Below the pieces are notes generated by a model, which worked only from the letters and a program-made list of their open reading frames with translations, was not told where the DNA came from and ran no database searches. Positions 1 through 64,000 of a DNA stretch of 64,000 nt are shown in pieces (position 1 is the stretch's first letter; each line of letters starts with the position of its first letter). The stretch comes from Candidatus Aminicenantes bacterium UBA6072 (lineage in GTDB: Bacteria > Acidobacteriota > Aminicenantia > UBA2199): assembly GCA_002436105.1 (NCBI GenBank), contig DIXU01000003.1, forward strand, positions 107,773 to 171,772, read 5' to 3'. The position numbers and the translations under genes were made by a program.

Positions 1-782
<782 letters not shown>

Positions 783-786
<4 letters not shown>

Positions 787-2231
787 AGGCTCTCTCCCCT
801 GCGCCAGCGCAGGACCGGCTTGCGGGCGGCCAGCGTCTCGTCCAGGCGGCGCACCGGCGTGCGGGTCGGGGCCCGGCGCAGCAGCTCGGGATCCTCCCGG
901 GCCTCGCGCAGGACGGTCTCCATCACGGCAATGAACTCGTCCAGGGTCTCCTTGCTCTCGCTCTCGGTCGGCTCGATCATCATCGCCCCGTGCACGATGA
1001 GCGGAAAATAAATGGTGAAGGGATGGATGCCGTAGTCCAGCAGCCGCTTGGCGATGTCCAGGGTCCTGACCGGCAGGCCGCTGTCGGAGAAGACCACCTC
1101 GTGCAGCGAGGGCCCCTTGTAAGGCAGGTCGAGGTGCTTCTCCAGCCGCTTGCGCACGTAGTTGGCGTTCAGCACGGCATCCTCGGCCACGCGCCGGACG
1201 TTCTCCCGGCCCAGGCTCATCAGGTAGGCCAGGGCCCGGACGATGACCAGGAACTGGCCGTAGAAGTTTTTCACCCGTCCGATGCTGCGCGGGTCGTCGT
1301 ACACGACGTCAAAGCCCTTTCCCTCGCGCCGCACCCGCGGCACGGGCAGATGGGGCAGCAGATGCGCGGCCACTCCGACCGGGCCCGAGCCGGGCCCGCC
1401 GCCGCCGTGGGGAGTGGAGAAGGTCTTGTGCAGGTTGATGTGCATGACGTCCACGCCGAGGTCCCCGGGGCGCACCGCTCCCAGCAGGGCGTTGAGATTG
1501 GCGCCGTCCATGTACAGCAGGGAACCGTTGGCGTGCAAAGCATCGGCAACGGCCATGATATCCGATTCGAAAATGCCAAGGGTATTGGGATTGGTCATCA
1601 TCAGCGCCGCCACCTCGGGCGTGAGGTGCGGGCGCAGCTCGGCCAGGCCGATGGTGCCCTGGGGGCTGGATGCGATCTCCTTGACCTCGTAACCCGCGAA
1701 ATGGGCCGATGCCGGGTTCGTGCCGTGGGCCGAGTCGGGGATCAGCACCAGCTTGCGGGGATCGCCCTTCTCCTCCAGGTGCTTGCGCACCATCAGCATG
1801 CCGGTGAACTCGCCATGCGCCCCGGCGGCCGGGGCCAGCGTGAAGCCGGCCAGGCCGGTCAGCTCCTGCAGCCACTCCTCGAGCCGGGCCAGGATTTCCA
1901 GGTTGCCCTGCACCAGGTCGTGCGGGGCGTAGGGATGGGCTTGCAGCTCCTCGGCGGCGGCCAGCTTCTCGTTGATCTTGGGATTGTACTTCATGGTGCA
2001 GGAGCCCAGGGGGTAAAAACCGGCGTCGACGGAGTAGTTGAGCTTGGCCAGCGCCATGTAGTGGCGCACGATTTCCACCTCGGATACTTGGGGGAAATCG
2101 GCGAGTTCCCGGCGCTGCAGTTCCCGGTCGACGGCCGGCTCATCGGGCACGTCGGCCTCGTTCAGTCCGACGCCGATCTTCCCCTCGCGGCTCAACTCGA
2201 ATATCAGCTTGGGCAGGGTGTTCATGATCAT
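783..2231 (-). CDS. gcvPB: Glycine dehydrogenase (decarboxylating) subunit 2
   Basis: 482-aa ORF with the typical P-protein C-terminal half (INLHKTFSTPHGGGGPG PLP-lysine region). It follows gcvPA with a 4-nt ATGA overlap. Confidence 0.95.
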
Positions 2232-3571
2232 TCTCCCAGGGCGTCCAGCAGGCGGTCGATGGCGGCACGGTCATGGACCTCGCTGAAGGCGAGAAGCAGG
2301 CGGTCCTTCTGCCGGGCGTCGAACCAGGCCATGGGAACTCCGGCCAGGATGCCTTGCTTGCGCAGTTCCGCTGCCCGGTCGCTGGCGCTCCCCTTCATGA
2401 CCTCGATGAGCACTTCGTTGAAGAAATTCCTCTCGTAGACCACGCGGAAGCTTCGCTTCCCGGCCGCCGCCCTGGCGAAATAGGCGGCATTCAGGTGGCA
2501 GGCGCGGGCGGCGCGGGTCAGGCCGGCCCGGCCCATGACGGCCAGGTACATGCCGGCGCGCATGGCGCACCAGGCCTCGTTGGAACAGATGTTCGACGTC
2601 GCCTTCTCGCGCTTGATGTGCTGTTCGCGGGTGGACAGCGTCAGCACGTAGCCGCGCTTGCCGTCCAGGTCGCGGGTCTGGCCCACCAGGCGGCCGGGCA
2701 GCTGGCGCATGAACTCCTCGCGCACGGCGATAAAACCCAGGTACGGGCCGCCGAAGCCCAGCGTCAGGCCGAAACTCTGCGCCTCTCCCACCGCCATGTC
2801 GACGCCCGCATCACCCGGCGCCGCGAGATAGGCCAGAGACATGGCCTCGGCCACCACCTGCACGGCGTAGGCCTTGCGCCCATGGGCGGCGACGGCGATG
2901 GCCGGACCATCCTCCACCACGCCCAGGAAATTGGGTGACTGGAAGAGGACGGCGGCCGTGCCGTCGTCGAGTTTGGCCTCCAAATCGGCGGCATCCACGC
3001 GGCCGCTGGCCTCGTCCACGGCCACCGTCACCATTTCGATCGGCAGGTTCTGCACGTAGGTGCGGATGACCGCGGCATACTCGGGATGCAGGCTGCCGGC
3101 CAGCAGCACCCGGCCGCGCCCCGAACGGCGCGTGGCCAGCAGCACGGCTTCGGCGGCGGCGGTGGCGCCGTCGTAGAGGGAAGCGTTGGCCACGTCCAGG
3201 CCGGTCAGCATGGCCATCATGGTCTGGTACTCGAAGATCGCCTGCAGGCTGCCCTGGCTGACCTCGGGCTGGTACGGCGTATAGGGCGTGAGAAACTCGC
3301 CCTTGGCGCTCAGGTAGGTAACGACCTCGGGTATGAAATGGGAATAGGCGCCGGCCCCCAGGAAGCTGAGGTACCCGGAGAAGGAGTTGCGGCGGCCGAA
3401 CTCCCTGAAGAGAGCCGTCAACTCAGGCTCGCTCAACGCCTTGGGCAGCTTGTCCAGGGGCGGGCGGCACTGTCCCGACGGGATGCAGGTGAACAGGTCA
3501 CTGACTTGGGCGATGCCGATGACCCGCTTCATCTCCTCCCGTTCCGCGTCGGTCAGCGGCAGGTATCTCAT
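2228..3571 (-). CDS. gcvPA: Glycine dehydrogenase (decarboxylating) subunit 1
   Basis: 447-aa ORF beginning MRYLPLTDAEREEM, containing FLGAGAY, TPYQPEVSQG and EYQT motifs. It sits in a gcvT-H-PA-PB operon. Confidence 0.95.
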   Translation of the reverse strand: MRYLPLTDAEREEMKRVIGIAQVSDLFTCIPSGQCRPPLDKLPKALSEPELTALFREFGRRNSFSGYLSFLGAGAYSHFIPEVVTYLSAKGEFLTPYTPYQPEVSQGSLQAIFEYQTMMAMLTGLDVANASLYDGATAAAEAVLLATRRSGRGRVLLAGSLHPEYAAVIRTYVQNLPIEMVTVAVDEASGRVDAADLEAKLDDGTAAVLFQSPNFLGVVEDGPAIAVAAHGRKAYAVQVVAEAMSLAYLAAPGDAGVDMAVGEAQSFGLTLGFGGPYLGFIAVREEFMRQLPGRLVGQTRDLDGKRGYVLTLSTREQHIKREKATSNICSNEAWCAMRAGMYLAVMGRAGLTRAARACHLNAAYFARAAAGKRSFRVVYERNFFNEVLIEVMKGSASDRAAELRKQGILAGVPMAWFDARQKDRLLLAFSEVHDRAAIDRLLDALGE

Positions 3572-3574
3572 CGC

Positions 3575-3964
3575 TCACTCCCCGGCAATGCCCTTCAGGT
3601 ATTCCTCGTATTTCTTCAGGTCCATGAGTTCGTCGAGCTCGGAAACCTGCTCGACGCTCATCTTGAAGATCCAGCCCTCGCCGAAAGGATCCTGGTTGAC
3701 CAGCTCCGGGCTGTCCCCCAGCTTGGCGTTGGCTTCGGTCACTTTGCCCGTGACCGGGGAATACACGTCGGAGACGGCCTTGACCGACTCGATGTTGGCC
3801 GCAGGGTCTCCCTTCTTCAGTTCCTTGCCCGCTGCGGGCAGGTCGACGAACACGACATCGCCCAGCTCGTGCTGGGCGTAATCGGTGACGCCGATGACCA
3901 CCGCATCGCCTTCGCGGCGCACCCACTCATGATCCTTGCTGTACAGAAGATTTTCCTTTGCCAT
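3575..3964 (-). CDS. gcvH: Glycine cleavage system H protein
   Basis: 129 aa. YSKDHEWV start region and the lipoyl-lysine motif ESVKAVSDVYSPVTG. Confidence 0.95.
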   Translation of the reverse strand: MAKENLLYSKDHEWVRREGDAVVIGVTDYAQHELGDVVFVDLPAAGKELKKGDPAANIESVKAVSDVYSPVTGKVTEANAKLGDSPELVNQDPFGEGWIFKMSVEQVSELDELMDLKKYEEYLKGIAGE

Positions 3965-3976
3965 GTACGGTTCCTC

Positions 3977-5074
3977 CTACTTGTTTCTTTTATAAAACGG
4001 GGTTTCCACGATCCTGGCGCTGGCCGTCTTTTCGCGAATGGCGATCTGGAATTCATCGCCCACGGCGCAATGCTCAGCGGGCAGATAGGCCAAGCCGATG
4101 GGTTTTTTCAGGAATGGGGCGAAAGTCCCCGACGTGACGGCACCGAAGGCCCTGCCGTCCACGCGGATCGGGTAGCCATGGCGGGCGATGCCCTTGTCGA
4201 GCAGCTCGAAACCCACCAGCTTGCGGCGGATGCCCTCCTGTTTCTGCCGGGCCAGCGCTTCCTGGCCGATGAAGGGCTCCTCCTTCCTGAGCTTGAGTAT
4301 CCAGCCCAGGTCGGCCTCCAGCACCGTGTGGCTGTCGTCGATATCGTTGCCATAGAGTGCCATCTTGGCTTCCAGGCGCAGGGTGTCGCGGGCGCCCAGG
4401 CCGGCGGGCAGGGCATCGTACTTCTCCCCCTTGCCGGCCAGGTCCAGGAACAGCTTGGAGGCGGCGGCGGCGTCGGACTTGAAGTAGATCTCGAAGCCGT
4501 CCTCTCCGGTGTAGCCGGTGCGCGAAACGATGGCGTCCATCCCCTGCACGCGGCCCTGCGCGAAGTGATAGTAGCCCATGGGCTGGAGATCGATTTCGGT
4601 GAACTCCTGGAGCAGCTTTTCGGCCACCGGGCCCTGGACGGCGATCTGCGAGTACTCCTCGCTGCGGTCCTCGAGCTGCACGTCAAATCCGGCGGTGTGC
4701 TTCTTCATCCACAGAAAATCCTTTTCGACGTTGGCCGCGTTGACCACCAGCAGGTACTCGTTCTCCCGGATCATGTAGACCAGCAGGTCGTCGACGAAGC
4801 AGCCGTTCTCGGTCAGCAATCCGGCGTACTGGATCCGCCCCGGCGCCAGCTTGGAGGCGTCGTTGGAGATGAGGTGCTGCACGGCCCTGAGCGCTTCACG
4901 GCCGCGGAACCAGATCTCGCCCATGTGACTGACGTCGAAAATGCCGCCGGTGGTGCGCACGGCCACGTGCTCGGTGTTGACGCCCGAGTACTGAACCGGC
5001 AGGTCCCAGCCGCAGAACTCGACCATCTTGCCCTTCAGGAGGTAATGCGCTTCATTGATCTTGGTTTTTTTCAT
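3977..5074 (-). CDS. gcvT: Aminomethyltransferase (glycine cleavage T protein)
   Basis: 365 aa. GWDLPVQYSG, FDVSHMGE and SRTGYTGEDGFEI motifs. First gene of the gcv operon. SD GGAGA lies 6 nt upstream. Confidence 0.95.
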   Translation of the reverse strand: MKKTKINEAHYLLKGKMVEFCGWDLPVQYSGVNTEHVAVRTTGGIFDVSHMGEIWFRGREALRAVQHLISNDASKLAPGRIQYAGLLTENGCFVDDLLVYMIRENEYLLVVNAANVEKDFLWMKKHTAGFDVQLEDRSEEYSQIAVQGPVAEKLLQEFTEIDLQPMGYYHFAQGRVQGMDAIVSRTGYTGEDGFEIYFKSDAAAASKLFLDLAGKGEKYDALPAGLGARDTLRLEAKMALYGNDIDDSHTVLEADLGWILKLRKEEPFIGQEALARQKQEGIRRKLVGFELLDKGIARHGYPIRVDGRAFGAVTSGTFAPFLKKPIGLAYLPAEHCAVGDEFQIAIREKTASARIVETPFYKRNK

Positions 5075-5099
5075 TGGTTATCTCCAAAAATAAATTAAT

Positions 5100-5128
5100 A
5101 AAATAACACAGACCCCGGGGAATTGCAA
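5100..5128 (-). promoter_or_regulatory. Sigma70-type promoter for the gcv operon
   Basis: Minus strand reads TTGCAA (5128-5123), N17, TATTTT (5105-5100), about 25 nt upstream of the gcvT ATG. Confidence 0.45.
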
Positions 5129-5141
5129 GGCAAATCAGGAT

Positions 5142-5170
5142 TTGACAACCTTTTTCCGGCGTAATATAGT
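5142..5170 (+). promoter_or_regulatory. Sigma70-type promoter for the histidine kinase/response regulator pair
   Basis: TTGACA (5142-5147), N17, TATAGT (5165-5170). Near-consensus hexamers stand out in GC-rich DNA. Confidence 0.55.
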
Positions 5171-5192
5171 GGTTTTTCGACATCGATTATCC

Positions 5193-6401
5193 ATGCGCAC
5201 ACGCCATCGCGAGGAATTCCTGGTCACGACCGCCGCCGCTCTGCAATCGGCCCGCAGCGCCCGCGACTTCCTTGCCTCCTTTTCCGCCATCCTGCGCCGC
5301 TACTTTCCTCTGGAACGCTGCATCGTCTATTTCAAGGAACCCGAGGGCAATGTCTTCAAGCCCTACAGCGACGATGACACGTCGGTTCCCCTGCCGCTCA
5401 TCCCTGAGGAAGCCGACCTGGTCGAGAGTTTCACCGGGCGCAGGGAACCCATGGTCGACGGGCCGCGGACCCGCATGTACTTCGAGCTGTTCGACCGCGG
5501 CACCCGGGGCCTGTTGGCCGGCAACGGCGTCAACCTGATCATCCCGCTGCACGCCAGGAGCTATTTCCGCGGCCTGCTGCTGGCCAGGATCGACCGGAGC
5601 GACCTCGCTGCCGTTCACGAATTGACCGTGGCCGTGCAGACGGCAGCGGTCATGTTCATCCCGCTGATCGAAGCCGAGCGGCTGGAATTCGCCAACGACA
5701 AGAACTTCTACCGCCTGTTCAAATTCGATCGCCTGGTACTGGTGGGGCAAATGGCCGCATCGCTGGCGCATGAGCTGCGTACGCCGCTGACCACCGTGCT
5801 TTTCGAGGCCACGGCCATCAAGGGCCGGACGGGAAACGACGGCGCGATCGCCGCTTCCTGCGAAAAGATCAATCGCGAGATCAACCGCGCCGGGCGGCTG
5901 GTCGAGTCGCTGCTGGTATTTTCCAAGTTCAAGGGGCTCAACCTCAGCCACTTCCCGTTGCGCGAATTCGTGGAGCGGACGCTGGCCGAGATCCCGCCGA
6001 AGAAGATCCCGGACAGCGTGGAGATCCGCGTCCGGGCCGAAAGGGAGATCCGGGTGGCCAGCGACAGCGACCGCCTGAAGCAGGTGTTCATGAACGTTCT
6101 GTTCAACGCCCTGGAGGCCATGGCCGGAAAGGGGAACGGAAGCATCGATATCCGCATCTACAGCGAGTACGACGAGTTGCCGCGGAATATCCACCACGTT
6201 ATCGCCATCCGCGACTCGGGCCCGGGCATTCCCGACGCGATCAAGGACAGGGTCCTGGAGCCGTTCTTCACCACCAAGAAGGAGGGCACCGGGCTCGGGC
6301 TCTACATTTCCTACAGCATCATGAAAACCCTGAAGGGCGACCTGGAGATCCACAGCTCCGGCCAGGGCACCCAGGTCAACCTGATCCTACCCGCGAGGTG
6401 A
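5193..6401 (+). CDS. Cytoplasmic sensor histidine kinase (GAF-like N-terminus, HisKA, HATPase_c)
   Basis: H-box SLAHELRTPLT, N-box NVLFNALEAM, G1 RDSGPGIP, G2 GTGLGLYIS. No TM segment. Start set at ATG 5193 because the track's TTG at 5142 is the -35 hexamer. Confidence 0.85.
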   Translation: MRTRHREEFLVTTAAALQSARSARDFLASFSAILRRYFPLERCIVYFKEPEGNVFKPYSDDDTSVPLPLIPEEADLVESFTGRREPMVDGPRTRMYFELFDRGTRGLLAGNGVNLIIPLHARSYFRGLLLARIDRSDLAAVHELTVAVQTAAVMFIPLIEAERLEFANDKNFYRLFKFDRLVLVGQMAASLAHELRTPLTTVLFEATAIKGRTGNDGAIAASCEKINREINRAGRLVESLLVFSKFKGLNLSHFPLREFVERTLAEIPPKKIPDSVEIRVRAEREIRVASDSDRLKQVFMNVLFNALEAMAGKGNGSIDIRIYSEYDELPRNIHHVIAIRDSGPGIPDAIKDRVLEPFFTTKKEGTGLGLYISYSIMKTLKGDLEIHSSGQGTQVNLILPAR

Positions 6402-7771
6402 GCATGAAAACAGGAAAGCGCATCCTGCTGATCGAGGACGATGAACCCCTGCGTGAATCGATACGCTGCTTTCTCGACCAGAACGGATTCCTGACCGTTG
6501 AGAGCGGCTGCCTGGCCGATGCCAGGCTCCATCTCGAGCGGGAGGCCTTCGACCTGGTCCTGCTCGATCTGACCCTGCCCGACGGAGACGGCATGGACGT
6601 CCTGGAGTGGTTCGCCGCCCAGTACCCGCACCGCATCGTGGTGCTGACCGGCACCGGATCGATCGAAACCGCCGTCCTGGCGATGAAGAAGGGGGCGCAC
6701 GATTTCCTGCAGAAACCGGTCAATCCCGACATGCTGCTGATCACCCTGCAGCGGTCCCTGGCCTTTCTTCAAGCCCGGGATGAATGCCGGGACCTGAAGC
6801 GGGAGATCGGCAACGCCGACGGCTTCGACAAGTTCATCTACCGCAGCCGGGCCATGGCCGAAGTGATCGGCACCGCCAGGCAATATGCCGCCACGTCCCA
6901 CACCATCCTGATCTGCGGAGAGACCGGGACCGGCAAGGAGCTCATGGCCCAAGCCATCCACCGCTGTTCCAGCCGCGGCAGCCAGCCGCTGGTCTCGGTC
7001 AATTGCGCATCCATTCCCGAGAACCTCGCGGAATCGGAGCTGTTCGGCTACAAGAAAGGCGCATTCACCGGCGCCTATGCCGACTCGCCGGGCAAGTTCC
7101 TCCTGGCCGACCGCGGCACGATCCTGCTGGATGAGATCGGCGAGCTGCCGCTCAACATCCAGGCCAAGCTGCTGCGCGTCCTGGAGGATTCGGTGATCGC
7201 CCCCTTGAAGAGCAAGAAACCGCTGCCGGTCAACATCCGGGTGCTGGCGGCCACCAACAAGGACCTGGAGGAGGAAGTGCAGCACAAGCGTTTCCGCGCC
7301 GACCTGTACTACCGCATCGATGAGCTGAAGATCCTGATCCCGCCGCTGCGCTCGCGCCGCGAGGACATCGTGCCGCTGGCCGAGCATTTCCTGGGCATCG
7401 CCAACCTGGTCAATCCCCGGCGCATCACCGGCATTTCCGGCGCGGCACGCCGGCTGCTGGCCCGCTATGACTGGCCGGGCAACGTGCGCGAGCTGAAGAA
7501 CACCATCTTCAAGATCTCCGCCGCCGGGCTCAGTGGCGAGATCGGGCCGGAGCACCTGCCGCTGAAGCTGCTGCACCCGCGCAGGAGCCACGACCGGGGC
7601 GCCCGGCAGCCCAGCCTGGCCGAGGTCAGCCGCGACCACATGCAGGATGTCCTGAGCCAATGCGGCTACAAGTACGCCCAGGCGGCGAAGATACTCGGCA
7701 TATCCCGCACTTCGCTGTACCGGAAGATGTCCGAACAGGATGTCAAAAACAAGAAAAAGACCGTCAGTTGA
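6398..7771 (+). CDS. Sigma54-dependent response regulator (REC, AAA+ and Fis-type HTH; NtrC/AtoC family)
   Basis: REC with [14 protein letters not shown], Walker [15 protein letters not shown] loop ([15 protein letters not shown]), C-terminal [19 protein letters not shown]. 4-nt overlap with the kinase gene. Confidence 0.9.
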
Positions 7772-8438
7772 GGAATTTCAGGTACAGATCCTTGATGTCC
7801 ATGTCCTTCAGGTCGGCGGAATCGGCTTCGAACAGCAGCCGGCCGTTCTTGATGAAGCCCGCGCGGTCAGCGATCTCCGAGGCATAAAAGATATCGTTGC
7901 CCAGGTAAAGGATGGCCTGGCCCTGCGCCTTTTTCTGCAGCAGCAGCTTGTTGAACTTCAGTTCGAAGCTCTTCTCCGACCCGCGGATGAAGTCGTTGAT
8001 GACGATATCCGCCCTGTCAGCGGCCAGGCAAATGGCCAGGTAGACCTGCCGGAAGATGTCCGGCGCCAGGTCGCGCACATTTCTTTTCAGGTGACGTTCA
8101 TGAAAACCGCACACGAGGAGCGTCTTGAAAACGCTCGTTCTCTCATAACCGCAAGCGGCGCAGAGGAATTCGATCCAATCGCCGATGCTGGCTTCGGTCT
8201 CGAAATCGGCAGCGTCCGCGACGCGCTCGATGAAGATCGCCGCGGCCGCCCCGGGCGGGCCGCCGCTGAAAGCGACCTCGCCGGCGTCGGGTCGCCGCAG
8301 TCCGCACAGGATTTCAAAGAAGCGGTCGAAGCCGGGGCGGTTCAGCAGGAAATAGATCTCGCCGGCGGCGATCTCCAGGTTCAGGGGGTCGAGGCGCTCA
8401 TCGCCTTGAACCAATCCCACGTCGCGAATGGCGATCAT
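7764..8438 (-). CDS. ABC-ATPase-fold protein with all catalytic motifs degenerate (pseudo-NBD)
   Basis: The fold-level pattern of an ABC NBD is present (IAIRDVGL...LNLEIAAGEIYFLL, ...GEVAFSG). Walker A is NRPGFDRF, the signature is LAPDI, Walker B is IVINDF and the H-loop is GND. Start taken at the ATG overlapping the upstream stop (ATGA, 8438). Confidence 0.6.
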   Translation of the reverse strand: MIAIRDVGLVQGDERLDPLNLEIAAGEIYFLLNRPGFDRFFEILCGLRRPDAGEVAFSGGPPGAAAAIFIERVADAADFETEASIGDWIEFLCAACGYERTSVFKTLLVCGFHERHLKRNVRDLAPDIFRQVYLAICLAADRADIVINDFIRGSEKSFELKFNKLLLQKKAQGQAILYLGNDIFYASEIADRAGFIKNGRLLFEADSADLKDMDIKDLYLKFLN

Positions 8439-9775
8439 GGCCGGCCTACCTGGCGCTGCAGGCTCAAGAAGGCCAGCAGGAGAAGGGCGGCGCAATAAAG
8501 CGCCGTCAGCATGACCCCGGGAACGAAGGAACGCGGCAGGCGGCTGCGCGAACGGAAGATGTTCTCGCTGCCCTTGACGAAGGACTCCACGGCGGAATCG
8601 GGCTCCAGATAGCGCCTTTTTAGGTAGAACTGCATGAAGCGGTTGCGAAGTTTCATGATGTAGTCCATGAACTCCAGGTAGCCGTGATACCCCTTCCCGG
8701 AGGCTTCGCCGCTGAGAAACTGGTAGTAGGTGGTCGGGAAGAACACCGATCGGCGCTCGTGGGCAGCGATCACATTCTCGATCTGGCGGAAATAGCGCAT
8801 TTCAAGGCCTGTATTCACCAGATAGCTGCTGTTGATGAACTGGACGGCGAACTCTTTCTGCATCTGGCGGACCTGGTCGAGCGAACTGCGGGGATTCGCC
8901 TTCAGGTAGTCGCGGAATTCCTGTTCCATGGCCATCAGGTTGCGGAACTTTTCCAGGTTGATCTTTTCCGCCGGCTCCAGGGACTGCGAATTCCGGAAGA
9001 CGCTGATGCGGCTGAGCTCGGGCAACAGGAAGATGCAGGCGAACCAAACGACAAAGAACCACAGGAAGAAGGTCTTGCGGAAGCGGATCAGCACCGTGGT
9101 CAGCTGCCCCAGCAGATAGATGAAGTCAAGCAACAGGACCAGGAACAGCGAAAAGCATAAAAAAACCCCCCGTTCCTGCCCGGAGAACACGATGCCGCCG
9201 GCTTGCACGCCGACGAACAACCCCATGATCAGGACAAGGAAGAGCAGGTCCAGCCAGAAGAGGCGGGCGGCCGTGGTCAGGAAAAAATACCTGGCCAGCG
9301 GCATGCGGAGGGCCAGGAAGCGCAGATAGGGAGGGCTGACCAACGCCAGGTGGCCGAGATAGAGCATCAGCAGCGAGCCAAATACGAGGAGGATGCCGGC
9401 AAAATCCTTGAAGTACCCGCGCATGAGAAAAAGCTTGTCCCCCTTGAACGAACTGTCGATGCGGATGGCCTCATAATTGTCGATGTTGCTTTCCAGGTCC
9501 TGCAGGATGCTGCTGTTGATGAAGAACAGGTTGAGCGGCGCCGTTTCATACAGGATGCGGAACCCGAATGTGCCGTATTGGGCATAGGTGGCGATCTGCC
9601 GGGTTTTTTCCTTTTCGAAATCGACGAAGAATTTCTTTTCGGCGAGGGAGCGTCGGTATTCATTCACCCCCGACCAGGCAAAATAGCCTGTGGACAATGC
9701 AATCAGGGCGAAGAAGGCCAGATTCTTTTTTTCGGCAAAGATCCTGAATGCTTCGAAGCGAAAAAACGCTAGCAT
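8435..9775 (-). CDS. Polytopic membrane protein, ABC-2-permease-like topology with an extra C-terminal domain
   Basis: 446 aa. N-terminal TM, a roughly 100-aa loop, a block of about 5 hydrophobic helices, then a roughly 160-aa polar domain and a final TM. Translationally coupled to the pseudo-NBD. No family recognised with certainty. Confidence 0.55.
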   Translation of the reverse strand: MLAFFRFEAFRIFAEKKNLAFFALIALSTGYFAWSGVNEYRRSLAEKKFFVDFEKEKTRQIATYAQYGTFGFRILYETAPLNLFFINSSILQDLESNIDNYEAIRIDSSFKGDKLFLMRGYFKDFAGILLVFGSLLMLYLGHLALVSPPYLRFLALRMPLARYFFLTTAARLFWLDLLFLVLIMGLFVGVQAGGIVFSGQERGVFLCFSLFLVLLLDFIYLLGQLTTVLIRFRKTFFLWFFVVWFACIFLLPELSRISVFRNSQSLEPAEKINLEKFRNLMAMEQEFRDYLKANPRSSLDQVRQMQKEFAVQFINSSYLVNTGLEMRYFRQIENVIAAHERRSVFFPTTYYQFLSGEASGKGYHGYLEFMDYIMKLRNRFMQFYLKRRYLEPDSAVESFVKGSENIFRSRSRLPRSFVPGVMLTALYCAALLLLAFLSLQRQVGRP

Positions 9776-9829
9776 GCTTCATCATATCAGATTGACGGAA
9801 AAAGACAACGGCGGTCTGTTTCTGCTGGG

Positions 9830-10462
9830 CTAGATCTTGTAAAAGACCATGGAAGCGTAATTACCGAAGATCATCGTGCTGTTGTACTGCTGCAGCAGGG
9901 CCCACAACACCCGGTTGTCCGGTGAACGGCCGTCGAGCAGTTCTGCCCGGATGCGCTGCAGGGTGTCCAGGAGAACCTGCAGGTTCCGGGCATGGCGGCG
10001 GTAGAACCCCAGGACGTTGCCACGGCCCAGGTAGGAGGAGACCTCGTCCATCGTCTCCTTGCTCAGGCCGTTCTCCTGGGCGAAACGGCCGTAGTCGAAG
10101 TCCTTCAGATGGCCGATGCGCCGGGGGGCATATCCCGCCTCGTTGCCGGTGGCGATGATGTTCTTGAACAGGTCCAGCGCCCGCTCCACGCGGAAGGCGG
10201 CCATGTCGGCCCTCTGCAGTGCCGCATGAACGTTCAGCCCGTTCCGGCCGGCGATCTCCACCTCGTTGAGCAGCAGGAATGCGTCCGCGGCCGATTGCAG
10301 CAACTCGGAAGCGCTGTCGGTGATCATGTCCCCGATCTGCACGCTGGTCTTGCCCGGGAAAGGGGTGGTCGGATCGTTCGCCACCATGACCGCATGCAGA
10401 CCGACAATGGAGATCCCGATCAAGACGACGCCCAGAATCAATTTGACCATACGCTTTTTCAT
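9830..10462 (-). CDS. Membrane-anchored or secreted helical protein, unknown function
   Basis: 210 aa. N-terminal signal/anchor MKKRMVKLILGVVLIGISIVGL. SD AAGGAGG 6 nt upstream. First gene downstream of the predicted sigma54 promoter. Confidence 0.5.
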   Translation of the reverse strand: MKKRMVKLILGVVLIGISIVGLHAVMVANDPTTPFPGKTSVQIGDMITDSASELLQSAADAFLLLNEVEIAGRNGLNVHAALQRADMAAFRVERALDLFKNIIATGNEAGYAPRRIGHLKDFDYGRFAQENGLSKETMDEVSSYLGRGNVLGFYRRHARNLQVLLDTLQRIRAELLDGRSPDNRVLWALLQQYNSTMIFGNYASMVFYKI

Positions 10463-10535
10463 TGCTTACCTCCTTGATATTTCATTCGATTTCCTTATAA
10501 CCCGTTCCTTGGATCCGACCGGTTCATTAGAATTT

Positions 10536-10552
10536 AAGCAATTAGCTTGCCA
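10536..10552 (-). promoter_or_regulatory. Sigma54 (-24/-12) promoter
   Basis: Minus strand reads TGGCAAGCTAATTGCTT, i.e. TGGCA-N6-TTGCT with canonical GG/GC spacing. It lies about 75 nt upstream of the 10462 ATG, and a sigma54 activator gene is adjacent. Confidence 0.55.
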
Positions 10553-10912
10553 TCATGATGGCAGGATCAGCAAACGCTGCCAGGACCTTGATCTTGGCGA
10601 TCGCCCTTCCCCGCGATCGTACTCCGCCCAGGCCTGCTTGTTCAAAAATGGGACACCCGGGACGGGCAAACGGTGAAAAATCCCCTCAGGAATGCTTTTT
10701 TGTTCAAGGGCCCAATTGTCTCATTTCTGGACACCGGGAGCTGAAAATCTTGAGAATGCCTATATCATGACTAATTTGAGGTTTTCCCTTGTTTCAAATT
10801 GAATCATTTGGCTTTATTTCAGGCGCTGTCGGGTGAACGGCGATCCGGGAGCAAACCGGGTCGACGCGGGCATGGACGACGCGGCCAGGCCATTCCCGCC
10901 GCGGGTCACCGC

Positions 10913-12352
10913 TCACTTCAGCAGCTTGACCAGTTTCCCCGCCTCGGGAACGGCATCGAGAGCGATCGAATTGAACACGGACAGCTGCTTCCAGTGCGAG
11001 CGGTCCACTCCCGATCGGGTCAGCAGTGCCTGCAGGGTCTGGCGGCCGTCCGGACGGACCAGGGTCAGGCGTTCGGGGCCGCGGCTCAAGATCTTTGGAT
11101 CGCTCAGGTTCTGGAATGAGTCGATGGAGCGGTTCAGGATGGGATGGTAGGTGTTGGCCGTGCTGTTGGCGCTGATGCCGATGAACGAATAGACCAACGC
11201 CCCCTTGCGAATGCATGAGAGACGGACGGCCAGCGGTTCGCTTTGCTCCTGGGGCACCTGGAACCAGGCATGGCGCGCCTGGAAGGGGCCGATCGCGTCG
11301 CCGGCCGTTTTCAGCAGCTTGGCCTGGCCAAGGCCCTGGGCCTTGGCCTGCAGGTACGGGGCGAGGTCCTGGCTCGTTGTCTCGGCCTGCAGCAGCAGGG
11401 CTGCCCGACCCTCCTTCTCGCCGATCATGACCTGCATGGGTGTGTTCTGCACGACCCAGTTGGCAGGGATCGAAAAACGGAACGCCATTTCCGGATGGTA
11501 AAAGACGCCGTTCTCGACGAAGCCCTGGCGCGGATTGTCGCCGTAGATCAGGCCGTCCAGGCGACGCAAATAATCCTCCTTCTTGATGGCCAGGCCGGCG
11601 TCCTGGCTCGAGAGCTGCTCCTTGACCTTGGCGATGCGGTCCGAGGTCATGGGGTGGGTGGAGAGGAAGGTGGGGATATTGTGGCTGCTCGATTCGGCGC
11701 TCATGTTTTCCAGGGCGCTGAAGAAGCGCAGCATCTCGCCCGGAGCGTATTGCGCCTGGCGGGCATAGCGTATGCCCAGGGAATCGGCCTGGTACTCGTC
11801 GCTGCGGCTGAACTTGAGGAAAAGCAGCTGCGTGCCGATACTGGCCAATCCGGCGAACTTGCGGATATCCTTGCTGACGACGCTGCCGACGACCAGGCCG
11901 ATCTGGGCCAGCATCTGGCCGCTCATCTGGGCCATCGAGTGGCGGGCGGCGACATGGCCCATCTCGTGGCCCAGCACCGCGGCCAGCTCGGCCTCGCTGT
12001 TCATCAGCGCCAGGATGCCGCGCGTCACGTAGATGTACCCGCCGGGTGCGGCAAAGGCATTGACCATCGGCGTGTCGAGGACGGCGAAATAGTGCTTCAA
12101 TTTCGGCCGGTGCGAATTCGGCACCATGCTCTGCCCGACGCGGTTGACGTATTCGTTGAGCGCCTTGTCCTCGTAAATTCCATACTGCTGGCGGATCGCC
12201 TGGTCGGTCTCCTGGCCCATGGCGATCTCCTGCTGTTCGGAGAAGAACATCAGCTCCTTCTTGCCGCTGACCGGATTGACGGCGCAGGCAATGGCCAGCA
12301 GGACCGCAACCAGAATTACGATGATCCATTGTTTGTGAAAAAATCGCTTCAT
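10913..12352 (-). CDS. M48 family zinc metallopeptidase, secreted
   Basis: 479 aa. Signal peptide, NAFAAPGGYIYVTRG, HEMGHVAARH zinc motif. Confidence 0.85.
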   Translation of the reverse strand: MKRFFHKQWIIVILVAVLLAIACAVNPVSGKKELMFFSEQQEIAMGQETDQAIRQQYGIYEDKALNEYVNRVGQSMVPNSHRPKLKHYFAVLDTPMVNAFAAPGGYIYVTRGILALMNSEAELAAVLGHEMGHVAARHSMAQMSGQMLAQIGLVVGSVVSKDIRKFAGLASIGTQLLFLKFSRSDEYQADSLGIRYARQAQYAPGEMLRFFSALENMSAESSSHNIPTFLSTHPMTSDRIAKVKEQLSSQDAGLAIKKEDYLRRLDGLIYGDNPRQGFVENGVFYHPEMAFRFSIPANWVVQNTPMQVMIGEKEGRAALLLQAETTSQDLAPYLQAKAQGLGQAKLLKTAGDAIGPFQARHAWFQVPQEQSEPLAVRLSCIRKGALVYSFIGISANSTANTYHPILNRSIDSFQNLSDPKILSRGPERLTLVRPDGRQTLQALLTRSGVDRSHWKQLSVFNSIALDAVPEAGKLVKLLK

Positions 12353-12442
12353 GGTGCATTTCCTCCTCGACCGGATTCCCTGTTTTTATTCATAGCACAA
12401 ACAATTTTTCAATTCAATTCCCCCGGGCGGGACCCGAGGACA

Positions 12443-12471
12443 TTGCAGCGCCGGCAACGCCGGGCTATAAT
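12443..12471 (+). promoter_or_regulatory. Sigma70-type promoter upstream of ggt
   Basis: TTGCAG (12443-12448), N17, TATAAT (12466-12471). Confidence 0.5.
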
Positions 12472-12493
12472 CCGGCCATGAACTGGAGGCATA

Positions 12494-14188
12494 ATGAAAC
12501 GTTCCCTGATTTTCCTGCTGGGCGTGTCCTTTCTGCCGTCGTTCGCGGGTGACCGCTTGACCGGGCGGCTGGCCGCGACCCGCTCCGAGGTCATCGGCCG
12601 CAACGGCATGGTTGCGGCCAGCCAGCCGCTGGCCGCTCAGGTCGGCATCGACATCCTGAAGAAGGGGGGCAGCGCCGTCGACGCCGCCATCGCCGTCAAC
12701 GCCGCCCTGGGGCTGATGGAACCTTCGGGGTCGGGCATCGGCGGCGACCTGTTCGCCATCGTCTGGGACAACCGCGAGGGCAAGCTGTTCGGGCTGAACG
12801 CCAGCGGCCCGGCACCGGCGGAGCTCCCGCTCGCCTATTTCCGTGAGAAAGGGATCACGCTCATGCCGGAAAAAGGCCCTCTGCCCTGGACAGTCCCGGG
12901 CTGCGTTGCCGGCTGGTTCGCCTTGCACGAGCGATTCGGCCGCCTGGGCATGGGCGACGTCCTGGCTCCGGCTATCGCTTACGCCGAGCAGGGATTCCCG
13001 CTTTCCGAGCTGATCGCCTTCTACTGGCAGCGTTCGCTGCAGGCCTTTGCCGGGTACGAGAATTTCCAGAGGCTGTACGCCCCGGGGGGGCGGGCACCGG
13101 CCAAGGGGGACGTCTTCCGCAACCCCGAGCTGGCCGCCACCTATCGCATCCTGGCCCGCAAGGGGTGCGATGCATTCTACCGCGGCGAGCTGGCAGAGAA
13201 GATCGTCGCCTACTCCGGAAAGGTCGGCGGCTATTTTTCGCTTCAGGATTTCGCCGCCTTCGAACCCGAATGGGTGGAGCCGATGAGCGTCGATTACCGC
13301 GGTTATGACGTCTGGGAACTGCCGCCCAACGGCCAGGGATTGGCCGTCCTGCAAATGCTGCGCCTGCTCGGCCATTTCGACCTCAAGGCCATGGGCCACA
13401 ACTCAGCCGCCTACCTGCACGCGCTGGTCGAGGCCAAGAAGATCGCCTACGAAGACCGCGCCCGCTTCTACGCCGATCCGCGCTTCGCCGCCCGCGATTA
13501 TGCCGCCCTTATCTCCCCGGCCTACGCCAGGAAGCGTCTGGAGCTGTTCGACCGCGAGCGCGCCAGCCGTTCCCTGCCGCCCGGCGACCCGCGCCTGGCC
13601 CAGGGCGACACGGTCTACCTGACCGTCGTCGACAAGGATTTCAACGCCGTGTCGCTGATCCAGAGCAATTACGTCGGCTTCGGCTCGGGCATGGTGCCCG
13701 ACGGCCTCGGCTTCTGCCTGCAGGACCGCGGCGCGCTGTTCAATGTCCAGGATCCCGGCCACGCCAACGCGTTCGCCCCGGGGAAACGGCCGTTCCACAC
13801 CATCATTCCCGGCTTCGTCACCCGCGCCGGCAGGCCGGTCTTTTCCTTCGGCGTCATGGGCGGCGACATGCAGCCGCAGGGGCACGTCCAGGTCCTGTGC
13901 AATATCATCGACTTCGCCATGAACCTGCAGGAGGCGGGCGACGCGCCGCGCTTCCGCCATGCCGGTTCCTCGGAACCCGACGGCACGGTGATGAGCGACG
14001 GGGGCACGCTGTTCCTCGAGAGCGGCGTCGATGCCGAGGTCGTCCGCGACCTGATCCGGCGCGGGCACCGGGTAAGCCGCAGCGCTTCCGAGTTCGGGGG
14101 CTACCAGGGCATCTGGATCGACTGGGAGCGAAAGATCCTGATCGGAGCCAGCGAGTCCAGGAAGGACGGCTGCGCCATCGGCTACTGA
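12494..14188 (+). CDS. ggt: Gamma-glutamyltransferase
   Basis: 564 aa. Signal peptide, GGSAVDAAIA, GIGGDLFA, autoprocessing/nucleophile region QGDTVYLTVVDKDFNAVSLIQSN, and GGDMQPQ. SD GGAGG 4 nt upstream. Confidence 0.93.
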   Translation: MKRSLIFLLGVSFLPSFAGDRLTGRLAATRSEVIGRNGMVAASQPLAAQVGIDILKKGGSAVDAAIAVNAALGLMEPSGSGIGGDLFAIVWDNREGKLFGLNASGPAPAELPLAYFREKGITLMPEKGPLPWTVPGCVAGWFALHERFGRLGMGDVLAPAIAYAEQGFPLSELIAFYWQRSLQAFAGYENFQRLYAPGGRAPAKGDVFRNPELAATYRILARKGCDAFYRGELAEKIVAYSGKVGGYFSLQDFAAFEPEWVEPMSVDYRGYDVWELPPNGQGLAVLQMLRLLGHFDLKAMGHNSAAYLHALVEAKKIAYEDRARFYADPRFAARDYAALISPAYARKRLELFDRERASRSLPPGDPRLAQGDTVYLTVVDKDFNAVSLIQSNYVGFGSGMVPDGLGFCLQDRGALFNVQDPGHANAFAPGKRPFHTIIPGFVTRAGRPVFSFGVMGGDMQPQGHVQVLCNIIDFAMNLQEAGDAPRFRHAGSSEPDGTVMSDGGTLFLESGVDAEVVRDLIRRGHRVSRSASEFGGYQGIWIDWERKILIGASESRKDGCAIGY

Positions 14189-14194
14189 GAACAA

Positions 14195-14402
14195 GTTCGA
14201 AGTTCGGGGTTCGATGTTCGATGTTTTTAAGAGAGGGCAAAAGAACAAAACAGAGCCAATTCCACGGATTGGACAATCCCTGATTTCTTCTTCCCTCAAA
14301 GTCGAGCTTCGAACGACGAACCTATGGCGTCGTACTCCTCATGGCTCTCGTTTTTTTGCCTTCTTTCTTCAACGTCGAACCTCGAACGTCGAACGTCGAA
14401 CC
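14195..14402. repeat. Inverted tandem-heptamer element A (composite)
   Basis: Left array GTTCGAA GTTCGGG GTTCGAT GTTCGAT (14195-14222). Inner partner GTCGAGC TTCGAAC GACGAAC (14301-14321). Outer array CGTCGAA CCTCGAA CGTCGAA CGTCGAA (14373-14400), the exact reverse-complement unit. Inner purine/pyrimidine inverted core and a CCAAT...ATTGG mini-hairpin. Confidence 0.7.
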
Positions 14403-14415
14403 TGTAGATATTTCA

Positions 14416-14444
14416 TTGACATATATGACCTTATTTGTTAAGAT
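14416..14444 (+). promoter_or_regulatory. Sigma70-type promoter for metK
   Basis: TTGACA (14416-14421), N17, TAAGAT (14439-14444). Leader is about 35 nt with SD GGAGG. Confidence 0.55.
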
Positions 14445-14483
14445 TGAAATTCTCCCAACGCAACGATCTTCCTGGAGGTGAAA

Positions 14484-15641
14484 ATGATCAAGGGGAAATA
14501 TCTGTTCACGTCGGAATCGGTGTGCGCCGGTCACCCGGACAAGGTTTGCGACCAGATCTCCGACAGCATTCTTGACGCCTGCCTGGAGCAGGACCCGGAC
14601 GCGCGCGTCGCCATCGAGGCGGTGACCAAGACCGGCATGGTGCTGGTCGCCGGCGAACTGACCACCAAGGCCTACGTCAACATCCCGACCATCGTTCGCC
14701 AGACCCTCAGGGAGATCGGCTACACCAAATCGCGTTACGGCATCGAGTACGAGACCTGCGCCGTGCTGGTGCACATCGAGGAGCAGTCTCCCGACATCGC
14801 CCAGGGAGTGGACGCGGCCCGGGGCCACGAGCAGGGCGCCGGCGACCAGGGCATGATGTTCGGCTACGCCACCAGCGAGACCCCCAGCTACATGCCGCTG
14901 CCCATCGCCATGGCCCACAAGCTGACGGCGCGCCTGGCCCAGGTGCGCAAGAACAAGACGATCCCCTACCTCGGTCCCGACGGCAAGGCGCAGGTGACCG
15001 TGGAATACGAGAACGGCCGGCCGCGCCGCATCACGGCGGTGGTCGTATCCAATCAGCACGACGACAAGATCCGTCATGCGCGCATCGAGAGGGATATCAT
15101 CCGCCATGTGGTCAAGCCCGTGTGCAGCAAGTGGCTGACCCCCGAAACCAAGTTTTACATCAACCCCACCGGCAAATTCGTCGCCGGCGGCCCCTACGCC
15201 GACGCCGGGCTGACCGGACGCAAGATCATCGTCGACACCTACGGCGGCATGGGCCGGCACGGCGGCGGCGCTTTCTCCGGCAAGGATCCCAGCAAGGTCG
15301 ACCGCTCCGGCGCCTACGTGGCGCGCTACATCGCCAAGAACGTCGTGGCCGCCGGGTTGGCGAGAAAATGCGAGGTGCAACTGGCTTACGCCATCGGCGT
15401 CGCCGAACCGGTTTCGATCAACGTCAACCTGTTCGGGACCGGCACGCTGAGCGAAGAGAGGATCACGGCCATGATCCGCAAGGTATTCCCGCTGAAGCCG
15501 GGCGACATCCTCCGCGAACTCAAGCTCAAGCGGCCGATCTACAAGCAGACGGCTTCCAACGGCCATTTCGGCCGCAGCGAGTTCCCCTGGGAGAGGCTGG
15601 ACAAGGTGAAAGAGCTCAAGGCCTTGGCCAAGAGCAAATAA
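14484..15641 (+). CDS. metK: S-adenosylmethionine synthase
   Basis: [51 protein letters not shown] 14484 is preferred over the track's GTG 14478 because GGAGG sits 5 nt upstream. Confidence 0.95.
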
Positions 15642-15785
15642 CCAGACGTTAGACGTTAGATTTCAGACGTCAGCAAGACAAAGAAAGGCATTGGATGATA
15701 AACAGAGAACGGTTGCAAGAAAATGATGGATGTGTTTTTCCCCCTTCTTGCTAACGTCTAACGTCTGGCATCTGATGTCTGAGAT
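15642..15785. repeat. Inverted tandem-heptamer element B
   Basis: AGACGTT-type heptamers (15642-15677) and GTCTAAC-type heptamers (15747-15785). CCAGACGTTAGACGTTAG (15642-15659) is a perfect inverted repeat of CTAACGTCTAACGTCTGG (15751-15768). Core is AAGACAAAGAAAGG ... CCCCCTTCTTG. It starts right after the metK stop. Confidence 0.8.
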
Positions 15786-15816
15786 TTTTCATGATGAATT
15801 TTTTTAGGAGGACACA

Positions 15817-17241
15817 ATGAAAACCACCGACAAGGATCGCACGCTTCCCCATAAGATCGCCGACATCTCCCTGGCCGACTGGGGACGCAGGGAGATGGAC
15901 CTGGCCCGGGCCGAAATGCCCGGGCTGATGGCCATGCGCAAGAAATACGGCCCGCTCAAGCCCCTGCAGGGGTTGCGCGTGACCGGCAGCCTGCATATGA
16001 CCATTCAGACGGCCATGCTCATCGAGACCCTGGTCGAACTGGGCGCCGATGTGCGCTGGGCCTCCTGCAACATCTTTTCCACGCAAGACCATGCCGCCGC
16101 GGCCATCGCCCAGGCAGGCACCGCGGCCGTCTTCGCCTGGAAGGGCGAAACGCTGGAGGAATACTGGTGGTGCACCGAGCAGGCCCTGACCTGGCCCGAC
16201 GGTTCCGGCCCCGATCTGATCGTCGACGACGGCGGCGACGCCACGCTCCTGGTCCATCTGGGCGTGAAGGCCGAGGCCGACCCCTCCCTGCTGCAGAAGG
16301 AACCGGAGAACAAGGAACTGGGCGTCATCCAGCAAAGGTTGCGCGAATCGCTTGCGCGCGACCCGCAGCACTGGAGCCGCATCAGCAACCGCATTCGCGG
16401 CGTTTCCGAGGAAACGACCACCGGCGTGCATCGCCTCTATCAGATGCAGGCCGAAGGCAGCCTGCTCTTCCCGGCCATCAACGTCAACGACTCGGTGACC
16501 AAATCCAAGTTCGACAACCTCTACGGCTGTCGCGAATCCCTGGCCGACGGCATCAAGCGCGCCACCGACATCATGATTGCGGGGAAGAAAGTGGTCGTCT
16601 GCGGCTATGGCGACGTCGGCAAGGGTTGCGCCCAGTCGATGCGCGGTTTCGGCGCCCGGGTGATCGTCACCGAGATCGACCCCATCTGCGCCCTGCAGGC
16701 GGCCATGGAGGGGTATGAATTGTCCACCATGGACGCCATGGCCCCCGTCGGCGACATCTTCGTCTCCGCCACCGGCAATTGCGACGTCATCACCGGCGCC
16801 CACATGGAGAGGATGAAGGACGAGGCCATCGTCTGCAACATCGGCCACTTCGACAGCGAGATCGACATGCACTACCTGGAGAACACCCCCGGCTGCGCCA
16901 AGACGGTCATCAAGCCCCAGGTGGACAAGTGGACGCTGAGATCGGGGCGCTCGATCATCGTCCTGGCCGAGGGGCGACTGGTCAACCTGGGCTGCGCCAC
17001 CGGCCATCCCAGCTTCGTCATGAGCTGCAGCTTCACCAACCAGTGCCTGGCCCAGGTCAAGCTGGCCAAGGGCGGGCTCGAGAAGAAGGTCTACACCCTT
17101 CCCAAGCAACTGGACGAGGAAGTGGCCCGCCTGCATCTGGACTCCCTGGGCGTGACCCTGACCCGACTGACCCCCAAGCAGGCCGCCTACTTGAATATCC
17201 CCGCCGAGGGCCCGTTCAAGCCCGACCACTACCGCTATTGA
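15817..17241 (+). CDS. ahcY: Adenosylhomocysteinase
   Basis: 474 aa. [23 protein letters not shown]-type N-terminus, [13 protein letters not shown] site, [19 protein letters not shown] upstream. Confidence 0.95.
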
Positions 17242-17258
17242 TCCCGGCAGGAGATGCC

Positions 17259-17287
17259 TTTACTATTTTGTTTTAGTTTGCTATCGT
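17259..17287 (+). promoter_or_regulatory. Candidate promoter giving a leaderless REC-HD-GYP mRNA
   Basis: TTTACT (17259-17264), N17, TGcTATCGT (-10 at 17282-17287), then 7 nt to ATG 17295. Confidence 0.4.
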
Positions 17288-17294
17288 GGGTCCA

Positions 17295-18377
17295 ATGAGA
17301 AAGGGCAAGATCCTCATCACCGACGACGAGAAGGATATCCGCGAGCTGCTTCGCGATTTCCTGGAGAGCGAGGGGTTCGAGTGCCAGCTGGCGGCCAACG
17401 CGTTCGAGGCCCTGGAAAAATTCAAGGCGGACGGTGATATCGACCTGCTGATGTCGGACATCCGCATGCCCGGCAAGACCGGCTTGGACCTCCTGGATGA
17501 GATCAAGGCCCTGAACGAGGACGTGATGGTCGTGATGATCTCGGCCGTCAAGGATATCGAGTCGGCCATTGCCGCCATGTCCAAGGGGGCTTACGACTAT
17601 GTCTCCAAGCCCTTCAAGCTCAACGAGGTCGCGTTTGTGGCCAATAAGGCCCTGGAAAAGCGCCGGCTGGTCATGGAGAACAAGGAATACCAGAAGCAGC
17701 TGGAAAAGATGGTCGAGGAAAGGACCAGCGAGCTGAAGCAGGCGCTGATCGAGCTGGACAAGACCTATAGTTTCACCCTGCGCGCCATGGTCACCGCCCT
17801 CGATACCCGCGACACCGAGACCCAGGGCCATTCCCTGCGCGTGGTGCGCTTCACGCTCAAGCTGGCCGAACTGGCGGGCATTGCCGACAAGAACACCCTG
17901 AAGATCTACGAGTACGGCGCGCTGCTGCACGATATCGGCAAGATCGGCATTCCCGACGCCATCCTGCGCAAGCCGGACAAACTGTCCGCCGATGAATGGG
18001 AGACCATGAAGGAGCATCCGACCATCGGCTACAACATCCTGAAGCGGATCAAGTTCCTCGAAGATGCCGCCCAGATGGTCCTGCACCACCACGAGGCCTA
18101 TGACGGCAGCGGCTACCCCGAGGGGCTGAGCGGCGAGAACATCCCCCTGGGGGCGCGCATCTTCCACGTCGCCGACGCCATCGACGCCATGACCTCCGAC
18201 CGCCCCTACAAAAGGGCGATGGCCTTCGATGCCGCGGCGGCCGAGCTGCTGAATTATTCGGGCCGGCAGTTCGACCCGGAGATCATCGCCATCTTCGCCA
18301 AGACCAGCCTGGACTTCTGGATCGCGGAAAAGGCGAGCATCGAGGACAGTATCCGCCGCGACCGTGAAGGCTTATGA
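17295..18377 (+). CDS. Response regulator with HD-GYP domain (c-di-GMP phosphodiesterase family)
   Basis: REC (ILITDDEKDIREL, DLLMSDIRMPGKTG), then HD-GYP (LLHDIGKIGIPD, HHEAYDGSGYPEGL). Confidence 0.88.
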   Translation: MRKGKILITDDEKDIRELLRDFLESEGFECQLAANAFEALEKFKADGDIDLLMSDIRMPGKTGLDLLDEIKALNEDVMVVMISAVKDIESAIAAMSKGAYDYVSKPFKLNEVAFVANKALEKRRLVMENKEYQKQLEKMVEERTSELKQALIELDKTYSFTLRAMVTALDTRDTETQGHSLRVVRFTLKLAELAGIADKNTLKIYEYGALLHDIGKIGIPDAILRKPDKLSADEWETMKEHPTIGYNILKRIKFLEDAAQMVLHHHEAYDGSGYPEGLSGENIPLGARIFHVADAIDAMTSDRPYKRAMAFDAAAAELLNYSGRQFDPEIIAIFAKTSLDFWIAEKASIEDSIRRDREGL

Positions 18378-18833
18378 TCCCGGCGCAGCGCCGCGAAAGT
18401 CGAATTCATAGACCCGGGCGTCCTCGCTAGGCCGGCAATAATAGTCTTTCCGCCTGCCGACCAGGCGGAAGTGATGCTTTTCGTACAGGCGGATGGCTGC
18501 GGCATTGGACTCGCGCACCTCCAGCACGGCGCGCTCGCAACCCCAGGAACGTCCCATATCCAGGAAATGCTTCAACAGGCTCTCGCCCATGCCGCGCCGC
18601 TGCCGGTCGCGGCGTACGGCGATCTTGTGCAGCTCCAGTTCACCGCCCAGCCGCCAGAACAGAAGATAGGCCGCGATCTCCCCTGCCGGAGCGGCCGCAG
18701 CGACATGGAAATGAGCCAGGCGGTTGCCCAGCTCGGCAGCGAAATACTCCCGGTTCCAGGGGTTGGAGAACTGCTGGCGCTCGATGATTTCCACGGCGTC
18801 GAGGTCGGCGGATTGCGCCGGCCTAATCCACAT
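18372..18833 (-). CDS. rimI: Ribosomal-protein-alanine N-acetyltransferase (GNAT)
   Basis: MWIRPAQSADLDAVEIIERQQFSNPW..., and the acetyl-CoA motif RRDRQRRGMGESLL. Downstream of tsaB. Internal Met chosen because the longer ORF overlaps tsaB. Confidence 0.8.
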   Translation of the reverse strand: MWIRPAQSADLDAVEIIERQQFSNPWNREYFAAELGNRLAHFHVAAAAPAGEIAAYLLFWRLGGELELHKIAVRRDRQRRGMGESLLKHFLDMGRSWGCERAVLEVRESNAAAIRLYEKHHFRLVGRRKDYYCRPSEDARVYEFDFRGAAPGS

Positions 18834-19536
18834 CGCTGGAAATGGGCGAACGGCGGGTTTCGGCATCGGGGCGGCGGATATAGAAGGGGTGGAGATCCTG
18901 GGGATCGGTCGTGAACTGCCCGCGCTGAAAACCGGCAAGGGCGATGCGGCCGATTTCGCTGGCCAGGAAATTGGAGCGGACCAAAAGGCGGAATCCGGGG
19001 AAATCGCGGCGCAGCCGGTCGCTGTGGTTCTCGGCGCCGCTGCCGATGAAGACCTTGTCCGGAAGCTCCCCCAGCACCAGCGCAGCCTCCTCCACCTTCA
19101 GCAGGCAAGGGCGGAGCCGTTCGACCATCCGCCCGCCCTCCGGCTGCGCATCGAAGGCATAGGCAGCGGCATAGATCTCGCCCTTGCGGGCGTCGATCAT
19201 GGGCACGATGGTGTGCCGGGTATCGGCGAGCTTGCAGGCCAGCGCCTCCAGGGTGTTCACCCCGACCACCGGCTTGCCGGCGGCCAGAATCAGCCCCTTC
19301 AGCGTCGCCAGCCCCACGCGGATCCCCGTGAAAAGCCCCGGGCCCACGGCGGCGGCGTACAGGTCGATCTGGGACAGCTTCAAGCCCAGGGAGCGCAGCA
19401 GGAACTCCAGGCTGGGGCTCAGCATGGCCGACAGGTCGTCACGCGACGAGAAATTGTATTCCAGGACGATCTCGCCGTCCCGCAGCAGGGCGATGGAGGC
19501 GTCGCGCGAGGAAGTGTCAAAGGCCAGCAGGATCAC
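18823..19536 (-). CDS. tsaB: tRNA threonylcarbamoyladenosine biosynthesis protein TsaB
   Basis: MILLAFDTSSRDASIALL start and GPGLFTGIRVGLATLKGL motif. Confidence 0.88.
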   Translation of the reverse strand: MILLAFDTSSRDASIALLRDGEIVLEYNFSSRDDLSAMLSPSLEFLLRSLGLKLSQIDLYAAAVGPGLFTGIRVGLATLKGLILAAGKPVVGVNTLEALACKLADTRHTIVPMIDARKGEIYAAAYAFDAQPEGGRMVERLRPCLLKVEEAALVLGELPDKVFIGSGAENHSDRLRRDFPGFRLLVRSNFLASEIGRIALAGFQRGQFTTDPQDLHPFYIRRPDAETRRSPISSDVD

Positions 19537-19955
19537 GGGAGCTTCTTTTCCATCACCACCTCGCTGCCGCCGGGCCGGTTGTGGAACTCGAAGCGGTCCA
19601 TGTAACTGCGGATGATCATGATGCCGCGCCCGTTGAAGGATAGCGGGTGGCAGTGGCTGATCTTGTCCTCCACTTCCTGCAGGTCGACCTGGCGGTTGTT
19701 CTCATCGCGAACGCTGATGCGCAGGAACGACCTGTCCCAGGTGAACTCCATATGCACCCGCTTGCTGGGGTCGCGGCCATTGCCGTGGACGATGGCGTTG
19801 TTGGCTGCCTCGCGCAGCGAGATCTCGATCTTGAAAAAAACCTCGTCGGCGATGCCCAGCAGCTTGCGGATGAAGCCGAGCACCAGGACGCTCAATTCGG
19901 TATACTTCAGGTCGCTGCGGAACGAGATCGCGATGCGCTGCTCTTTTTTTGCCAT
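19533..19955 (-). CDS. RsbW/SpoIIAB-type anti-sigma-factor serine kinase (GHKL)
   Basis: 141 aa from MAKKEQ. N-box EAANNAIVHG, G1 VRDEN, G2 NGRGIMIIRSYMD. The longer 230-aa track ORF would run through the divergent promoter. Confidence 0.75.
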   Translation of the reverse strand: MAKKEQRIAISFRSDLKYTELSVLVLGFIRKLLGIADEVFFKIEISLREAANNAIVHGNGRDPSKRVHMEFTWDRSFLRISVRDENNRQVDLQEVEDKISHCHPLSFNGRGIMIIRSYMDRFEFHNRPGGSEVVMEKKLP

Positions 19956-20011
19956 CCGTTCAAGTATAGCAGAACGGAGGGGATTTTGCCACGGAGGCGC
20001 CGCCGGAATGC

Positions 20012-20040
20012 TTGCAAATCGCACCGCGATCCCGTACAAT
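20012..20040 (+). promoter_or_regulatory. Sigma70-type promoter, leaderless geometry
   Basis: TTGCAA (20012-20017), N17, TACAAT (20035-20040), then 6 nt to ATG 20047. Confidence 0.55.
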
Positions 20041-20046
20041 CGCGGC

Positions 20047-21432
20047 ATGGAAAAGAGAGAAGTGGAAAACATCGGCGAGTTTTTTTCCAAGGAGAGCGGC
20101 ATCCTGACCCCGGAAAAAAAGTGGGAGGAGATCTTTTCGGGCTGGCTGGACAAGATCGACCAGGAAAAGATGATGCTCAACCTTTTCGAGCTGAAGCTGT
20201 GGTTCGAGAGCATCGAGGAATTCAACTCATCGCCCTACCTGGAGAACCTGGCATTCCAGCGCCACGCCCCCGGCGAGCGCAACTACGAGTTCTACGTCTT
20301 CGGGCTGCACCAGGCCTCGGCGCGCATCACCGCCCTGCTCAAGGAGCTGGACTTCAAGAAGGACAGCTATTTCCTCAACTTCGAGGAATACGTCGTGGAG
20401 AAGATGCTGGAACAGAACATGGACAAGTCCTTCCCCAGCCTGAAGGAACTCTACTCCCCCGAGTCATGGTTCTACAGCTTCCGCATCTTCCTGCAGAGCT
20501 TCCGCAACCTGCTCAGCGAGATCCTGCGCCTCGACCAGGTCTCGCAGCGTGCCTACCTGTCGATCAAGAAGCTGTACCACCGCGAGCTGCTCAACAACCC
20601 CATCCTGATATCCCTGCTCAAGAAGCAGTTCATCTCCAAGATGGACAAGATCTATCAGCCGGACATCTCATCCATCATCGCCTCCTGCCAGGACAAGATC
20701 CTGCGCAAGAACCTGGGCATCTTCTTTATCCTCTCCTTCCGTGTCCTGAAGATCAACAATTTCATCGAGCTCAACGTGGATAAGAGCAAGTACCTGGACC
20801 TGGTCATCCCTCTGGCCCTTTCCCTGAAGAAGAACATGGATGACCTCATCCACTTCAACGACACGGTCCTGTGGCCGTGCCTGCAATCCAACCCGGAGCT
20901 GAAGAAGAAGCTGGGGCCGATCGGGGACATATTCAAGAGCCTCAAGCTCGAGTACAAGAAGATCTGGGAAGGCGAACTGCCTTTCTATTTCGCCAGCGAC
21001 AGCAGCAAGCTCAAGAAGCGCCAGATGATCCAGAATATCGTGATCATCGCCGAGGTGGCCCTGCAGGAGCTCATCGAGACCCTAGCCCGGCTGTTCAAGC
21101 CCGGCATCCAGGGCAGCAGCATTTTCGAAAAATACGTCTCGCGCAAGCAGAAGTCGATCGAGGTCAAGAAGAAGCTGATCCGCCTGCACACCAAGATCAA
21201 CGATTATTTTGCCCACAGGGAAAGCATCGCTCCCTCCGAGATCTTCTTCGATATCAACCAGTTCATGGAGAGCGACCTGAACTATCTGCTCTACAAGGAT
21301 TGGAACGAATTCCTCGGCTACTACGACAACCTCAGCCGCACCAATTTTTCGGCCGAGTTCGAGCCCACGCTGAGATCGTTCCACAGCTTCCTGACCCGCG
21401 TCCTGAAGGAGATCGTCAGCGAGAAAAAATAG
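20047..21432 (+). CDS. Hypothetical all-helical protein (461 aa), K/F/L/N/S/E-rich
   Basis: Long ORF with strong G/C third-position bias like its neighbours. No motif recognised. The track ORF start (19612) overlaps the opposite-strand kinase gene, so ATG 20047 behind the promoter is used. Confidence 0.6.
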   Translation: MEKREVENIGEFFSKESGILTPEKKWEEIFSGWLDKIDQEKMMLNLFELKLWFESIEEFNSSPYLENLAFQRHAPGERNYEFYVFGLHQASARITALLKELDFKKDSYFLNFEEYVVEKMLEQNMDKSFPSLKELYSPESWFYSFRIFLQSFRNLLSEILRLDQVSQRAYLSIKKLYHRELLNNPILISLLKKQFISKMDKIYQPDISSIIASCQDKILRKNLGIFFILSFRVLKINNFIELNVDKSKYLDLVIPLALSLKKNMDDLIHFNDTVLWPCLQSNPELKKKLGPIGDIFKSLKLEYKKIWEGELPFYFASDSSKLKKRQMIQNIVIIAEVALQELIETLARLFKPGIQGSSIFEKYVSRKQKSIEVKKKLIRLHTKINDYFAHRESIAPSEIFFDINQFMESDLNYLLYKDWNEFLGYYDNLSRTNFSAEFEPTLRSFHSFLTRVLKEIVSEKK

Positions 21433-21543
21433 ACGTCAGACGTTAGACGTCAGTGGTCAGCAAGAAAAGGCTCAGGACATGGTTTTCTACTTCTGGCTAG
21501 CATCTAACGTCTAACGTCTAACATCTAACATCCAACGTCCGAT
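21430..21543. repeat. Inverted tandem-heptamer element C
   Basis: TAGACGTC AGACGTT AGACGTC AGTGGTC AGCAAGA (21430-21466), a short core AAAGGCTCAGGACATGGTTTTCTACTTCTGG, then TAGCATC TAACGTC TAACGTC TAACATC TAACATC CAACGTC (21497-21538). Same unit as element B. The left array begins in the TAG stop codon. Confidence 0.8.
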
Positions 21544-21580
21544 TTTGCCAAGACATCCTCCCTATGCTAAGATTCCCCTG

Positions 21581-24520
21581 ATGAAACGGGCATTCCCCTT
21601 TTCCCTCCTGCTGATCCTGGCCCTGGCGCTGCCGGCCGTACGCTACCCGTTCATCAACTACCGCAGCTCCGAGGGGCTGCCGCAGAGCAACATCACCGCC
21701 CTGCTGCAGGACCGCGAAGGGTTCATCTGGGTGGGCACCCAGGCCGGCCTGGGCAAATTCGACGGCAGCCGCTTTCAATCGCTCACCTCCCGCGAGGGAC
21801 TGGCCGGCAATTACATCACCGGCCTGGAGATGGACCGCGACGGCGTCATCTGGGTGGCGAGCCAGAACGGCCTGAACCGGATCCGCTCGGGGCGCGTGAG
21901 CTCCTGGCCTTTGCCCGACGGCTTCGTGCGCATCATCGCCTACAGCCCCGTCGACCTCACGCTCTGGGTCCTGACCGACCGCAGCCTCTTCACCGTCCGC
22001 GAAGGCCGGACCGGACGCTTCACCCGCTTCCCCGATCCGGGCCGCCTGGTGGGCATGGCCGCCGGCGCCACCGGCATGGTCTTCCATACCTCCGAGGCTG
22101 TCTTCCTGTGGAAAGGAGGCCAGCTGCAGCGGTTCCCCAGCCCCGAGCCGGTCAATTTCGTCAAGGAAGCGGAAGGGCATCTCTTCGTCGGCTGCCGGAA
22201 CGGCCTGTACGTGCTGAACGCCTTCGGGGAATTCAAGAGATACGCCGGCCTGCCCGAGGCGCTGGGCGATGTCACCGACATCCTGTTCGATGCCAGGAAA
22301 AACCTTTGGGTCGGCAGCCGCAGCGGCATTTTCTACAAGAACCTGCAAACGGGTGAAGCCACGGTACTCAACATGGCCAGCGGCCTGATCTACGACCGCG
22401 TATCCAGGTTGCTGCTCGACCGCGAGGGCAACGTCTTCATCGGCACCCGCCTGGGCCTTTCGCAGCTCTCCCGCCACCTGTTCCGCATGTACGGAACGGA
22501 AGATGGACTGCCGTCGACGCATGTCTGGGACATCCTGGAGGACGATGGCGCCGTCCTGCTGGGCTGCGAGGACGGAGTCGCCGAGCTGCGCGACGGCCGC
22601 ATCCGCCCTTTCGCCATCAACAGCCGGCTGAAGAGCCACTCGATCCGCGCCATCGTGCGCCTGAATGACGGGCGCTACCTGCTGGGCTGCGGCGACGGCG
22701 AGATATTCGCGTGGGATCGCCGCGAGCGGCTGCAGAGCCTAACCTCCGGGTTTGCCGTACTGTACGCCATCCGCGACAGCGGCGGCTCGGCCTGGTTCGC
22801 CACCAACCGCGGCCTGCTGCAGTATGACGGTTCCGAGTTCCGCTGGTTCCGCGACGGCCTGAACGATCCGATCGTCTGGGATGTCGCCGAGCTGGAGCCG
22901 GGCGTCCTGCTGGTCGGCACCCGTCGCGGCCTGCAGCAGTTCCGCAACGGGCGCTTCACCTCCAGCGCCTGGGAGAAACTCGTCGGCCGCTCCATCGTCA
23001 ACGACATCCGCGTCATCGCTCCCGACGAGGCGCTGGTGGCCACCGAGATGACGGGGTTGCTCTGGCTCAAGGGCGGCACGCTGAAGCGTCTCACCCGGGA
23101 GCAGGGACTGCTGCACAGCGACGTCTGGTCGGTGCTGCGCGACGAAAGCGGCCACCTTTGGCTGAACACCACCCGCGGACTGGAGCGCTGGGCCCCCGAC
23201 GGTTCCCTGGCCTATTTCAACAAGGAAACAGGCCTTTTCGGGGATGAAGGCTGCGTCCATTCCGCCCTGAAGACGACCCGCGGCAGCCTTTATTTCGGCA
23301 TCCCCCCCGGCCTGGTCGAATACCAGTTCCTGGAAAGCGAAAGGCCGGCGCTCCCGCCCGGGCTGATCATCGACGCTCCACAGGTCCAGGGCAGCGCCGC
23401 CGTTGATCCGCTGTCCGCCGCTCTGCGGCACGACCAGAACACCATTGAGTTCAGCTATGTCTGCCCGACCACCAGCCGCGAAAGCCCCGTCTCCTACCGT
23501 ACCCGCCTCTTTCCCTTCGACAGCGACTGGTCGCCGCCCACGCGCGAGACGTCGGTGCGCTACACCAACCTGCCGCCCGGCACCTACACCTTCTCGGTGC
23601 TGGCCAACAACGGCGGCGGCACGGCCGGCTGGTTCGGCGCCGACCATCGCGTCATCTTCTCCATCGCCAGGCCATTCTGGAAGCGCTGGTGGTTCCTGAC
23701 CCTGGAGCTGCTGCTCGGGCTGGGGCTGCTGGCGCTGGTGATCCACGCCCGCGTCCGCGTGCTGAACCGCCAGAAAAAGAAGCTGGAGGATGTCGTCCAG
23801 GCCCGAACCAACGAGATCGCCGAGAAGAACCGCGAGCTGGCCCGGCTCTCCATCACCGATCCGCTGACCGGCTTGAAGAACCGCCGCTTCCTCGACGAGA
23901 CCATCCGCGAGGACATGAGCATCATCCAGCGCGAGATGCACAACGTGCGCGAGGGCCTGAAGCCCTTTGACGACAAGGCCTCCACCCTGGGCGTATTCAT
24001 GATCGACGTCGACCATTTCAAGCGCGTCAACGATGTGCACGGCCACGAGGCGGGCGACGCCGTGATCGTCGAGATCGCCCGCCGGCTGCTGGCCATGATG
24101 CGCCAGTCCGACAGCGTGGCGCGCTGGGGCGGAGAGGAATTCCTGATCATCACCCGCCAGTCGCGCCGGGCGGACGCCTACCCGCTTGCCGAGCGCATCC
24201 GCCAGACCATCGAGCAGACCGCCTTCGCCGTGTCTCCCGGGCAAACCATCAGGAAGACGATCAGCATCGGCTTCTGCCACTATCCCTTCCTCTGCCAGGG
24301 GGAGGAGAAATTGAGCTGGCACCAGGTGGTGGCCATGGCCGATACCGCGCTCTACCTGGCCAAGCACAACGGCCGCAACCTGGTGATCGGCATCGAACCG
24401 GGCCCGACGCCTTTTCACGGCGACGGGCAGGAACTGCTCGTTGACCTGGCCGCCGCGGTGAACAGGGGCACCATCGTGCTTTCCTGCCGCAAAGCGGTCA
24501 AGATCCCGGCCCACCCATGA
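21581..24520 (+). CDS. Periplasmic two-component-regulator-propeller/Y_Y_Y sensor fused to a GGDEF diguanylate cyclase
   Basis: Signal peptide, many repeats of the xGLxxNxIxxxxxDxxGxxWxGT type, one TM (WWFLTLELLLGLGLLALVI), a coiled coil, then GGDEF (RWGGEEFLII). Start at MKRAFPF. Confidence 0.85.
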   Translation: MKRAFPFSLLLILALALPAVRYPFINYRSSEGLPQSNITALLQDREGFIWVGTQAGLGKFDGSRFQSLTSREGLAGNYITGLEMDRDGVIWVASQNGLNRIRSGRVSSWPLPDGFVRIIAYSPVDLTLWVLTDRSLFTVREGRTGRFTRFPDPGRLVGMAAGATGMVFHTSEAVFLWKGGQLQRFPSPEPVNFVKEAEGHLFVGCRNGLYVLNAFGEFKRYAGLPEALGDVTDILFDARKNLWVGSRSGIFYKNLQTGEATVLNMASGLIYDRVSRLLLDREGNVFIGTRLGLSQLSRHLFRMYGTEDGLPSTHVWDILEDDGAVLLGCEDGVAELRDGRIRPFAINSRLKSHSIRAIVRLNDGRYLLGCGDGEIFAWDRRERLQSLTSGFAVLYAIRDSGGSAWFATNRGLLQYDGSEFRWFRDGLNDPIVWDVAELEPGVLLVGTRRGLQQFRNGRFTSSAWEKLVGRSIVNDIRVIAPDEALVATEMTGLLWLKGGTLKRLTREQGLLHSDVWSVLRDESGHLWLNTTRGLERWAPDGSLAYFNKETGLFGDEGCVHSALKTTRGSLYFGIPPGLVEYQFLESERPALPPGLIIDAPQVQGSAAVDPLSAALRHDQNTIEFSYVCPTTSRESPVSYRTRLFPFDSDWSPPTRETSVRYTNLPPGTYTFSVLANNGGGTAGWFGADHRVIFSIARPFWKRWWFLTLELLLGLGLLALVIHARVRVLNRQKKKLEDVVQARTNEIAEKNRELARLSITDPLTGLKNRRFLDETIREDMSIIQREMHNVREGLKPFDDKASTLGVFMIDVDHFKRVNDVHGHEAGDAVIVEIARRLLAMMRQSDSVARWGGEEFLIITRQSRRADAYPLAERIRQTIEQTAFAVSPGQTIRKTISIGFCHYPFLCQGEEKLSWHQVVAMADTALYLAKHNGRNLVIGIEPGPTPFHGDGQELLVDLAAAVNRGTIVLSCRKAVKIPAHP

Positions 24521-24533
24521 AAAGGAGCGCCTC

Positions 24534-24914
24534 ATGTTCGGATCGATAGGCTTCCCGGAACTGCTCCTGGTTTTTATCGTCGTGCTGCTGGTATTCGGCC
24601 CCGGGAAACTGCCGGAGTTCGCCAAGCTGCTGGGCAAGTTCCTGCGCGAATTCCGCTCGACCGTCGACCAGGCCAAGTCGGCCATCCAGGATGAAATCTA
24701 CAAGGAGGGGATGGCCGATCACATGAAGGATATCAGCCGCGACGTCCGCGAGGCGCTGAACATCACCGGCGACCTTGGCCGCGAGGTGAAGGATGCCCTC
24801 GATGCCGGCGGGACGATCCGGCGCGAGCTCAAGGACGCCCTGGACATCTACGGCATTGCCGAGCCGAAGCCCGCGCCCGGGGCGGAGGAGAAGGATGACG
24901 AGAAAAAGGACTGA
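24534..24914 (+). CDS. tatA: Twin-arginine translocase TatA/TatB-family protein
   Basis: MFGSIGFPELLLVFIVVLLVFGPGKLPE hallmark, followed by an amphipathic, acidic tail. Confidence 0.85.
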   Translation: MFGSIGFPELLLVFIVVLLVFGPGKLPEFAKLLGKFLREFRSTVDQAKSAIQDEIYKEGMADHMKDISRDVREALNITGDLGREVKDALDAGGTIRRELKDALDIYGIAEPKPAPGAEEKDDEKKD

Positions 24915-24918
24915 CGAG

Positions 24919-25665
24919 ATGTCGTTTTTCGAGCACCTGGGCGAGTTGCGCAAGCGCATCGTCTGGTCGCTGGCCTTTGTTTTCCTGTTCTTCCTGGCCT
25001 CGTGGACCGTCGTCGGCAAGCTCTATCACTGGCTGTCGCTGCCGGTGCTGAAATTCCTCCCTCCCGGTCCCGGCGGCGAGTCCAAACTGGCCTTCACCTC
25101 GCTGGCCGAGCCCTTCATGATGTACATCAAGGTGGCCTTCATCTCCTCGCTGTTCGCCGCCTCCCCCTTCATATTCCACCAGCTCTGGCTCTTCATCTCG
25201 CCGGCCCTGTTCCCCAAGGAGAAGCGCTGGGTCGTCCCCTTCGTCTTCGCCACCACCTTCTTCTTCCTGCTGGGCGGCGCGTTCGGCTATTTCATCGTCT
25301 TTCCCCTGGCCTGCAAGTTCTTCCTGGACATCGGCAGCGACTTCACGGCCATCATCACCATCAACGACTATTTCGCCCTGGCTTTCCGCGTCCTGTTCGG
25401 CATCGCGGCCCTCTTCGAGCTTCCCGTCCTGGTCTTCCTGCTGGCCAAGCTGCGCATCGTTAGCGCCCGTTTCCTGCTGCGCTATTTCAAGTACGCCATC
25501 GTGGCCATATTCGTGCTCGCCGCCGTCGTCACTCCCACTCCCGACATGATCACCCAGACGCTGTTCGCGGTGCCCATGATCCTGCTGTACCTGCTGAGCA
25601 TCCTGATCGCCAGGATCGTGAACCCCGGAGAAAAGGAAGAAAAGGGAAGAGAAAGGGAAGAATAA
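24919..25665 (+). CDS. tatC: Twin-arginine translocase subunit TatC
   Basis: MSFFEHLGELRKRI start and six TM segments. An alternative start is 24895. The C-terminal tail EKEEKGREREE is encoded by the left arm of repeat D. Confidence 0.9.
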   Translation: MSFFEHLGELRKRIVWSLAFVFLFFLASWTVVGKLYHWLSLPVLKFLPPGPGGESKLAFTSLAEPFMMYIKVAFISSLFAASPFIFHQLWLFISPALFPKEKRWVVPFVFATTFFFLLGGAFGYFIVFPLACKFFLDIGSDFTAIITINDYFALAFRVLFGIAALFELPVLVFLLAKLRIVSARFLLRYFKYAIVAIFVLAAVVTPTPDMITQTLFAVPMILLYLLSILIARIVNPGEKEEKGREREE

Positions 25666-25760
25666 GGGAAGAGAAAGGGAAGAGAGAGTGGGAAAAACCA
25701 GCGAAGCTTCTTTCTCACTTTGTTTTCCCTCTGCCTTCCCTCTCTCTTCCCTCTCCCTTC
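25628..25760. repeat. Inverted tandem-repeat element D (11-nt purine unit)
   Basis: About four GGGAAGAGAAA units (25628-25697), core AAAAACCAGCGAAGCTTCTTTCTCAC, then TTTTCCC TCTGCCTTCCC TCTCTCTTCCC TCTCCCTTC (25723-25760). The left arm overlaps the last 38 nt of tatC. Confidence 0.65.
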
Positions 25761-25761
25761 A

Positions 25762-25791
25762 TTGACAGCCACCCCTTCTTAATGGTATATT
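25762..25791 (+). promoter_or_regulatory. Sigma70-type promoter for tRNA-Ala
   Basis: TTGACA (25762-25767), N18, TGgTATATT (extended -10, 25786-25791), about 20 nt before the tRNA. Confidence 0.55.
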
Positions 25792-25810
25792 GGCCTCCAG
25801 TCGACCGTCC

Positions 25811-25881
25811 GGGGCCATGGTTTAATGGGAGAACGCGACCTTCGCAAGGTTGAGATGGCGGTTCGATTCCGCCTGGCTCCA
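25811..25881 (+). tRNA. tRNA-Ala (anticodon CGC)
   Basis: Hand-folded cloverleaf. Acceptor GGGGCCA/TGGCTCC with the G3:U70 alanine identity pair. D arm GTTT-AATGGGA-GAAC. Anticodon arm CGACC-TTCGCAA-GGTTG. T arm GGCGG-TTCGATT-CCGCC. Discriminator A. CCA is not encoded. Confidence 0.85.
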
Positions 25882-25921
25882 TAGGAATCAATCTCAACGA
25901 TCTCACTGCTGGTAAGATGGG

Positions 25922-26051
25922 GTACCATGGATCACGTGCCGCTTCCCATGTTCAAAGCCAATTTTCTGCAAGCACCAGTGTTCTTCAACGTGGAACCTGG
26001 AACATGGAACGTGGAACCTGGAACGTGGAACCTGGAACGTGGAACCGGCAA
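25922..26051. repeat. Inverted tandem-heptamer element E (strong right array, decayed left array)
   Basis: Eight NTGGAAC-type units (CGTGGAA CCTGGAA CATGGAA ...) at 25989-26044 plus one degenerate unit. An upstream weak complementary array TACCATG GATCACG TGCCGCT TCCCATG TTCAAAG lies at 25922-25956. Core is CCAATTTTCTGCAAGCACCAGTGTTCTTCAA. Confidence 0.6.
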
Positions 26052-26110
26052 CAGAACTATTGCCTCTGTAGTTTCGTACTTACGCTTGCTAGATCAATAG
26101 GAGGTTACTA

Positions 26111-28198
26111 GTGCAAAAAACAAATGAAAGAAGGCTGTCCGGGATCTTCCTGCTCGCAGCCGCAGTGTTCGTGCTGCTGGCCGGTCCCTTGGCCGCCGAC
26201 GAGGGGATGTGGACACTGGACAACATGCCCCTGAAGCAGCTGAAGGAAAAGTACGGCTTCGAACCGACACCGGCCTGGCTCGAGCATATCCGCCTGGCCT
26301 CGGTGCGCGTGGGCGACGGGGGCTCGGGCTCGTTCGTCAGTCCCAACGGGCTGGTTCTGACCAACCACCACGTGGCCCTGGGCCAGCTGCAGAAGCTCTC
26401 CAGCGCCCAGAAGAACTATGTGGCCGACGGCTTCTACGCCCCGACGCAGGCCGACGAGATCCCCTGCCCCGACCTGGAGCTCAATGTCCTGATCTCCACG
26501 GAGAACGTCACCGACAAGGTGATGGCGGCGGTCAAGAAAGGCATGGACCCGGTCAAGGCCCTGGAGGCCAAAAAGGCCGCCATCGCCCAGATCGAGCGCC
26601 TGAGCCTCAGGAAAACCGGCCTGCGCTCCGACGTGGTCTCCCTCTATCACGGCGGCGAATACTGGCTCTACCGCTACAAGAAATATACCGATGTCAAGCT
26701 GGTCTTCGCCCCCGAGCAGCAGGCCGCTTTCTATGGCGGCGATCCCGATAACTTCACCTACCCGCGCCACGACCTCGACATGGCCATCTTTCGCGCCTAC
26801 GAGAAGGGTATGCCGGCCAAAGTCACCCATTACCTGAAATGGAGCCCCCAGGGCGCCGCCGACGGCGAGCTGGTCTTCGTTTCCGGCCATCCCGGCTCGA
26901 CCAACCGCCTGATGACCCTGGCCCAGATCGAGTTCCAGCGCGACTTCGCCTATCCCCTGCGCATTCAGTCGATGAAGCGCATGCTGGAAGTGGCCCGCGC
27001 CTACGCCGCCGGGAGCCCGGAGCAAGCGCGCCAGGCCGCCGGCATGATCTTCGGCATCGAGAACGGGCTCAAGGTCTCCAGCGGCGAATACGAAGGCCTC
27101 AAGGCCGCCGGCATCATGGAAAAGAAAGCCGCCCAGGAAGCTGAATTCCGCAAGCTGATCGCCGCCAATCCCCAGTGGCAGGCCGAGTACGCCGGCGCCT
27201 GGGATGCGATCGCCGCGGCCATCGAGAAGCAGAAGCCGCGCATGAAGGAGATGACCTACCGGCGCCTCCCGGGCATGCGCCTGGGCGGCATCGCGCTGCA
27301 GATCGTCCAGCTCTCTGCAGAACTGCAGAAGCCCGACGGCCAGCGCCTGGACGGCTACCACACCTCCCAGCTGGACTCGCTGCGCTTCCGCCTCTTCTCA
27401 CCCGCCCCCATCTATCCGGGCCTCGAGGAGGTCATGGCCGTCGATGCCATCAAGCTGATGCTCGAGGAGCTTGGCGCCGATGATCCCTACGTCAAGGCCT
27501 GCCTGGACGGCAAGACGCCCGAGGAGGCGGCCAAGGCCCTGCTGGCCGGCACGCAGCTGGCCGACCCGGCTCTGCGCCGCATGCTGGTTGACGGCGGCCC
27601 GGCGGCCGTGGCCAACTGCAAGGACAGCTACATCGTGCTGGCGCGCAAGCTCGACCCGATGATCCGCGAAATGCGCAAGTGGGCCGAGGACAACATCGAG
27701 AGCGTCTCGAGGCCTGCCGCCGAAAAGATCGGCCAGGCACGCTTCGTCGCCTACGGCAAGAACGCCTATCCCGACGCCACCTTCACCCTGCGCCTCTCCT
27801 ACGGCGCCGTCAAGGGCTATCCGATGAACGGCACCCTTGCCCCCAGCAAGACCACTTTCCACGGCCTCATTGACCGCTCCCTCGGCTTCGACAACAAGCC
27901 CCCCTTCCACCTGCCCGAGCGCGTCGCCGCCGCCCGCGACAGGATCGACCTGTCCACGCCTCTGAACTTCGTCTGCACCGGGGACATCATCGGCGGCAAC
28001 TCGGGTTCGCCGGTGATCAATGCCGCCGGCGAGGTGGTCGGCCTGGTCTTCGACGGCAACGTCGAGAGCTTCATCGGTCGCTACTTCTACGACGACACCG
28101 CCAACCGCACCGTCTCGGTGCACAGCGCGGCCATGATCGAGGCCATGAAAAAGATCTACGGCGCCGACGCTCTGGCCAGGGAAATTCTCGGCGAGTAA
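26111..28198 (+). CDS. Peptidase S46 family dipeptidyl-peptidase (DPP7/DPP11-like)
   Basis: Signal peptide then DEGMWTLDN, catalytic His LVLTNHHVA, catalytic Ser GGNSGSPV. GTG start with AGGAGG 6 nt upstream. Confidence 0.9.
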   Translation: MQKTNERRLSGIFLLAAAVFVLLAGPLAADEGMWTLDNMPLKQLKEKYGFEPTPAWLEHIRLASVRVGDGGSGSFVSPNGLVLTNHHVALGQLQKLSSAQKNYVADGFYAPTQADEIPCPDLELNVLISTENVTDKVMAAVKKGMDPVKALEAKKAAIAQIERLSLRKTGLRSDVVSLYHGGEYWLYRYKKYTDVKLVFAPEQQAAFYGGDPDNFTYPRHDLDMAIFRAYEKGMPAKVTHYLKWSPQGAADGELVFVSGHPGSTNRLMTLAQIEFQRDFAYPLRIQSMKRMLEVARAYAAGSPEQARQAAGMIFGIENGLKVSSGEYEGLKAAGIMEKKAAQEAEFRKLIAANPQWQAEYAGAWDAIAAAIEKQKPRMKEMTYRRLPGMRLGGIALQIVQLSAELQKPDGQRLDGYHTSQLDSLRFRLFSPAPIYPGLEEVMAVDAIKLMLEELGADDPYVKACLDGKTPEEAAKALLAGTQLADPALRRMLVDGGPAAVANCKDSYIVLARKLDPMIREMRKWAEDNIESVSRPAAEKIGQARFVAYGKNAYPDATFTLRLSYGAVKGYPMNGTLAPSKTTFHGLIDRSLGFDNKPPFHLPERVAAARDRIDLSTPLNFVCTGDIIGGNSGSPVINAAGEVVGLVFDGNVESFIGRYFYDDTANRTVSVHSAAMIEAMKKIYGADALAREILGE

Positions 28199-28222
28199 GG
28201 TTTTCAAATCGCGCCAATGAAA

Positions 28223-28255
28223 GGCGGGGGCCCGCGCCCCCGCCTTTTTTATTTT
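28223..28255 (+). terminator. Rho-independent terminator of the S46 peptidase gene
   Basis: GGCGGGGGC-ccgc-GCCCCCGCC followed by TTTTTTATTTT. Confidence 0.75.
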
Positions 28256-28283
28256 GCGGCCAGGCGCTCGACCAACAGAAAGT

Positions 28284-28319
28284 AAAAAGGGCGGGGCACA
28301 GGCCCCGCCCTTTTCATTT
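28284..28319 (-). terminator. Rho-independent (bidirectional) terminator of the S9 peptidase gene
   Basis: GGGCGGGGC-acag-GCCCCGCCC (28289-28310), flanked by AAAAA on one side and TTTTCATTT on the other. On the minus strand it is followed by a T-run. Confidence 0.7.
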
Positions 28320-28343
28320 CAGGCGAAAATTACAGAAGCGGGC

Positions 28344-30302
28344 TCAGCGCACTTCGGCCGAGGCTCCCTCGATCTTCTGCCAGGGCTCGCTGCGGCCGCC
28401 CAGGTGCCGGGCCAGGAACTCGTCGACGCGGCCGTAGAAGTCAAGGCGGTTGACCGGCCGGGCGAAGCCATGCCCCTCGTCGGTGTAGACCACGTAGGTC
28501 ACCGGCAGTTTCTTGTCGCGCATGGCCTGGACGATCTGGTCGGCCTCGCGGATATTGACCCGAGGGTCGTTGGCCCCCTGGGCCACGATCAGCGGCACGC
28601 GGATGTTGGCCGCGTGGAAAAGGGGCGAGATCTTCTTGTTGAAGGCTTCGTCATTCTCGATGTCGCCGATGCGCAGGATCATCTGCCTTTTCATCGGGGC
28701 CCAGTAGGGCGGGATGGACGCCAGCAGGGTCTTGACGTTGGAAGGGCCGACGATATCGACGCCGCAGGCGTAGAGCTCGGGGGTGAAGACCAGTCCGGCC
28801 AGGGTGGCATAGCCGCCGTAGGAACCGCCGTAGATGCAGACTTTCTTGGGATCGGCGATCCCCTTGGCCACTGCCCATTTCACGGCGTCGGTCAGGTCGT
28901 GCTGCATGGTCCCCACGCCCCACTGGCCATTGCCGGCGTTGAGGAACTTCTTGCCGAAGCCGGCCGAGCCGCGGAAATTCACCTGCAGGCAGGCATAGCC
29001 GCGGTTGGCGAACCACTGCGCCTCAGGATGGAAACCCCAGGAATCACGCCCCCAGGGGCCGCCGTGGACGTTGAGCACCAGCGGCAGGTTCTTGCCTTTA
29101 GAGCCCACGGGCAGGGTCAGGTAACTCACCAGCCGGAAGCCGTCGCGGGCCTTGATCACCACCGGCTCCATCTTGGCCAGCTTGTACTTGGCCAGCTCGG
29201 GCCGGTTGAGGAACAGCAGCTCCGCTTTCTTGCTGGCGCGATCATAGAGATAATAGGATACGGAGCCGTCGTCCACCATGGTGGTGACCAGCCACTTGGA
29301 GTCGGCGCGGTCGCGGCCTCCCAGGTAGAACTCGCCGCGGCCGATCTTGGCCAGGGCGGCGAAATCGTCCTGGATCGCGGGGTCAAGGACCCGCCACTCG
29401 TTCTTCAGGTAGTTGAACGACACCGCCTGCACCTTCTTGGTGTCGGGATGGACGAAGGCGCCGCCCAGATCGACCCTGGAGTCACGGGCGATGGTTTCCA
29501 GTTCCTTCCCGCTGGCGGCGTTCAGGAGCACCAGGCGGGTGGTATCGGCGCCCAGGGAAGTAATGAAATAGAGCGACTTGCCGTCCAGCGAAAAATCGAC
29601 GACACCGCCGTTCTCGCCGAAGGGCAGGGTGACCAGGTCGCGCCAGGGGGCGTCCTTGCTGTCGCGTACGCGCACGACAGTCGACGCATCCCGGGGATTC
29701 TGCGCCTGGCAGGCGCGGATTTGGAAGTCGGGGTCAGTGACCCAGCCCAGAACGTCCCCCGGATTCTGGGTGTCGAGGACGATGGCGCCGGTCCTCAGGT
29801 CGACGCGGTGCATGTCGAAGACGCGGCGGTCGCGCAAGTTCAGGCCGACCAGCATCTGCTCGGGAAACTTCTTGTCCAGCATGACATTGGCGGCGCGCAC
29901 GCCCTGGAACGGGGTCAGGTCGCGCACCGCCTTCGTCTCCAGGTCGACCGAGTAGACGTGCCAGTTCTCGTCGCCGCCGATGTCCTGCAGGTAGAAGAGG
30001 CGCGTGCCGTCTTCGGCCCAGAAGTGGATGCGGATGCCGCGGTGGGTGTCGTTGGTCACCTGGACGTCATCCTCCCTGCCGATGGTGCGCACCCAGACGT
30101 TGAGCACCCCCTTGTCCGAGGGGGCCAGGTAGGCCAGGCGCGTGCCGCAGGGCGAGAGGCGCGGCGATGCCTTGACCGGGTTGCCGAACAGCACCTCGCG
30201 CGGGATCAGGGGCACGTCGTCGGGGACGGCGGAAAACATCGGCGCGACGGCCATCAGGACCGCCGCGCAGGCCATGACTAGGCCCTTGCATTTTTTTGAC
30301 AT
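28344..30302 (-). CDS. Peptidase S9 family (prolyl oligopeptidase / dipeptidyl- or acylaminoacyl-peptidase), secreted
   Basis: 652 aa. Signal peptide, beta-propeller half, catalytic GGSYGGY, and DEGHGF near the C-terminus. Confidence 0.9.
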   Translation of the reverse strand: MSKKCKGLVMACAAVLMAVAPMFSAVPDDVPLIPREVLFGNPVKASPRLSPCGTRLAYLAPSDKGVLNVWVRTIGREDDVQVTNDTHRGIRIHFWAEDGTRLFYLQDIGGDENWHVYSVDLETKAVRDLTPFQGVRAANVMLDKKFPEQMLVGLNLRDRRVFDMHRVDLRTGAIVLDTQNPGDVLGWVTDPDFQIRACQAQNPRDASTVVRVRDSKDAPWRDLVTLPFGENGGVVDFSLDGKSLYFITSLGADTTRLVLLNAASGKELETIARDSRVDLGGAFVHPDTKKVQAVSFNYLKNEWRVLDPAIQDDFAALAKIGRGEFYLGGRDRADSKWLVTTMVDDGSVSYYLYDRASKKAELLFLNRPELAKYKLAKMEPVVIKARDGFRLVSYLTLPVGSKGKNLPLVLNVHGGPWGRDSWGFHPEAQWFANRGYACLQVNFRGSAGFGKKFLNAGNGQWGVGTMQHDLTDAVKWAVAKGIADPKKVCIYGGSYGGYATLAGLVFTPELYACGVDIVGPSNVKTLLASIPPYWAPMKRQMILRIGDIENDEAFNKKISPLFHAANIRVPLIVAQGANDPRVNIREADQIVQAMRDKKLPVTYVVYTDEGHGFARPVNRLDFYGRVDEFLARHLGGRSEPWQKIEGASAEVR

Positions 30303-30464
30303 GGGTATCCTCCTTGATGAAGTCTATACATAAAACGTTGGCCGGGAGCATCCGGTTTCTTTTCCAGGCCGCATTCTTGATTTTTTGCCGGGGACGCGAT
30401 CCGCTGCGCCTACCGGGAATCCTCCACCCTGTGTTCGGCGCGCCATTCCCTGCCCGGCATGGCT

Positions 30465-31448
30465 TCAGGAAAGCAGGCCGGGCAGCGCGGCCTCGACCTC
30501 GCGCCAGTGCGCCGCGTCGAGTTTGGCGCCCACCACCTCGACCACTTTGCCCGACAGCAGGGAGCCGATGCGGCCGCAAACGGGCAGCGCATATCCCCGG
30601 ATCATTCCGTAAAGAAAACCGGCGGCGTAGAGGTCGCCGGCGCCGGTCGTGTCGATGGCCCGGGCCGGAATGCATTCGACGCGGTGTTCCTCGTTCTTGC
30701 GCTTGAGCAGGGAGCCGTTCTTGCCCAGCTTGACCACGGCGATGCCGCAGCAGGGCGAGATGCTGACCAGGGCGTCGGCGGGCGAGTTTTTCCCGCTGAA
30801 GGCCATTGACTCGTCCTCGTTGGCGAAGACGATATCGACATAGCCGCCGACCATCTCCTGCAGGAAGGCCAGGTTCTCGCGCACCACGTTGTGGCTGGCC
30901 AGGTCGAGCGAAACCACCAGGCCCGCCTTCTTGGCCAGGCGCAGGGCCGTTTCGGCCAGCGGATGGTTCTGCGCCATGTAGCCCTCGATATGGAAATAGT
31001 CGTAACCGCGGAACAGCTCCTCCGAGAGGTCGGCGGCCTCCAGCTCCACCGCCGCGCCCAGGAAGGTGGCGAAAGTGCGCTCCGAGTCGGGGGTGATGAA
31101 GCCCAGGGCCCGCCCGGTCTGGGCGGTGCCGGGAAACAGGCGGGCCCTTATGCCATGGCGCTCCATCTCGGCGGCGAAGAACTCTCCGTAGCGGTCGCGG
31201 CCGATCTTGCCGATGTAGCCGGAGGGCACGCCCAGGCGCGCCAATCCGCTGATGGTATTGGCTGCCGAGCCGCCGCATGCCTCCTGCTTCTCCAGGTGCG
31301 ATATCCTGTCCAGGATGGCATTGACCTGCTCCTCGCGCACCAGGGTCATGCAGCTTTTGGGCAGGTCCAGCGAGCCCAGCAGCGCGTCATCGTCGATGCG
31401 CACCAGGATATCGACCAGGGCATTGCCCAAACCGAGCACTTTTTTCAT
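30465..31448 (-). CDS. PfkB-family carbohydrate/nucleoside kinase (adenosine-kinase-like)
   Basis: 327 aa. GGSAANT and DTTGAGDLYAAGFLYG motifs. Confidence 0.85.
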   Translation of the reverse strand: MKKVLGLGNALVDILVRIDDDALLGSLDLPKSCMTLVREEQVNAILDRISHLEKQEACGGSAANTISGLARLGVPSGYIGKIGRDRYGEFFAAEMERHGIRARLFPGTAQTGRALGFITPDSERTFATFLGAAVELEAADLSEELFRGYDYFHIEGYMAQNHPLAETALRLAKKAGLVVSLDLASHNVVRENLAFLQEMVGGYVDIVFANEDESMAFSGKNSPADALVSISPCCGIAVVKLGKNGSLLKRKNEEHRVECIPARAIDTTGAGDLYAAGFLYGMIRGYALPVCGRIGSLLSGKVVEVVGAKLDAAHWREVEAALPGLLS

Positions 31449-31481
31449 GGTTCTCCCTCGGGGCGGTCGCGGCCGCGCTCC

Positions 31482-31850
31482 TTACAGTTTCGTGTGGGTG
31501 ATCTTCTCGACTTCGTTCCCGTCGCCCATGGTGAGGATGGTGGCGCTGAGCGAGTTCAGTTCCTTCTCGTCGAGCAGGGCATAGGCGGCGATGATGACCA
31601 GGTCGCCGGGATGGACCAGGCGGGCGGCGGCGCCATTGACCACGATGCCGCCCGAGGCGCGCTTCCAGGGCAGGACATAGGTGGACCAGCGCCGGCCGTT
31701 GTTGACGTTGTAGACATCGACTTTCTGGAAAACGCGCAAGCCGGCTTTTTCCATGATCTCTTCGTCGATGGCGATGCTGCCCTCGTAGTGCAGGTCGGCT
31801 CCGGTGACGGTGGCCCGGTGGATCTTGGCGATCAGGTACGGGATCAGCAT
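31482..31850 (-). CDS. panD: Aspartate 1-decarboxylase
   Basis: KIHRATVTGADLHYEGSIAIDEE, including the Gly-Ser self-processing site. Confidence 0.93.
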   Translation of the reverse strand: MLIPYLIAKIHRATVTGADLHYEGSIAIDEEIMEKAGLRVFQKVDVYNVNNGRRWSTYVLPWKRASGGIVVNGAAARLVHPGDLVIIAAYALLDEKELNSLSATILTMGDGNEVEKITHTKL

Positions 31851-32701
31851 TTTATCTCTCCTGAAAGAGTATTGTCGATCAGGCGCGTCCTGCCGGCGCG
31901 AACGGCGGCGGCGACCAGGGTATTCCCCGGCTCGACCCTGGCGGTCTCCTCCAGGTCGTCCAGGCGGACAATGGCGATGTAATCGACCGCCAGCAGGGGC
32001 TGGCGGGCGATCTCCGCCCTCATGGCCGCGCGCAGGGCCCGGGAATCCCTCTCCCCCGCCTCGATCAGCGCCCGGGCACGCCGCAGCGCCTTGGGCAGGG
32101 CGAGGGCCGCGCGGCGCTCCTCGTCCGAGAGGAAGACGTTGCGTGAGGACAGGGCGAGGCCGTCGGCGTCGCGCACGATGGGCAGGACGCGCAGGCGCAC
32201 GGGCAGGTTCAGGTCGCGGATCATCTGGGCGATGATGCGCGCCTGCTGGGCGTCCTTCTGCCCGAAGTAGGCCCGCTGCGGTTGCAGCAGCATGAAGAGC
32301 TTGAGCACCACGGTGGTTACGCCACGGAAGTGGCCGGGTCGCGAGCGCCCGCAGAGCTTGCCGTCCAGCCCCGTGACATCCACCCAGGTGCGGAAGTCCG
32401 GGGGGTAGATCTCGGCGTCAGCGGGGATGAACAGGACATCCACTCCCTCGCGCCGCAGCTTGGCGGCGTCCTGCCGCGGGTCGCGCGGATAGCGCCCCAG
32501 GTCCTCGCCGGGGCCGAACTGGGAGGGGTTGACGAAAATGGAGACCACGGTCAGATCGTTTTCGCGGCAGGAGGCGCGCACCAGGCTGAGGTGTCCCTCG
32601 TGCAGGTAGCCCATGGTGGGCACGAAGCCCAGCCGGCCTCTCGCGGGGATCGGGGCGGCAAGAGCCCGGCGCAGGCTGGCGATGGTCCGGCAGGTCTTCA
32701 T
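31844..32701 (-). CDS. panC: Pantoate--beta-alanine ligase
   Basis: GFVPTMGYLHEGHLSLV (HIGH-like) and FGQKDAQQ motifs. Start at MKTCRT overlaps the panB stop (ATGA). Confidence 0.9.
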   Translation of the reverse strand: MKTCRTIASLRRALAAPIPARGRLGFVPTMGYLHEGHLSLVRASCRENDLTVVSIFVNPSQFGPGEDLGRYPRDPRQDAAKLRREGVDVLFIPADAEIYPPDFRTWVDVTGLDGKLCGRSRPGHFRGVTTVVLKLFMLLQPQRAYFGQKDAQQARIIAQMIRDLNLPVRLRVLPIVRDADGLALSSRNVFLSDEERRAALALPKALRRARALIEAGERDSRALRAAMRAEIARQPLLAVDYIAIVRLDDLEETARVEPGNTLVAAAVRAGRTRLIDNTLSGEIKC

Positions 32702-33543
32702 CGCAGGAACTCGTCGATATCCAGCTTCAGGTGGTAGCTTTCGCCATCGCTGGGGAAACTGCCGCCCTGGACATCGCGGATATAGCTCTGCAGGGCGCCG
32801 AGCCAAAGGGTGCGGGTATCGGCGTACTTGCGCACGAACTTGGGCATGTAGAGGTCGGTGAAGCCCACCAGGTCGTGGAAGACCAGGATCTGGCCGTCGC
32901 AGCCGCTGCCGGCGCCGATGCCGATGGTCGGGATGCTCAGGTCGGCAGAGATCCTCCGCGCCAGTTCCTGGGGGACCGACTCGAGCACGACGGCGAACAC
33001 GCCGAGCTTCTCCAGGTCAAGCGCATCCCGGTGGATCTCGCGCGCCTTTTCCCGCAGCTTGCCCTGCACCTTGAAGCCGCCCAGTGCATGCACCGACTGC
33101 GGCGTCAGCCCCAGGTGGGCCAGGACCGGGATCTCGGCATCGAGAAGGGCCTCGATCACCCGGAAGCGCTTGCGCCCCCCCTCCAGCTTGACCGCCTCGG
33201 CCCCCCCCTCCTTCACGCAACGGCAGGCGTTCTCCACGCTGCGCTCGATGCCGCCGTGGAACGATCCGTACGGCAGGTCGCTGACCACCAGCGGCAGCGG
33301 CTCGGCGCGGGTGACCAGCGAGGTGTGGTAGACGATTTCGTCCAGGGTCACCTTCAGGGTATTGGCGTGCCCCTGCAGGACCATGCCCAGGGAGTCTCCG
33401 ACCAGGATCAGGTCGATGCCGGCTTCAGAGGCCAGGCGGGCGGTCGGGTAATCATAGGCCGTGACCGCCGCGATCTTCTCGCCGCGCGCTTTTTTCCGCC
33501 CGAGAGTCAGGGCCGTCTTCTTTTCCAGGTCAGGCTGGGGCAT
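32698..33543 (-). CDS. panB: 3-methyl-2-oxobutanoate hydroxymethyltransferase
   Basis: TAYDYPTARL, LVGDSLGMV, VKLEGG and GHLGLTPQS motifs. Confidence 0.93.
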   Translation of the reverse strand: MPQPDLEKKTALTLGRKKARGEKIAAVTAYDYPTARLASEAGIDLILVGDSLGMVLQGHANTLKVTLDEIVYHTSLVTRAEPLPLVVSDLPYGSFHGGIERSVENACRCVKEGGAEAVKLEGGRKRFRVIEALLDAEIPVLAHLGLTPQSVHALGGFKVQGKLREKAREIHRDALDLEKLGVFAVVLESVPQELARRISADLSIPTIGIGAGSGCDGQILVFHDLVGFTDLYMPKFVRKYADTRTLWLGALQSYIRDVQGGSFPSDGESYHLKLDIDEFLR

Positions 33544-34264
33544 AATAGCTGTTCCCCTTTTTGTGGTTCTTGATCTCGTGGATCAGGCCGTCGATGTCCT
33601 TGCGGCTGTTGAAGTCGATCTTCTCGACGTTGACCACCAGCAGCGGCGACAGCTTGTAGTTGAAAAAATAGTAGTTGTAGGCCTCGAAGATCTCCCGCCA
33701 ATATTCGCTGGGGACCCTCTTTTCGTACTCGCTCCCCTGCTTGTGGATGCGCTGCAGCATCTCGGCGAACGAGGTTTGCAGGTAGACGACCAGGCTGCAG
33801 GGATGGATGCGCTCGGCGAAAATGCCCAGGATGCGCTTGTAGATGTCCAGGTCCTCGTCGTTGAGCACGGTGTGGGCGTAGATGCCGTCCTTGTAGAAAA
33901 TATAATTGGCGACCATGGTCTTCTGGAACAGGTCCTTCTGCTTCATCTCCAGCTGCTGGTTGAAGCGGTTGATCAGGAAGATGAGCTGGGTTTTGAGGGC
34001 CAGCGGATTGTAGCCGGAGGAGAATGATTCGTAATAATCCTTGAGGAAGGGGTTGCCCTGGCCCTTGAGCCCGGGCCGGGAAGGGTCGGCGAAGGGGGGC
34101 TGGCCCTGGCCGCCGGGGCCGGGCCGGGCGTGCTGGACCACGGAGTACTCGCCCTGATTGTCGAGGAACAGGCGGGCCTTGAATTCCTCGGCCAGAATCC
34201 GGGCCAGCTTCGTTTTCCCGGATTTGACCAGACCCTCCACGGCGATGTACTTGAGATCGGTCAT
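33530..34264 (-). CDS. Deoxynucleoside-kinase-family protein
   Basis: P-loop IAVEGLVKSGKT at the N-terminus and dNK-like length, with a Gly/Pro-rich insertion (HARPGPGGQGQPPF...). Confidence 0.7.
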   Translation of the reverse strand: MTDLKYIAVEGLVKSGKTKLARILAEEFKARLFLDNQGEYSVVQHARPGPGGQGQPPFADPSRPGLKGQGNPFLKDYYESFSSGYNPLALKTQLIFLINRFNQQLEMKQKDLFQKTMVANYIFYKDGIYAHTVLNDEDLDIYKRILGIFAERIHPCSLVVYLQTSFAEMLQRIHKQGSEYEKRVPSEYWREIFEAYNYYFFNYKLSPLLVVNVEKIDFNSRKDIDGLIHEIKNHKKGNSYYAPA

Positions 34265-34272
34265 CGGGCCTG

Positions 34273-34301
34273 ATTATATCATGCGCGGGCCGGGCTGTAA
34301 A
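34273..34301 (-). promoter_or_regulatory. Candidate promoter giving a leaderless dNK-panBCD mRNA
   Basis: Minus strand reads TTTACA (34301-34296), N17, TGaTATAAT (-10 at 34278-34273), then 8 nt to ATG 34264. The -35 lies in the loop of an 8-bp hairpin (34288-34312) following glyA. Confidence 0.45.
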
Positions 34302-34325
34302 TCGGCCCGGCCGGGCGCCGCAGGC

Positions 34326-35618
34326 TCACACGTACTGCATTTCCAGGAAACGCGACCGCAGCTGGTTGACCTTGTCCTTGACCTGCTTGCCCCGAATGGC
34401 CCCGGCCATGAGCTCGCCCAGCTCGGCGAAATCCTTCTCCTTCATGCCGAAGCGGGTCATTTCCGGGGTGCCGATGCGCAGGCCCGAGGGGTTCTGGGCG
34501 TCGGTGTCACCGGGGAGCATGTTGTAGTTGCAGATGACATCATTGGCCTCCAGGGCCAGCGCCGCCTTGACGCCGCCGCCGAATGAGGCGACGTTGACCG
34601 CGATCTGGTGCGAGCGCGTATAGCCGAACTCCCTGGCCTCGACGGGAATGCCGCTGGCCTCCATGGACTTGGCCAGCGCCACTGCGTTCCTGCAGATCTG
34701 CTCGGCATAGTCCTTGCCGTGGGCCTTCATCTCGCGCGCTGCCACCAGCAGGGCCGGCAGGCTGTAGAGGTGGTGGTTGGAGGAAGTTCCCGGGAAGACG
34801 CCGCGGTCGGCGGCCGACCAGTATTTCTTCTCCCCATCGGCGTCCAGGTTGGCCAGGATCACACCGCGCTGGGGGCCGGGAAAGGTCTTGTGGGTGCTGC
34901 CGGTGAGCCAGGTGGCCCCCTCGGCCAGCGGGTCCTGGAACTGGCCGCCGGCGATCAGGCCGAGGACATGGGCGCCGTCGTAGAGAATGGGAATCTGCAG
35001 CTGGCGGCACAGAGGGGCCAATTCCCTGACCGGGTCGGGGAACAGGTAGAGGCTCTTGCCCATGACCAGCAGGTTGGGCTTGACCTCCTCGATCAGATCG
35101 AGCGACTTGGCCACGTCGATATGATAGCGGTCTTCGGTCAGGGGGAAGAAGCTCAGCTTGACCGAGTTCTCCTTGCCGGGCTTCAGCACCTGTCCGCGCA
35201 TCTGGATGCGCCGGCCCATGATGCCGAAGAAATTGTGGCTGATATGGCCGCCGGCGTCGGTGGAGTTGGCGATGACCGCGTCGCCGCCGCGCAGCCAGGC
35301 CATGGCGATGGCCGTGTTGGCGTTGTTGCCGCTGTAAGGCCGCACCTCGGCCTGGGCGCAGCCGAACAGCTCGCGCATCTCGCGGGCGGCCATGGTCTCG
35401 ATCTCGTCGATGAATCGTGTCCCCTGATAATAGCGGTTGATCTTGTCCGGGGTGTTGGGGTGGCCTTCGGCATAGCGGCCCATGAAGTCGTTGAGCTGGA
35501 TGGAACGCACCGCCGGGCTGGGCGTGTTCTCGCTGGCGATCAGGTTGATGCATTGCCTGCCCCGCCATTCGTTCTGCTTCTCGACTATGGCGAAAATGTC
35601 TTTCGTGTCAACGGGCAT
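34326..35618 (-). CDS. glyA: Serine hydroxymethyltransferase
   Basis: 430 aa. LIASENTPSPAV, and the PLP-lysine region GSTHKTFPGPQRG. Confidence 0.93.
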   Translation of the reverse strand: MPVDTKDIFAIVEKQNEWRGRQCINLIASENTPSPAVRSIQLNDFMGRYAEGHPNTPDKINRYYQGTRFIDEIETMAAREMRELFGCAQAEVRPYSGNNANTAIAMAWLRGGDAVIANSTDAGGHISHNFFGIMGRRIQMRGQVLKPGKENSVKLSFFPLTEDRYHIDVAKSLDLIEEVKPNLLVMGKSLYLFPDPVRELAPLCRQLQIPILYDGAHVLGLIAGGQFQDPLAEGATWLTGSTHKTFPGPQRGVILANLDADGEKKYWSAADRGVFPGTSSNHHLYSLPALLVAAREMKAHGKDYAEQICRNAVALAKSMEASGIPVEAREFGYTRSHQIAVNVASFGGGVKAALALEANDVICNYNMLPGDTDAQNPSGLRIGTPEMTRFGMKEKDFAELGELMAGAIRGKQVKDKVNQLRSRFLEMQYV

Positions 35619-35667
35619 GTGACCTCCTGGTTTTGACGTGATATTCTTATAAGAAAAAAGCTTGCGG

Positions 35668-35748
35668 AATCAGTGATGAGTGATGCGTGATGAGTGATGA
35701 GAAACAGCGAGCCAACATCGTGCTTTTCTTTCCCATCACTATGGATCG
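35668..35748. repeat. Tandem-heptamer element F (asymmetric)
   Basis: AATCAGTG ATGAGTG ATGCGTG ATGAGTG ATGAGAA (35668-35703), core ACAGCGAGCCAACATCGTGCTTTTCTTTCC, then only CATCACT ATGGATC (35733-35746) as the complementary partner. It lies between the rpiB stop and the glyA start. Confidence 0.55.
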
Positions 35749-35779
35749 TTGAATCTGTCGGCTCATCAGGATTCTCGGG

Positions 35780-36250
35780 TCATTCAACCTTCTTTTCAAC
35801 CTGATCGCGCAGGTAATCCAGCCGGGCCTGGTGGCGCCCCCCGGCAAAGGGCGTCTCGAGGAACACGGCGACGATGCGCAGGGCCGTGGCGGGGTCGAGG
35901 ACGCGCGCGCCCAGGGCGAGGATATTGGCGTCGTTGTGCTGGCGGGCCACGCGGGCGGCTTCTTCCGTGTGACAGAGGGCGGCGCGCACGCCGGAGAACC
36001 TGTTGGCCACGATGGACATGCCGATGCCCGAGCCGCAGATCAGGATGCCCACGGCGTGCTGCGGATCGGCGGCGACCCGGGCGGCGGCCAGGGCTCCGAA
36101 CTCGGCCCAATTGGAGGGCTGCGGAGAATGGGTGCCGACGTCATCGACGGTTCGACCCTGTTGGCGCAATGCGGCGACGATCCTCCCCTTCAGCTCGAAC
36201 CCCGCGTGGTCGGAGGCGACGATGACGTTCATGCCGCTGCCGGTGTCCAT
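35780..36250 (-). CDS. rpiB: Ribose-5-phosphate isomerase B
   Basis: VIVASDHAGFELK and ILICGSGIGMSIVANR motifs. An alternative start is 36232. Confidence 0.9.
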   Translation of the reverse strand: MDTGSGMNVIVASDHAGFELKGRIVAALRQQGRTVDDVGTHSPQPSNWAEFGALAAARVAADPQHAVGILICGSGIGMSIVANRFSGVRAALCHTEEAARVARQHNDANILALGARVLDPATALRIVAVFLETPFAGGRHQARLDYLRDQVEKKVE

Positions 36251-36256
36251 GGGGCC

Positions 36257-36568
36257 TCAGCTGGCGAAGCCCAGGTCCAGCCTGAGCGAATCGCCGGGAT
36301 TCAGTATCAGGGCCACGTACTCGACACGTCCCGGCTGGCCGACCGGAAAATAGATCAGCTCCACGTCGAAGGTGTCGCCGCCGGGCCAGGACAGGGTGAG
36401 GGTATCGGTTTGGCCGACCGCGATCGTCGTTGAATGGTAGTCGAGGGTGACCACGATGTCGCGGACGCCGGTGTTGCGAACGTTCACCCGGGCTTCGCTG
36501 CTGCGCGCGCAGCCGCCCAGCCAGATCAAGGCGGGGAATACTGCCAGCCACGCGATTTTTTTGCTCAT
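36257..36568 (-). CDS. Small lipoprotein, unknown function
   Basis: 103 aa from MSKKIAWLAVFPALIWLGGC (lipobox LGGC). SD AAGGAG upstream. The 231-aa track ORF is an N-terminal over-extension. Confidence 0.6.
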   Translation of the reverse strand: MSKKIAWLAVFPALIWLGGCARSSEARVNVRNTGVRDIVVTLDYHSTTIAVGQTDTLTLSWPGGDTFDVELIYFPVGQPGRVEYVALILNPGDSLRLDLGFAS

Positions 36569-36710
36569 GGGACTCCTTTCAGGCCATAAATTAAACCATT
36601 TCGCCCCGCAAGTCAATAGCGGCGGCGGTCGCCGGCCCCCCGTTCCGATGGGACCGGGACGTCGGGATCGAAGCGGCCCCTCCAGCCGTCGTTGCGGGGC
36701 GGTGCGGCCA

Positions 36711-38231
36711 TCAGCCGTAGGGGATCTCCCGCTGCTCCTCCTCGGCGCCGACGCGGATGGCGGGAATATCGCTGCGCGGGCAAACGCTCTCGCAGATGCC
36801 GCAGCCGATGCACAGGTCGGGAACGACGTAGATCTGCCGGACTCGCCTGAGCCGGCCGCGGAAATCGTGCACCTCGACCTCGCGGAAGCGGATGGCTTTC
36901 TCAGGCACCGGGCAATGCTCCTCGCAGACGGCGCAGTTGTAGCCGTCGGCATAGGTGTAGCAGGCGCTGCGGTCGATGACCGCGGTGCCGATCTTGAACT
37001 GCTTCTTCTCCTCCAGGGTCAGCCTGGCCAGGGCGTGGGTCGGGCAGACCTGGGTGCAGCGGTGGCACTCGTACTCGCAGTAGCCGCTGGTCGGCACCAG
37101 CACGGGGGTCCAAACCCCCTCCAGCCCGGCCTGGAATACGGCCGGCTGCAGGGCGTTGGTCGGGCAGGCCTGCAGGCAGGCGCCGCAGCGAATGCATTTT
37201 TCCAGGAATTCCTTCTCGCCGACGGCGCCGGGCGGGCGCAGGAAGGAATGGGTCCTGGCGCTGCGGGCCGGGGCGATCAGGGGCAGGGCGGCCGCGGCCA
37301 GGCCGACGGCGGAAGCGCCCAAAAGGCGGCGGCGGCCCAGGTCCAGGGCAGGTCGCCGGCCGGAGACGGGAAGGCCGAAGCGCAGGTCGATGGCCGCCTC
37401 GGGACAATCGCTCACGCAGTTGAAGCACAGGACGCATTCCGACTTGAGATAATCCTTGAAGGGACTGCCGTAGTAGGTGCAATGCGCGGCGCAGGCGTTG
37501 CATGAGCGGCACTTGTCGTTGATCGCCAGGCGCAGCAGCGACCAGCGGCCCAGCAGGCCGTACAGGGCCCCCAGGGGGCACAGGTAATTGCAAAAGAAGC
37601 GGCGGCGGTGGAGGTTCAGCAGCAGCAGGCCGAGGAAAATGACGCCGATGCCGGCGGCCTGCAGGAAGGAGCGCTGCGTCACGGTGAGCAGGACGCGGCG
37701 CCCGAGTTCATACAGCGGTTCGGGCCCCGCCAGCAGGGCCTGCTGCAAAAGGGCGTTCGCGCCCGGCAGGATCACGGTGGCGGCGCTGCGGGTGAGCAGG
37801 GAAAAGGGATCGATCCAGCCCAGGAGCTGGACGGTGAAGAGCGAGGCAACCAGCAAGGCGGCGAGCAGCAGGTACTTCAAGCGCAACGGCTTGCGGGCCA
37901 CCGGCATGCGGCGCTGCCCGCGGCGCGCACCCAGCCAGGTGAAGAACTGGTTCATAGCTCCCAGGGGGCATATCCAGCCGCAGAAGAAACGGCCGAGCAG
38001 CAGGGTCAGCAGCAGCGGCGCCAGCGCGAGCAGGAAGATGCGCAGGAAAGGCCCGGCCAGCAGGCTGACCCACAGGAAAAGCGGGTCGAAATAAAAGAAA
38101 AGCCCGGCCCAGGGCAGGCGCGCCGCGTCTCCCCCGCCGCTGCGCACGAGGAGAAGGAAGAAGAGGACAGTGAAAATGATCTGGCTGAGGATGCGCGCCC
38201 GCTGCAGCAGCCGCCCCGTTCGCCTGTCCAT
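36711..38231 (-). CDS. NapH-like membrane polyferredoxin fused to a NapG/MauM-like 4x[4Fe-4S] ferredoxin
   Basis: N-terminal TM helices with CGWICPLG and FCNYLCPLG. Internal RRxLL TAT-like motif followed by LRPPGA. At least four CxxCxxCxxxCP clusters. Confidence 0.8.
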   Translation of the reverse strand: MDRRTGRLLQRARILSQIIFTVLFFLLLVRSGGGDAARLPWAGLFFYFDPLFLWVSLLAGPFLRIFLLALAPLLLTLLLGRFFCGWICPLGAMNQFFTWLGARRGQRRMPVARKPLRLKYLLLAALLVASLFTVQLLGWIDPFSLLTRSAATVILPGANALLQQALLAGPEPLYELGRRVLLTVTQRSFLQAAGIGVIFLGLLLLNLHRRRFFCNYLCPLGALYGLLGRWSLLRLAINDKCRSCNACAAHCTYYGSPFKDYLKSECVLCFNCVSDCPEAAIDLRFGLPVSGRRPALDLGRRRLLGASAVGLAAAALPLIAPARSARTHSFLRPPGAVGEKEFLEKCIRCGACLQACPTNALQPAVFQAGLEGVWTPVLVPTSGYCEYECHRCTQVCPTHALARLTLEEKKQFKIGTAVIDRSACYTYADGYNCAVCEEHCPVPEKAIRFREVEVHDFRGRLRRVRQIYVVPDLCIGCGICESVCPRSDIPAIRVGAEEEQREIPYG

Positions 38232-38237
38232 GGCCGG

Positions 38238-39179
38238 TCAGGCCGACAGGCTCTTGAGCGCGATTTTGGCGATATCGATCTCGCCCATCCCGCGCTCGTG
38301 GGCCGCCTGCAGGAACTCGACCTGGCGGGCGTCGCGGCCGAACAGCGCGGCGGCGGCCACGTCGGCGTGCATGATCTGCGGGGAGGCGATGACCGTGCGC
38401 CGCTCCTCCACGTCGCTCAGCCGGCCGCCCACCGGGCCGTTGCGGACAAGGACGCGCCAGGCGTCGACCACGACCAGGTGGCTGCGGAAGCCGTTGGCCA
38501 GGTCGGCGATGTTCTCGCCCATGTCGCGGTGCAGCTTGCCGCGATTGCCGCCCAGGATGCCGAAGAGGTTCTTCATGGCGATGGTCAGCCCCGAGCTGCC
38601 GTGGTGCTTGAGGATCGGCACGTTGATGAACTTGTCCACCTCGAGGTGGTCGCGGTACACCGGCCACTTGCCGAGGAACTCGCCCTTGAAGTCGTGCAGC
38701 ACCAGGCGGTTCTCGTCGCTGAAGCGGACCTCGGCCCCCGCCCGGCGCGCCATGGCCTCGATGCCGCTGCGCTGGTAGCAGTCCTCGGCCTTGTGGCAGG
38801 TGTTGTCCATGACCACGACCTTCTTGGCCCCGGCGGCGAAGGCGAGCTCGATGACGGCGCGCAGCACCTCGGGATGGGTGCAGGCGGCCTGCTCCGTCGT
38901 GCGGTTCCAGCCGATATTGGGCTTGACCATGACCACGTCTCCGCGGGAGACAAACTGGTTCATGCCGCCCAGCTCGGCCACGGCCCGCCGGGTGATCTCG
39001 TAGGGAGAGGTACCCTTGACCTGGATCACGCCGGCCGCGCCGCCGGTCTGCGCCCGTACCGCGGGGGCGGATCGAGCGGCAGCCGGAGACGCGGGCGCGC
39101 CCTGGGCGCGGGCGAGCGCCGGAACGAGCAGCCCCGAGGAGACCCACATGCCGTTGCGGACGAATGTTCTTCTTTTCAT
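38238..39179 (-). CDS. TAT-signal periplasmic protein, DUF362-like
   Basis: MKRRTFVRNGMWVSSGLLVPALARA twin-arginine signal, and the GDVVMVKPNIGWN motif typical of DUF362. It sits 6 nt upstream of the polyferredoxin gene. Confidence 0.6.
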   Translation of the reverse strand: MKRRTFVRNGMWVSSGLLVPALARAQGAPASPAAARSAPAVRAQTGGAAGVIQVKGTSPYEITRRAVAELGGMNQFVSRGDVVMVKPNIGWNRTTEQAACTHPEVLRAVIELAFAAGAKKVVVMDNTCHKAEDCYQRSGIEAMARRAGAEVRFSDENRLVLHDFKGEFLGKWPVYRDHLEVDKFINVPILKHHGSSGLTIAMKNLFGILGGNRGKLHRDMGENIADLANGFRSHLVVVDAWRVLVRNGPVGGRLSDVEERRTVIASPQIMHADVAAAALFGRDARQVEFLQAAHERGMGEIDIAKIALKSLSA

Positions 39180-39230
39180 GGAACCATTCTAACGGATCGC
39201 GGACCGGCGGTCAATGGTGCGGGCCGGGGA

Positions 39231-40685
39231 CTACTTCATGCTTTTCAACAGCCCCGCCATGAAGTCCCACACCTTGCCGATCGAGTCCACATGAATCTTT
39301 TCGTCGGGCGCATGGGGATTCTTCAGGGTCGGGCCGAAGGAGATCATGTCCATGCCTTCCTTCTTGTCGCCGATGATGCCGCATTCGAGCCCGGCATGGA
39401 TGACCTCCACGAGGGGTTCCTTGCCGAACAGCTTGCGATAGACTTCCTTGCAGCGCGCCAGCAGCGGCGACTGCAGGTTGGGCTGCCAGGCGGGATAGCC
39501 GTTGCCGCTGACGGCATCAGCGCCGGCGAGGCGGGCGATCGCCTCGATCCTCCAGGTCAGGGCGTGCAGGCGCGACATGACCGAGCTGCGCTGGCTGGTG
39601 ACGATCTCCAGCTTGCTGTTGGTGATGCGGACGCTGGCCTCGTTGTTGGAGGTCTCGACCAATCCCTTGATCTCGGCGGACATGGCGGCCACGCCGTGGG
39701 GCAAGGCCAGGAGCAGGTCGAGGATGCGGCCGCTGTCGGCGGTGTTGAGCGGGCGCTTGCCCATGGTCTCCAGCTGGAGCTCGACGCTGACCTTCAGGTT
39801 GGGATCGGTTTTCCTGAACTCTTTCCTGAACGTCCCCTCCAGCTCGGAAACGATGCGCTCAATGTCCTTGAAGCTGTCGCGGGGGATGAATATGTCGGCC
39901 CAGGCGTCGCGGGGGATGGCATTGTGTGCCGTGCCGCCGGAGACGTCGGCCAGGCGGACATCGCACTCGCGGCGCACCTGCATCAGTGCCCGCACCAGGA
40001 CGCGGATGGCATTGGCGCGCTCCTCGTTGATGTTGACCCCGGAGTGCCCGCCGTTCATGCCGCCGGCCTTCAGGCGCGCCATGACGAAACCTTCGGGGGC
40101 GTCCTCGTAGTGCACGGCCAGGCTGATGCGCGTGTCGCGCCCGCCGGCGCAGCCGACGGTGAACACGCCCTCGTCCTCGGAGTCGACGTTGAGCAGGATC
40201 TTGCCCTCGATGAAGTCGCCCTGCAGGGCGTTGGCGCCGGTCAGCCCGGTCTCCTCGTCGACGGTGAACAACAGCTCCAGCGGGGGATGAGCCACCTCCT
40301 TGTCCAGGGCCAGCACCATGGCCATGGCCAGGGCGATGCCGTTGTCGGCCCCCAGCGTCGTGTGGTCGGCTTTCAGCCATTCGCCGTCGAAGACAAAGCG
40401 GATCGGGTCCTTGGAAAAGTCGTGGGGCGAGTCGGCCGTCTTCTCGCAGACCATGTCCATGTGCCCCTGGATGACGACGATCCCGGACTTCTCGTATCCC
40501 GGGCTGGCCGGAACCTTGATCAGCACGTTGCCGACCTTGTCCTGCCTGGACTGCAGGCCGTTCTTCCCTGCCCAGTCGAGCAGGAAGGCGCCGATCTTCT
40601 CTTCATGCTTGGAACAGCGCGGAATGGCGCTGATCCGCTCGAACAGATCGAGGATCTGCTTCGTTTTTTGGTGACGGATATTCAT
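39231..40685 (-). CDS. pepD: Aminoacyl-histidine dipeptidase (M20C, PepD)
   Basis: FERISAIPRCSKHE, IQGHMDMVCEK, LGADNGIA and VDSEDEG motifs. Start at MNIRHQ. Confidence 0.88.
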   Translation of the reverse strand: MNIRHQKTKQILDLFERISAIPRCSKHEEKIGAFLLDWAGKNGLQSRQDKVGNVLIKVPASPGYEKSGIVVIQGHMDMVCEKTADSPHDFSKDPIRFVFDGEWLKADHTTLGADNGIALAMAMVLALDKEVAHPPLELLFTVDEETGLTGANALQGDFIEGKILLNVDSEDEGVFTVGCAGGRDTRISLAVHYEDAPEGFVMARLKAGGMNGGHSGVNINEERANAIRVLVRALMQVRRECDVRLADVSGGTAHNAIPRDAWADIFIPRDSFKDIERIVSELEGTFRKEFRKTDPNLKVSVELQLETMGKRPLNTADSGRILDLLLALPHGVAAMSAEIKGLVETSNNEASVRITNSKLEIVTSQRSSVMSRLHALTWRIEAIARLAGADAVSGNGYPAWQPNLQSPLLARCKEVYRKLFGKEPLVEVIHAGLECGIIGDKKEGMDMISFGPTLKNPHAPDEKIHVDSIGKVWDFMAGLLKSMK

Positions 40686-40789
40686 TGAATCGCTCCTTGG
40701 CGGAAAACTTTTCAGAAAAAAAACTATAATGGAAACATCCCCAAAAGTCAATCCCGGCCCGGGCCGGCGCCCCGGGCGCCGCCGGCCTG

Positions 40790-40818
40790 TTGCAAACCGC
40801 TGTCATCCGGCATACAAT
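40790..40818 (+). promoter_or_regulatory. Sigma70-type promoter, leaderless geometry
   Basis: TTGCAA (40790-40795), N17, TACAAT (40813-40818), then 8 nt to ATG 40827. Confidence 0.5.
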
Positions 40819-40826
40819 GGCGGCGC

Positions 40827-41582
40827 ATGGTGCGCATTCCGGCCGCTCTCCTGCTGTTCAGCCTGCTATTTCCCGCTGCGGAGATCGCTCCCAGCGGCAT
40901 CACCTGCTGCGACGAGCAGAAGATCCGCCTGGCCATGACCGAGGAGGCGCTGCGGCGCATCGCGAACCGGAGCGAAGGCCGCGCCCGGAGCGAAACCGAT
41001 TACCTGTGCGCCCAGGCGCATGAACGCATCCGCGGCCGCCTTCCTTCCGGCGGCCGCGACCAGGTCCTGGACTTCATGCGCCAGGCCCTGCGGCAAAACG
41101 ACACCGACGAGGACACGCGCGAATTTCAGAAGCTCGTCGGCCACTTCATCCTGGGCATGACCCTGGAGATCGGCCATACATTCCAGGACGAGTACGACCA
41201 GGCCCGGGCGGCGAAGGAAAAGCTCGACAGGCTGCTCGACACGCTGGAGGACTCTCCCCTTGCCGGGGAGGAGGCCTTGAGCCGGGCCCTGTTCCACGCC
41301 GACCTGACCGAAAAGGAATTGCGGCGCATCCGGGCCCTGGAAAGGAAATGGCGGGAAAAGGAGGCCTTTGCCTCCCCCTTCGATGAGTTCAGCGAACTCA
41401 GAAGGAATGTCCTCGGCCTTGCCGCCGATCCCGATCAGCGCATGACCTTCATGCTCGCCGGGCGCTACCGGGCCGACCACCCTTTCCTGGACGAGTTCCT
41501 GAAGAATTACCGTCGCCTGGCCGCTGATTTCCGCGAAACAGCGCGCCGCGTGAACGAGCTTCTCGACACCCGGGCAGATTGA
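40827..41582 (+). CDS. Hypothetical secreted helical protein
   Basis: 251 aa with a signal-like N-terminus MVRIPAALLLFSLLFPAAE. No motif recognised. Confidence 0.55.
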   Translation: MVRIPAALLLFSLLFPAAEIAPSGITCCDEQKIRLAMTEEALRRIANRSEGRARSETDYLCAQAHERIRGRLPSGGRDQVLDFMRQALRQNDTDEDTREFQKLVGHFILGMTLEIGHTFQDEYDQARAAKEKLDRLLDTLEDSPLAGEEALSRALFHADLTEKELRRIRALERKWREKEAFASPFDEFSELRRNVLGLAADPDQRMTFMLAGRYRADHPFLDEFLKNYRRLAADFRETARRVNELLDTRAD

Positions 41583-41706
41583 GTGCCATCCCGGCCGCGT
41601 TCTCCATGCTCTTTCCCGGGTTGAATTCGCTCGCGAAATATTCTACAATCCACCCCATGAATGCACGAAATTCCCGGATGAACGGCAAAGGACACGGTCG
41701 CGAAGC

Positions 41707-43434
41707 ATGCTGGACCCACTGAGCGCGAACGGTCGGGGAAAAGGACGCATCGCCATTCCAGCGCCGCTGCTGGCGCTGGCCGCCGCCCTGTTGACCGGGC
41801 TGATCCTCCGTTTATGGGGCATCCAATGGGGATTCCCGCGCATCGACCTGAGCCCGGACGAGCTCAATATCTGGAGGATCAGCGCCCGCTTGAACTGGCA
41901 ACACCTCGACCCCGGGTTTTACAACTACTCGGGGCTGACCTTCCACCTGAATTTTTTCGCCGTCCAGCTGCTGCGCCTCTTCGGCGTGACGATCGAGCCG
42001 CACACCATCCTGCTGGTCAGCCGCTTGTGGAGCGTGTTCTTCGGCACCCTGACCATCGCCATGGCTTTCCTGGCCGCCCGCGATTTCTTTGCGGACGAGC
42101 GAGCCGGCGCCTGGGCGGCGTGGGCCGTCGCCCTGCTGCCGATTCACGCCTGGCACTCGCATTTCGGAACCAGCGACATCGGCCTGGTCTTCTGGATGAC
42201 GACCGTCTTCTGGCTCTCCGTGCGCGCCGGCCGGGAACCCAGCCTCCGGCGCTTCCTCCTGGCCGGTCTGGCGGTGGGTTTCGCCGTCGGCGTCAAGTTC
42301 AACGGCGCATTGGCCGCCATCACCCTGCTGGTCGCAGCGATCGTCGCCTGGCGTGAACGGCGCATCCCGCGGCCAGGACGGGTCTTGTTGCTGCTGGGGG
42401 CATCCGCGGGCGCCGCGCTTTTGGGATTCTTCATTGTCTCGCCCTATTCGCTCATCCACCTGGCAACGACCGTAAGCGCATTTTTTTTTGAATCCGCCCA
42501 CGTCAAGGGCGGGCACTACGGCTTCGACCTGTCGCCGGACGGCTTCCCCTATTATCCCTACGCCTATCAATTATTCGCCGCCTTTCCCTTCTCGTTCGGC
42601 GTGCCCCTCTACCTGGCCACGCTCATTTCGCTCATCCATTTCATCTTCCGAAGCGGGAAAGCGCAGCGGCTTCTCGGCCTCGCCTTCCCGCTCGCCTACC
42701 TGGGCATACTGGCTTCGTGGAAGTTCGTGCCGACGCGCTATTACCTGCCGGCGCTCCCCATCCTGCTGATTCTCGCTTCCCGGGGCTTCAGCCGGGCGCT
42801 GGCCGCTTCCGGCCGCTGGCGCAGGTTTGCCGCGCGGTCGGCCGCCTTCCTGGTCCTGGCCTACACGCTCGCCTACAGTGCGTCCACGGTGGATCGCTTC
42901 CGCCTGGACACGCGGCTGGAGGCCGCCCGCTGGGCCCGGCAGGCGGTTGGCCCCGGCAGCCGCTTCATCCTGGTCGAGCCCATCTTTGACCGCAACGCCC
43001 TCGTCCCCGCCGACGCTCCCGCCCCGATGTCCTTTCCCGTCCCGTTGGAACGGGTGATGGAGAAATCCTACATGCCGTTGCTCGACCGCGGGCGCTTCCA
43101 GGTGACGACCCGCGACCTGCCGAGCACCGTCTCGGACATGGAGCGCGGCCGGCTGGGCCCCAACGACGTCCTGTGCCTCAGCAGCCTGGTTTACCTGCGC
43201 GATGTGCGCCTGGGCCGGAAGGCCGAGGGCCGCCTGCGCCTGTGGAATACCATCCGCCGCAATCCGCGCCGGTTCCGTCGCCTGAAGGTCTTTGATTCAC
43301 CGTTCCTGAACCGCCGCTTCTATGCCGCTCTGGACCCGATGTTCGCCTGCGACTTCGTTTCGCCGACCCTCGAATTCTACGTGCCGCGGCCCCGGATCGG
43401 GGGTCCCACTCGCGAAAGCCCGGCGCAGCCCTGA
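41707..43434 (+). CDS. GT-C fold glycosyltransferase (family 39 / ArnT-PMT-like)
   Basis: 575 aa, more than 10 TM helices. DE motif in the first external loop (IDLSPDELNIW) and a soluble C-terminal domain. Confidence 0.8.
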   Translation: MLDPLSANGRGKGRIAIPAPLLALAAALLTGLILRLWGIQWGFPRIDLSPDELNIWRISARLNWQHLDPGFYNYSGLTFHLNFFAVQLLRLFGVTIEPHTILLVSRLWSVFFGTLTIAMAFLAARDFFADERAGAWAAWAVALLPIHAWHSHFGTSDIGLVFWMTTVFWLSVRAGREPSLRRFLLAGLAVGFAVGVKFNGALAAITLLVAAIVAWRERRIPRPGRVLLLLGASAGAALLGFFIVSPYSLIHLATTVSAFFFESAHVKGGHYGFDLSPDGFPYYPYAYQLFAAFPFSFGVPLYLATLISLIHFIFRSGKAQRLLGLAFPLAYLGILASWKFVPTRYYLPALPILLILASRGFSRALAASGRWRRFAARSAAFLVLAYTLAYSASTVDRFRLDTRLEAARWARQAVGPGSRFILVEPIFDRNALVPADAPAPMSFPVPLERVMEKSYMPLLDRGRFQVTTRDLPSTVSDMERGRLGPNDVLCLSSLVYLRDVRLGRKAEGRLRLWNTIRRNPRRFRRLKVFDSPFLNRRFYAALDPMFACDFVSPTLEFYVPRPRIGGPTRESPAQP

Positions 43435-43468
43435 AGCGGGAGGGACCGCGCCCGGCCGCTGCCGGAAC

Positions 43469-43497
43469 TTGAAATCCTCCCCGATATTGCGTACAAT
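43469..43497 (+). promoter_or_regulatory. Sigma70-type promoter, leaderless geometry
   Basis: TTGAAA (43469-43474), N17, TACAAT (43492-43497), then 6 nt to ATG 43504. Confidence 0.5.
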
Positions 43498-43503
43498 GCG
43501 TTG

Positions 43504-44328
43504 ATGGAAAACACCTCGATCCCGCCCGGGGAGACCCCCTGGCAGCTGAAAATGTTCAACCGCTCGCTGAAGAAAAAGATGAAGGTCGCGACCCTGGCCC
43601 GCCATTTTCCCTGCCTGGAAAGCCGCACCTGCCTGCTGGTGACCTGCGGCGACAACAACGGCGCCATCAATTGGAAGATCCGCGAAATGGGCGGCCGCTG
43701 GACCTGGGCCGATTTCGAGGCGCAGGGCATTCCGGGAATGGAGGAGCTTCTCGGCGAACCGGTGATCCGCATCGACCGCGCCCTGTCCCGCCTGCCCTTC
43801 CCTGACGGAGCCTTCGATTTGGTGGTCAGCATCGACGTGCACGAGCATCTGGATGATCCCCTGCCCGTTTCCCGCGAACTGGCGCGCGTCGCCCGGGCGG
43901 GCGGCACCGTGATCATCACCACCCCCAACGGCGATGAAAAGAAACTGGCGGTACGCATCAAGAAGGCCATCGGCATGGACGCCAAGGCTTACGGCCACCG
44001 GCGCATCGGCTTTGATATCCCTGACTTGCGCCGGCTGGCGGAAACGGCCGGGCTGACCTTCCGCCGCGGCGACTCCTATGCCCGCTTCTTTACCGAGATG
44101 ATCGAGCTGGCGATCAATTTCCTTTACGTCAAGGTGCTGGCCAAAAAAAGCTCCGCCAAGGTCGAGGAAGGCACGATCGCCCCGGTGAGCCGGGACCAGC
44201 TCGAGTCGGTGAAGAAAAGCTATCGTCTGTACTCCCTGGTCTACCCGCTTTTCTGGCTGGTCTCCCGCCTCGATGTCCTGGTCTTCTTCACCCGCGGCTA
44301 CGCCGTGGTGGCCGTGTGCGCCAAATGA
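43504..44328 (+). CDS. Class I SAM-dependent methyltransferase with a C-terminal hydrophobic segment
   Basis: LLVTCGDNNG (motif I-like), FDLVVSIDVHEHLDDP and GGTVIITTP. Confidence 0.8.
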   Translation: MENTSIPPGETPWQLKMFNRSLKKKMKVATLARHFPCLESRTCLLVTCGDNNGAINWKIREMGGRWTWADFEAQGIPGMEELLGEPVIRIDRALSRLPFPDGAFDLVVSIDVHEHLDDPLPVSRELARVARAGGTVIITTPNGDEKKLAVRIKKAIGMDAKAYGHRRIGFDIPDLRRLAETAGLTFRRGDSYARFFTEMIELAINFLYVKVLAKKSSAKVEEGTIAPVSRDQLESVKKSYRLYSLVYPLFWLVSRLDVLVFFTRGYAVVAVCAK

Positions 44329-45320
44329 TCGCCGTCGTCACCGGCGCCAACGGCTTCATGGGGCTGCAGCTGGTGAAGGATCAGCTCGCCCGCGGCAGCG
44401 CCGTGCGCGCCGTGGACCTGCACCGGGAAAGGCTGGACGCGCTCAGCGCCGGACCGGCACTGGAGATTTTCCAGGCCGACATCGGCGACCCGGAGACGAT
44501 GAGGAAGATCGTGTCCGGGGCCGACGTGGTCTTTCACCTGGCCAGCGCCCACCTGGTGGTCAGCCTGGGCGAAGAGGCCTACTGGCGGATCAACCGCGAC
44601 GGGGCCCGCCGGCTCGTCCGCCTCTGCGGCGAGGCCGGCGTCGGCCGCTTCGTCCACTGCAGCACTGTCGGCGTCTATGGCGAGATCAGCGATCCGCCCG
44701 CTGACGAAACGACTCCCTGCCATCCCGACCTGGTGTACGAGAAGAGCAAGCTGGCCGGAGAGGAAGCCGTGCGGGCCGAGGCGGAACGGACCGGACTGCC
44801 GCTGGTCGTGATCCGCCCGGTCTGGGTATACGGCCCGGGCTGCCCGCGCACCCAAAAACTGTTCCGCTCGCTGCGCAAGGGCACATTCGTCTTCATCGGT
44901 TCCGGCCGCAGCCTGCGCCACTGCATCCATATCGACGATTTCAACCTCGCCTGCGCGCTATGCGCCGCCCGGCCCGAGGCCGTGGGCGAGACGTTCATCA
45001 TCGGCGATTCCGCCGCGATCACCCTGCGCGAGCTCCTGGGCCACATGGCCGCCGCCTGCGGCTGTCGCCCGCCCAGGATCCGCCTGCCGCTGTTCCTGGC
45101 CCGCCCGCTCTTCGCCGCGGTGGAGCGGCTGTCGCTGATGCTGAAGCGCGAACCGCCGGTTTCCACCCGCACGCTGAAGTTCTTCACCAACAACACGGCG
45201 TTTTCCATCGCCAAGGCGCGGAGGCTTCTGGGATTCGCGCCGCGCTACGACGTCGCCGCAGGCATGCGCCGCACCTGGGATGAGATCAGTCGCCCGCAAA
45301 CCGGCGGCGGGGAGCGCTGA
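44316..45320 (+). CDS. NAD-dependent epimerase/dehydratase (extended SDR)
   Basis: VVTGANGFMGLQLV Rossmann motif and the catalytic YEKSK. Confidence 0.88.
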   Translation: MRQMIAVVTGANGFMGLQLVKDQLARGSAVRAVDLHRERLDALSAGPALEIFQADIGDPETMRKIVSGADVVFHLASAHLVVSLGEEAYWRINRDGARRLVRLCGEAGVGRFVHCSTVGVYGEISDPPADETTPCHPDLVYEKSKLAGEEAVRAEAERTGLPLVVIRPVWVYGPGCPRTQKLFRSLRKGTFVFIGSGRSLRHCIHIDDFNLACALCAARPEAVGETFIIGDSAAITLRELLGHMAAACGCRPPRIRLPLFLARPLFAAVERLSLMLKREPPVSTRTLKFFTNNTAFSIAKARRLLGFAPRYDVAAGMRRTWDEISRPQTGGGER

Positions 45321-45322
45321 CC

Positions 45323-47185
45323 ATGTGCGGCATCTGCGGCTTCACCTGGGAGGACCCACCGGTCGTGCACGCCATGGCCGATGCGCTCTCCCACCGCGGC
45401 CCCGACCAGGACGGCTATCATTGCGCTCCCGGGATTTCCCTGGGGCACCGCCGGTTGTCGATCATCGACCTTTCCGAGAACGGACGCCAGCCCATCGCCA
45501 ACGAGGACGGCAGTTTGTGGCTGGTGCACAACGGCGAGATCTATAATTTCCGCGAAGTGCGGAGTTGGCTGGAAGGCCGCGGTCACGTCTTTCGCAGTCG
45601 CTCCGATTCGGAGGTGCTGCTGCACGCCTTCGAGGAGGAGGGCATGGATTGCCTGCGGCGCATGAACGGCATGTTCGCATTCGCCCTCTGGGACGCCAAG
45701 GGGCGGCGACTGCTGCTGGCGCGCGACCGGCTGGGAGAAAAACCGCTGTATTACTCCCAGTTTGGGGGGAAGCTCGCTTTCGCCTCGGAGATCAAGGCCC
45801 TGCTGCGGAACCCCGGCGTGCCCAGGGGGATCGACGACGAGGCCATCGACTGCTTCCTGGGCTTCGAGTTCATCCCCGCGCCGCTGACCGCCTTTGCCGG
45901 CATCCGGGCCCTGCCCGCCGGCCACTGGCTGGAATGGCGCGGGGAAAGCGCCGTGGTCCGCCCGTATTGGCGCCTGCGCCAGGAAAGCGAGGAACGCCCG
46001 GAAAAGGAGTGGATCGAGGCGCTGCGCGAGCATCTTGAGCGGGCCGTGCGCCTGCGCCTGGAAAGCGACGTGCCCCTGGGCGCATTTCTCTCCGGCGGCA
46101 TCGACTCGAGCACCGTGGTGGCCATGATGCGCCGCGCCGATGCCGGCCCCATCCGCACCTTCGCCCTGGGCTACAAGGAATCGGGATTTTCCGAATTCGC
46201 CTATGCCCGGAAGGTCGCTTGCCATTTCGCCACCGATCACAGCGAGCTGATGATCGACCCCATTACTCCGGAGGTCATCGAGAAGGCGGTCTGGCACCTG
46301 GACCAGCCTTTCTCCGAATTCTCGGTCCTGCCCTATTACCTGATCTGCCGCAAGGCCCGCGAGCACGTCACTGTCTGTCTTTCAGGGGAAGGGGGTGACG
46401 AGGTGTTCGCGGGCTATGACCGCTTCAAGGCCAGCAAGGCCGAACGCTACCTGCGCCGGCTTCCGGCTCCCCTGCGCCGGGCGGCCGGTCGCCTCGCCGC
46501 TTCCCTTCCCGACCGGCCCCAGAAAAAGGGCGCGTTGAACAGCCTGCGGCGCTTCTTTCAGGGGGCCGCCCTCCCCGCCGGCGGCCATATGCGCTGGCAG
46601 TATTTTCTCACCGCGGAAACCGCCGCGGGCATTTTCCGCCAGCGCAGCGGCGAGGAGGTCCTGGCCTCCACCCTGGCCTGGGCCGACCGCGCCGCCGAGG
46701 ATTCCGGGGGGCGCGGCGACCTGGAACGCGAGATCCTCTGCGAACTCGGGTTCATGATGCCCGAAAATCCCCTGATGAAGGTGGACAAGATGAGCATGGC
46801 CTGCGCACTGGAGATCCGCGCTCCGCTCATCGATCATGAGCTGGTCGAGTTCGCCATGCGCATCCCGGCCCGCCTCAAGCTGGCCGGCTGGACCACCAAG
46901 GCCGTGCTCAAGAAGGCCATGGCGGACCTTCTTCCTCCGGGGATAGCGTACCGGCCCAAGCACGGCTTCAGCTTTCCGATCAAGCACTGGCTGCGCGGCG
47001 ACCTGCTTTCCTACATGGACGATGTGCTGAACGGCTCGCCGCTCATCGCCGAGAGGTTCGACGGCAAAGCCGTCCGGCGTCTCGTCGCCGAGCACCGCGC
47101 CGGCAGCAGGAACCACGATCACCTCCTGTGGAGCCTGGTGAACCTTGCCCTGTGGCACAGGCGATTCCTGGCTCCGCACCCCTGA
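45323..47185 (+). CDS. asnB: Asparagine synthase (glutamine-hydrolysing) family amidotransferase
   Basis: MCGICGF N-terminal nucleophile, and the PP-loop SGGIDSS. Confidence 0.92.
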   Translation: MCGICGFTWEDPPVVHAMADALSHRGPDQDGYHCAPGISLGHRRLSIIDLSENGRQPIANEDGSLWLVHNGEIYNFREVRSWLEGRGHVFRSRSDSEVLLHAFEEEGMDCLRRMNGMFAFALWDAKGRRLLLARDRLGEKPLYYSQFGGKLAFASEIKALLRNPGVPRGIDDEAIDCFLGFEFIPAPLTAFAGIRALPAGHWLEWRGESAVVRPYWRLRQESEERPEKEWIEALREHLERAVRLRLESDVPLGAFLSGGIDSSTVVAMMRRADAGPIRTFALGYKESGFSEFAYARKVACHFATDHSELMIDPITPEVIEKAVWHLDQPFSEFSVLPYYLICRKAREHVTVCLSGEGGDEVFAGYDRFKASKAERYLRRLPAPLRRAAGRLAASLPDRPQKKGALNSLRRFFQGAALPAGGHMRWQYFLTAETAAGIFRQRSGEEVLASTLAWADRAAEDSGGRGDLEREILCELGFMMPENPLMKVDKMSMACALEIRAPLIDHELVEFAMRIPARLKLAGWTTKAVLKKAMADLLPPGIAYRPKHGFSFPIKHWLRGDLLSYMDDVLNGSPLIAERFDGKAVRRLVAEHRAGSRNHDHLLWSLVNLALWHRRFLAPHP

Positions 47186-47186
47186 C

Positions 47187-47984
47187 ATGTTCTCGCGCAT
47201 CGCCGTCGATTTCCACCTGCATTTTTACAGGGATTACGACCCGGAGATCTTCTGGCAGGCGTTATGCCGCAACCTGGCCGGGGATGCGATCGCCCGGCTG
47301 GATGACAGGATCCCCCTTCAGCGCCTGGCTCTGCTGACCGAGGCGCCGGGTTGCGACTGGTTCCGCCGCTGGGCCGCGCCGGGGGCGGCGCTGCCGGGAG
47401 GCTATTCTTTCGCGGCCACTTCCGAGCCCTACTCCCTGGCCCTGTCCGCCAACCGCGAGATCCTGGCCCTGATCGTCCGGGGCCGGCAGATCATCACCGC
47501 GGAGCGCCTCGAAGTACTGACCGCGGGCGACTTTCCCGCCGTCGAGGACGGGCTGCCGCTGGCTCGCGTGCTGGAGGCGCTGGCCGCAGCCGGAGCCCTG
47601 GCCATCATCCCCTGGGGAGCCGGCAAATGGCTCGGCGGCCGCGGCCGCCTGCTGAGGAGGCTGGCATCGACCCCGGCCCCGCCACGGGTATTCCTGGCCG
47701 ACAACCCGGCCCGGCCTTGCTTCTGGCCGGCACCGCGCGCCTTCCGCATGATGGAGCGCCAGGGCCGGCCTGTCCTGCGCGGTTCCGACCCGCTGCCGCT
47801 CCCCGGGGAAGAGCGGCGGGCAGGTTCTTTTGCGAGTCGCTTCGAGGCGGAATTCGATCCGCTCCGGCCCCTGGCGTCCCTGCTGAAGTTACTGGACGGG
47901 AATGCCCTCATCCGGGACCTGGGCCGGCCGGACGGAGTGTTCACCTTCTTTTCCAGGCAAATCGGCTTGCGCTTGCGCACATAG
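47187..47984 (+). CDS. Hypothetical protein (possible metal-dependent hydrolase)
   Basis: 265 aa from MFSRIAVDFHLHFY, 1 nt after the asnB stop. Only the DFHLH motif hints at a PHP/amidohydrolase-like metal site. Confidence 0.5.
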   Translation: MFSRIAVDFHLHFYRDYDPEIFWQALCRNLAGDAIARLDDRIPLQRLALLTEAPGCDWFRRWAAPGAALPGGYSFAATSEPYSLALSANREILALIVRGRQIITAERLEVLTAGDFPAVEDGLPLARVLEALAAAGALAIIPWGAGKWLGGRGRLLRRLASTPAPPRVFLADNPARPCFWPAPRAFRMMERQGRPVLRGSDPLPLPGEERRAGSFASRFEAEFDPLRPLASLLKLLDGNALIRDLGRPDGVFTFFSRQIGLRLRT

Positions 47985-48025
47985 AACGAATGGATGCAGG
48001 GAAAAGCCTCAAGCGCTCCGGTCGC

Positions 48026-49384
48026 TCAAGAAGAGGCCAATTGCCCGGTCCGTGCCGCGATCTCGACGGGAATGACGGCCGGAACGGATCCCTTTTCATG
48101 GAACCAGGTGATCAATTCCCTTTTCAGGTCAAAAAACAGCCGATATTTCCCAGGAGGCAGGGTTAAGGACAGTTCGGTCCGGAAGGCGAACGTCTCGCCC
48201 ACGGCGACATCCTTGGGGATGACGATCTCGCCCAGTGCGGGGTTCAGCAGGCTTCCGGATTCGTCCAGCAGCTGGATGCCGATGGCGATGCGATGGCTCA
48301 AGCCCTTGGTATGCCAGGTGAAATTGCATTCATTGGTCAATTGGATGTCCAGCCCCAGCTTGGCCGCGCCGGCAATGATTTTGCTCGCGCCGCTGACCTG
48401 GATCCGGCCCCGGTAAACGAGAGGAGAGAAAACGATATCGCTTTTCCAGGCCCCTTTTTTAACCGCGTTGCCCTCCTTTTTGAACGTGACCGCCAGGGAG
48501 GTGAACACGGAGTTCAGGAAGCGCAGTATCACATGGGGGGACTTGAACACTTCCTGGGGCAGCTTGACCCAATTGTGCAGATAATGATCCTCGATCCTCA
48601 GGTCCATCCCGCTTTCCGCCAATAGGAATCCGTTCCTTTCGAACAGGTCAAGGACTTCGTTGACGGAAAAAATCCTGGTGTTGGGCACGCGGCCAGCCAG
48701 CCGATTCAGCCGGATCTCGGTCGTGATCGTGCATGCCCCGCCCGGCTTCAATACGCGGTACATTTCGGCGATCGCCTTTTCGATCTGGCGGAGACCGCCG
48801 AAATGCTCGATGGAAGACGCCGAGAAAACGAAATCAAAGGAGTTGTCGGCGAATTGCAGTTCCAGGGCGTTCATGCGCCTGAAATCAAGGTTTTCCCGGG
48901 GATACAGGAAAGGGGCGTATTTCTCGGGAATGTCGGGAATATCGGGCTCGTCCTCGCCCCCCAGGAAACTTCCCTCATAGAGATCGACGGCGACCATCTT
49001 TTTTATCTTGTAGGCCAGGTAATACAAAATCTGCTCCCGGCCGGCGCCGATGGCCAGGCCGCGGTTATCGGGATGCAGATAGCCCAGCTTTTTCAAGACA
49101 TAGATGATCTGGGTGAATTCCCATATCTTGCGATGGAAGCTCTCCTCATTCATGGAGAAAATGATGCGGAAATCCTCCAGAATGTCATGCCATTCCCGGT
49201 TGCAGAGATCGGCCACATGAGGGATCTTGTTCAGCGGCACGGCCGCGCGAGCCCTTTCTTCCTTCAGCTCCCGCCAATTTACGACCGGGTACAGCATCCT
49301 GTCGAATGGCCGCAGGAAGGCGTTGTAGGCCTTGTTGGAAAAAAGAACGCGGTTGATTGCCGTTTTCAGCTTTTGTGCAGGCAT
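48026..49384 (-). CDS. SAM-dependent methyltransferase with a C-terminal beta-rich domain
   Basis: GLAIGAGREQ (motif I), FDFVFSASSIEHFGG and VLKPGGACTITTE. The start is uncertain (49384 or 49441). Confidence 0.7.
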   Translation of the reverse strand: MPAQKLKTAINRVLFSNKAYNAFLRPFDRMLYPVVNWRELKEERARAAVPLNKIPHVADLCNREWHDILEDFRIIFSMNEESFHRKIWEFTQIIYVLKKLGYLHPDNRGLAIGAGREQILYYLAYKIKKMVAVDLYEGSFLGGEDEPDIPDIPEKYAPFLYPRENLDFRRMNALELQFADNSFDFVFSASSIEHFGGLRQIEKAIAEMYRVLKPGGACTITTEIRLNRLAGRVPNTRIFSVNEVLDLFERNGFLLAESGMDLRIEDHYLHNWVKLPQEVFKSPHVILRFLNSVFTSLAVTFKKEGNAVKKGAWKSDIVFSPLVYRGRIQVSGASKIIAGAAKLGLDIQLTNECNFTWHTKGLSHRIAIGIQLLDESGSLLNPALGEIVIPKDVAVGETFAFRTELSLTLPPGKYRLFFDLKRELITWFHEKGSVPAVIPVEIAARTGQLASS

Positions 49385-49536
49385 TGCGAGGCAAAATAGC
49401 ACAAAGCCGGCACGGTTGTCAAGCCGGCGCGATGGGGGCATCCTGACGGCGGCTCCAAGGCGCGAATGGGCGCGGAGCGCCGGCCCGGATCGCGGATATT
49501 CCCTTTCGCCCCCGATTTTGCTATAATATTTCCGTC

Positions 49537-51252
49537 ATGATCCCCAACAGCATCAGGATTTTTTTTATTCTCGCCCTGCTTTTCATCATCTTTTTCTCCT
49601 TCTCCGTCGACCTGGCCGACATCAAGCACGGAGGCTTTTTTTCCGACGAATCGACCTATTACGGCATTATCCAGAGCCTGGCCCTGGACGGCGACCTGAA
49701 GTACGAGCGCAAGGACATCCAGCGCATCCGGGAAAAATTCTGGGTCGGCCCCATGGGCCTGTTCCTGAAAAAAGGCAGGGACGGCCAGCTCTATTTCGCC
49801 AAGTCGTTCATCTATCCCCTGCTGGCGGCTCCTTTCTTCCGCCTGTTCGACGTGCATGGCATCCTGCTGGCCAACGGCCTGATGCTTCTGCTGGTGCTGT
49901 GGATGGGCTTCCTGCTCCTGCGCCGGTACCACCCGACGCAACAAAGCTTCTCCTTCACGCTCATCTACCTCTTTTCCAGCGTCGGCTTCATCTACATCTG
50001 GTGGACCACCGCCGATTTGTTCAATTTCTTCGTCAACTTCGCCGCCCTGTTCTTCTTTTTCTTTGCGTTCAAACGACCGGCCTGGAGCTACCTGGCCGCC
50101 CCGCTTTTCGCGGCCGCCGTCTTTTCCAAGCCCAATAACCTGCTGCATATCGGCGTTCTTTTCCTGCTGCTGCTCTACCGGAAGGAATGGAAGCGCTTCA
50201 TCGTCCTGGGCCTGCTTTGCGCGCTGTTCCTGGCCGGCCTGTTCGCCTTCAATTTCCTCCAGACCGGGGAGATCAACTACCAGGGCGGCGAGAGGAACTC
50301 GTTCTACGGAAAATTCCCGCTGGAAAGGGAGGATTTCACCTTCAGCAGCGGCAACCAGATGAGTACCGACACCTACTGGAGCCGCTTCTACCTGAGCCCG
50401 GAGATCGCCCTGTACAACCTGTTCTATTACATCTTCGGGCGCTTCACCGGCATGTTCATCTATTTCTTCCCCGCCGTGTTCATCCTGCTGCTCTTCTGTT
50501 TCCAGAAAAAGAGCAGCGAAGATTGGTTCCTGCTGGCCGGCATCATCCTGGCCATCCTGTGCTATGTCCTGCTCATGCCCGACAACTATTTCGGGGGCGG
50601 CGGATCCCTGGGCAATCGCTATTTCATGAACATCTTTCCCCTTTTCTTCTTCCTCGGCCACCGGAAGCGCAATTTCCGGTTTTCCATCGTCCCGCTGTTC
50701 GCCGCCGTGATCTTCCTCTCGCCGGTGTACATGGACTCGCTGTCCCATTCCGCCTCGCCGCGCTATCCGGGGGTCACCTTCCCCAGCCGGCTGTTTCCCG
50801 CCGAGAAGACCCAATACAGCACGCTGCCCAGCAACACCAATCCCAGGGCCTTCAATAAAAAGATCGGCGACCAATACACGCTGTTCATGCTCAATGACAG
50901 CTACAACCCGATCGAGGGCGATTTCTTCTGGACCAAAGCGGATCAGGAGTTGGAGTTCTTTCTGCTGGCTCCCCGCCGGGTCCGGTCCTTCGTGGTGCAA
51001 CTGAAGAACATTCCCAAGCCCAACCAGGTTTCCCTGGCGATCGAGCACAAGCGGCACAGGGTGTATATCGAGCCCGGAGGGGTGCGGTCGGTCGCTTTCA
51101 GCAAGGTGCCCGGCCTGCGCATCGATTCGCGGCGTTTTCTTTATCTGTTCAAGATCAGGAGCGACCGCTCCTTCTGTCCCTACTTCGAAGCGGCCGGTTC
51201 ACGTGACTTGCGCAAGCTGGGGGTACAGACCCGCATCCAGCTCCTGTACTGA
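49537..51252 (+). CDS. Polytopic membrane protein, GT-C-like glycosyltransferase
   Basis: 571 aa, more than 10 TM helices. First-loop motif SDESTYYGIIQSLALDGDL parallels the motif in the 53256 protein. Extended -10 TGcTATAAT (49522-49527) lies 9 nt upstream of the ATG. Confidence 0.65.
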   Translation: MIPNSIRIFFILALLFIIFFSFSVDLADIKHGGFFSDESTYYGIIQSLALDGDLKYERKDIQRIREKFWVGPMGLFLKKGRDGQLYFAKSFIYPLLAAPFFRLFDVHGILLANGLMLLLVLWMGFLLLRRYHPTQQSFSFTLIYLFSSVGFIYIWWTTADLFNFFVNFAALFFFFFAFKRPAWSYLAAPLFAAAVFSKPNNLLHIGVLFLLLLYRKEWKRFIVLGLLCALFLAGLFAFNFLQTGEINYQGGERNSFYGKFPLEREDFTFSSGNQMSTDTYWSRFYLSPEIALYNLFYYIFGRFTGMFIYFFPAVFILLLFCFQKKSSEDWFLLAGIILAILCYVLLMPDNYFGGGGSLGNRYFMNIFPLFFFLGHRKRNFRFSIVPLFAAVIFLSPVYMDSLSHSASPRYPGVTFPSRLFPAEKTQYSTLPSNTNPRAFNKKIGDQYTLFMLNDSYNPIEGDFFWTKADQELEFFLLAPRRVRSFVVQLKNIPKPNQVSLAIEHKRHRVYIEPGGVRSVAFSKVPGLRIDSRRFLYLFKIRSDRSFCPYFEAAGSRDLRKLGVQTRIQLLY

Positions 51253-51281
51253 GCCATTTGCCGGTGCCGTCCCGGCCGGGA

Positions 51282-51310
51282 TTGACAGGCCGCCGCGATT
51301 CTCCTACCAT
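51282..51310 (+). promoter_or_regulatory. Sigma70-type promoter, (near-)leaderless geometry
   Basis: TTGACA (51282-51287), N17, TACCAT (51305-51310), then 9 nt to ATG 51320. Confidence 0.5.
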
Positions 51311-51319
51311 GGAGCCAGG

Positions 51320-52066
51320 ATGAAGATCCAGGCCGACTTGCATATCCATTCGACCCTCTCGCCCTGTGCTTCCCTGGAGATGTCGCCGGCGGCGATCGTG
51401 CGCCGGGCCGCGGAACTCGCCCTGGACCTCATCGCCGTCACCGACCACAACAGCATGGAAAACGGCTTCACGGCGGCGGCGCTGGGAGAAAAAGCGGGAA
51501 TCAAGGTACTCTACGGCATGGAGGCGCAGACACGCGAAGACGTCCATGTGCTGTGCTATTTCGAGGACCGCCTCCAGGCCGAGCGTTTCAACCGGCACAT
51601 CTATGCGCTGCTGCCCGACACGCCGAACCATCCCGATTATTTCGGCGACCAGGTAGTGGTCGACGAGGAGGACAATATCGTCCGCCACGAGGAGAAACTC
51701 CTGCTCAACGCACTGGACATCTCCGTTCCCGAACTGGTCGACCTGGCGCGCCGCCATGACGGCCTCGTCGTCCCGGCCCATGTCGAGGCCCCGCCCTACG
51801 GCCTGCTGGTCAACCTGGGCATGGTGCCGGCCGAGCTCGAGGGCTCTCCGCTTGAGGTAGCCTGCGATACGGCCAGGGAACGCGTGCTGCGGGATTTTCC
51901 AGCCCTGGCCGGCCATCCGCTGCTTCGCAACTCCGACGCCCATTTTCTCAAGGATATCGGCAGGGCACGCACGGTATTCTCGGCTCCGTCACCGGCGCTG
52001 CCCCTGCTCCTGGCGGCGGCGAAAGCCGGGACGTTCCATGTCGTATGCCCGGAGTCCCATGGTTGA
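51320..52066 (+). CDS. PHP-domain phosphoesterase
   Basis: MKIQADLHIHSTLSPCA, IAVTDHNS and VVPAHVE metal-ligand motifs. Confidence 0.8.
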   Translation: MKIQADLHIHSTLSPCASLEMSPAAIVRRAAELALDLIAVTDHNSMENGFTAAALGEKAGIKVLYGMEAQTREDVHVLCYFEDRLQAERFNRHIYALLPDTPNHPDYFGDQVVVDEEDNIVRHEEKLLLNALDISVPELVDLARRHDGLVVPAHVEAPPYGLLVNLGMVPAELEGSPLEVACDTARERVLRDFPALAGHPLLRNSDAHFLKDIGRARTVFSAPSPALPLLLAAAKAGTFHVVCPESHG

Positions 52067-52613
52067 AGACCTTTGTTTTCACCTGGTGGACCTTGTGCAG
52101 AATTCCGTTGCCGCCGGCGCCCGCGTCATCCGCGTGCAGATCCGGGAATCCCGCGCTTCCGACACCCTGGAACTGGAAGTGGCTGACGATGGGCGCGGCA
52201 TGGATGACCGGACCCTGCTCCAGGCGCAGGACCCGTTCTTCACCAGCAAGGGCTACAAAAAAGTCGGCTTGGGCATCCCGCTGCTCAAGGCCACCACCGA
52301 AGCCTGCCGCGGCGATTTCGCCATCGCCAGCCGTCCGGGACGCGGCACGCGGATCCGGGCCAGCATGCAGAGGAGCCACCTGGACTGTCCGCCCCTGGGC
52401 GACCTCGAGGGGACCCTGCTCTCCTTGCTGGTCAGCCTGGATGCGGTGGACTTGCGCTTTTCCTTCCAGGGGGGGCGCGGGTCGTTCGCCGTCGCCTCGG
52501 CCGAGGCGCGCGCCCACGCCGGCGACCTGCCCCTGTCCCATCCTGATGTCTATCGCTTCCTCAAGGAATTCATCCGTTCCGGCCTGGGAGGGCTGCTGGC
52601 CCCGGCGCCATGA
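52059..52613 (+). CDS. Stand-alone GHKL (histidine-kinase-like) ATPase
   Basis: N-box DLVQNSVAAGA, G1 ADDGRGMD, G2 KVGLGIPLL. 8-nt overlap with the PHP gene (ATGGTTGA). Confidence 0.75.
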   Translation: MVEDLCFHLVDLVQNSVAAGARVIRVQIRESRASDTLELEVADDGRGMDDRTLLQAQDPFFTSKGYKKVGLGIPLLKATTEACRGDFAIASRPGRGTRIRASMQRSHLDCPPLGDLEGTLLSLLVSLDAVDLRFSFQGGRGSFAVASAEARAHAGDLPLSHPDVYRFLKEFIRSGLGGLLAPAP

Positions 52614-52750
52614 GCCGCCGGCGGCGGCGCCGCCTGGTTGATTCCGTTTTCTCCCCTGCGTTCCCCTTTCACGCGGATCCATCCTCCCCGGGCACCGGCG
52701 GATTCCGGCGGAATTGTCCCCGGCCGGGATTGTATGCTACAATGGCGGCC

Positions 52751-53230
52751 ATGGGCTTCGACAAAGACATCCTCATCGAAATCCTGAAAAATCTCGCCCT
52801 GTTCAGCGAGTTGAACTTCGGCGCCGTCAAGGAGCTGGCCTACCTTTTTTCCGAGCGGGTCTTCCAGGGCGGCGAGTCCATCTTCGAGGAGAACGAACCG
52901 GGCGATTCGCTGCTGGTGATCCTTTCCGGCGAGGTGCGCATCACCCAGCGCGCCGACGTCCACGGCGAGGAGACCCTGACCGTCCTAAAGAAAGGCGATT
53001 TCTTCGGCGAAATGGCCCTGCTGGAGGACCTGCCGCGCAGCGCCACCGCCATCGCCCACAGCGACACGTTCATCATGGAGATCAGCCGCGAGCGCTTCAT
53101 GCGCTTCGTGGAGAAGGATCCCGCCAGCGGCGTGAAGATCCTGATCACCCTGGCCCGCAGCCTCTCGGCGCGGCTGCGCGAGGCCGACAACAAGATCAAG
53201 GCCTACGTCAATCTCAGCCAATGGATCTGA
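52751..53230 (+). CDS. Stand-alone cyclic-nucleotide-binding (CAP effector) domain protein
   Basis: GDFFGEMALLEDLPRSATAIA phosphate-binding cassette. No DNA-binding domain. TACAAT (52738-52743) lies 7 nt upstream of ATG 52751. An alternative start is 52742. Confidence 0.85.
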   Translation: MGFDKDILIEILKNLALFSELNFGAVKELAYLFSERVFQGGESIFEENEPGDSLLVILSGEVRITQRADVHGEETLTVLKKGDFFGEMALLEDLPRSATAIAHSDTFIMEISRERFMRFVEKDPASGVKILITLARSLSARLREADNKIKAYVNLSQWI

Positions 53231-53255
53231 CCCTGCGCTTCTTTCAGCAGCCAGG

Positions 53256-55388
53256 ATGAAAAGAGACGCCCATTCCGGCTGGCAGCGCCTGCTGCCGAGC
53301 CTCGCGGGTGCCGCCGCACTGCTGGCCACCTGGGCGCTGGGCGACGGCGGGCTGTTCCTGTTGCTGTGTTTCGGCGCCGCGATCGCCGGCATTGAATACG
53401 GCTGGCGATTCCTGTCCGGCCCCGGCCCGACGCCTTACCAGTTCATGCTTTTCTCGCCCCTGCTGCTGGTGCACTATGCCTCGATCGGCGATTTCCGCAT
53501 CCGCCTGGCCTGTTTCTTCATGATCACCTGCGTCATTACCCTGGCCCTGCGCGCCCCCAGGCGCCGGCCGAAGCTCTCCATGGCCGGCATCCGGCCCTGG
53601 CAGGCCTGGGCGCTCGCCTTGCTGACATCCATGCTGGCCGCTTTCCTGCTTCACGCCCAGGGCATCCAGCTCTCCGGCGACGAACCCCACTACGTCATGA
53701 TCTCCCAGAGCCTGGTAGAGGACGGCGATTTCGACCTGAAGAACAACCTGGAGCAAAAGAAGTATTTCTCCTACCTGCCGGTGGAGCTCCGCTTTCACGG
53801 GGCGATCCATTCCGGCCGCTACCGTTCCTTTCACCTTCCCGGCCTCTCGTTTCTCCTGGCTCCCTTCTTTTTCCTGTTCAAGCTCCTGGGCGGTCTGATC
53901 CCGGGCAGCCTCTATTTCCGCCTGGCGGCCGCGCTGATCAACTCGCTTTTCTCGCTCGCTCTTTTCCTGATCCTGCGCCAGGCCTGGCCGGAAAAGGACA
54001 ACGGCGCTTTCTACTGCTTTTTCCTGTGCACGTTCCCGCTGTGTTTCCATGCCGTGCACCTGTTCCCCGAATTGCCCGCCGCCGCCTTGACCCTGTACGC
54101 CTACATTCTCGGACGCGACCAGAGGCGCTATGCCCTCGCCGGTCTGCTGCTGGCCGGCACGGCCTGGCTGCACCTGAAATACTCCATTCCCGCCCTGGTG
54201 CTGGCCCTGTTCCTCGGCGCCCGCATCGGGAGGGAAGGCGGCCCGCGCCTGAAGCAGCTGGCGCGGCTGCTGGCCGCCCCGGCCCTGAGCCTGGCGCTGC
54301 TGGGGCTGTACAGCCGCATCCTCTACGGCTCCTTCGACCCCCGCGTCATTTCCCCGGAGAAGAACTTTCTGGCCATTCCCCTCCATTTCCGGCTCGAGAC
54401 GCTGCTCTCCTTCTTCCTTGACCAGCGCGACGGCCTACTGGTCTACGCGCCTCTCTTCTTGCTGCTCTTCCTGGCCTGGCGCAGGGACGTCCGTGCCGGT
54501 ATCCGCGATTTCGGCCTGCTTTCCACACTGTTTTTTTCCTACATCCTGTTCCACGCCTTCACCACCGTGCGCGGCGGCTATTCGCCGGCGGCGCGGCCCG
54601 TTCTTTTCGTCCTGTGGATCATGTGCGTTTTCCTGGTGGCCGTTTACAGGAATTCGTCCTCGGGCATGCTCCGGGCCCTTTTCAGAATGCTGGCCGGGAT
54701 GACGGCCTTCGCCACGGTCTGGTTCATGTACTATCCGTTGTTCCTGTACCAGCCGGTTACGCGCGAGGTGAGCCAGCGGGCCTCCTCCCTGCTGTGGTTC
54801 CTGAGCAGCGAGGCAATCGACCTGGCATCCCTGTTCCCTTCCTTCCTGAAGCAAAGCAACTCGGGCTACTGGCCGAACTGGGCCTGGCTGGGCTTGCTGG
54901 CCGCCGCGCTGGCGGTTTATTATTCCGGGAGCGCGCGGCCATCCCGGCCCCGGGCCGCCCGGGGCGTGTTCGCCGCCCTGGGCCTCGGGCTGCTGTTCCT
55001 GTTATGTTATTTCCCCCATGTGCTCCTGCAGACCCGCCATGCCGCCGGCGGACTGTCTTTTTTCTGCAATTCGAGGAATTTCGTATTCCGCCCCGACATG
55101 AGGGCTTTCCGCGTCCTGGCCGGCCAGGACTATGACCTGTACATCGACCTGAAGGGCAGCGCGGCAACCGGGATGGACCTGCATGTACTGGATGGGGATC
55201 AGGTGGCGCTGAAGGTGCGGAACGGCCGAAACCTGCTGCTGGAGGCCCAACGTTCCCCAAAGGAACGGCTGGCGTTTCCCCTGAGCCGACTGAAGAGATT
55301 CTCGCTGGCGAAAAGGGAATTGATCCACATCGGCCTGGAAACCCGCGCCCTTGCTCCCCAGGCCATGTTCTGGCTGGAGTTCAGGTAG
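53256..55388 (+). CDS. Large polytopic membrane protein, GT-C-like
   Basis: 710 aa, about 14 TM helices. Loop motif SGDEPHYVMISQSLVEDGDFDL. Soluble C-terminal roughly 130 aa. Confidence 0.65.
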   Translation: MKRDAHSGWQRLLPSLAGAAALLATWALGDGGLFLLLCFGAAIAGIEYGWRFLSGPGPTPYQFMLFSPLLLVHYASIGDFRIRLACFFMITCVITLALRAPRRRPKLSMAGIRPWQAWALALLTSMLAAFLLHAQGIQLSGDEPHYVMISQSLVEDGDFDLKNNLEQKKYFSYLPVELRFHGAIHSGRYRSFHLPGLSFLLAPFFFLFKLLGGLIPGSLYFRLAAALINSLFSLALFLILRQAWPEKDNGAFYCFFLCTFPLCFHAVHLFPELPAAALTLYAYILGRDQRRYALAGLLLAGTAWLHLKYSIPALVLALFLGARIGREGGPRLKQLARLLAAPALSLALLGLYSRILYGSFDPRVISPEKNFLAIPLHFRLETLLSFFLDQRDGLLVYAPLFLLLFLAWRRDVRAGIRDFGLLSTLFFSYILFHAFTTVRGGYSPAARPVLFVLWIMCVFLVAVYRNSSSGMLRALFRMLAGMTAFATVWFMYYPLFLYQPVTREVSQRASSLLWFLSSEAIDLASLFPSFLKQSNSGYWPNWAWLGLLAAALAVYYSGSARPSRPRAARGVFAALGLGLLFLLCYFPHVLLQTRHAAGGLSFFCNSRNFVFRPDMRAFRVLAGQDYDLYIDLKGSAATGMDLHVLDGDQVALKVRNGRNLLLEAQRSPKERLAFPLSRLKRFSLAKRELIHIGLETRALAPQAMFWLEFR

Positions 55389-55391
55389 GGG

Positions 55392-57155
55392 CTACTCCGC
55401 CCGGGGGCTTTCCCGGCCGGCGCTGTCCACCGCGCTGACCGCGTACTCAAACACGCGCGCCGTTGCTCCGAGAGTGCGGTCCAGGTACTCGAAACTCGTC
55501 TGGGTGCCTGCCGGGACGGTGTGAAAATGGCTGAAGCCGCCCATGCCGATCTCGCGGCGGTAGATCTTGTAGGAAACGATCACGGCTCCGATCTGTTCAT
55601 TGCGCGGATTGCGATCCCAGTTGATCCGGTACAGGTACTCGACGGAAAACAGATTGCGGTTTTCATGGCGCTGGAATTTCAGGTTCAAGGGAGGCGCCAG
55701 GCCGAAGATCTCGACTTCACCGGTGGCGGTGGCCGTGGCGCCGTCGTCATCGGTCACCTTCAGGGTGATCTCGAAGCGGCCCTCCCTGTTGTACACGTGG
55801 CTGACGATCTTGCCCGTGCCGGAGCCGCCGTCGCCGAAATCCCATTGATAGCTGGAGATCGTGCCATCGCTGTCCTTGGATTTGCTGGCGTCGAAAGCGA
55901 CCGACACGGGATAAAGCCCGCCAGTCGGTGAGAACATGAAGAATGCCGTGGGGGGGACATTGGGGTCGGGTTCGGGCGCGGGGCCGGGCGGATTCGGATC
56001 GGGGCTCTCGCCCTGGCTCCAGGTGAGGTAGACGGCCGAGGTCTGATGGGCCACCGCGACCGCAGCCTTGCCCGACGAGGACAGGGCGCTGCTGGAAAAG
56101 CCCGGGATGATCCCCGTCGTCGGGATCTTCTTGTGGCCGGTCCATTGCCCGTTCTGCCTCCAGTTGAAATAGACCGTGCTGCCCGCCCATTCGCTGACGA
56201 AGACATTCGCGCTGTTGAGGGCGCTCACGCAGATCTCATGGTAGGCCCGGGCGCCGTCATTGGAGATCAGGAAGCGGCTGGAAAAGCCGCTGCCGGTCCA
56301 GTACTTGTAGTAGGTGTCGCGGTTGACGCCGATGTTGTAGTCGTTCATCATGATGATGTGCAGCAGGCGGGTGGGGTCCACGGTGAGTCGCGGGCGATGG
56401 TTGCCGTCCTTGACATCAATGGCGCTCCCCCAATTCGCGCCCTGCTTGTTGGAGCGCCGGCTGTAGGCGATCGTGTAATTGCTGCCCCAAAGCTGCTGCC
56501 AGGCGATATGGACATAGCTGGAGTCGACGGTCACGTCGGGGTGCTTGGAGCGCCCCGTCATGGGCCAGGATTCCATGGTAACGGAGCCGCCGTACTTGCT
56601 GATGAACTGGCAACGGGCGGCGGGCCAGATCATGAAGGCGATGAACACGTTGTCGTTCTCGTCGGCGGCCATGCGCAGGTCCTCGACCTTGCGCGTGACG
56701 AAGCCGCCGGGGATGGTGCCGGTGATGTTCAGCGTGCGCAGGGTCGATACGGCCGACCAGCCGGAACCGTTGTTGTAGCGGTATTTGACGTACTGGGTGT
56801 CGGCACTGTAGCTCGACGCCTCGATCCAGACCGCGTGCATATGGCCCTTGCGGGTGATGTAAAGGAAGGCTTCATAGCCGATCAGCGATGTTTCGCTGAT
56901 ATTGCGCTCGAAAGCGACCCGGCTGCCGTCGTAGGAGCTGAGATGGATGTCGCGACCGGCCTGGTAGAGCACGTACATCTTCCCCGCCGGGGAGAACTGG
57001 ACGATGGGCTTGTAATAGGCCGTCGTGGCCGATGCGACGATGCGCACCGGGCTGGACCAGGGAAAAAGCATCTGGGCCCCAACGAGGAAAAATAACAGGA
57101 CGGGGACAACAAGCGACGATTTCGCTGCATGTCGGGTGGCCGTGTCGTGATTCAT
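55392..57155 (-). CDS. Secreted propeller-like, PKD and Fn3 protein (paralog 2)
   Basis: N-terminal anchor, repeated hVxW....Y blades, PKD domain (FDASKSKDSDGTISSYQWDFGDG...VTDDDGA), and a C-terminal Fn3-like domain. Clearly paralogous to 60444..62252. Confidence 0.75.
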   Translation of the reverse strand: MNHDTATRHAAKSSLVVPVLLFFLVGAQMLFPWSSPVRIVASATTAYYKPIVQFSPAGKMYVLYQAGRDIHLSSYDGSRVAFERNISETSLIGYEAFLYITRKGHMHAVWIEASSYSADTQYVKYRYNNGSGWSAVSTLRTLNITGTIPGGFVTRKVEDLRMAADENDNVFIAFMIWPAARCQFISKYGGSVTMESWPMTGRSKHPDVTVDSSYVHIAWQQLWGSNYTIAYSRRSNKQGANWGSAIDVKDGNHRPRLTVDPTRLLHIIMMNDYNIGVNRDTYYKYWTGSGFSSRFLISNDGARAYHEICVSALNSANVFVSEWAGSTVYFNWRQNGQWTGHKKIPTTGIIPGFSSSALSSSGKAAVAVAHQTSAVYLTWSQGESPDPNPPGPAPEPDPNVPPTAFFMFSPTGGLYPVSVAFDASKSKDSDGTISSYQWDFGDGGSGTGKIVSHVYNREGRFEITLKVTDDDGATATATGEVEIFGLAPPLNLKFQRHENRNLFSVEYLYRINWDRNPRNEQIGAVIVSYKIYRREIGMGGFSHFHTVPAGTQTSFEYLDRTLGATARVFEYAVSAVDSAGRESPRAE

Positions 57156-57161
57156 GGAGTA

Positions 57162-57190
57162 ATTATAGAACAATTGGCGGCGCTTTTCAA
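57162..57190 (-). promoter_or_regulatory. Sigma70-type promoter, leaderless geometry
   Basis: Minus strand reads TTGAAA (57190-57185), N17, TATAAT (57167-57162), then 6 nt to ATG 57155. Confidence 0.5.
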
Positions 57191-57325
57191 TTTTCGCCCG
57201 CGGAAAAAGGACGCCCCCCGCAGCCGGCGGACCGCGCACCCAAGCGGGTGCCGGCCCGCTTCACTGGCAACGGAAGGAGGACTCGGCCCATGGCGCCGCC
57301 GCTCGCGGCGCCGGGCCGGATCCGT

Positions 57326-60300
57326 TTACAGCAGTATGCCAAAACCCAGGTTCAGCTCCAGGCCACCCAGGTTCAGCGGGTCATCCAGATCGGAGTCGGG
57401 ATAGATATCCTTGCTGGCCATGTTGAATTTCAGGAACAATTGGCCGAATATCTTCTTGGACAACCGGTAGTAGCCTCCGGCCAGGGCGTTGAAGCCGATG
57501 ACCGTCGCCTTGATTTCCTCGATCGGGTTGTCATCCTTGACCAGGAAGACATTGGCACCGGCGCCGGCAAAGGCGCTGAGCTTGCCTTTTTCCATCAGGT
57601 AATAGCGCACGGACGCCGCCAGGGGGGTCATCCGGAACTTCATCTCCACCGGGCTCCATGCCGGCTGGTTGTTCTTCGCCGCCAGCCCGCCGCTGACCCA
57701 GAAATCCATCTTTTGGGCGAAGCGGAATGCGATCGAACCGCCAAAGCCGCTCAAGGAGACGTAGGCGTCCTTGAATTTCTGGTCGAACATCATGTAGTAG
57801 GTGCCGTGCAAGGCGATTCTCAGGCGCTCGCCGAACATGGGCGCCTTTTCAGCCACGACCGGCTTTTCCTCTCTGACCGCGGTTTTGAAGACGATGGTCG
57901 AGACCACCCGTTCATCCTGCAGTTCAAAGCTGATCTTCTCCACGTTATATTTCAGGACCAGGTCGATCAGTTGTTTCTGCGTTTCCAGCCCGGAGTAGAT
58001 CTTCAGCACCGGCTGCTTTTTTATCTGGGTTCTTTCATAACGCTCGCATGGCAGGGTTTCCCTGTGGGCCTCGATATAGGCGATGAATTCATCGATCCCG
58101 GGCAGCTGCGGCACGGCTTCCTTCGCCTCTTTCTCCTTGCGCCGGGCCTCGGCCGCCGCCTTCTCCTTCGCCAGTTTTTCTTCGTCGACGAGGGTGACCT
58201 TCTTGCCGTCGGCCAGGCATTCGAAGCCGGAAACGATCAGCGGCATGCCCGCGCCCAGCCCGGCGGCCACATGTGTCCGGCCGGCCTCGCTCGCGCCGCG
58301 GGTGACATAGAGCTTTTTTGCCTTCTTCTTCTCGGCCACGTAGACGAAATCGCCGAGGCTGTCCTGGAAAAGCACGCCGCTGGGCACGGTGACCGCATCC
58401 GCGTGCTCGGCTTTCAGCTTGCGGGCGGTGTACGTTTTCCCGGCTGCGATCCGCCCGGAGCCGTTATCCAGGCGCAGCTGCACCTTGGCGTCGCGGACAT
58501 CGATGACTTCGGCGATCCATTCATCGTCCGATCCCTCGAACTTGCCGGCGATCCTTTCACCGCTGACGAAACGGCTGGGGTCCGTCACGGTGAGCGTGAC
58601 CCGCAGCTGTTGTTCGGTCAAGATCTCCAGCAGGACGGCCTGGCCGACGACATCGGCCCCTGCCGCCACCTGGATGTTCTGCACGATCCCCGCGACCGGA
58701 GCGGCCAGCGACTGGATGAATGGCGCGGCCTTCTCCTCCAGCCGCTCCAGCGCTTTCTGGTAGGCCAGCTCGGCCGCCCGGATGGCCTTTTCGTTCTTCA
58801 CCTTCGCTTCCTGGCGCGCCAGCAGCGCTTCCCTCCTGCGCCCGGCCTCCTGGCGCAGGGCGGTGACCGCCTCGTCCTCTCCCACGCTCAGGACGAGCAG
58901 TTCCTGGCCCTGCGTCACCAGGGAGCCTTCGCTCACCTTCAGGGCGTGAACCAGCCCGGCAACGGGCGCGGCGACGGCGATCGTTTCCGGCAAGGCCGGT
59001 GCTGAATCATACCCGTATTCGGAAAATGTTTCCGCCCGGGTCAGTTCGGTCAGGACCGGGACTCTCTTGGCGCACGCCGGTTGGGCTGCGGCAGCCTGCC
59101 GGGCCTCCAGCCTGGCCTGGGCCCTGGCTTTTTCCTCTTCTTCCCTTCTGGCCTTTTCCGCGGCGGCCTTGGCCCTTTTCTCCTCTTGCTTCCTGGCCTT
59201 CAGTTCGGCCGCGGCCGCTGCCGCGGCCTGCTTGGCCTCCAGCTTGGCCCGGGCCCTGCTTTCCTTCTCTTCATCCTTGCTGGCCTTGGCTGCCGCTGCA
59301 TCGTCCGCGGTCGGTTGCGCCTTGCTCGCGGCGCTGAGCCGGGCTTGCTCCATGGCCAGCTGCTCCGGATTGATGACGCGGATCTTCTTTCTGTCGGCAA
59401 GGCAATCGAAACCGGAAACGATGAGCTGCATGCCCGGGACCAGGCCCTTCTCGATCAGGGTCCGGCCAACTTCGCTCGCCCCGCGGGTCACGTACAGCTT
59501 TTTTGCATTCTTCTTCTCGGCCACGTAAACGAAATCGCCCCGGCTGTCATGGAACAGGGCCGCGTCGGGAATGGCGACGGCGTCGGCATGCTCGGCTTTC
59601 AGCGTTTTCACTTCAAAGGCCATGCCTTCTTTCAGCAGGCCGGCGGCGTTGTCCACCATGAACGTGACCAGGCCGTCGCTGACGGCGATGACCTCGGCCC
59701 GGCCCTGGAAGTTTTCGGCGCTGCCGTCCAATTTCTGGCCGACGGCGAAGGTTTCTCCTTCCTGGCCGCGGCGGTCAAGGGTGTAGATCATGCGCCCGGG
59801 GTTGGCGATCTCCAGCAGCACGGCATCGGCAGCGACCTCGCTTCCCAGGTCCTGGACAAAATGGACCCTGCCGGTCGCCGGCGCCGCGACGCCCTTGCGG
59901 CTGGATGCCTTTTTCTCTTCCAGCAGGGCCAACGCCTCGTTGTATTTCTTTTCCGCCGACTGAATGGCTCTTTCGCTCTTCTCCTTCCAGTTGAGGCGGG
60001 CGGTCCAGACCTTCTTGCTGGCTGCCACGTCCGCTTCGAGCTTGGCCAATTCCTCGCCGGAGATGGTCTCGATGGCCAGTATCTCCTGCCCGGCAAAGAC
60101 CAGCGAGCCTTCGCCGACCCTGACTTCGGCCAGTTTTCCCGCCGCCGGGCTTTTCACCGCCACGGTCCCGGGCTGCGCCGACAGGGAATGGCGGTGGTAT
60201 TCAAAAAAAGTTCCCGCGCTGACCGTTTCCAGGGCCACGGCCACCTTTTTGGGACATTTCACGGAGATGCTTTCATTTTCCTGGGGCACGTTCCTTTCCT

Positions 60301-60376
60301 GGGTCGTGCCGGCGACCCGTGCCTGGAGGGAGAGGCAAAGCAGAAAACAGCCCAATAGCAACAATGATTTTTTCAT
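57326..60376 (-). CDS. Fusion protein: signal peptide, two tandem membrane-fusion-protein (HlyD/RND-adaptor-like) modules, K/A/E-rich linkers, C-terminal beta-barrel-like domain
   Basis: Two roughly 290-aa modules (aa 55-345 and 448-738 of the track ORF) each have a lipoyl-like half, a coiled-coil hairpin, a second lipoyl half and a beta-barrel (…AIPDAALFHDSRGDFVYVAEKKNAKKLYVTRG… versus …TVPSGVLFQDSLGDFVYVAEKKKAKKLYVTRG…). The last roughly 170 aa show alternating hydrophobic beta-strand patterning. Start at MKKSLLLL with AAGGAG SD. Confidence 0.75.
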   Translation of the reverse strand: MKKSLLLLGCFLLCLSLQARVAGTTQERNVPQENESISVKCPKKVAVALETVSAGTFFEYHRHSLSAQPGTVAVKSPAAGKLAEVRVGEGSLVFAGQEILAIETISGEELAKLEADVAASKKVWTARLNWKEKSERAIQSAEKKYNEALALLEEKKASSRKGVAAPATGRVHFVQDLGSEVAADAVLLEIANPGRMIYTLDRRGQEGETFAVGQKLDGSAENFQGRAEVIAVSDGLVTFMVDNAAGLLKEGMAFEVKTLKAEHADAVAIPDAALFHDSRGDFVYVAEKKNAKKLYVTRGASEVGRTLIEKGLVPGMQLIVSGFDCLADRKKIRVINPEQLAMEQARLSAASKAQPTADDAAAAKASKDEEKESRARAKLEAKQAAAAAAAELKARKQEEKRAKAAAEKARREEEEKARAQARLEARQAAAAQPACAKRVPVLTELTRAETFSEYGYDSAPALPETIAVAAPVAGLVHALKVSEGSLVTQGQELLVLSVGEDEAVTALRQEAGRRREALLARQEAKVKNEKAIRAAELAYQKALERLEEKAAPFIQSLAAPVAGIVQNIQVAAGADVVGQAVLLEILTEQQLRVTLTVTDPSRFVSGERIAGKFEGSDDEWIAEVIDVRDAKVQLRLDNGSGRIAAGKTYTARKLKAEHADAVTVPSGVLFQDSLGDFVYVAEKKKAKKLYVTRGASEAGRTHVAAGLGAGMPLIVSGFECLADGKKVTLVDEEKLAKEKAAAEARRKEKEAKEAVPQLPGIDEFIAYIEAHRETLPCERYERTQIKKQPVLKIYSGLETQKQLIDLVLKYNVEKISFELQDERVVSTIVFKTAVREEKPVVAEKAPMFGERLRIALHGTYYMMFDQKFKDAYVSLSGFGGSIAFRFAQKMDFWVSGGLAAKNNQPAWSPVEMKFRMTPLAASVRYYLMEKGKLSAFAGAGANVFLVKDDNPIEEIKATVIGFNALAGGYYRLSKKIFGQLFLKFNMASKDIYPDSDLDDPLNLGGLELNLGFGILL

Positions 60377-60443
60377 GAAGACTCCTTGGCTCATGTGAAT
60401 AGAATTAATTCCCGATCATTGACCGCGGCCTGAATGCGACGGT

Positions 60444-62252
60444 TCAATTGCCGGTATTGACGTACGGGCTCTGGTGGTCAGCGGCGTCGACCGCGGCCAC
60501 CGCATAGACGTAGTTCTTGCCCTCTTCGACGTTGACGTCGGCGAAGGCGAAGCGGTCCGCGCCCACCGTGCCCTTGAGCACATACGTGCTGTCGTCGCTG
60601 CCGGCGACCTTGCTGAAAATGCGGTAGGAAGCGATATCGTAGCCCTCCTGGCTGTTCCTGGGATTCGCCTTCCAGGTGACCACATAGCCTTTGCGATCGT
60701 AGATCAGGGTGGTGATGCGCTCCGGCTTCGCCGCGACGTCCAGCGCCGAATACAGGGCGGCGACCTTGACGGTCTTGTTGGCGATGCCGCGTCCGCCCTT
60801 GTCATCGATGGCGGTCAGCCGGATCGTCATGTTGCCCCATTTTCTGAGGAACGCGTATTCGCTGGTGACGCCTTCCACGGTGACGTTGTCGTTGACGATC
60901 CGCCACTCGTACCTGACGATCGTGCCGTCGCTGTCGTAGCTTTCCGAAGCGTCCAGCTTGATCGTCTCGCCCCAGAAGAGCGTGTCCTTGTCGGTCTTGA
61001 TCTTGGCCACCGGCAGGGAGTTCACGACCAGCTTGCCGCTGAGCAGCAGCTCGATGCTGTCGCCGGCGGCATAGGAGATGGCGCCGATGCCGAGGGAGTT
61101 CAGGTCGCATTCGCCGAAGGAGGACCAGGCCTTGATGCGGTTGATGACCCCCAGGCCGCCCCATTTGCCGTTGCGCATCCAGTTGAAAAAGTTGATGGCG
61201 CCGCCCGTCCAGGTCTGGGAGTGGATCAGCACGTTGTTGGCGTCCAGGGGGGCGATGGCCGGGGTGTGGTACAGGTTCGTATTGGTATCAGAGACCATCC
61301 AGCTGCCCGAGAAGGCCGCGCCCTTCCAGACACGGTAGTGGAGATCGCGGGCGGTGCTGTTCTCCCCGTCCTTCATGTAGACCATGTGCGGCACCTGGTT
61401 GCGGTCCACGCGGATGAAGGGGCGGTGGCCGCCGCTGAAAACGACCTTCTGCAGCAGGCTCCAGGAGGAGCCCGGGGTGTTCTTGCGCCGCGCGTAGCGG
61501 ATGGTGTAATCCGATCCCTCCAGCTGCTGCCAGGTCAGGTGGACGAAGTTGTCGTCGGCGGCCACGCTGGAGTGCTTGCTGCGCCCGCCCATGGGGAAGG
61601 GATCGGAGTAGATCTTGCCGTCGTACATGCTCACGGCGCCGCAGCGGGCGATGGGCCACATCATGTAGGTGACGAAGACGTTGTTCTCGTCATCGACGGC
61701 CAGGCGCACGTCGTCCAGCTTTTCCGGGTTCCAGCCCCCGGTCGTGCCAATGATGTTCAGCGTCCTCAGGGTGGTGATCGGCGACCACTCGGCACCGTCG
61801 AAATTACGGTACTTGATATTCTGGATATTGGCGTTGGCGCTCAGGGCCTCGGCCCAGATGATGTGGATCCTGCCGTCGGGGGTGATGGCCATGTCGGGCT
61901 CGTAGGCCATCTGGTTGTCCTCGGAGACGTTCTTGACCATGACCGGCTTGACGCCGTCGTAGCTGTAGAGCTTGATCGAGCGCTTGTTGGTCTTTTGGTC
62001 GTCGATATTGTCCTTGAAGCAGACATACACCTTGCCGGACGGGTGGAAACGCACGATATTCTTCTCGTTATAAACGTGCAGCGCTTCCTTGGCGATGGTC
62101 ACCGGTGCCAGCCAGCTGATGGCGGCGACGTTCGGTGCCAGGTCCAGCGTACGTTCGTCCTGGGCCGCCGCCTTGGTGAAACGGGAGCCGGCCAGGAAGA
62201 CCAGGGACAGGGCGGCCAGCGCGAGGCGGCCTGCTTTTTTGGTATCCATCAT
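60444..62252 (-). CDS. Secreted propeller-like, PKD and Fn3 protein (paralog 1)
   Basis: 602 aa with a signal peptide. Conserved blocks shared with 55392..57155 (LRTLNI.GT, DDENNVFV.YMMWP.ARC, GGRSKH, VH..WQQL.GS.YTI.Y.RR.N). PKD and Fn3-like C-terminus. Confidence 0.75.
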   Translation of the reverse strand: MMDTKKAGRLALAALSLVFLAGSRFTKAAAQDERTLDLAPNVAAISWLAPVTIAKEALHVYNEKNIVRFHPSGKVYVCFKDNIDDQKTNKRSIKLYSYDGVKPVMVKNVSEDNQMAYEPDMAITPDGRIHIIWAEALSANANIQNIKYRNFDGAEWSPITTLRTLNIIGTTGGWNPEKLDDVRLAVDDENNVFVTYMMWPIARCGAVSMYDGKIYSDPFPMGGRSKHSSVAADDNFVHLTWQQLEGSDYTIRYARRKNTPGSSWSLLQKVVFSGGHRPFIRVDRNQVPHMVYMKDGENSTARDLHYRVWKGAAFSGSWMVSDTNTNLYHTPAIAPLDANNVLIHSQTWTGGAINFFNWMRNGKWGGLGVINRIKAWSSFGECDLNSLGIGAISYAAGDSIELLLSGKLVVNSLPVAKIKTDKDTLFWGETIKLDASESYDSDGTIVRYEWRIVNDNVTVEGVTSEYAFLRKWGNMTIRLTAIDDKGGRGIANKTVKVAALYSALDVAAKPERITTLIYDRKGYVVTWKANPRNSQEGYDIASYRIFSKVAGSDDSTYVLKGTVGADRFAFADVNVEEGKNYVYAVAAVDAADHQSPYVNTGN

Positions 62253-62415
62253 TGAACCTCCATTGATTTTCGAAGATATTTTGGCGAAAAATTGATTTTT
62301 TCATATTTCCGGATGCTTGTCAATAACCCGGCTGCCCGGCCGGGATCAACGGTCGAAGATCGCCGCGGGCACCCCCCCGCGAGGATAGCCGCCCGGGATC
62401 TGAAGAGAAAAAGAA

Positions 62416-63762
62416 TCATAAATATCCCAGCGTCTCGAGGCTCTTCTTCTCTTTTTCAGATAGTTTCCCCTGCGGCTGGCTCGCCTTGCCGCTCAAGTAA
62501 TTGCCGTGCGCGCGAAGGAACGACTCGAAGCGGGCTGCCAAGACCCGCGCGGCCGCCGCCTGGGAGCTGAAGAGGTTCTTCGTTTCCCGGGGATCGCTGA
62601 AATAGTCGAAAAAATGATCGGGGGGCAGGTGCAGCCGCTTGGACAGCCTGGGATTGATCTTGACGTAGTGCTGCCTGCCCCTGACCACGGCGTGGGAACT
62701 CGTGCCCAGGATGTAGAGCAGGCGATCTTTCTGGGGTTGCAGCAGGCTGACGCCCTGGAGCGGGTACGGCGGCTCGAGCCGCAGCAGCTGCAGGACGGTG
62801 GGATAGATGTCCATGAGGCTGACCGGGGTGCGGACGGTGCGCGGCTTGCGGCCGGGGATGCGCATCATCAGCGGGATCCGTGCCCCCGCGGTGAAGGTCA
62901 GCGGGCCATGGTCAAAAAACAGGTTCCGTTCCCCCAGGTCCTCCCCATGATCGGCGGTGACGATCACGACGGTATCCTTGTCCAGCCCCAGTCGGGAAAC
63001 GGCATCCAGTACCTTGCCGATCTCGGCATCCACGTAGCTCACGGCGCCGTCATAGCGGGCGATGGCATGGCCCTCGCTGAAATCGCCGAGCTGCTCCAGC
63101 TCGCGCCGGACCGGCCCGGGCATGATGCAGGGATTCAGGGCGCGCAGGTTGCGCCCTCTCGGGCGCTGGGGGATGAATTCCGCGGGCGGGACATAGGGGG
63201 TATGCGGATCGATGTAGTTGACCCAGAGAAAGAAGGGCTTTTCGTGCTTCGCCCCGAGAAAGTCAAGCACCCGGGAGGTGATGAACGGGGTGGATTCGGG
63301 CTTGGTTTCGGCATGGGTCCAGGCCTCGGTGTAGTCGGCAAACCCCTGGTCGAACTGGAAGAAGCGCGAGAGGTTGGCGTTGTCGACCACCGCCGCCGTA
63401 TGGTAGCCGTTGATCGTCAGCAATTCGGCCAGGGTGAGGAATTTTTCGTTCAGCGGGCCGCGGTTGGGCTTGGTCCTGTGGATGCTGGGATGCAGGCCGG
63501 TCAGCATCGAGGCGAAGGAGGCCGATGTCTTGGGAATGGTGCAGAAGGCGTTCTCGAAGAACAGGGATTTCTTCGCGAATTCATCGATGCGCGGGCTGGC
63601 CGGATGCGGATAGCCGTAGCAGCCCAGGTGGTCCGCCCGCAGCGTGTCCACGGCCAGGATGACGATGTTGAATTTTTTTCCGGCCTCGGGTTCCCGGCCG
63701 CAGGATGACAGGAACATTGCGGAAACCACGAGTATTAGAACCGAGAGTGCTGTCTTGAACAT
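62416..63762 (-). CDS. Sulfatase-like hydrolase/transferase (alkaline-phosphatase superfamily) lipoprotein
   Basis: Lipobox LSSC, metal site VILAVDTLRADHLGCYGY, and TADHGE. There is no C/S-x-P-x-R. The nucleophile position aligns to Thr in PKTSASFASMLTG. Start at MFKTALS behind the promoter. Confidence 0.85.
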   Translation of the reverse strand: MFKTALSVLILVVSAMFLSSCGREPEAGKKFNIVILAVDTLRADHLGCYGYPHPASPRIDEFAKKSLFFENAFCTIPKTSASFASMLTGLHPSIHRTKPNRGPLNEKFLTLAELLTINGYHTAAVVDNANLSRFFQFDQGFADYTEAWTHAETKPESTPFITSRVLDFLGAKHEKPFFLWVNYIDPHTPYVPPAEFIPQRPRGRNLRALNPCIMPGPVRRELEQLGDFSEGHAIARYDGAVSYVDAEIGKVLDAVSRLGLDKDTVVIVTADHGEDLGERNLFFDHGPLTFTAGARIPLMMRIPGRKPRTVRTPVSLMDIYPTVLQLLRLEPPYPLQGVSLLQPQKDRLLYILGTSSHAVVRGRQHYVKINPRLSKRLHLPPDHFFDYFSDPRETKNLFSSQAAAARVLAARFESFLRAHGNYLSGKASQPQGKLSEKEKKSLETLGYL

Positions 63763-63770
63763 GAGTGGAT

Positions 63771-63800
63771 ATTGTATCATGCTATAATAAAACCTGTCAA
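63771..63800 (-). promoter_or_regulatory. Sigma70-type promoter, leaderless geometry
   Basis: Minus strand reads TTGACA (63800-63795), N18, TACAAT (63776-63771), then 8 nt to ATG 63762. Confidence 0.45.
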
Positions 63801-63857
63801 GTCATGGTTTGGCTGGCGGCCGTCCCCGCTGCGCCCGTTTTGGCAGTCCGGGAACCG

Positions 63858-64000
63858 TCAGGTCAGCCGCGATTGGAAGCGCTCCAGGAACTCCTGGACC
63901 GAGAAGATGCGCTTCATGCCGAACTGGTGGACCGAATTGGCGGAAAGGTCGCGGGCGCGGGCGGCGATGAAGTCCAGGTTGGTCTCGGGATCCCTGCCGG
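63858..64000 (-). CDS. C-terminal fragment of an unidentified protein (5' end off the window)
   Basis: The frame is open to the window edge with strong G/C third-position bias. Translation is ...DPETNLDFIAARARDLSANSVHQFGMKRIFSVQEFLERFQSRLT*. Family not recognised. Confidence 0.4.
   Translation of the reverse strand, partial: GRDPETNLDFIAARARDLSANSVHQFGMKRIFSVQEFLERFQSRLT

Follow-up and report, generated by a model that had tools for sequence, protein, structure and literature searches.

The question raised by this locus is whether a single gene in the window, the whole stretch of 64,000 nucleotides analysed here from Candidatus Aminicenantes bacterium UBA6072, encodes two membrane fusion protein (MFP) adaptor modules together with an outer-membrane beta-barrel, and what role such a protein might have. 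One or two complete MFP adaptor modules were found joined to a small outer-membrane barrel in one conserved gene of uncultured Aminicenantes bacteria. The protein in the window consists, from N- to C-terminus, of a cleavable signal peptide, MFP module 1, a helix, MFP module 2, a small domain and an OmpW-like barrel (Table 1), and is referred to below as the MFP-barrel protein.

Table 1. Coordinates of the gene, its domains and the surrounding features in the window; residues are counted from the first ATG.
Feature	Position (nt)	Strand	Residues (aa)	Remarks
Whole ORF including stop codon	57326..60394	-		1022 aa from first ATG
Signal peptide	60308..60376	-	7 to about 25-29	Sec, signal-peptidase-I type; MKKSLLLLGCFLLCLSLQA/RVAG
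MFP module 1	59369..60256	-	47-342	Membrane-proximal, beta-barrel and lipoyl domains, short alpha-hairpin
Inter-module linker	59075..59368	-	343-440	83% E/K/R/A/Q
MFP module 2	58184..59074	-	441-737	Four domains as in module 1
Second helical linker	58097..58183	-	738-766	E/K/A-rich
Orphan middle domain	57887..58096	-	767-836	About 70 aa, alpha-beta-beta-alpha-beta-beta
C-terminal barrel	57329..57823	-	858-1022	OmpW-like, 8-stranded, outer-membrane type
Downstream partner (PROP)	55392..57239	-		Signal peptide, family-specific BNR/sialidase-like beta-propeller-type N-domain, PKD, C-terminal Fn3-like
Upstream partner (PROP)	60444..62252	-		Domain order as downstream PROP
Sulfatase/phosphotransferase-superfamily enzyme	62416..63780	-		Island edge; Sulfatase E 7e-51
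Surface-glycopolymer island around the gene	41707..55388	+
PMT_2 GT-C enzyme	41707-43434			In island
GT-C-like membrane protein	49537-51252			571 aa
PHP/HATPase_c/cNMP-binding trio	51203-53230
Polytopic membrane protein	53256-55388			710 aa
Other island genes				Methyltransferases, NAD-dependent epimerase, AsnB-like amidotransferase

The true start of the gene is probably Met7 (nt 60376), which gives a product of 1016 aa. This start and the identical 1016-aa product (P0001) were called by gene callers on six contigs, the largest of 224 kb, and the start equals that of the single secreted protein (57326-60376) described in an earlier note on this DNA. The GC3 of the ORF (0.80) was typical for genuine genes in the window, and codon statistics were even throughout. 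Dozens of independent assemblies contained the uninterrupted fusion as well, at identities reaching down to about 25-40%. These observations, together with the high-confidence AlphaFold2 models of the folded domains, argue against a mis-assembly or a read-through joining an adaptor gene to an OMP gene, a possibility that the earlier note had allowed for. On the other side, one homologue (P0016) lacked the barrel after an apparent frameshift, the copy of the gene at L019 was split into three ORF pieces, and repeat collapse in metagenome assemblies could partly explain the presence of one- and two-module alleles, but an artefact is effectively refuted. Comparison of signal peptides showed AxA-type cleavage sites at the end of homologue N-termini; the signal-peptide Cys residues were not kept among homologues, and no conserved lipobox was found in them. 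The N-terminal residues 1-45 were of low confidence in the AlphaFold2 model. The full-chain model had a mean pLDDT of 82.5 and a pTM of 0.36, at which the modelled geometry between domains is unreliable. For the MFP modules and the barrel, the two parts for which profile and structure searches had been proposed as a check, HMMs, AlphaFold2 and Foldseek gave concordant results.

The two modules (aa 49-342 and aa 442-737) showed 45% identity over 297 aa (BLASTP, E 5e-66). On DNA level, direct repeats lie 1185 nt apart, in agreement with the period of about 1.18 kb noticed previously, the best of them being 144 nt long with 82% identity. TIGR01730 (RND_mfp) matched in two stretches with 122.8 bits, compared to a curated cut-off of 94.9; the match in module 1 (aa 77-340) covered profile positions 26-321 of 322. 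HlyD_3 and Biotin_lipoyl_2 also scored above the Pfam cut-offs, and in module 2 the HlyD_3, Biotin_lipoyl_2 and HlyD_D23 stretches fell within aa 473-603. Foldseek gave near-full-length matches to TMexC, MexA, AcrA, ZneB, BesA, CusB and MacA (E 7e-18 to 1e-10 over about 300-345 aligned columns), although identity to these solved adaptors was only 13-19%. Thus, the earlier reading of two tandem full-length MFP modules was borne out, with boundaries moved slightly from aa 55-345 and 448-738 to those in Table 1. The four-domain architecture of each module is shared with AcrA, MexA, TMexC, CusB, ZneB, MacA, BesA and YknX (TIGR01730, HlyD superfamily). Both modules were modelled with high pLDDT values (about 85-93 for module 1, and mostly 86-96 for the blocks of module 2), and the predicted hairpin helices comprise residues 113-134 and 141-165 in module 1 (22 and 25 residues) and 508-528 and 535-559 in module 2, a hairpin length similar to that of AcrA and MexA. 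The hairpin tip was strongly conserved (R133, W136, K137, K139); of its RLS motif the Arg is kept, and the L and S positions are K137 and I144. Module 1 is flanked by Cys47 and Cys331 and module 2 by Cys441 and Cys726, a pair that was kept in at least 95% of 57 family modules.

Long K/A/E-rich linkers were likewise found as previously described. Within the inter-module linker, which contains an internal 132-nt duplication (DNA repeat family D2), aa 376-436 were modelled as one unbroken 61-residue helix that would be about 9 nm long, with 93% E/K/R/A/Q and 13 i/i+4 salt-bridge pairs. The domain between the second linker and the barrel, reported earlier as an unknown domain of about 90 aa, folded confidently in the model (block pLDDT about 87-88, mean pLDDT 82) and gave no Pfam match and no significant Foldseek match, the best hits being the XcpY/GspL periplasmic domain and ACT-like folds (E 0.07, TM about 0.5). 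It is an optional and mobile domain of the family: many members lack it, P0067 and P0098 have it at the N-terminus, and it also occurs in stand-alone proteins that consist of this middle domain and a barrel.

The C-terminal region of about 170 aa that had been taken for a small barrel was modelled with eight strands (aa 858-1021), with pLDDT mostly 85-96 in 10-residue blocks. The barrel of the studied protein itself was below Pfam thresholds, but its family profile matched OmpW (E 7.5e-7) as well as NspA, the OprF N-terminal domain, AlkL and OmpX, and several homologues matched PF13505 or OmpW (PF03922) directly. Besides, many stand-alone OMPs of 180-200 aa were homologous to the barrel region, and these match PF13505 or PF03922. 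The expected location of this barrel is the outer membrane. On the face bearing both termini its modelled turns are QK, GK and LSKK (2, 2, and 4 residues), and the loops on the opposite face are longer. Given the even strand number and these short turns, the N-terminal MFP modules should stay periplasmic, which upholds the outer-membrane-anchored, periplasmic part of the earlier proposal. The barrel resembles OmpW, AlkL and OprG in having eight antiparallel strands and short periplasmic turns, whereas the 850-residue periplasmic N-terminal extension and a last residue Leu, instead of the usual terminal Phe, set the protein apart from them. The barrel family also anchors other periplasmic modules, for example an AMIN domain in P0110.

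A search for homologues with the same domain order, as suggested earlier, yielded 41 clusters with four architectures, which differ in the number of MFP modules (one or two) and in whether the middle domain is present. The family was present in about 20 species genomes, with 21 loci in species-representative genomes, and is confined to Aminicenantes/Acidobacteriota. Module number and linker length differed among close relatives, and modules were duplicated independently, being 95-98% identical across one- and two-module alleles.

The two genes flanking the MFP-barrel gene encode beta-propeller/Fn3 proteins of 615 and 602 aa (referred to as PROP), which may be periplasmic or secreted. They were indeed paralogous (34% identity, E about 1e-97) and both contained PKD domains (PKD_4, E 8e-22 downstream and 1.7e-9 upstream). 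The downstream protein probably starts at Met29 (nt 57155), giving 587 aa. The upstream protein matched BNR_4 with E 0.004, and family members did so with E up to 6e-7. Homologues of PROP were limited to the same lineage as the MFP-barrel family. PROP genes adjoin the MFP-barrel gene in the window, in L001-L006, in those of L008-L025 that have a flank and in L029, a distant locus, so that none of the roughly 20 loci lacked a PROP partner. The constant partner of PROP is the barrel and not the MFP part, because genes for stand-alone barrels or for the middle domain with a barrel alternate with PROP genes in five loci (L005, L015, L017, L021 and L029).

The island around the gene was syntenic across related loci. 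Its enzymes, in the window and in related loci, include PMT_2/GT-C, epimerase, hexapeptide acyltransferase, carbamoyltransferase, GDSL enzyme, methyltransferases and sulfatase, and hints below the NCBIfam cut-offs were obtained for an LA_3751/LA_3752 putative glycosyltransferase and an AZOBR_p60025 cell-surface glycopolymer formation protein. The sulfatase-family enzyme at the edge, which also gave weak EptA/LtaS-type matches, was kept in related loci. In agreement with the earlier note, no RND, ABC, MFS or OMF/TolC families were found among roughly 40 ORFs scanned in the 64-kb window, and no relevant ABC_tran, ACR_tran, MFS or OEP matches within about 10 kb in six Pfam-annotated related loci; the exception at L003 was an unrelated iron-uptake ABC gene next to a TonB-dependent receptor.

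Since no pump gene is nearby and the PROP and glycan-island context is constant, the gene probably does something other than efflux, as proposed earlier; all functional evidence for the protein comes from these neighbouring genes. Our tentative reading, with a probability of roughly 0.45, is that the MFP-barrel protein serves a lineage-specific surface-glycopolymer module as a periplasmic adaptor or scaffold anchored in the outer membrane, and is not a conventional efflux adaptor. The modules would self-assemble like other MFPs, with three tandem proteins or six single-module proteins making up the usual six-module ring, and the ring or tube would sit below the outer membrane, where it may gather the small barrels together and dock the PROP partners. 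In this way it could connect the outer membrane with the periplasmic steps, assembly or processing, of a surface glycopolymer or glycolipid built by GT-C enzymes. As spacers, the helical linkers would fix the depth of each MFP ring in the periplasm, and a disulfide between the two invariant cysteines of each module would probably staple its membrane-proximal domain. Against this reading, an 8-stranded barrel offers no obvious conduit. Also, everything in the MFP architecture that contacts a transporter is still there in the modules, the membrane-proximal domain included; together with the conserved hairpin tip, this is as expected if they still dock to a transporter, an OMF or both, with genes elsewhere in the genome.

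Such a conventional adaptor of a tripartite pump or type I secretion system, acting in trans with a TolC-like duct and a transporter (RND, ABC or MFS) whose genes lie elsewhere in the genome, would have the C-terminal barrel instead of the lipid or TM segment that normally anchors adaptors in the inner membrane, and the tandem would be the 'dimer' unit of a 3:6:3 assembly. The full four-domain fold with TIGR01730 above cut-off, the AcrA/MexA-like hairpin and the conserved tip with the Arg of the RLS motif speak for it. Besides, fused or dimeric adaptors are known, both natural and engineered (DSY0927 from Desulfitobacterium hafniense, the TriA/TriB pair and tandem AcrA constructs; PMC4446572, PMC13328181), and they share with the MFP-barrel protein two adaptor modules in one chain, which fits 'trimer of dimers' hexamers. 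In contrast to these, however, the MFP-barrel modules are parted by a mostly helical spacer of about 98 residues and followed by an outer-membrane barrel, their number changes readily between one and two, with independent duplications, and no pump is linked. Compared to tripartite-pump adaptors in general, the protein has neither an N-terminal TM helix nor a lipobox, and thus no inner-membrane anchor, of the RLS tip motif it retains the Arg but not the L and S, and each module carries the invariant Cys pair. The short linkers tie the C-terminus of a module, its membrane-proximal end, toward the outer membrane, which is awkward for the canonical orientation. Adaptor genes usually share an operon with their pump, but here a cognate transporter or OMF gene was lacking in the neighbourhoods searched, and the strict linkage is to PROP genes. 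An adaptor acting in trans is therefore rather unlikely.

Alternatively, the protein could be an envelope tether or spacer, in which the E/K/A single-helix segments on the outer-membrane barrel act as a molecular ruler, with the MFP modules attached to some component of the inner membrane or the cell wall, fixing periplasmic width and outer-membrane attachment in the manner of OmpM/SlpA, OmpA, Lpp or TolA domain II. A barrel with a long helical stalk and a periplasmic head follows this domain logic, and the charged helix has the composition of periplasm-spanning helices. The variable module number and linker length with independent duplications, the fusion of the barrel family to the peptidoglycan-associated AMIN domain in P0110, and the diversity of outer-membrane tethers in the literature fit as well. 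However, profile searches of the MFP-barrel protein did not detect OmpA_C, SLH, LysM, SPOR or AMIN, and unlike in OmpM, SlpA and OmpA the head is an MFP fold and not a peptidoglycan-binding domain; compared to OmpA the domain order is also reversed. To our knowledge, wall binding is not an activity of MFP folds, and a general tether would not be expected strictly beside PROP genes within a glycan island, which makes this explanation distinctly unlikely. Surface display, in which the barrel would export the MFP modules like an autotransporter and these would scaffold the PKD/Fn3 proteins outside, appears very improbable. The order of an N-terminal passenger and a C-terminal barrel fits it, as do the PKD and Fn3 domains of the neighbours, which are typical of extracellular proteins. 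However, eight OmpW-like strands differ from the 12-stranded type-Va or 3x4-stranded type-Vc barrel, there is no pore-plugging linker helix, profile searches for autotransporter families gave no match, and the arrangement of its short turns and long loops places the N-terminus on the periplasmic side. The surface-scaffolding part of the earlier proposal is thus disfavoured because a barrel of the OmpW type with eight strands lacks a pore through which a passenger could be translocated.

For the preferred reading of a periplasmic adaptor or scaffold in glycopolymer production, Alg44 of the alginate system is a known example of an MFP-like periplasmic domain that works outside drug efflux, in a glycan apparatus with modifying enzymes. 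Alg44 has an inner-membrane anchor and a PilZ domain, and its partners are a GT2 synthase and an 18-stranded porin. The MFP-barrel system shows the same glycan-production context with modifying enzymes, but differs from Alg44 in having no inner-membrane anchor, PilZ domain, GT2 synthase or 18-stranded porin, and its island is rich in GT-C enzymes.

The gene for the MFP-barrel protein, in which two modules of the membrane fusion protein (MFP) type, the periplasmic adaptor of efflux pumps, precede a middle domain and a C-terminal barrel, contains 1022 codons counted from the first ATG. An identical product (cluster P0001) is called from Met7 in six public contigs, the longest of 224 kb, and this 1016-aa version agrees with the coordinates of the earlier note (57326–60376). 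The ORF has a GC3 of 0.80, a value typical of the real genes of the window (62% G+C). Many long antisense ORFs with high GC1 and low GC3 were also found in the window and are artefacts of its high G+C content; those listed in the table, among others, showed a GC1 of about 0.9, a GC3 of about 0.65 and no Pfam match. One of them, encoding 1026 aa and thus of RND-pump size, lies antisense to real minus-strand genes (for an Fe-S protein, a DUF362 protein and an M20 peptidase) and was rejected, with its GC1 of 0.91 and GC3 of 0.65, as an artefact. That the MFP-barrel ORF is itself an artefact is effectively excluded, since the same fusion was found again in independent assemblies, and the misassembly or fusion of separate genes considered in the earlier note fails for the same reason.

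Self-comparison of the protein aligned aa 49–342 with aa 442–737 (45% identity, E 5e-66), and matching DNA segments within the gene were spaced by 1185 nt, the best one covering 144 nt at 82% identity, which confirms the tandem modules and the period of about 1.18 kb noticed from the sequence. The protein matched NCBIfam TIGR01730 (efflux RND transporter periplasmic adaptor subunit) in two stretches with 122.8 bits (curated cut-off 94.9), one stretch spanning profile positions 26–321 of 322, and passed the Pfam thresholds for HlyD_3 (45.1 vs. 22.2) and Biotin_lipoyl_2 (35.9 vs. 29.8). In a single-chain AlphaFold2 model with 40 family sequences as input (mean pLDDT 82.5, pTM 0.36), both modules were confidently folded (block pLDDT mostly 85–96), each with a short alpha-hairpin (helices 113–134/141–165 and 508–528/535–559). 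Foldseek against the PDB returned near-full-length matches to TMexC, MexA, AcrA, ZneB, BesA, CusB, and MacA (E 7e-18 to 1e-10, probability 1.00). On the strength of these profile, model and structural matches, both modules are complete four-domain adaptors (membrane-proximal, beta-barrel, lipoyl, and alpha-hairpin domains), and their description as full-length MFP-like modules is upheld. Two cysteines, one in an N-terminal 'CPKK' strand and one in a C-terminal 'GFECL' strand, are kept in 57/57 modules and presumably form a disulfide stapling the membrane-proximal domain.

The modules are separated by a linker of 98 residues (83% E/K/R/A/Q), in which aa 376–436 form one unbroken helix in the model with 13 i/i+4 opposite-charge pairs, resembling single-alpha-helix or TolA-domain-II spacers. 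An internal direct duplication of 132 nt (44 codons, 76% identity) was detected inside the linker, which suggests that the spacer may have grown by internal repeat expansion. Module 2 is followed by a second short charged helix and a middle domain of about 70 residues (aa 767–836) with an alpha-beta-beta-alpha-beta-beta order, for which AlphaFold2 gave a confident fold. Scanned alone, the middle domain had no match in Pfam, and Foldseek found nothing significant (best E 0.07; the top matches were ACT-like folds and the periplasmic domain of GspL/XcpY, with a TM of about 0.5, and de novo designs); a role in ring building or dimerisation is speculative.

The last 165 residues showed eight strands between aa 858 and 1021 (DSSP on the model; pLDDT of 10-residue blocks mostly 85–96). 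Scanned alone against Pfam, this region stayed below thresholds, so that its assignment as a barrel is based on profile, homologue and structure evidence. An exhaustive phmmer search linked it to stand-alone outer-membrane proteins (OMPs) of 180–200 aa matching OMP_b-brl (PF13505) and OmpW (PF03922), several fused homologues carry PF13505, and the family profile matched OmpW (7.5e-7), NspA (1e-5) and AlkL (3e-3) in the PDB, as well as the OprF barrel and OmpX. The C-terminal OMP-type barrel of about 170 aa suspected in the earlier note was thereby substantiated. Where the C-terminal beta-signal of such barrels would finish with an aromatic residue, most family members end in G-x-x-V-K-F or SYSF, and this protein and its closest relatives in GFGILL or GIRL. 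In the model, the turns on the face holding both termini comprise 2, 2, and 4 residues and the opposite loops 11, 8, 4, and 18 residues; with short turns on the side of the termini and longer loops opposite, canonical OMP topology would place the N-terminal 850 residues in the periplasm.

The N-terminus is an ordinary signal-peptidase-I signal, and the signals of homologues end in AxA-type sites. The cysteines within the signal peptide are not conserved, and no lipobox is conserved among homologues; a lipoprotein reading was rejected because the h-region ahead of Cys16 is of insufficient length and homologues do not conserve this residue. In canonical adaptors, an N-terminal TM helix or a lipidated Cys serves as the inner-membrane anchor (PMC4446572). 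Neither was found in the MFP-barrel protein, the C-terminal barrel being its sole membrane element. We consider this architecture and localisation very probable.

By sequence and fold, the modules belong to the MFP/periplasmic-adaptor superfamily, but in contrast to functional adaptors the protein is without two contextual hallmarks, the inner-membrane anchor and the linkage to a transporter. Precedents exist for fused dimeric adaptors (DSY0927, the TriAB pair, and an engineered tandem AcrA; PMC4446572; PMC13328181), and an adaptor fused to an outer-membrane barrel was not described in the literature searched on adaptors (dedicated reviews included), Aminicenantes, and outer-membrane tethers. 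The protein is therefore classed as a known adaptor kind in a new architecture. Alg44-type co-polymerases combine an inner-membrane anchor, PilZ and an adjacent GT2 synthase, whereas PilZ and a TM anchor are absent here and the neighbors are GT-C-type enzymes, with no processive GT2 synthase.

A word-indexed homologue search yielded 41 clusters, and an exhaustive search with the C-terminal 263 residues as query yielded 179 representatives, of which 48 were below 1e-10. The same domain order, which the earlier note had proposed to look for in other genomes, was found, and motif mapping divided the family into four architectures: two MFP modules, middle domain and barrel (about 1000 aa); one MFP module, middle domain and barrel (about 625–665 aa); two MFP modules and barrel (about 920–980 aa); and one MFP module and barrel (about 565–600 aa). 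In the more distant members P0067 and P0098, the middle domain is located at the N-terminus, and separate genes for middle domain plus barrel (P0044), barrel only, and AMIN plus barrel also exist. A related-locus scan with cluster P0055 returned solely an unrelated Dyadobacter adaptor. Within the long clade, modules 1 and 2 are 39–48% identical and module-2 orthologues cluster together; this duplication is old. Independent recent duplications were found in P0020, P0021, and P0022 (modules 86, 83, and 66% identical), and the module of the one-module P0019 is 95–98% identical to module 1 of the two-module P0003 and P0004. Thus, module copy number is labile, although part of this could reflect repeat collapse in assemblies. 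The scan of species-representative genomes gave 21 loci, nearly all labelled Aminicenantes or Acidobacteriota. Orthologues of 50–83% identity with the same synteny were present in L008, L009, L015, L018, L019, and L021, labelled 'uncultured Clostridia', 'Patescibacteria group' or 'Chrysiogenales', and these contigs are probably mis-binned or mislabelled Aminicenantes/Acidobacteriota MAGs. Given this distribution, the window itself is most likely from a bacterium of the Aminicenantes lineage. Two genes look disrupted: in P0016 (716 aa) the frame is lost directly past module 2 and the barrel is missing, and in L019 the gene is in three ORFs; both may be pseudogenes or sequencing errors.

The two genes flanking the MFP-barrel gene, here called PROP and predicted to code for beta-propeller, PKD and Fn3 domains, encode 615 aa and 602 aa, the former probably reduced to 587 aa by a start at Met29. 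Each product has a signal peptide, an N-terminal domain of about 400 aa, a PKD domain, and a C-terminal Fn3-like domain. The earlier recognition of two paralogous propeller-PKD-Fn3 proteins was borne out (34% identity), the propeller being represented by weak matches of the N-terminal domain to BNR_4 or BNR_2 sialidase-like propellers; sequence and profile searches of the PDB matched the PKD domain only. PROP homologues formed 28 clusters, as lineage-restricted as the MFP-barrel family. Wherever a flank exists, the MFP-barrel gene directly adjoins at least one PROP gene, as seen in the window, six Pfam-annotated loci, 18 further BLAST-typed loci, and one distant Aminicenantia locus. In the short clade, the PROP relatives are 487–591 aa long and have chiefly the C-terminal Fn3-like domain in common. 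Where a locus holds at least three PROP genes, extra barrel genes lie between them: the order is PROP, MFP-barrel, PROP, middle domain plus barrel, PROP in L005, L015, and L021 (the truncated L017 being the downstream part of the same), and PROP, middle domain-MFP-barrel, barrel, PROP, barrel, followed by three PROP genes, in L029. This interleaving shows that the barrel is the constant companion of PROP and the MFP part an add-on to the barrel. Mature PROP proteins of the long clade begin with a conserved W-x-x-P-[IV]-x-[IV] right past the signal peptide. The C-terminal Fn3-like domain of all PROP types carries the motif NRNLF..Y.YR..W..NP.N (both window genes, L001–L006, and L029) and could serve as a docking site for the barrel proteins or the MFP proteins.

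Around the MFP-barrel and PROP genes, a conserved island was found to contain PMT_2 and other GT-C-type polytopic glycosyltransferases, with sub-threshold NCBIfam hints of LA_3751/3752 glycosyltransferases, the AZOBR_p60025 cell-surface glycopolymer formation protein, and an AftB-like arabinofuranosyltransferase. Besides these, it contains genes for an NAD-dependent epimerase, a hexapeptide acyltransferase, a carbamoyltransferase with SxtJ and DUF5989, GDSL/SGNH enzymes, methyltransferases, an AsnB-like amidotransferase, and sulfatase/phosphotransferase-family enzymes. The genes for the carbamoyltransferase, the SxtJ-like membrane protein and the DUF5989 protein (52 aa) are conserved as a trio, which usually has that for a GDSL/SGNH enzyme as its neighbor. 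A second trio (PHP-domain phosphoesterase, HATPase_c, and cyclic-nucleotide-binding proteins) belongs to the long clade, where it always adjoins a 710-aa polytopic membrane protein; it is syntenic in L002, L008, L009, L011–L013, L016, L017, and L019 and may serve to regulate the island. In the six Pfam-annotated loci, no ABC_tran, ACR_tran, MFS or OEP gene was found beside the MFP-barrel gene; the sole ABC gene seen lies 10 kb off in L003, where it is part of an iron-uptake cluster next to a TonB-dependent receptor. The 18 further BLAST-typed neighborhoods held island genes only. Among the scanned ORFs of the window (all but a few small ones), no RND, ABC, MFS or TolC-like outer-membrane factor (OMF) gene was present either, in line with the reported absence of a nearby pump gene.

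Coordinates of the MFP-barrel gene, its neighbors, and related features (W, window; L numbers, related loci in other genomes)
Sequence	Coordinates	Strand	Feature
W	57326–60394	-	MFP-barrel ORF
W	59085–59306	-	Internal direct duplication in the inter-module linker
W	55392–57239		PROP gene
W	60444–62252		PROP gene
W	51203–53230	+	PHP/HATPase_c/cyclic-nucleotide-binding trio
W	17286–18377	+	Response regulator with HD_5 (HD-GYP-like) domain
W	21545–24520	+	Reg_prop/Y_Y_Y/GGDEF diguanylate cyclase, 991 aa
W	37608–40688	+	Antisense ORF, artefact
W	57032–59005	+	Antisense ORF, artefact
W	59081–60358	+	Antisense ORF, artefact
L001	17389–19773		Carbamoyltransferase/SxtJ/DUF5989 trio
L004	18081–20467		Carbamoyltransferase/SxtJ/DUF5989 trio
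L005	18884–21249		Carbamoyltransferase/SxtJ/DUF5989 trio
L003	173–787		Separate OMP_b-brl_2 barrel
L006	3281–3931		Separate OMP_b-brl_2 barrel
L019	10016–11880		MFP-barrel gene in three ORFs

For the function of the MFP-barrel protein we propose that, once exported by Sec, it would be fixed in the outer membrane by its barrel, with the MFP modules staying periplasmic. Solved adaptors are hexamers in which three dimers come together (PMC4446572); three chains of the tandem form, or six of the single form, would make up a ring of six modules suspended beneath the outer membrane. Such a ring would cluster the small barrels, recruit PROP proteins, and link the assembly of a glycopolymer or glycolipid in the periplasm to the outer membrane, with the E/K/A helices fixing the depth of each ring. 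We assign this functional statement as a whole a probability of about 0.45. A wider proposal, less probable but to be taken seriously, is that the MFP-barrel protein, its stand-alone sibling barrels and PROP make up an undescribed, pump-independent envelope machine of Aminicenantes, in which outer-membrane-anchored adaptor rings on helical rulers would serve as a trans-periplasmic conduit or assembly platform by which a glycolipid or glycopolymer made by the GT-C enzymes, or else glycosylated PROP, reaches the outer membrane. A lateral, hydrophobic entry into the outer leaflet might then be offered by the OmpW-type barrels. If true, the efflux adaptor fold would here be put to an 'upside-down' use, with its anchor in the opposite membrane.

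An adaptor for efflux or T1SS that has an unusual anchor and works in trans is favored by the intact fold, a hairpin of AcrA-like length, and a strongly conserved hairpin tip (R133, W136, K137, and K139). The missing linked pump or OMF, the missing inner-membrane anchor and the strict linkage to PROP speak against this, as does the incomplete RLS motif (R-x3-L-x6-S), of which R133 is present in at least 95% of modules, with the non-canonical K137 at +4 and I144 at +11; the latter is weak negative evidence because the motif is absent from some adaptors (PMC4446572). The canonical pump arrangement is further disfavored by geometry. An adaptor module has both its ends at the membrane-proximal domain, and here this end is tied towards the outer membrane, module 2 and the barrel being separated only by a helical linker of about 29 residues, the 70-residue domain and a 21-residue linker. 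We therefore regard an efflux or T1SS role as unlikely, and the phrase 'rather than an efflux component' in the earlier note as well motivated but unproven. An envelope tether or ruler in the manner of OmpM, SlpA, OmpA or Lpp would fit the barrel-stalk-head logic and the variable number of modules and linkers. It is quite improbable given the island context and the lack of a wall-binding domain: unlike the outer-membrane-peptidoglycan tethers OmpA, Pal, and OmpM, the protein showed no OmpA_C, SLH or similar domain in Pfam and NCBIfam scans of its whole length.

Autotransporters (type V secretion) have a 12-stranded (or 3x4) barrel with the passenger linker threaded through the pore. The barrel found here differs in being eight-stranded with OmpW and NspA as its best relatives, and the whole protein matched no autotransporter family in the Pfam and NCBIfam scans. 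With this type of barrel and its predicted topology, a surface-displayed passenger is very improbable; of the interpretation in the earlier note, the architecture and the outer-membrane-anchored, periplasmic placement largely stood, and the surface scaffold is unlikely.

Here the adaptor fold is anchored in the outer membrane by its own barrel, freely duplicated, and tied genetically to beta-propeller proteins and a GT-C island with no pump. If the functional proposal is true, it would imply a wider use of the adaptor fold and an unexplored means by which a little-known, uncultured phylum spans its periplasm. Occurring by itself or joined to the middle domain, to AMIN, or to one or two adaptors, the barrel offers a testable case of a modular outer-membrane anchor. 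Public annotations of family members include 'HlyD family efflux transporter periplasmic adaptor subunit', 'biotin/lipoyl-binding protein' and 'AcrA / outer membrane protein W', and the automatic label 'efflux transporter periplasmic adaptor subunit' is probably misleading for metagenome resistome or efflux inventories.

In the short clade, L003 and L006 contain a separate barrel of 204–216 aa, about 6–9 kb upstream of the MFP-barrel gene and beside a nitroreductase gene. Upstream in the window, the genes for the HD_5 response regulator and the diguanylate cyclase, both of c-di-GMP signalling, could regulate surface polymer production.
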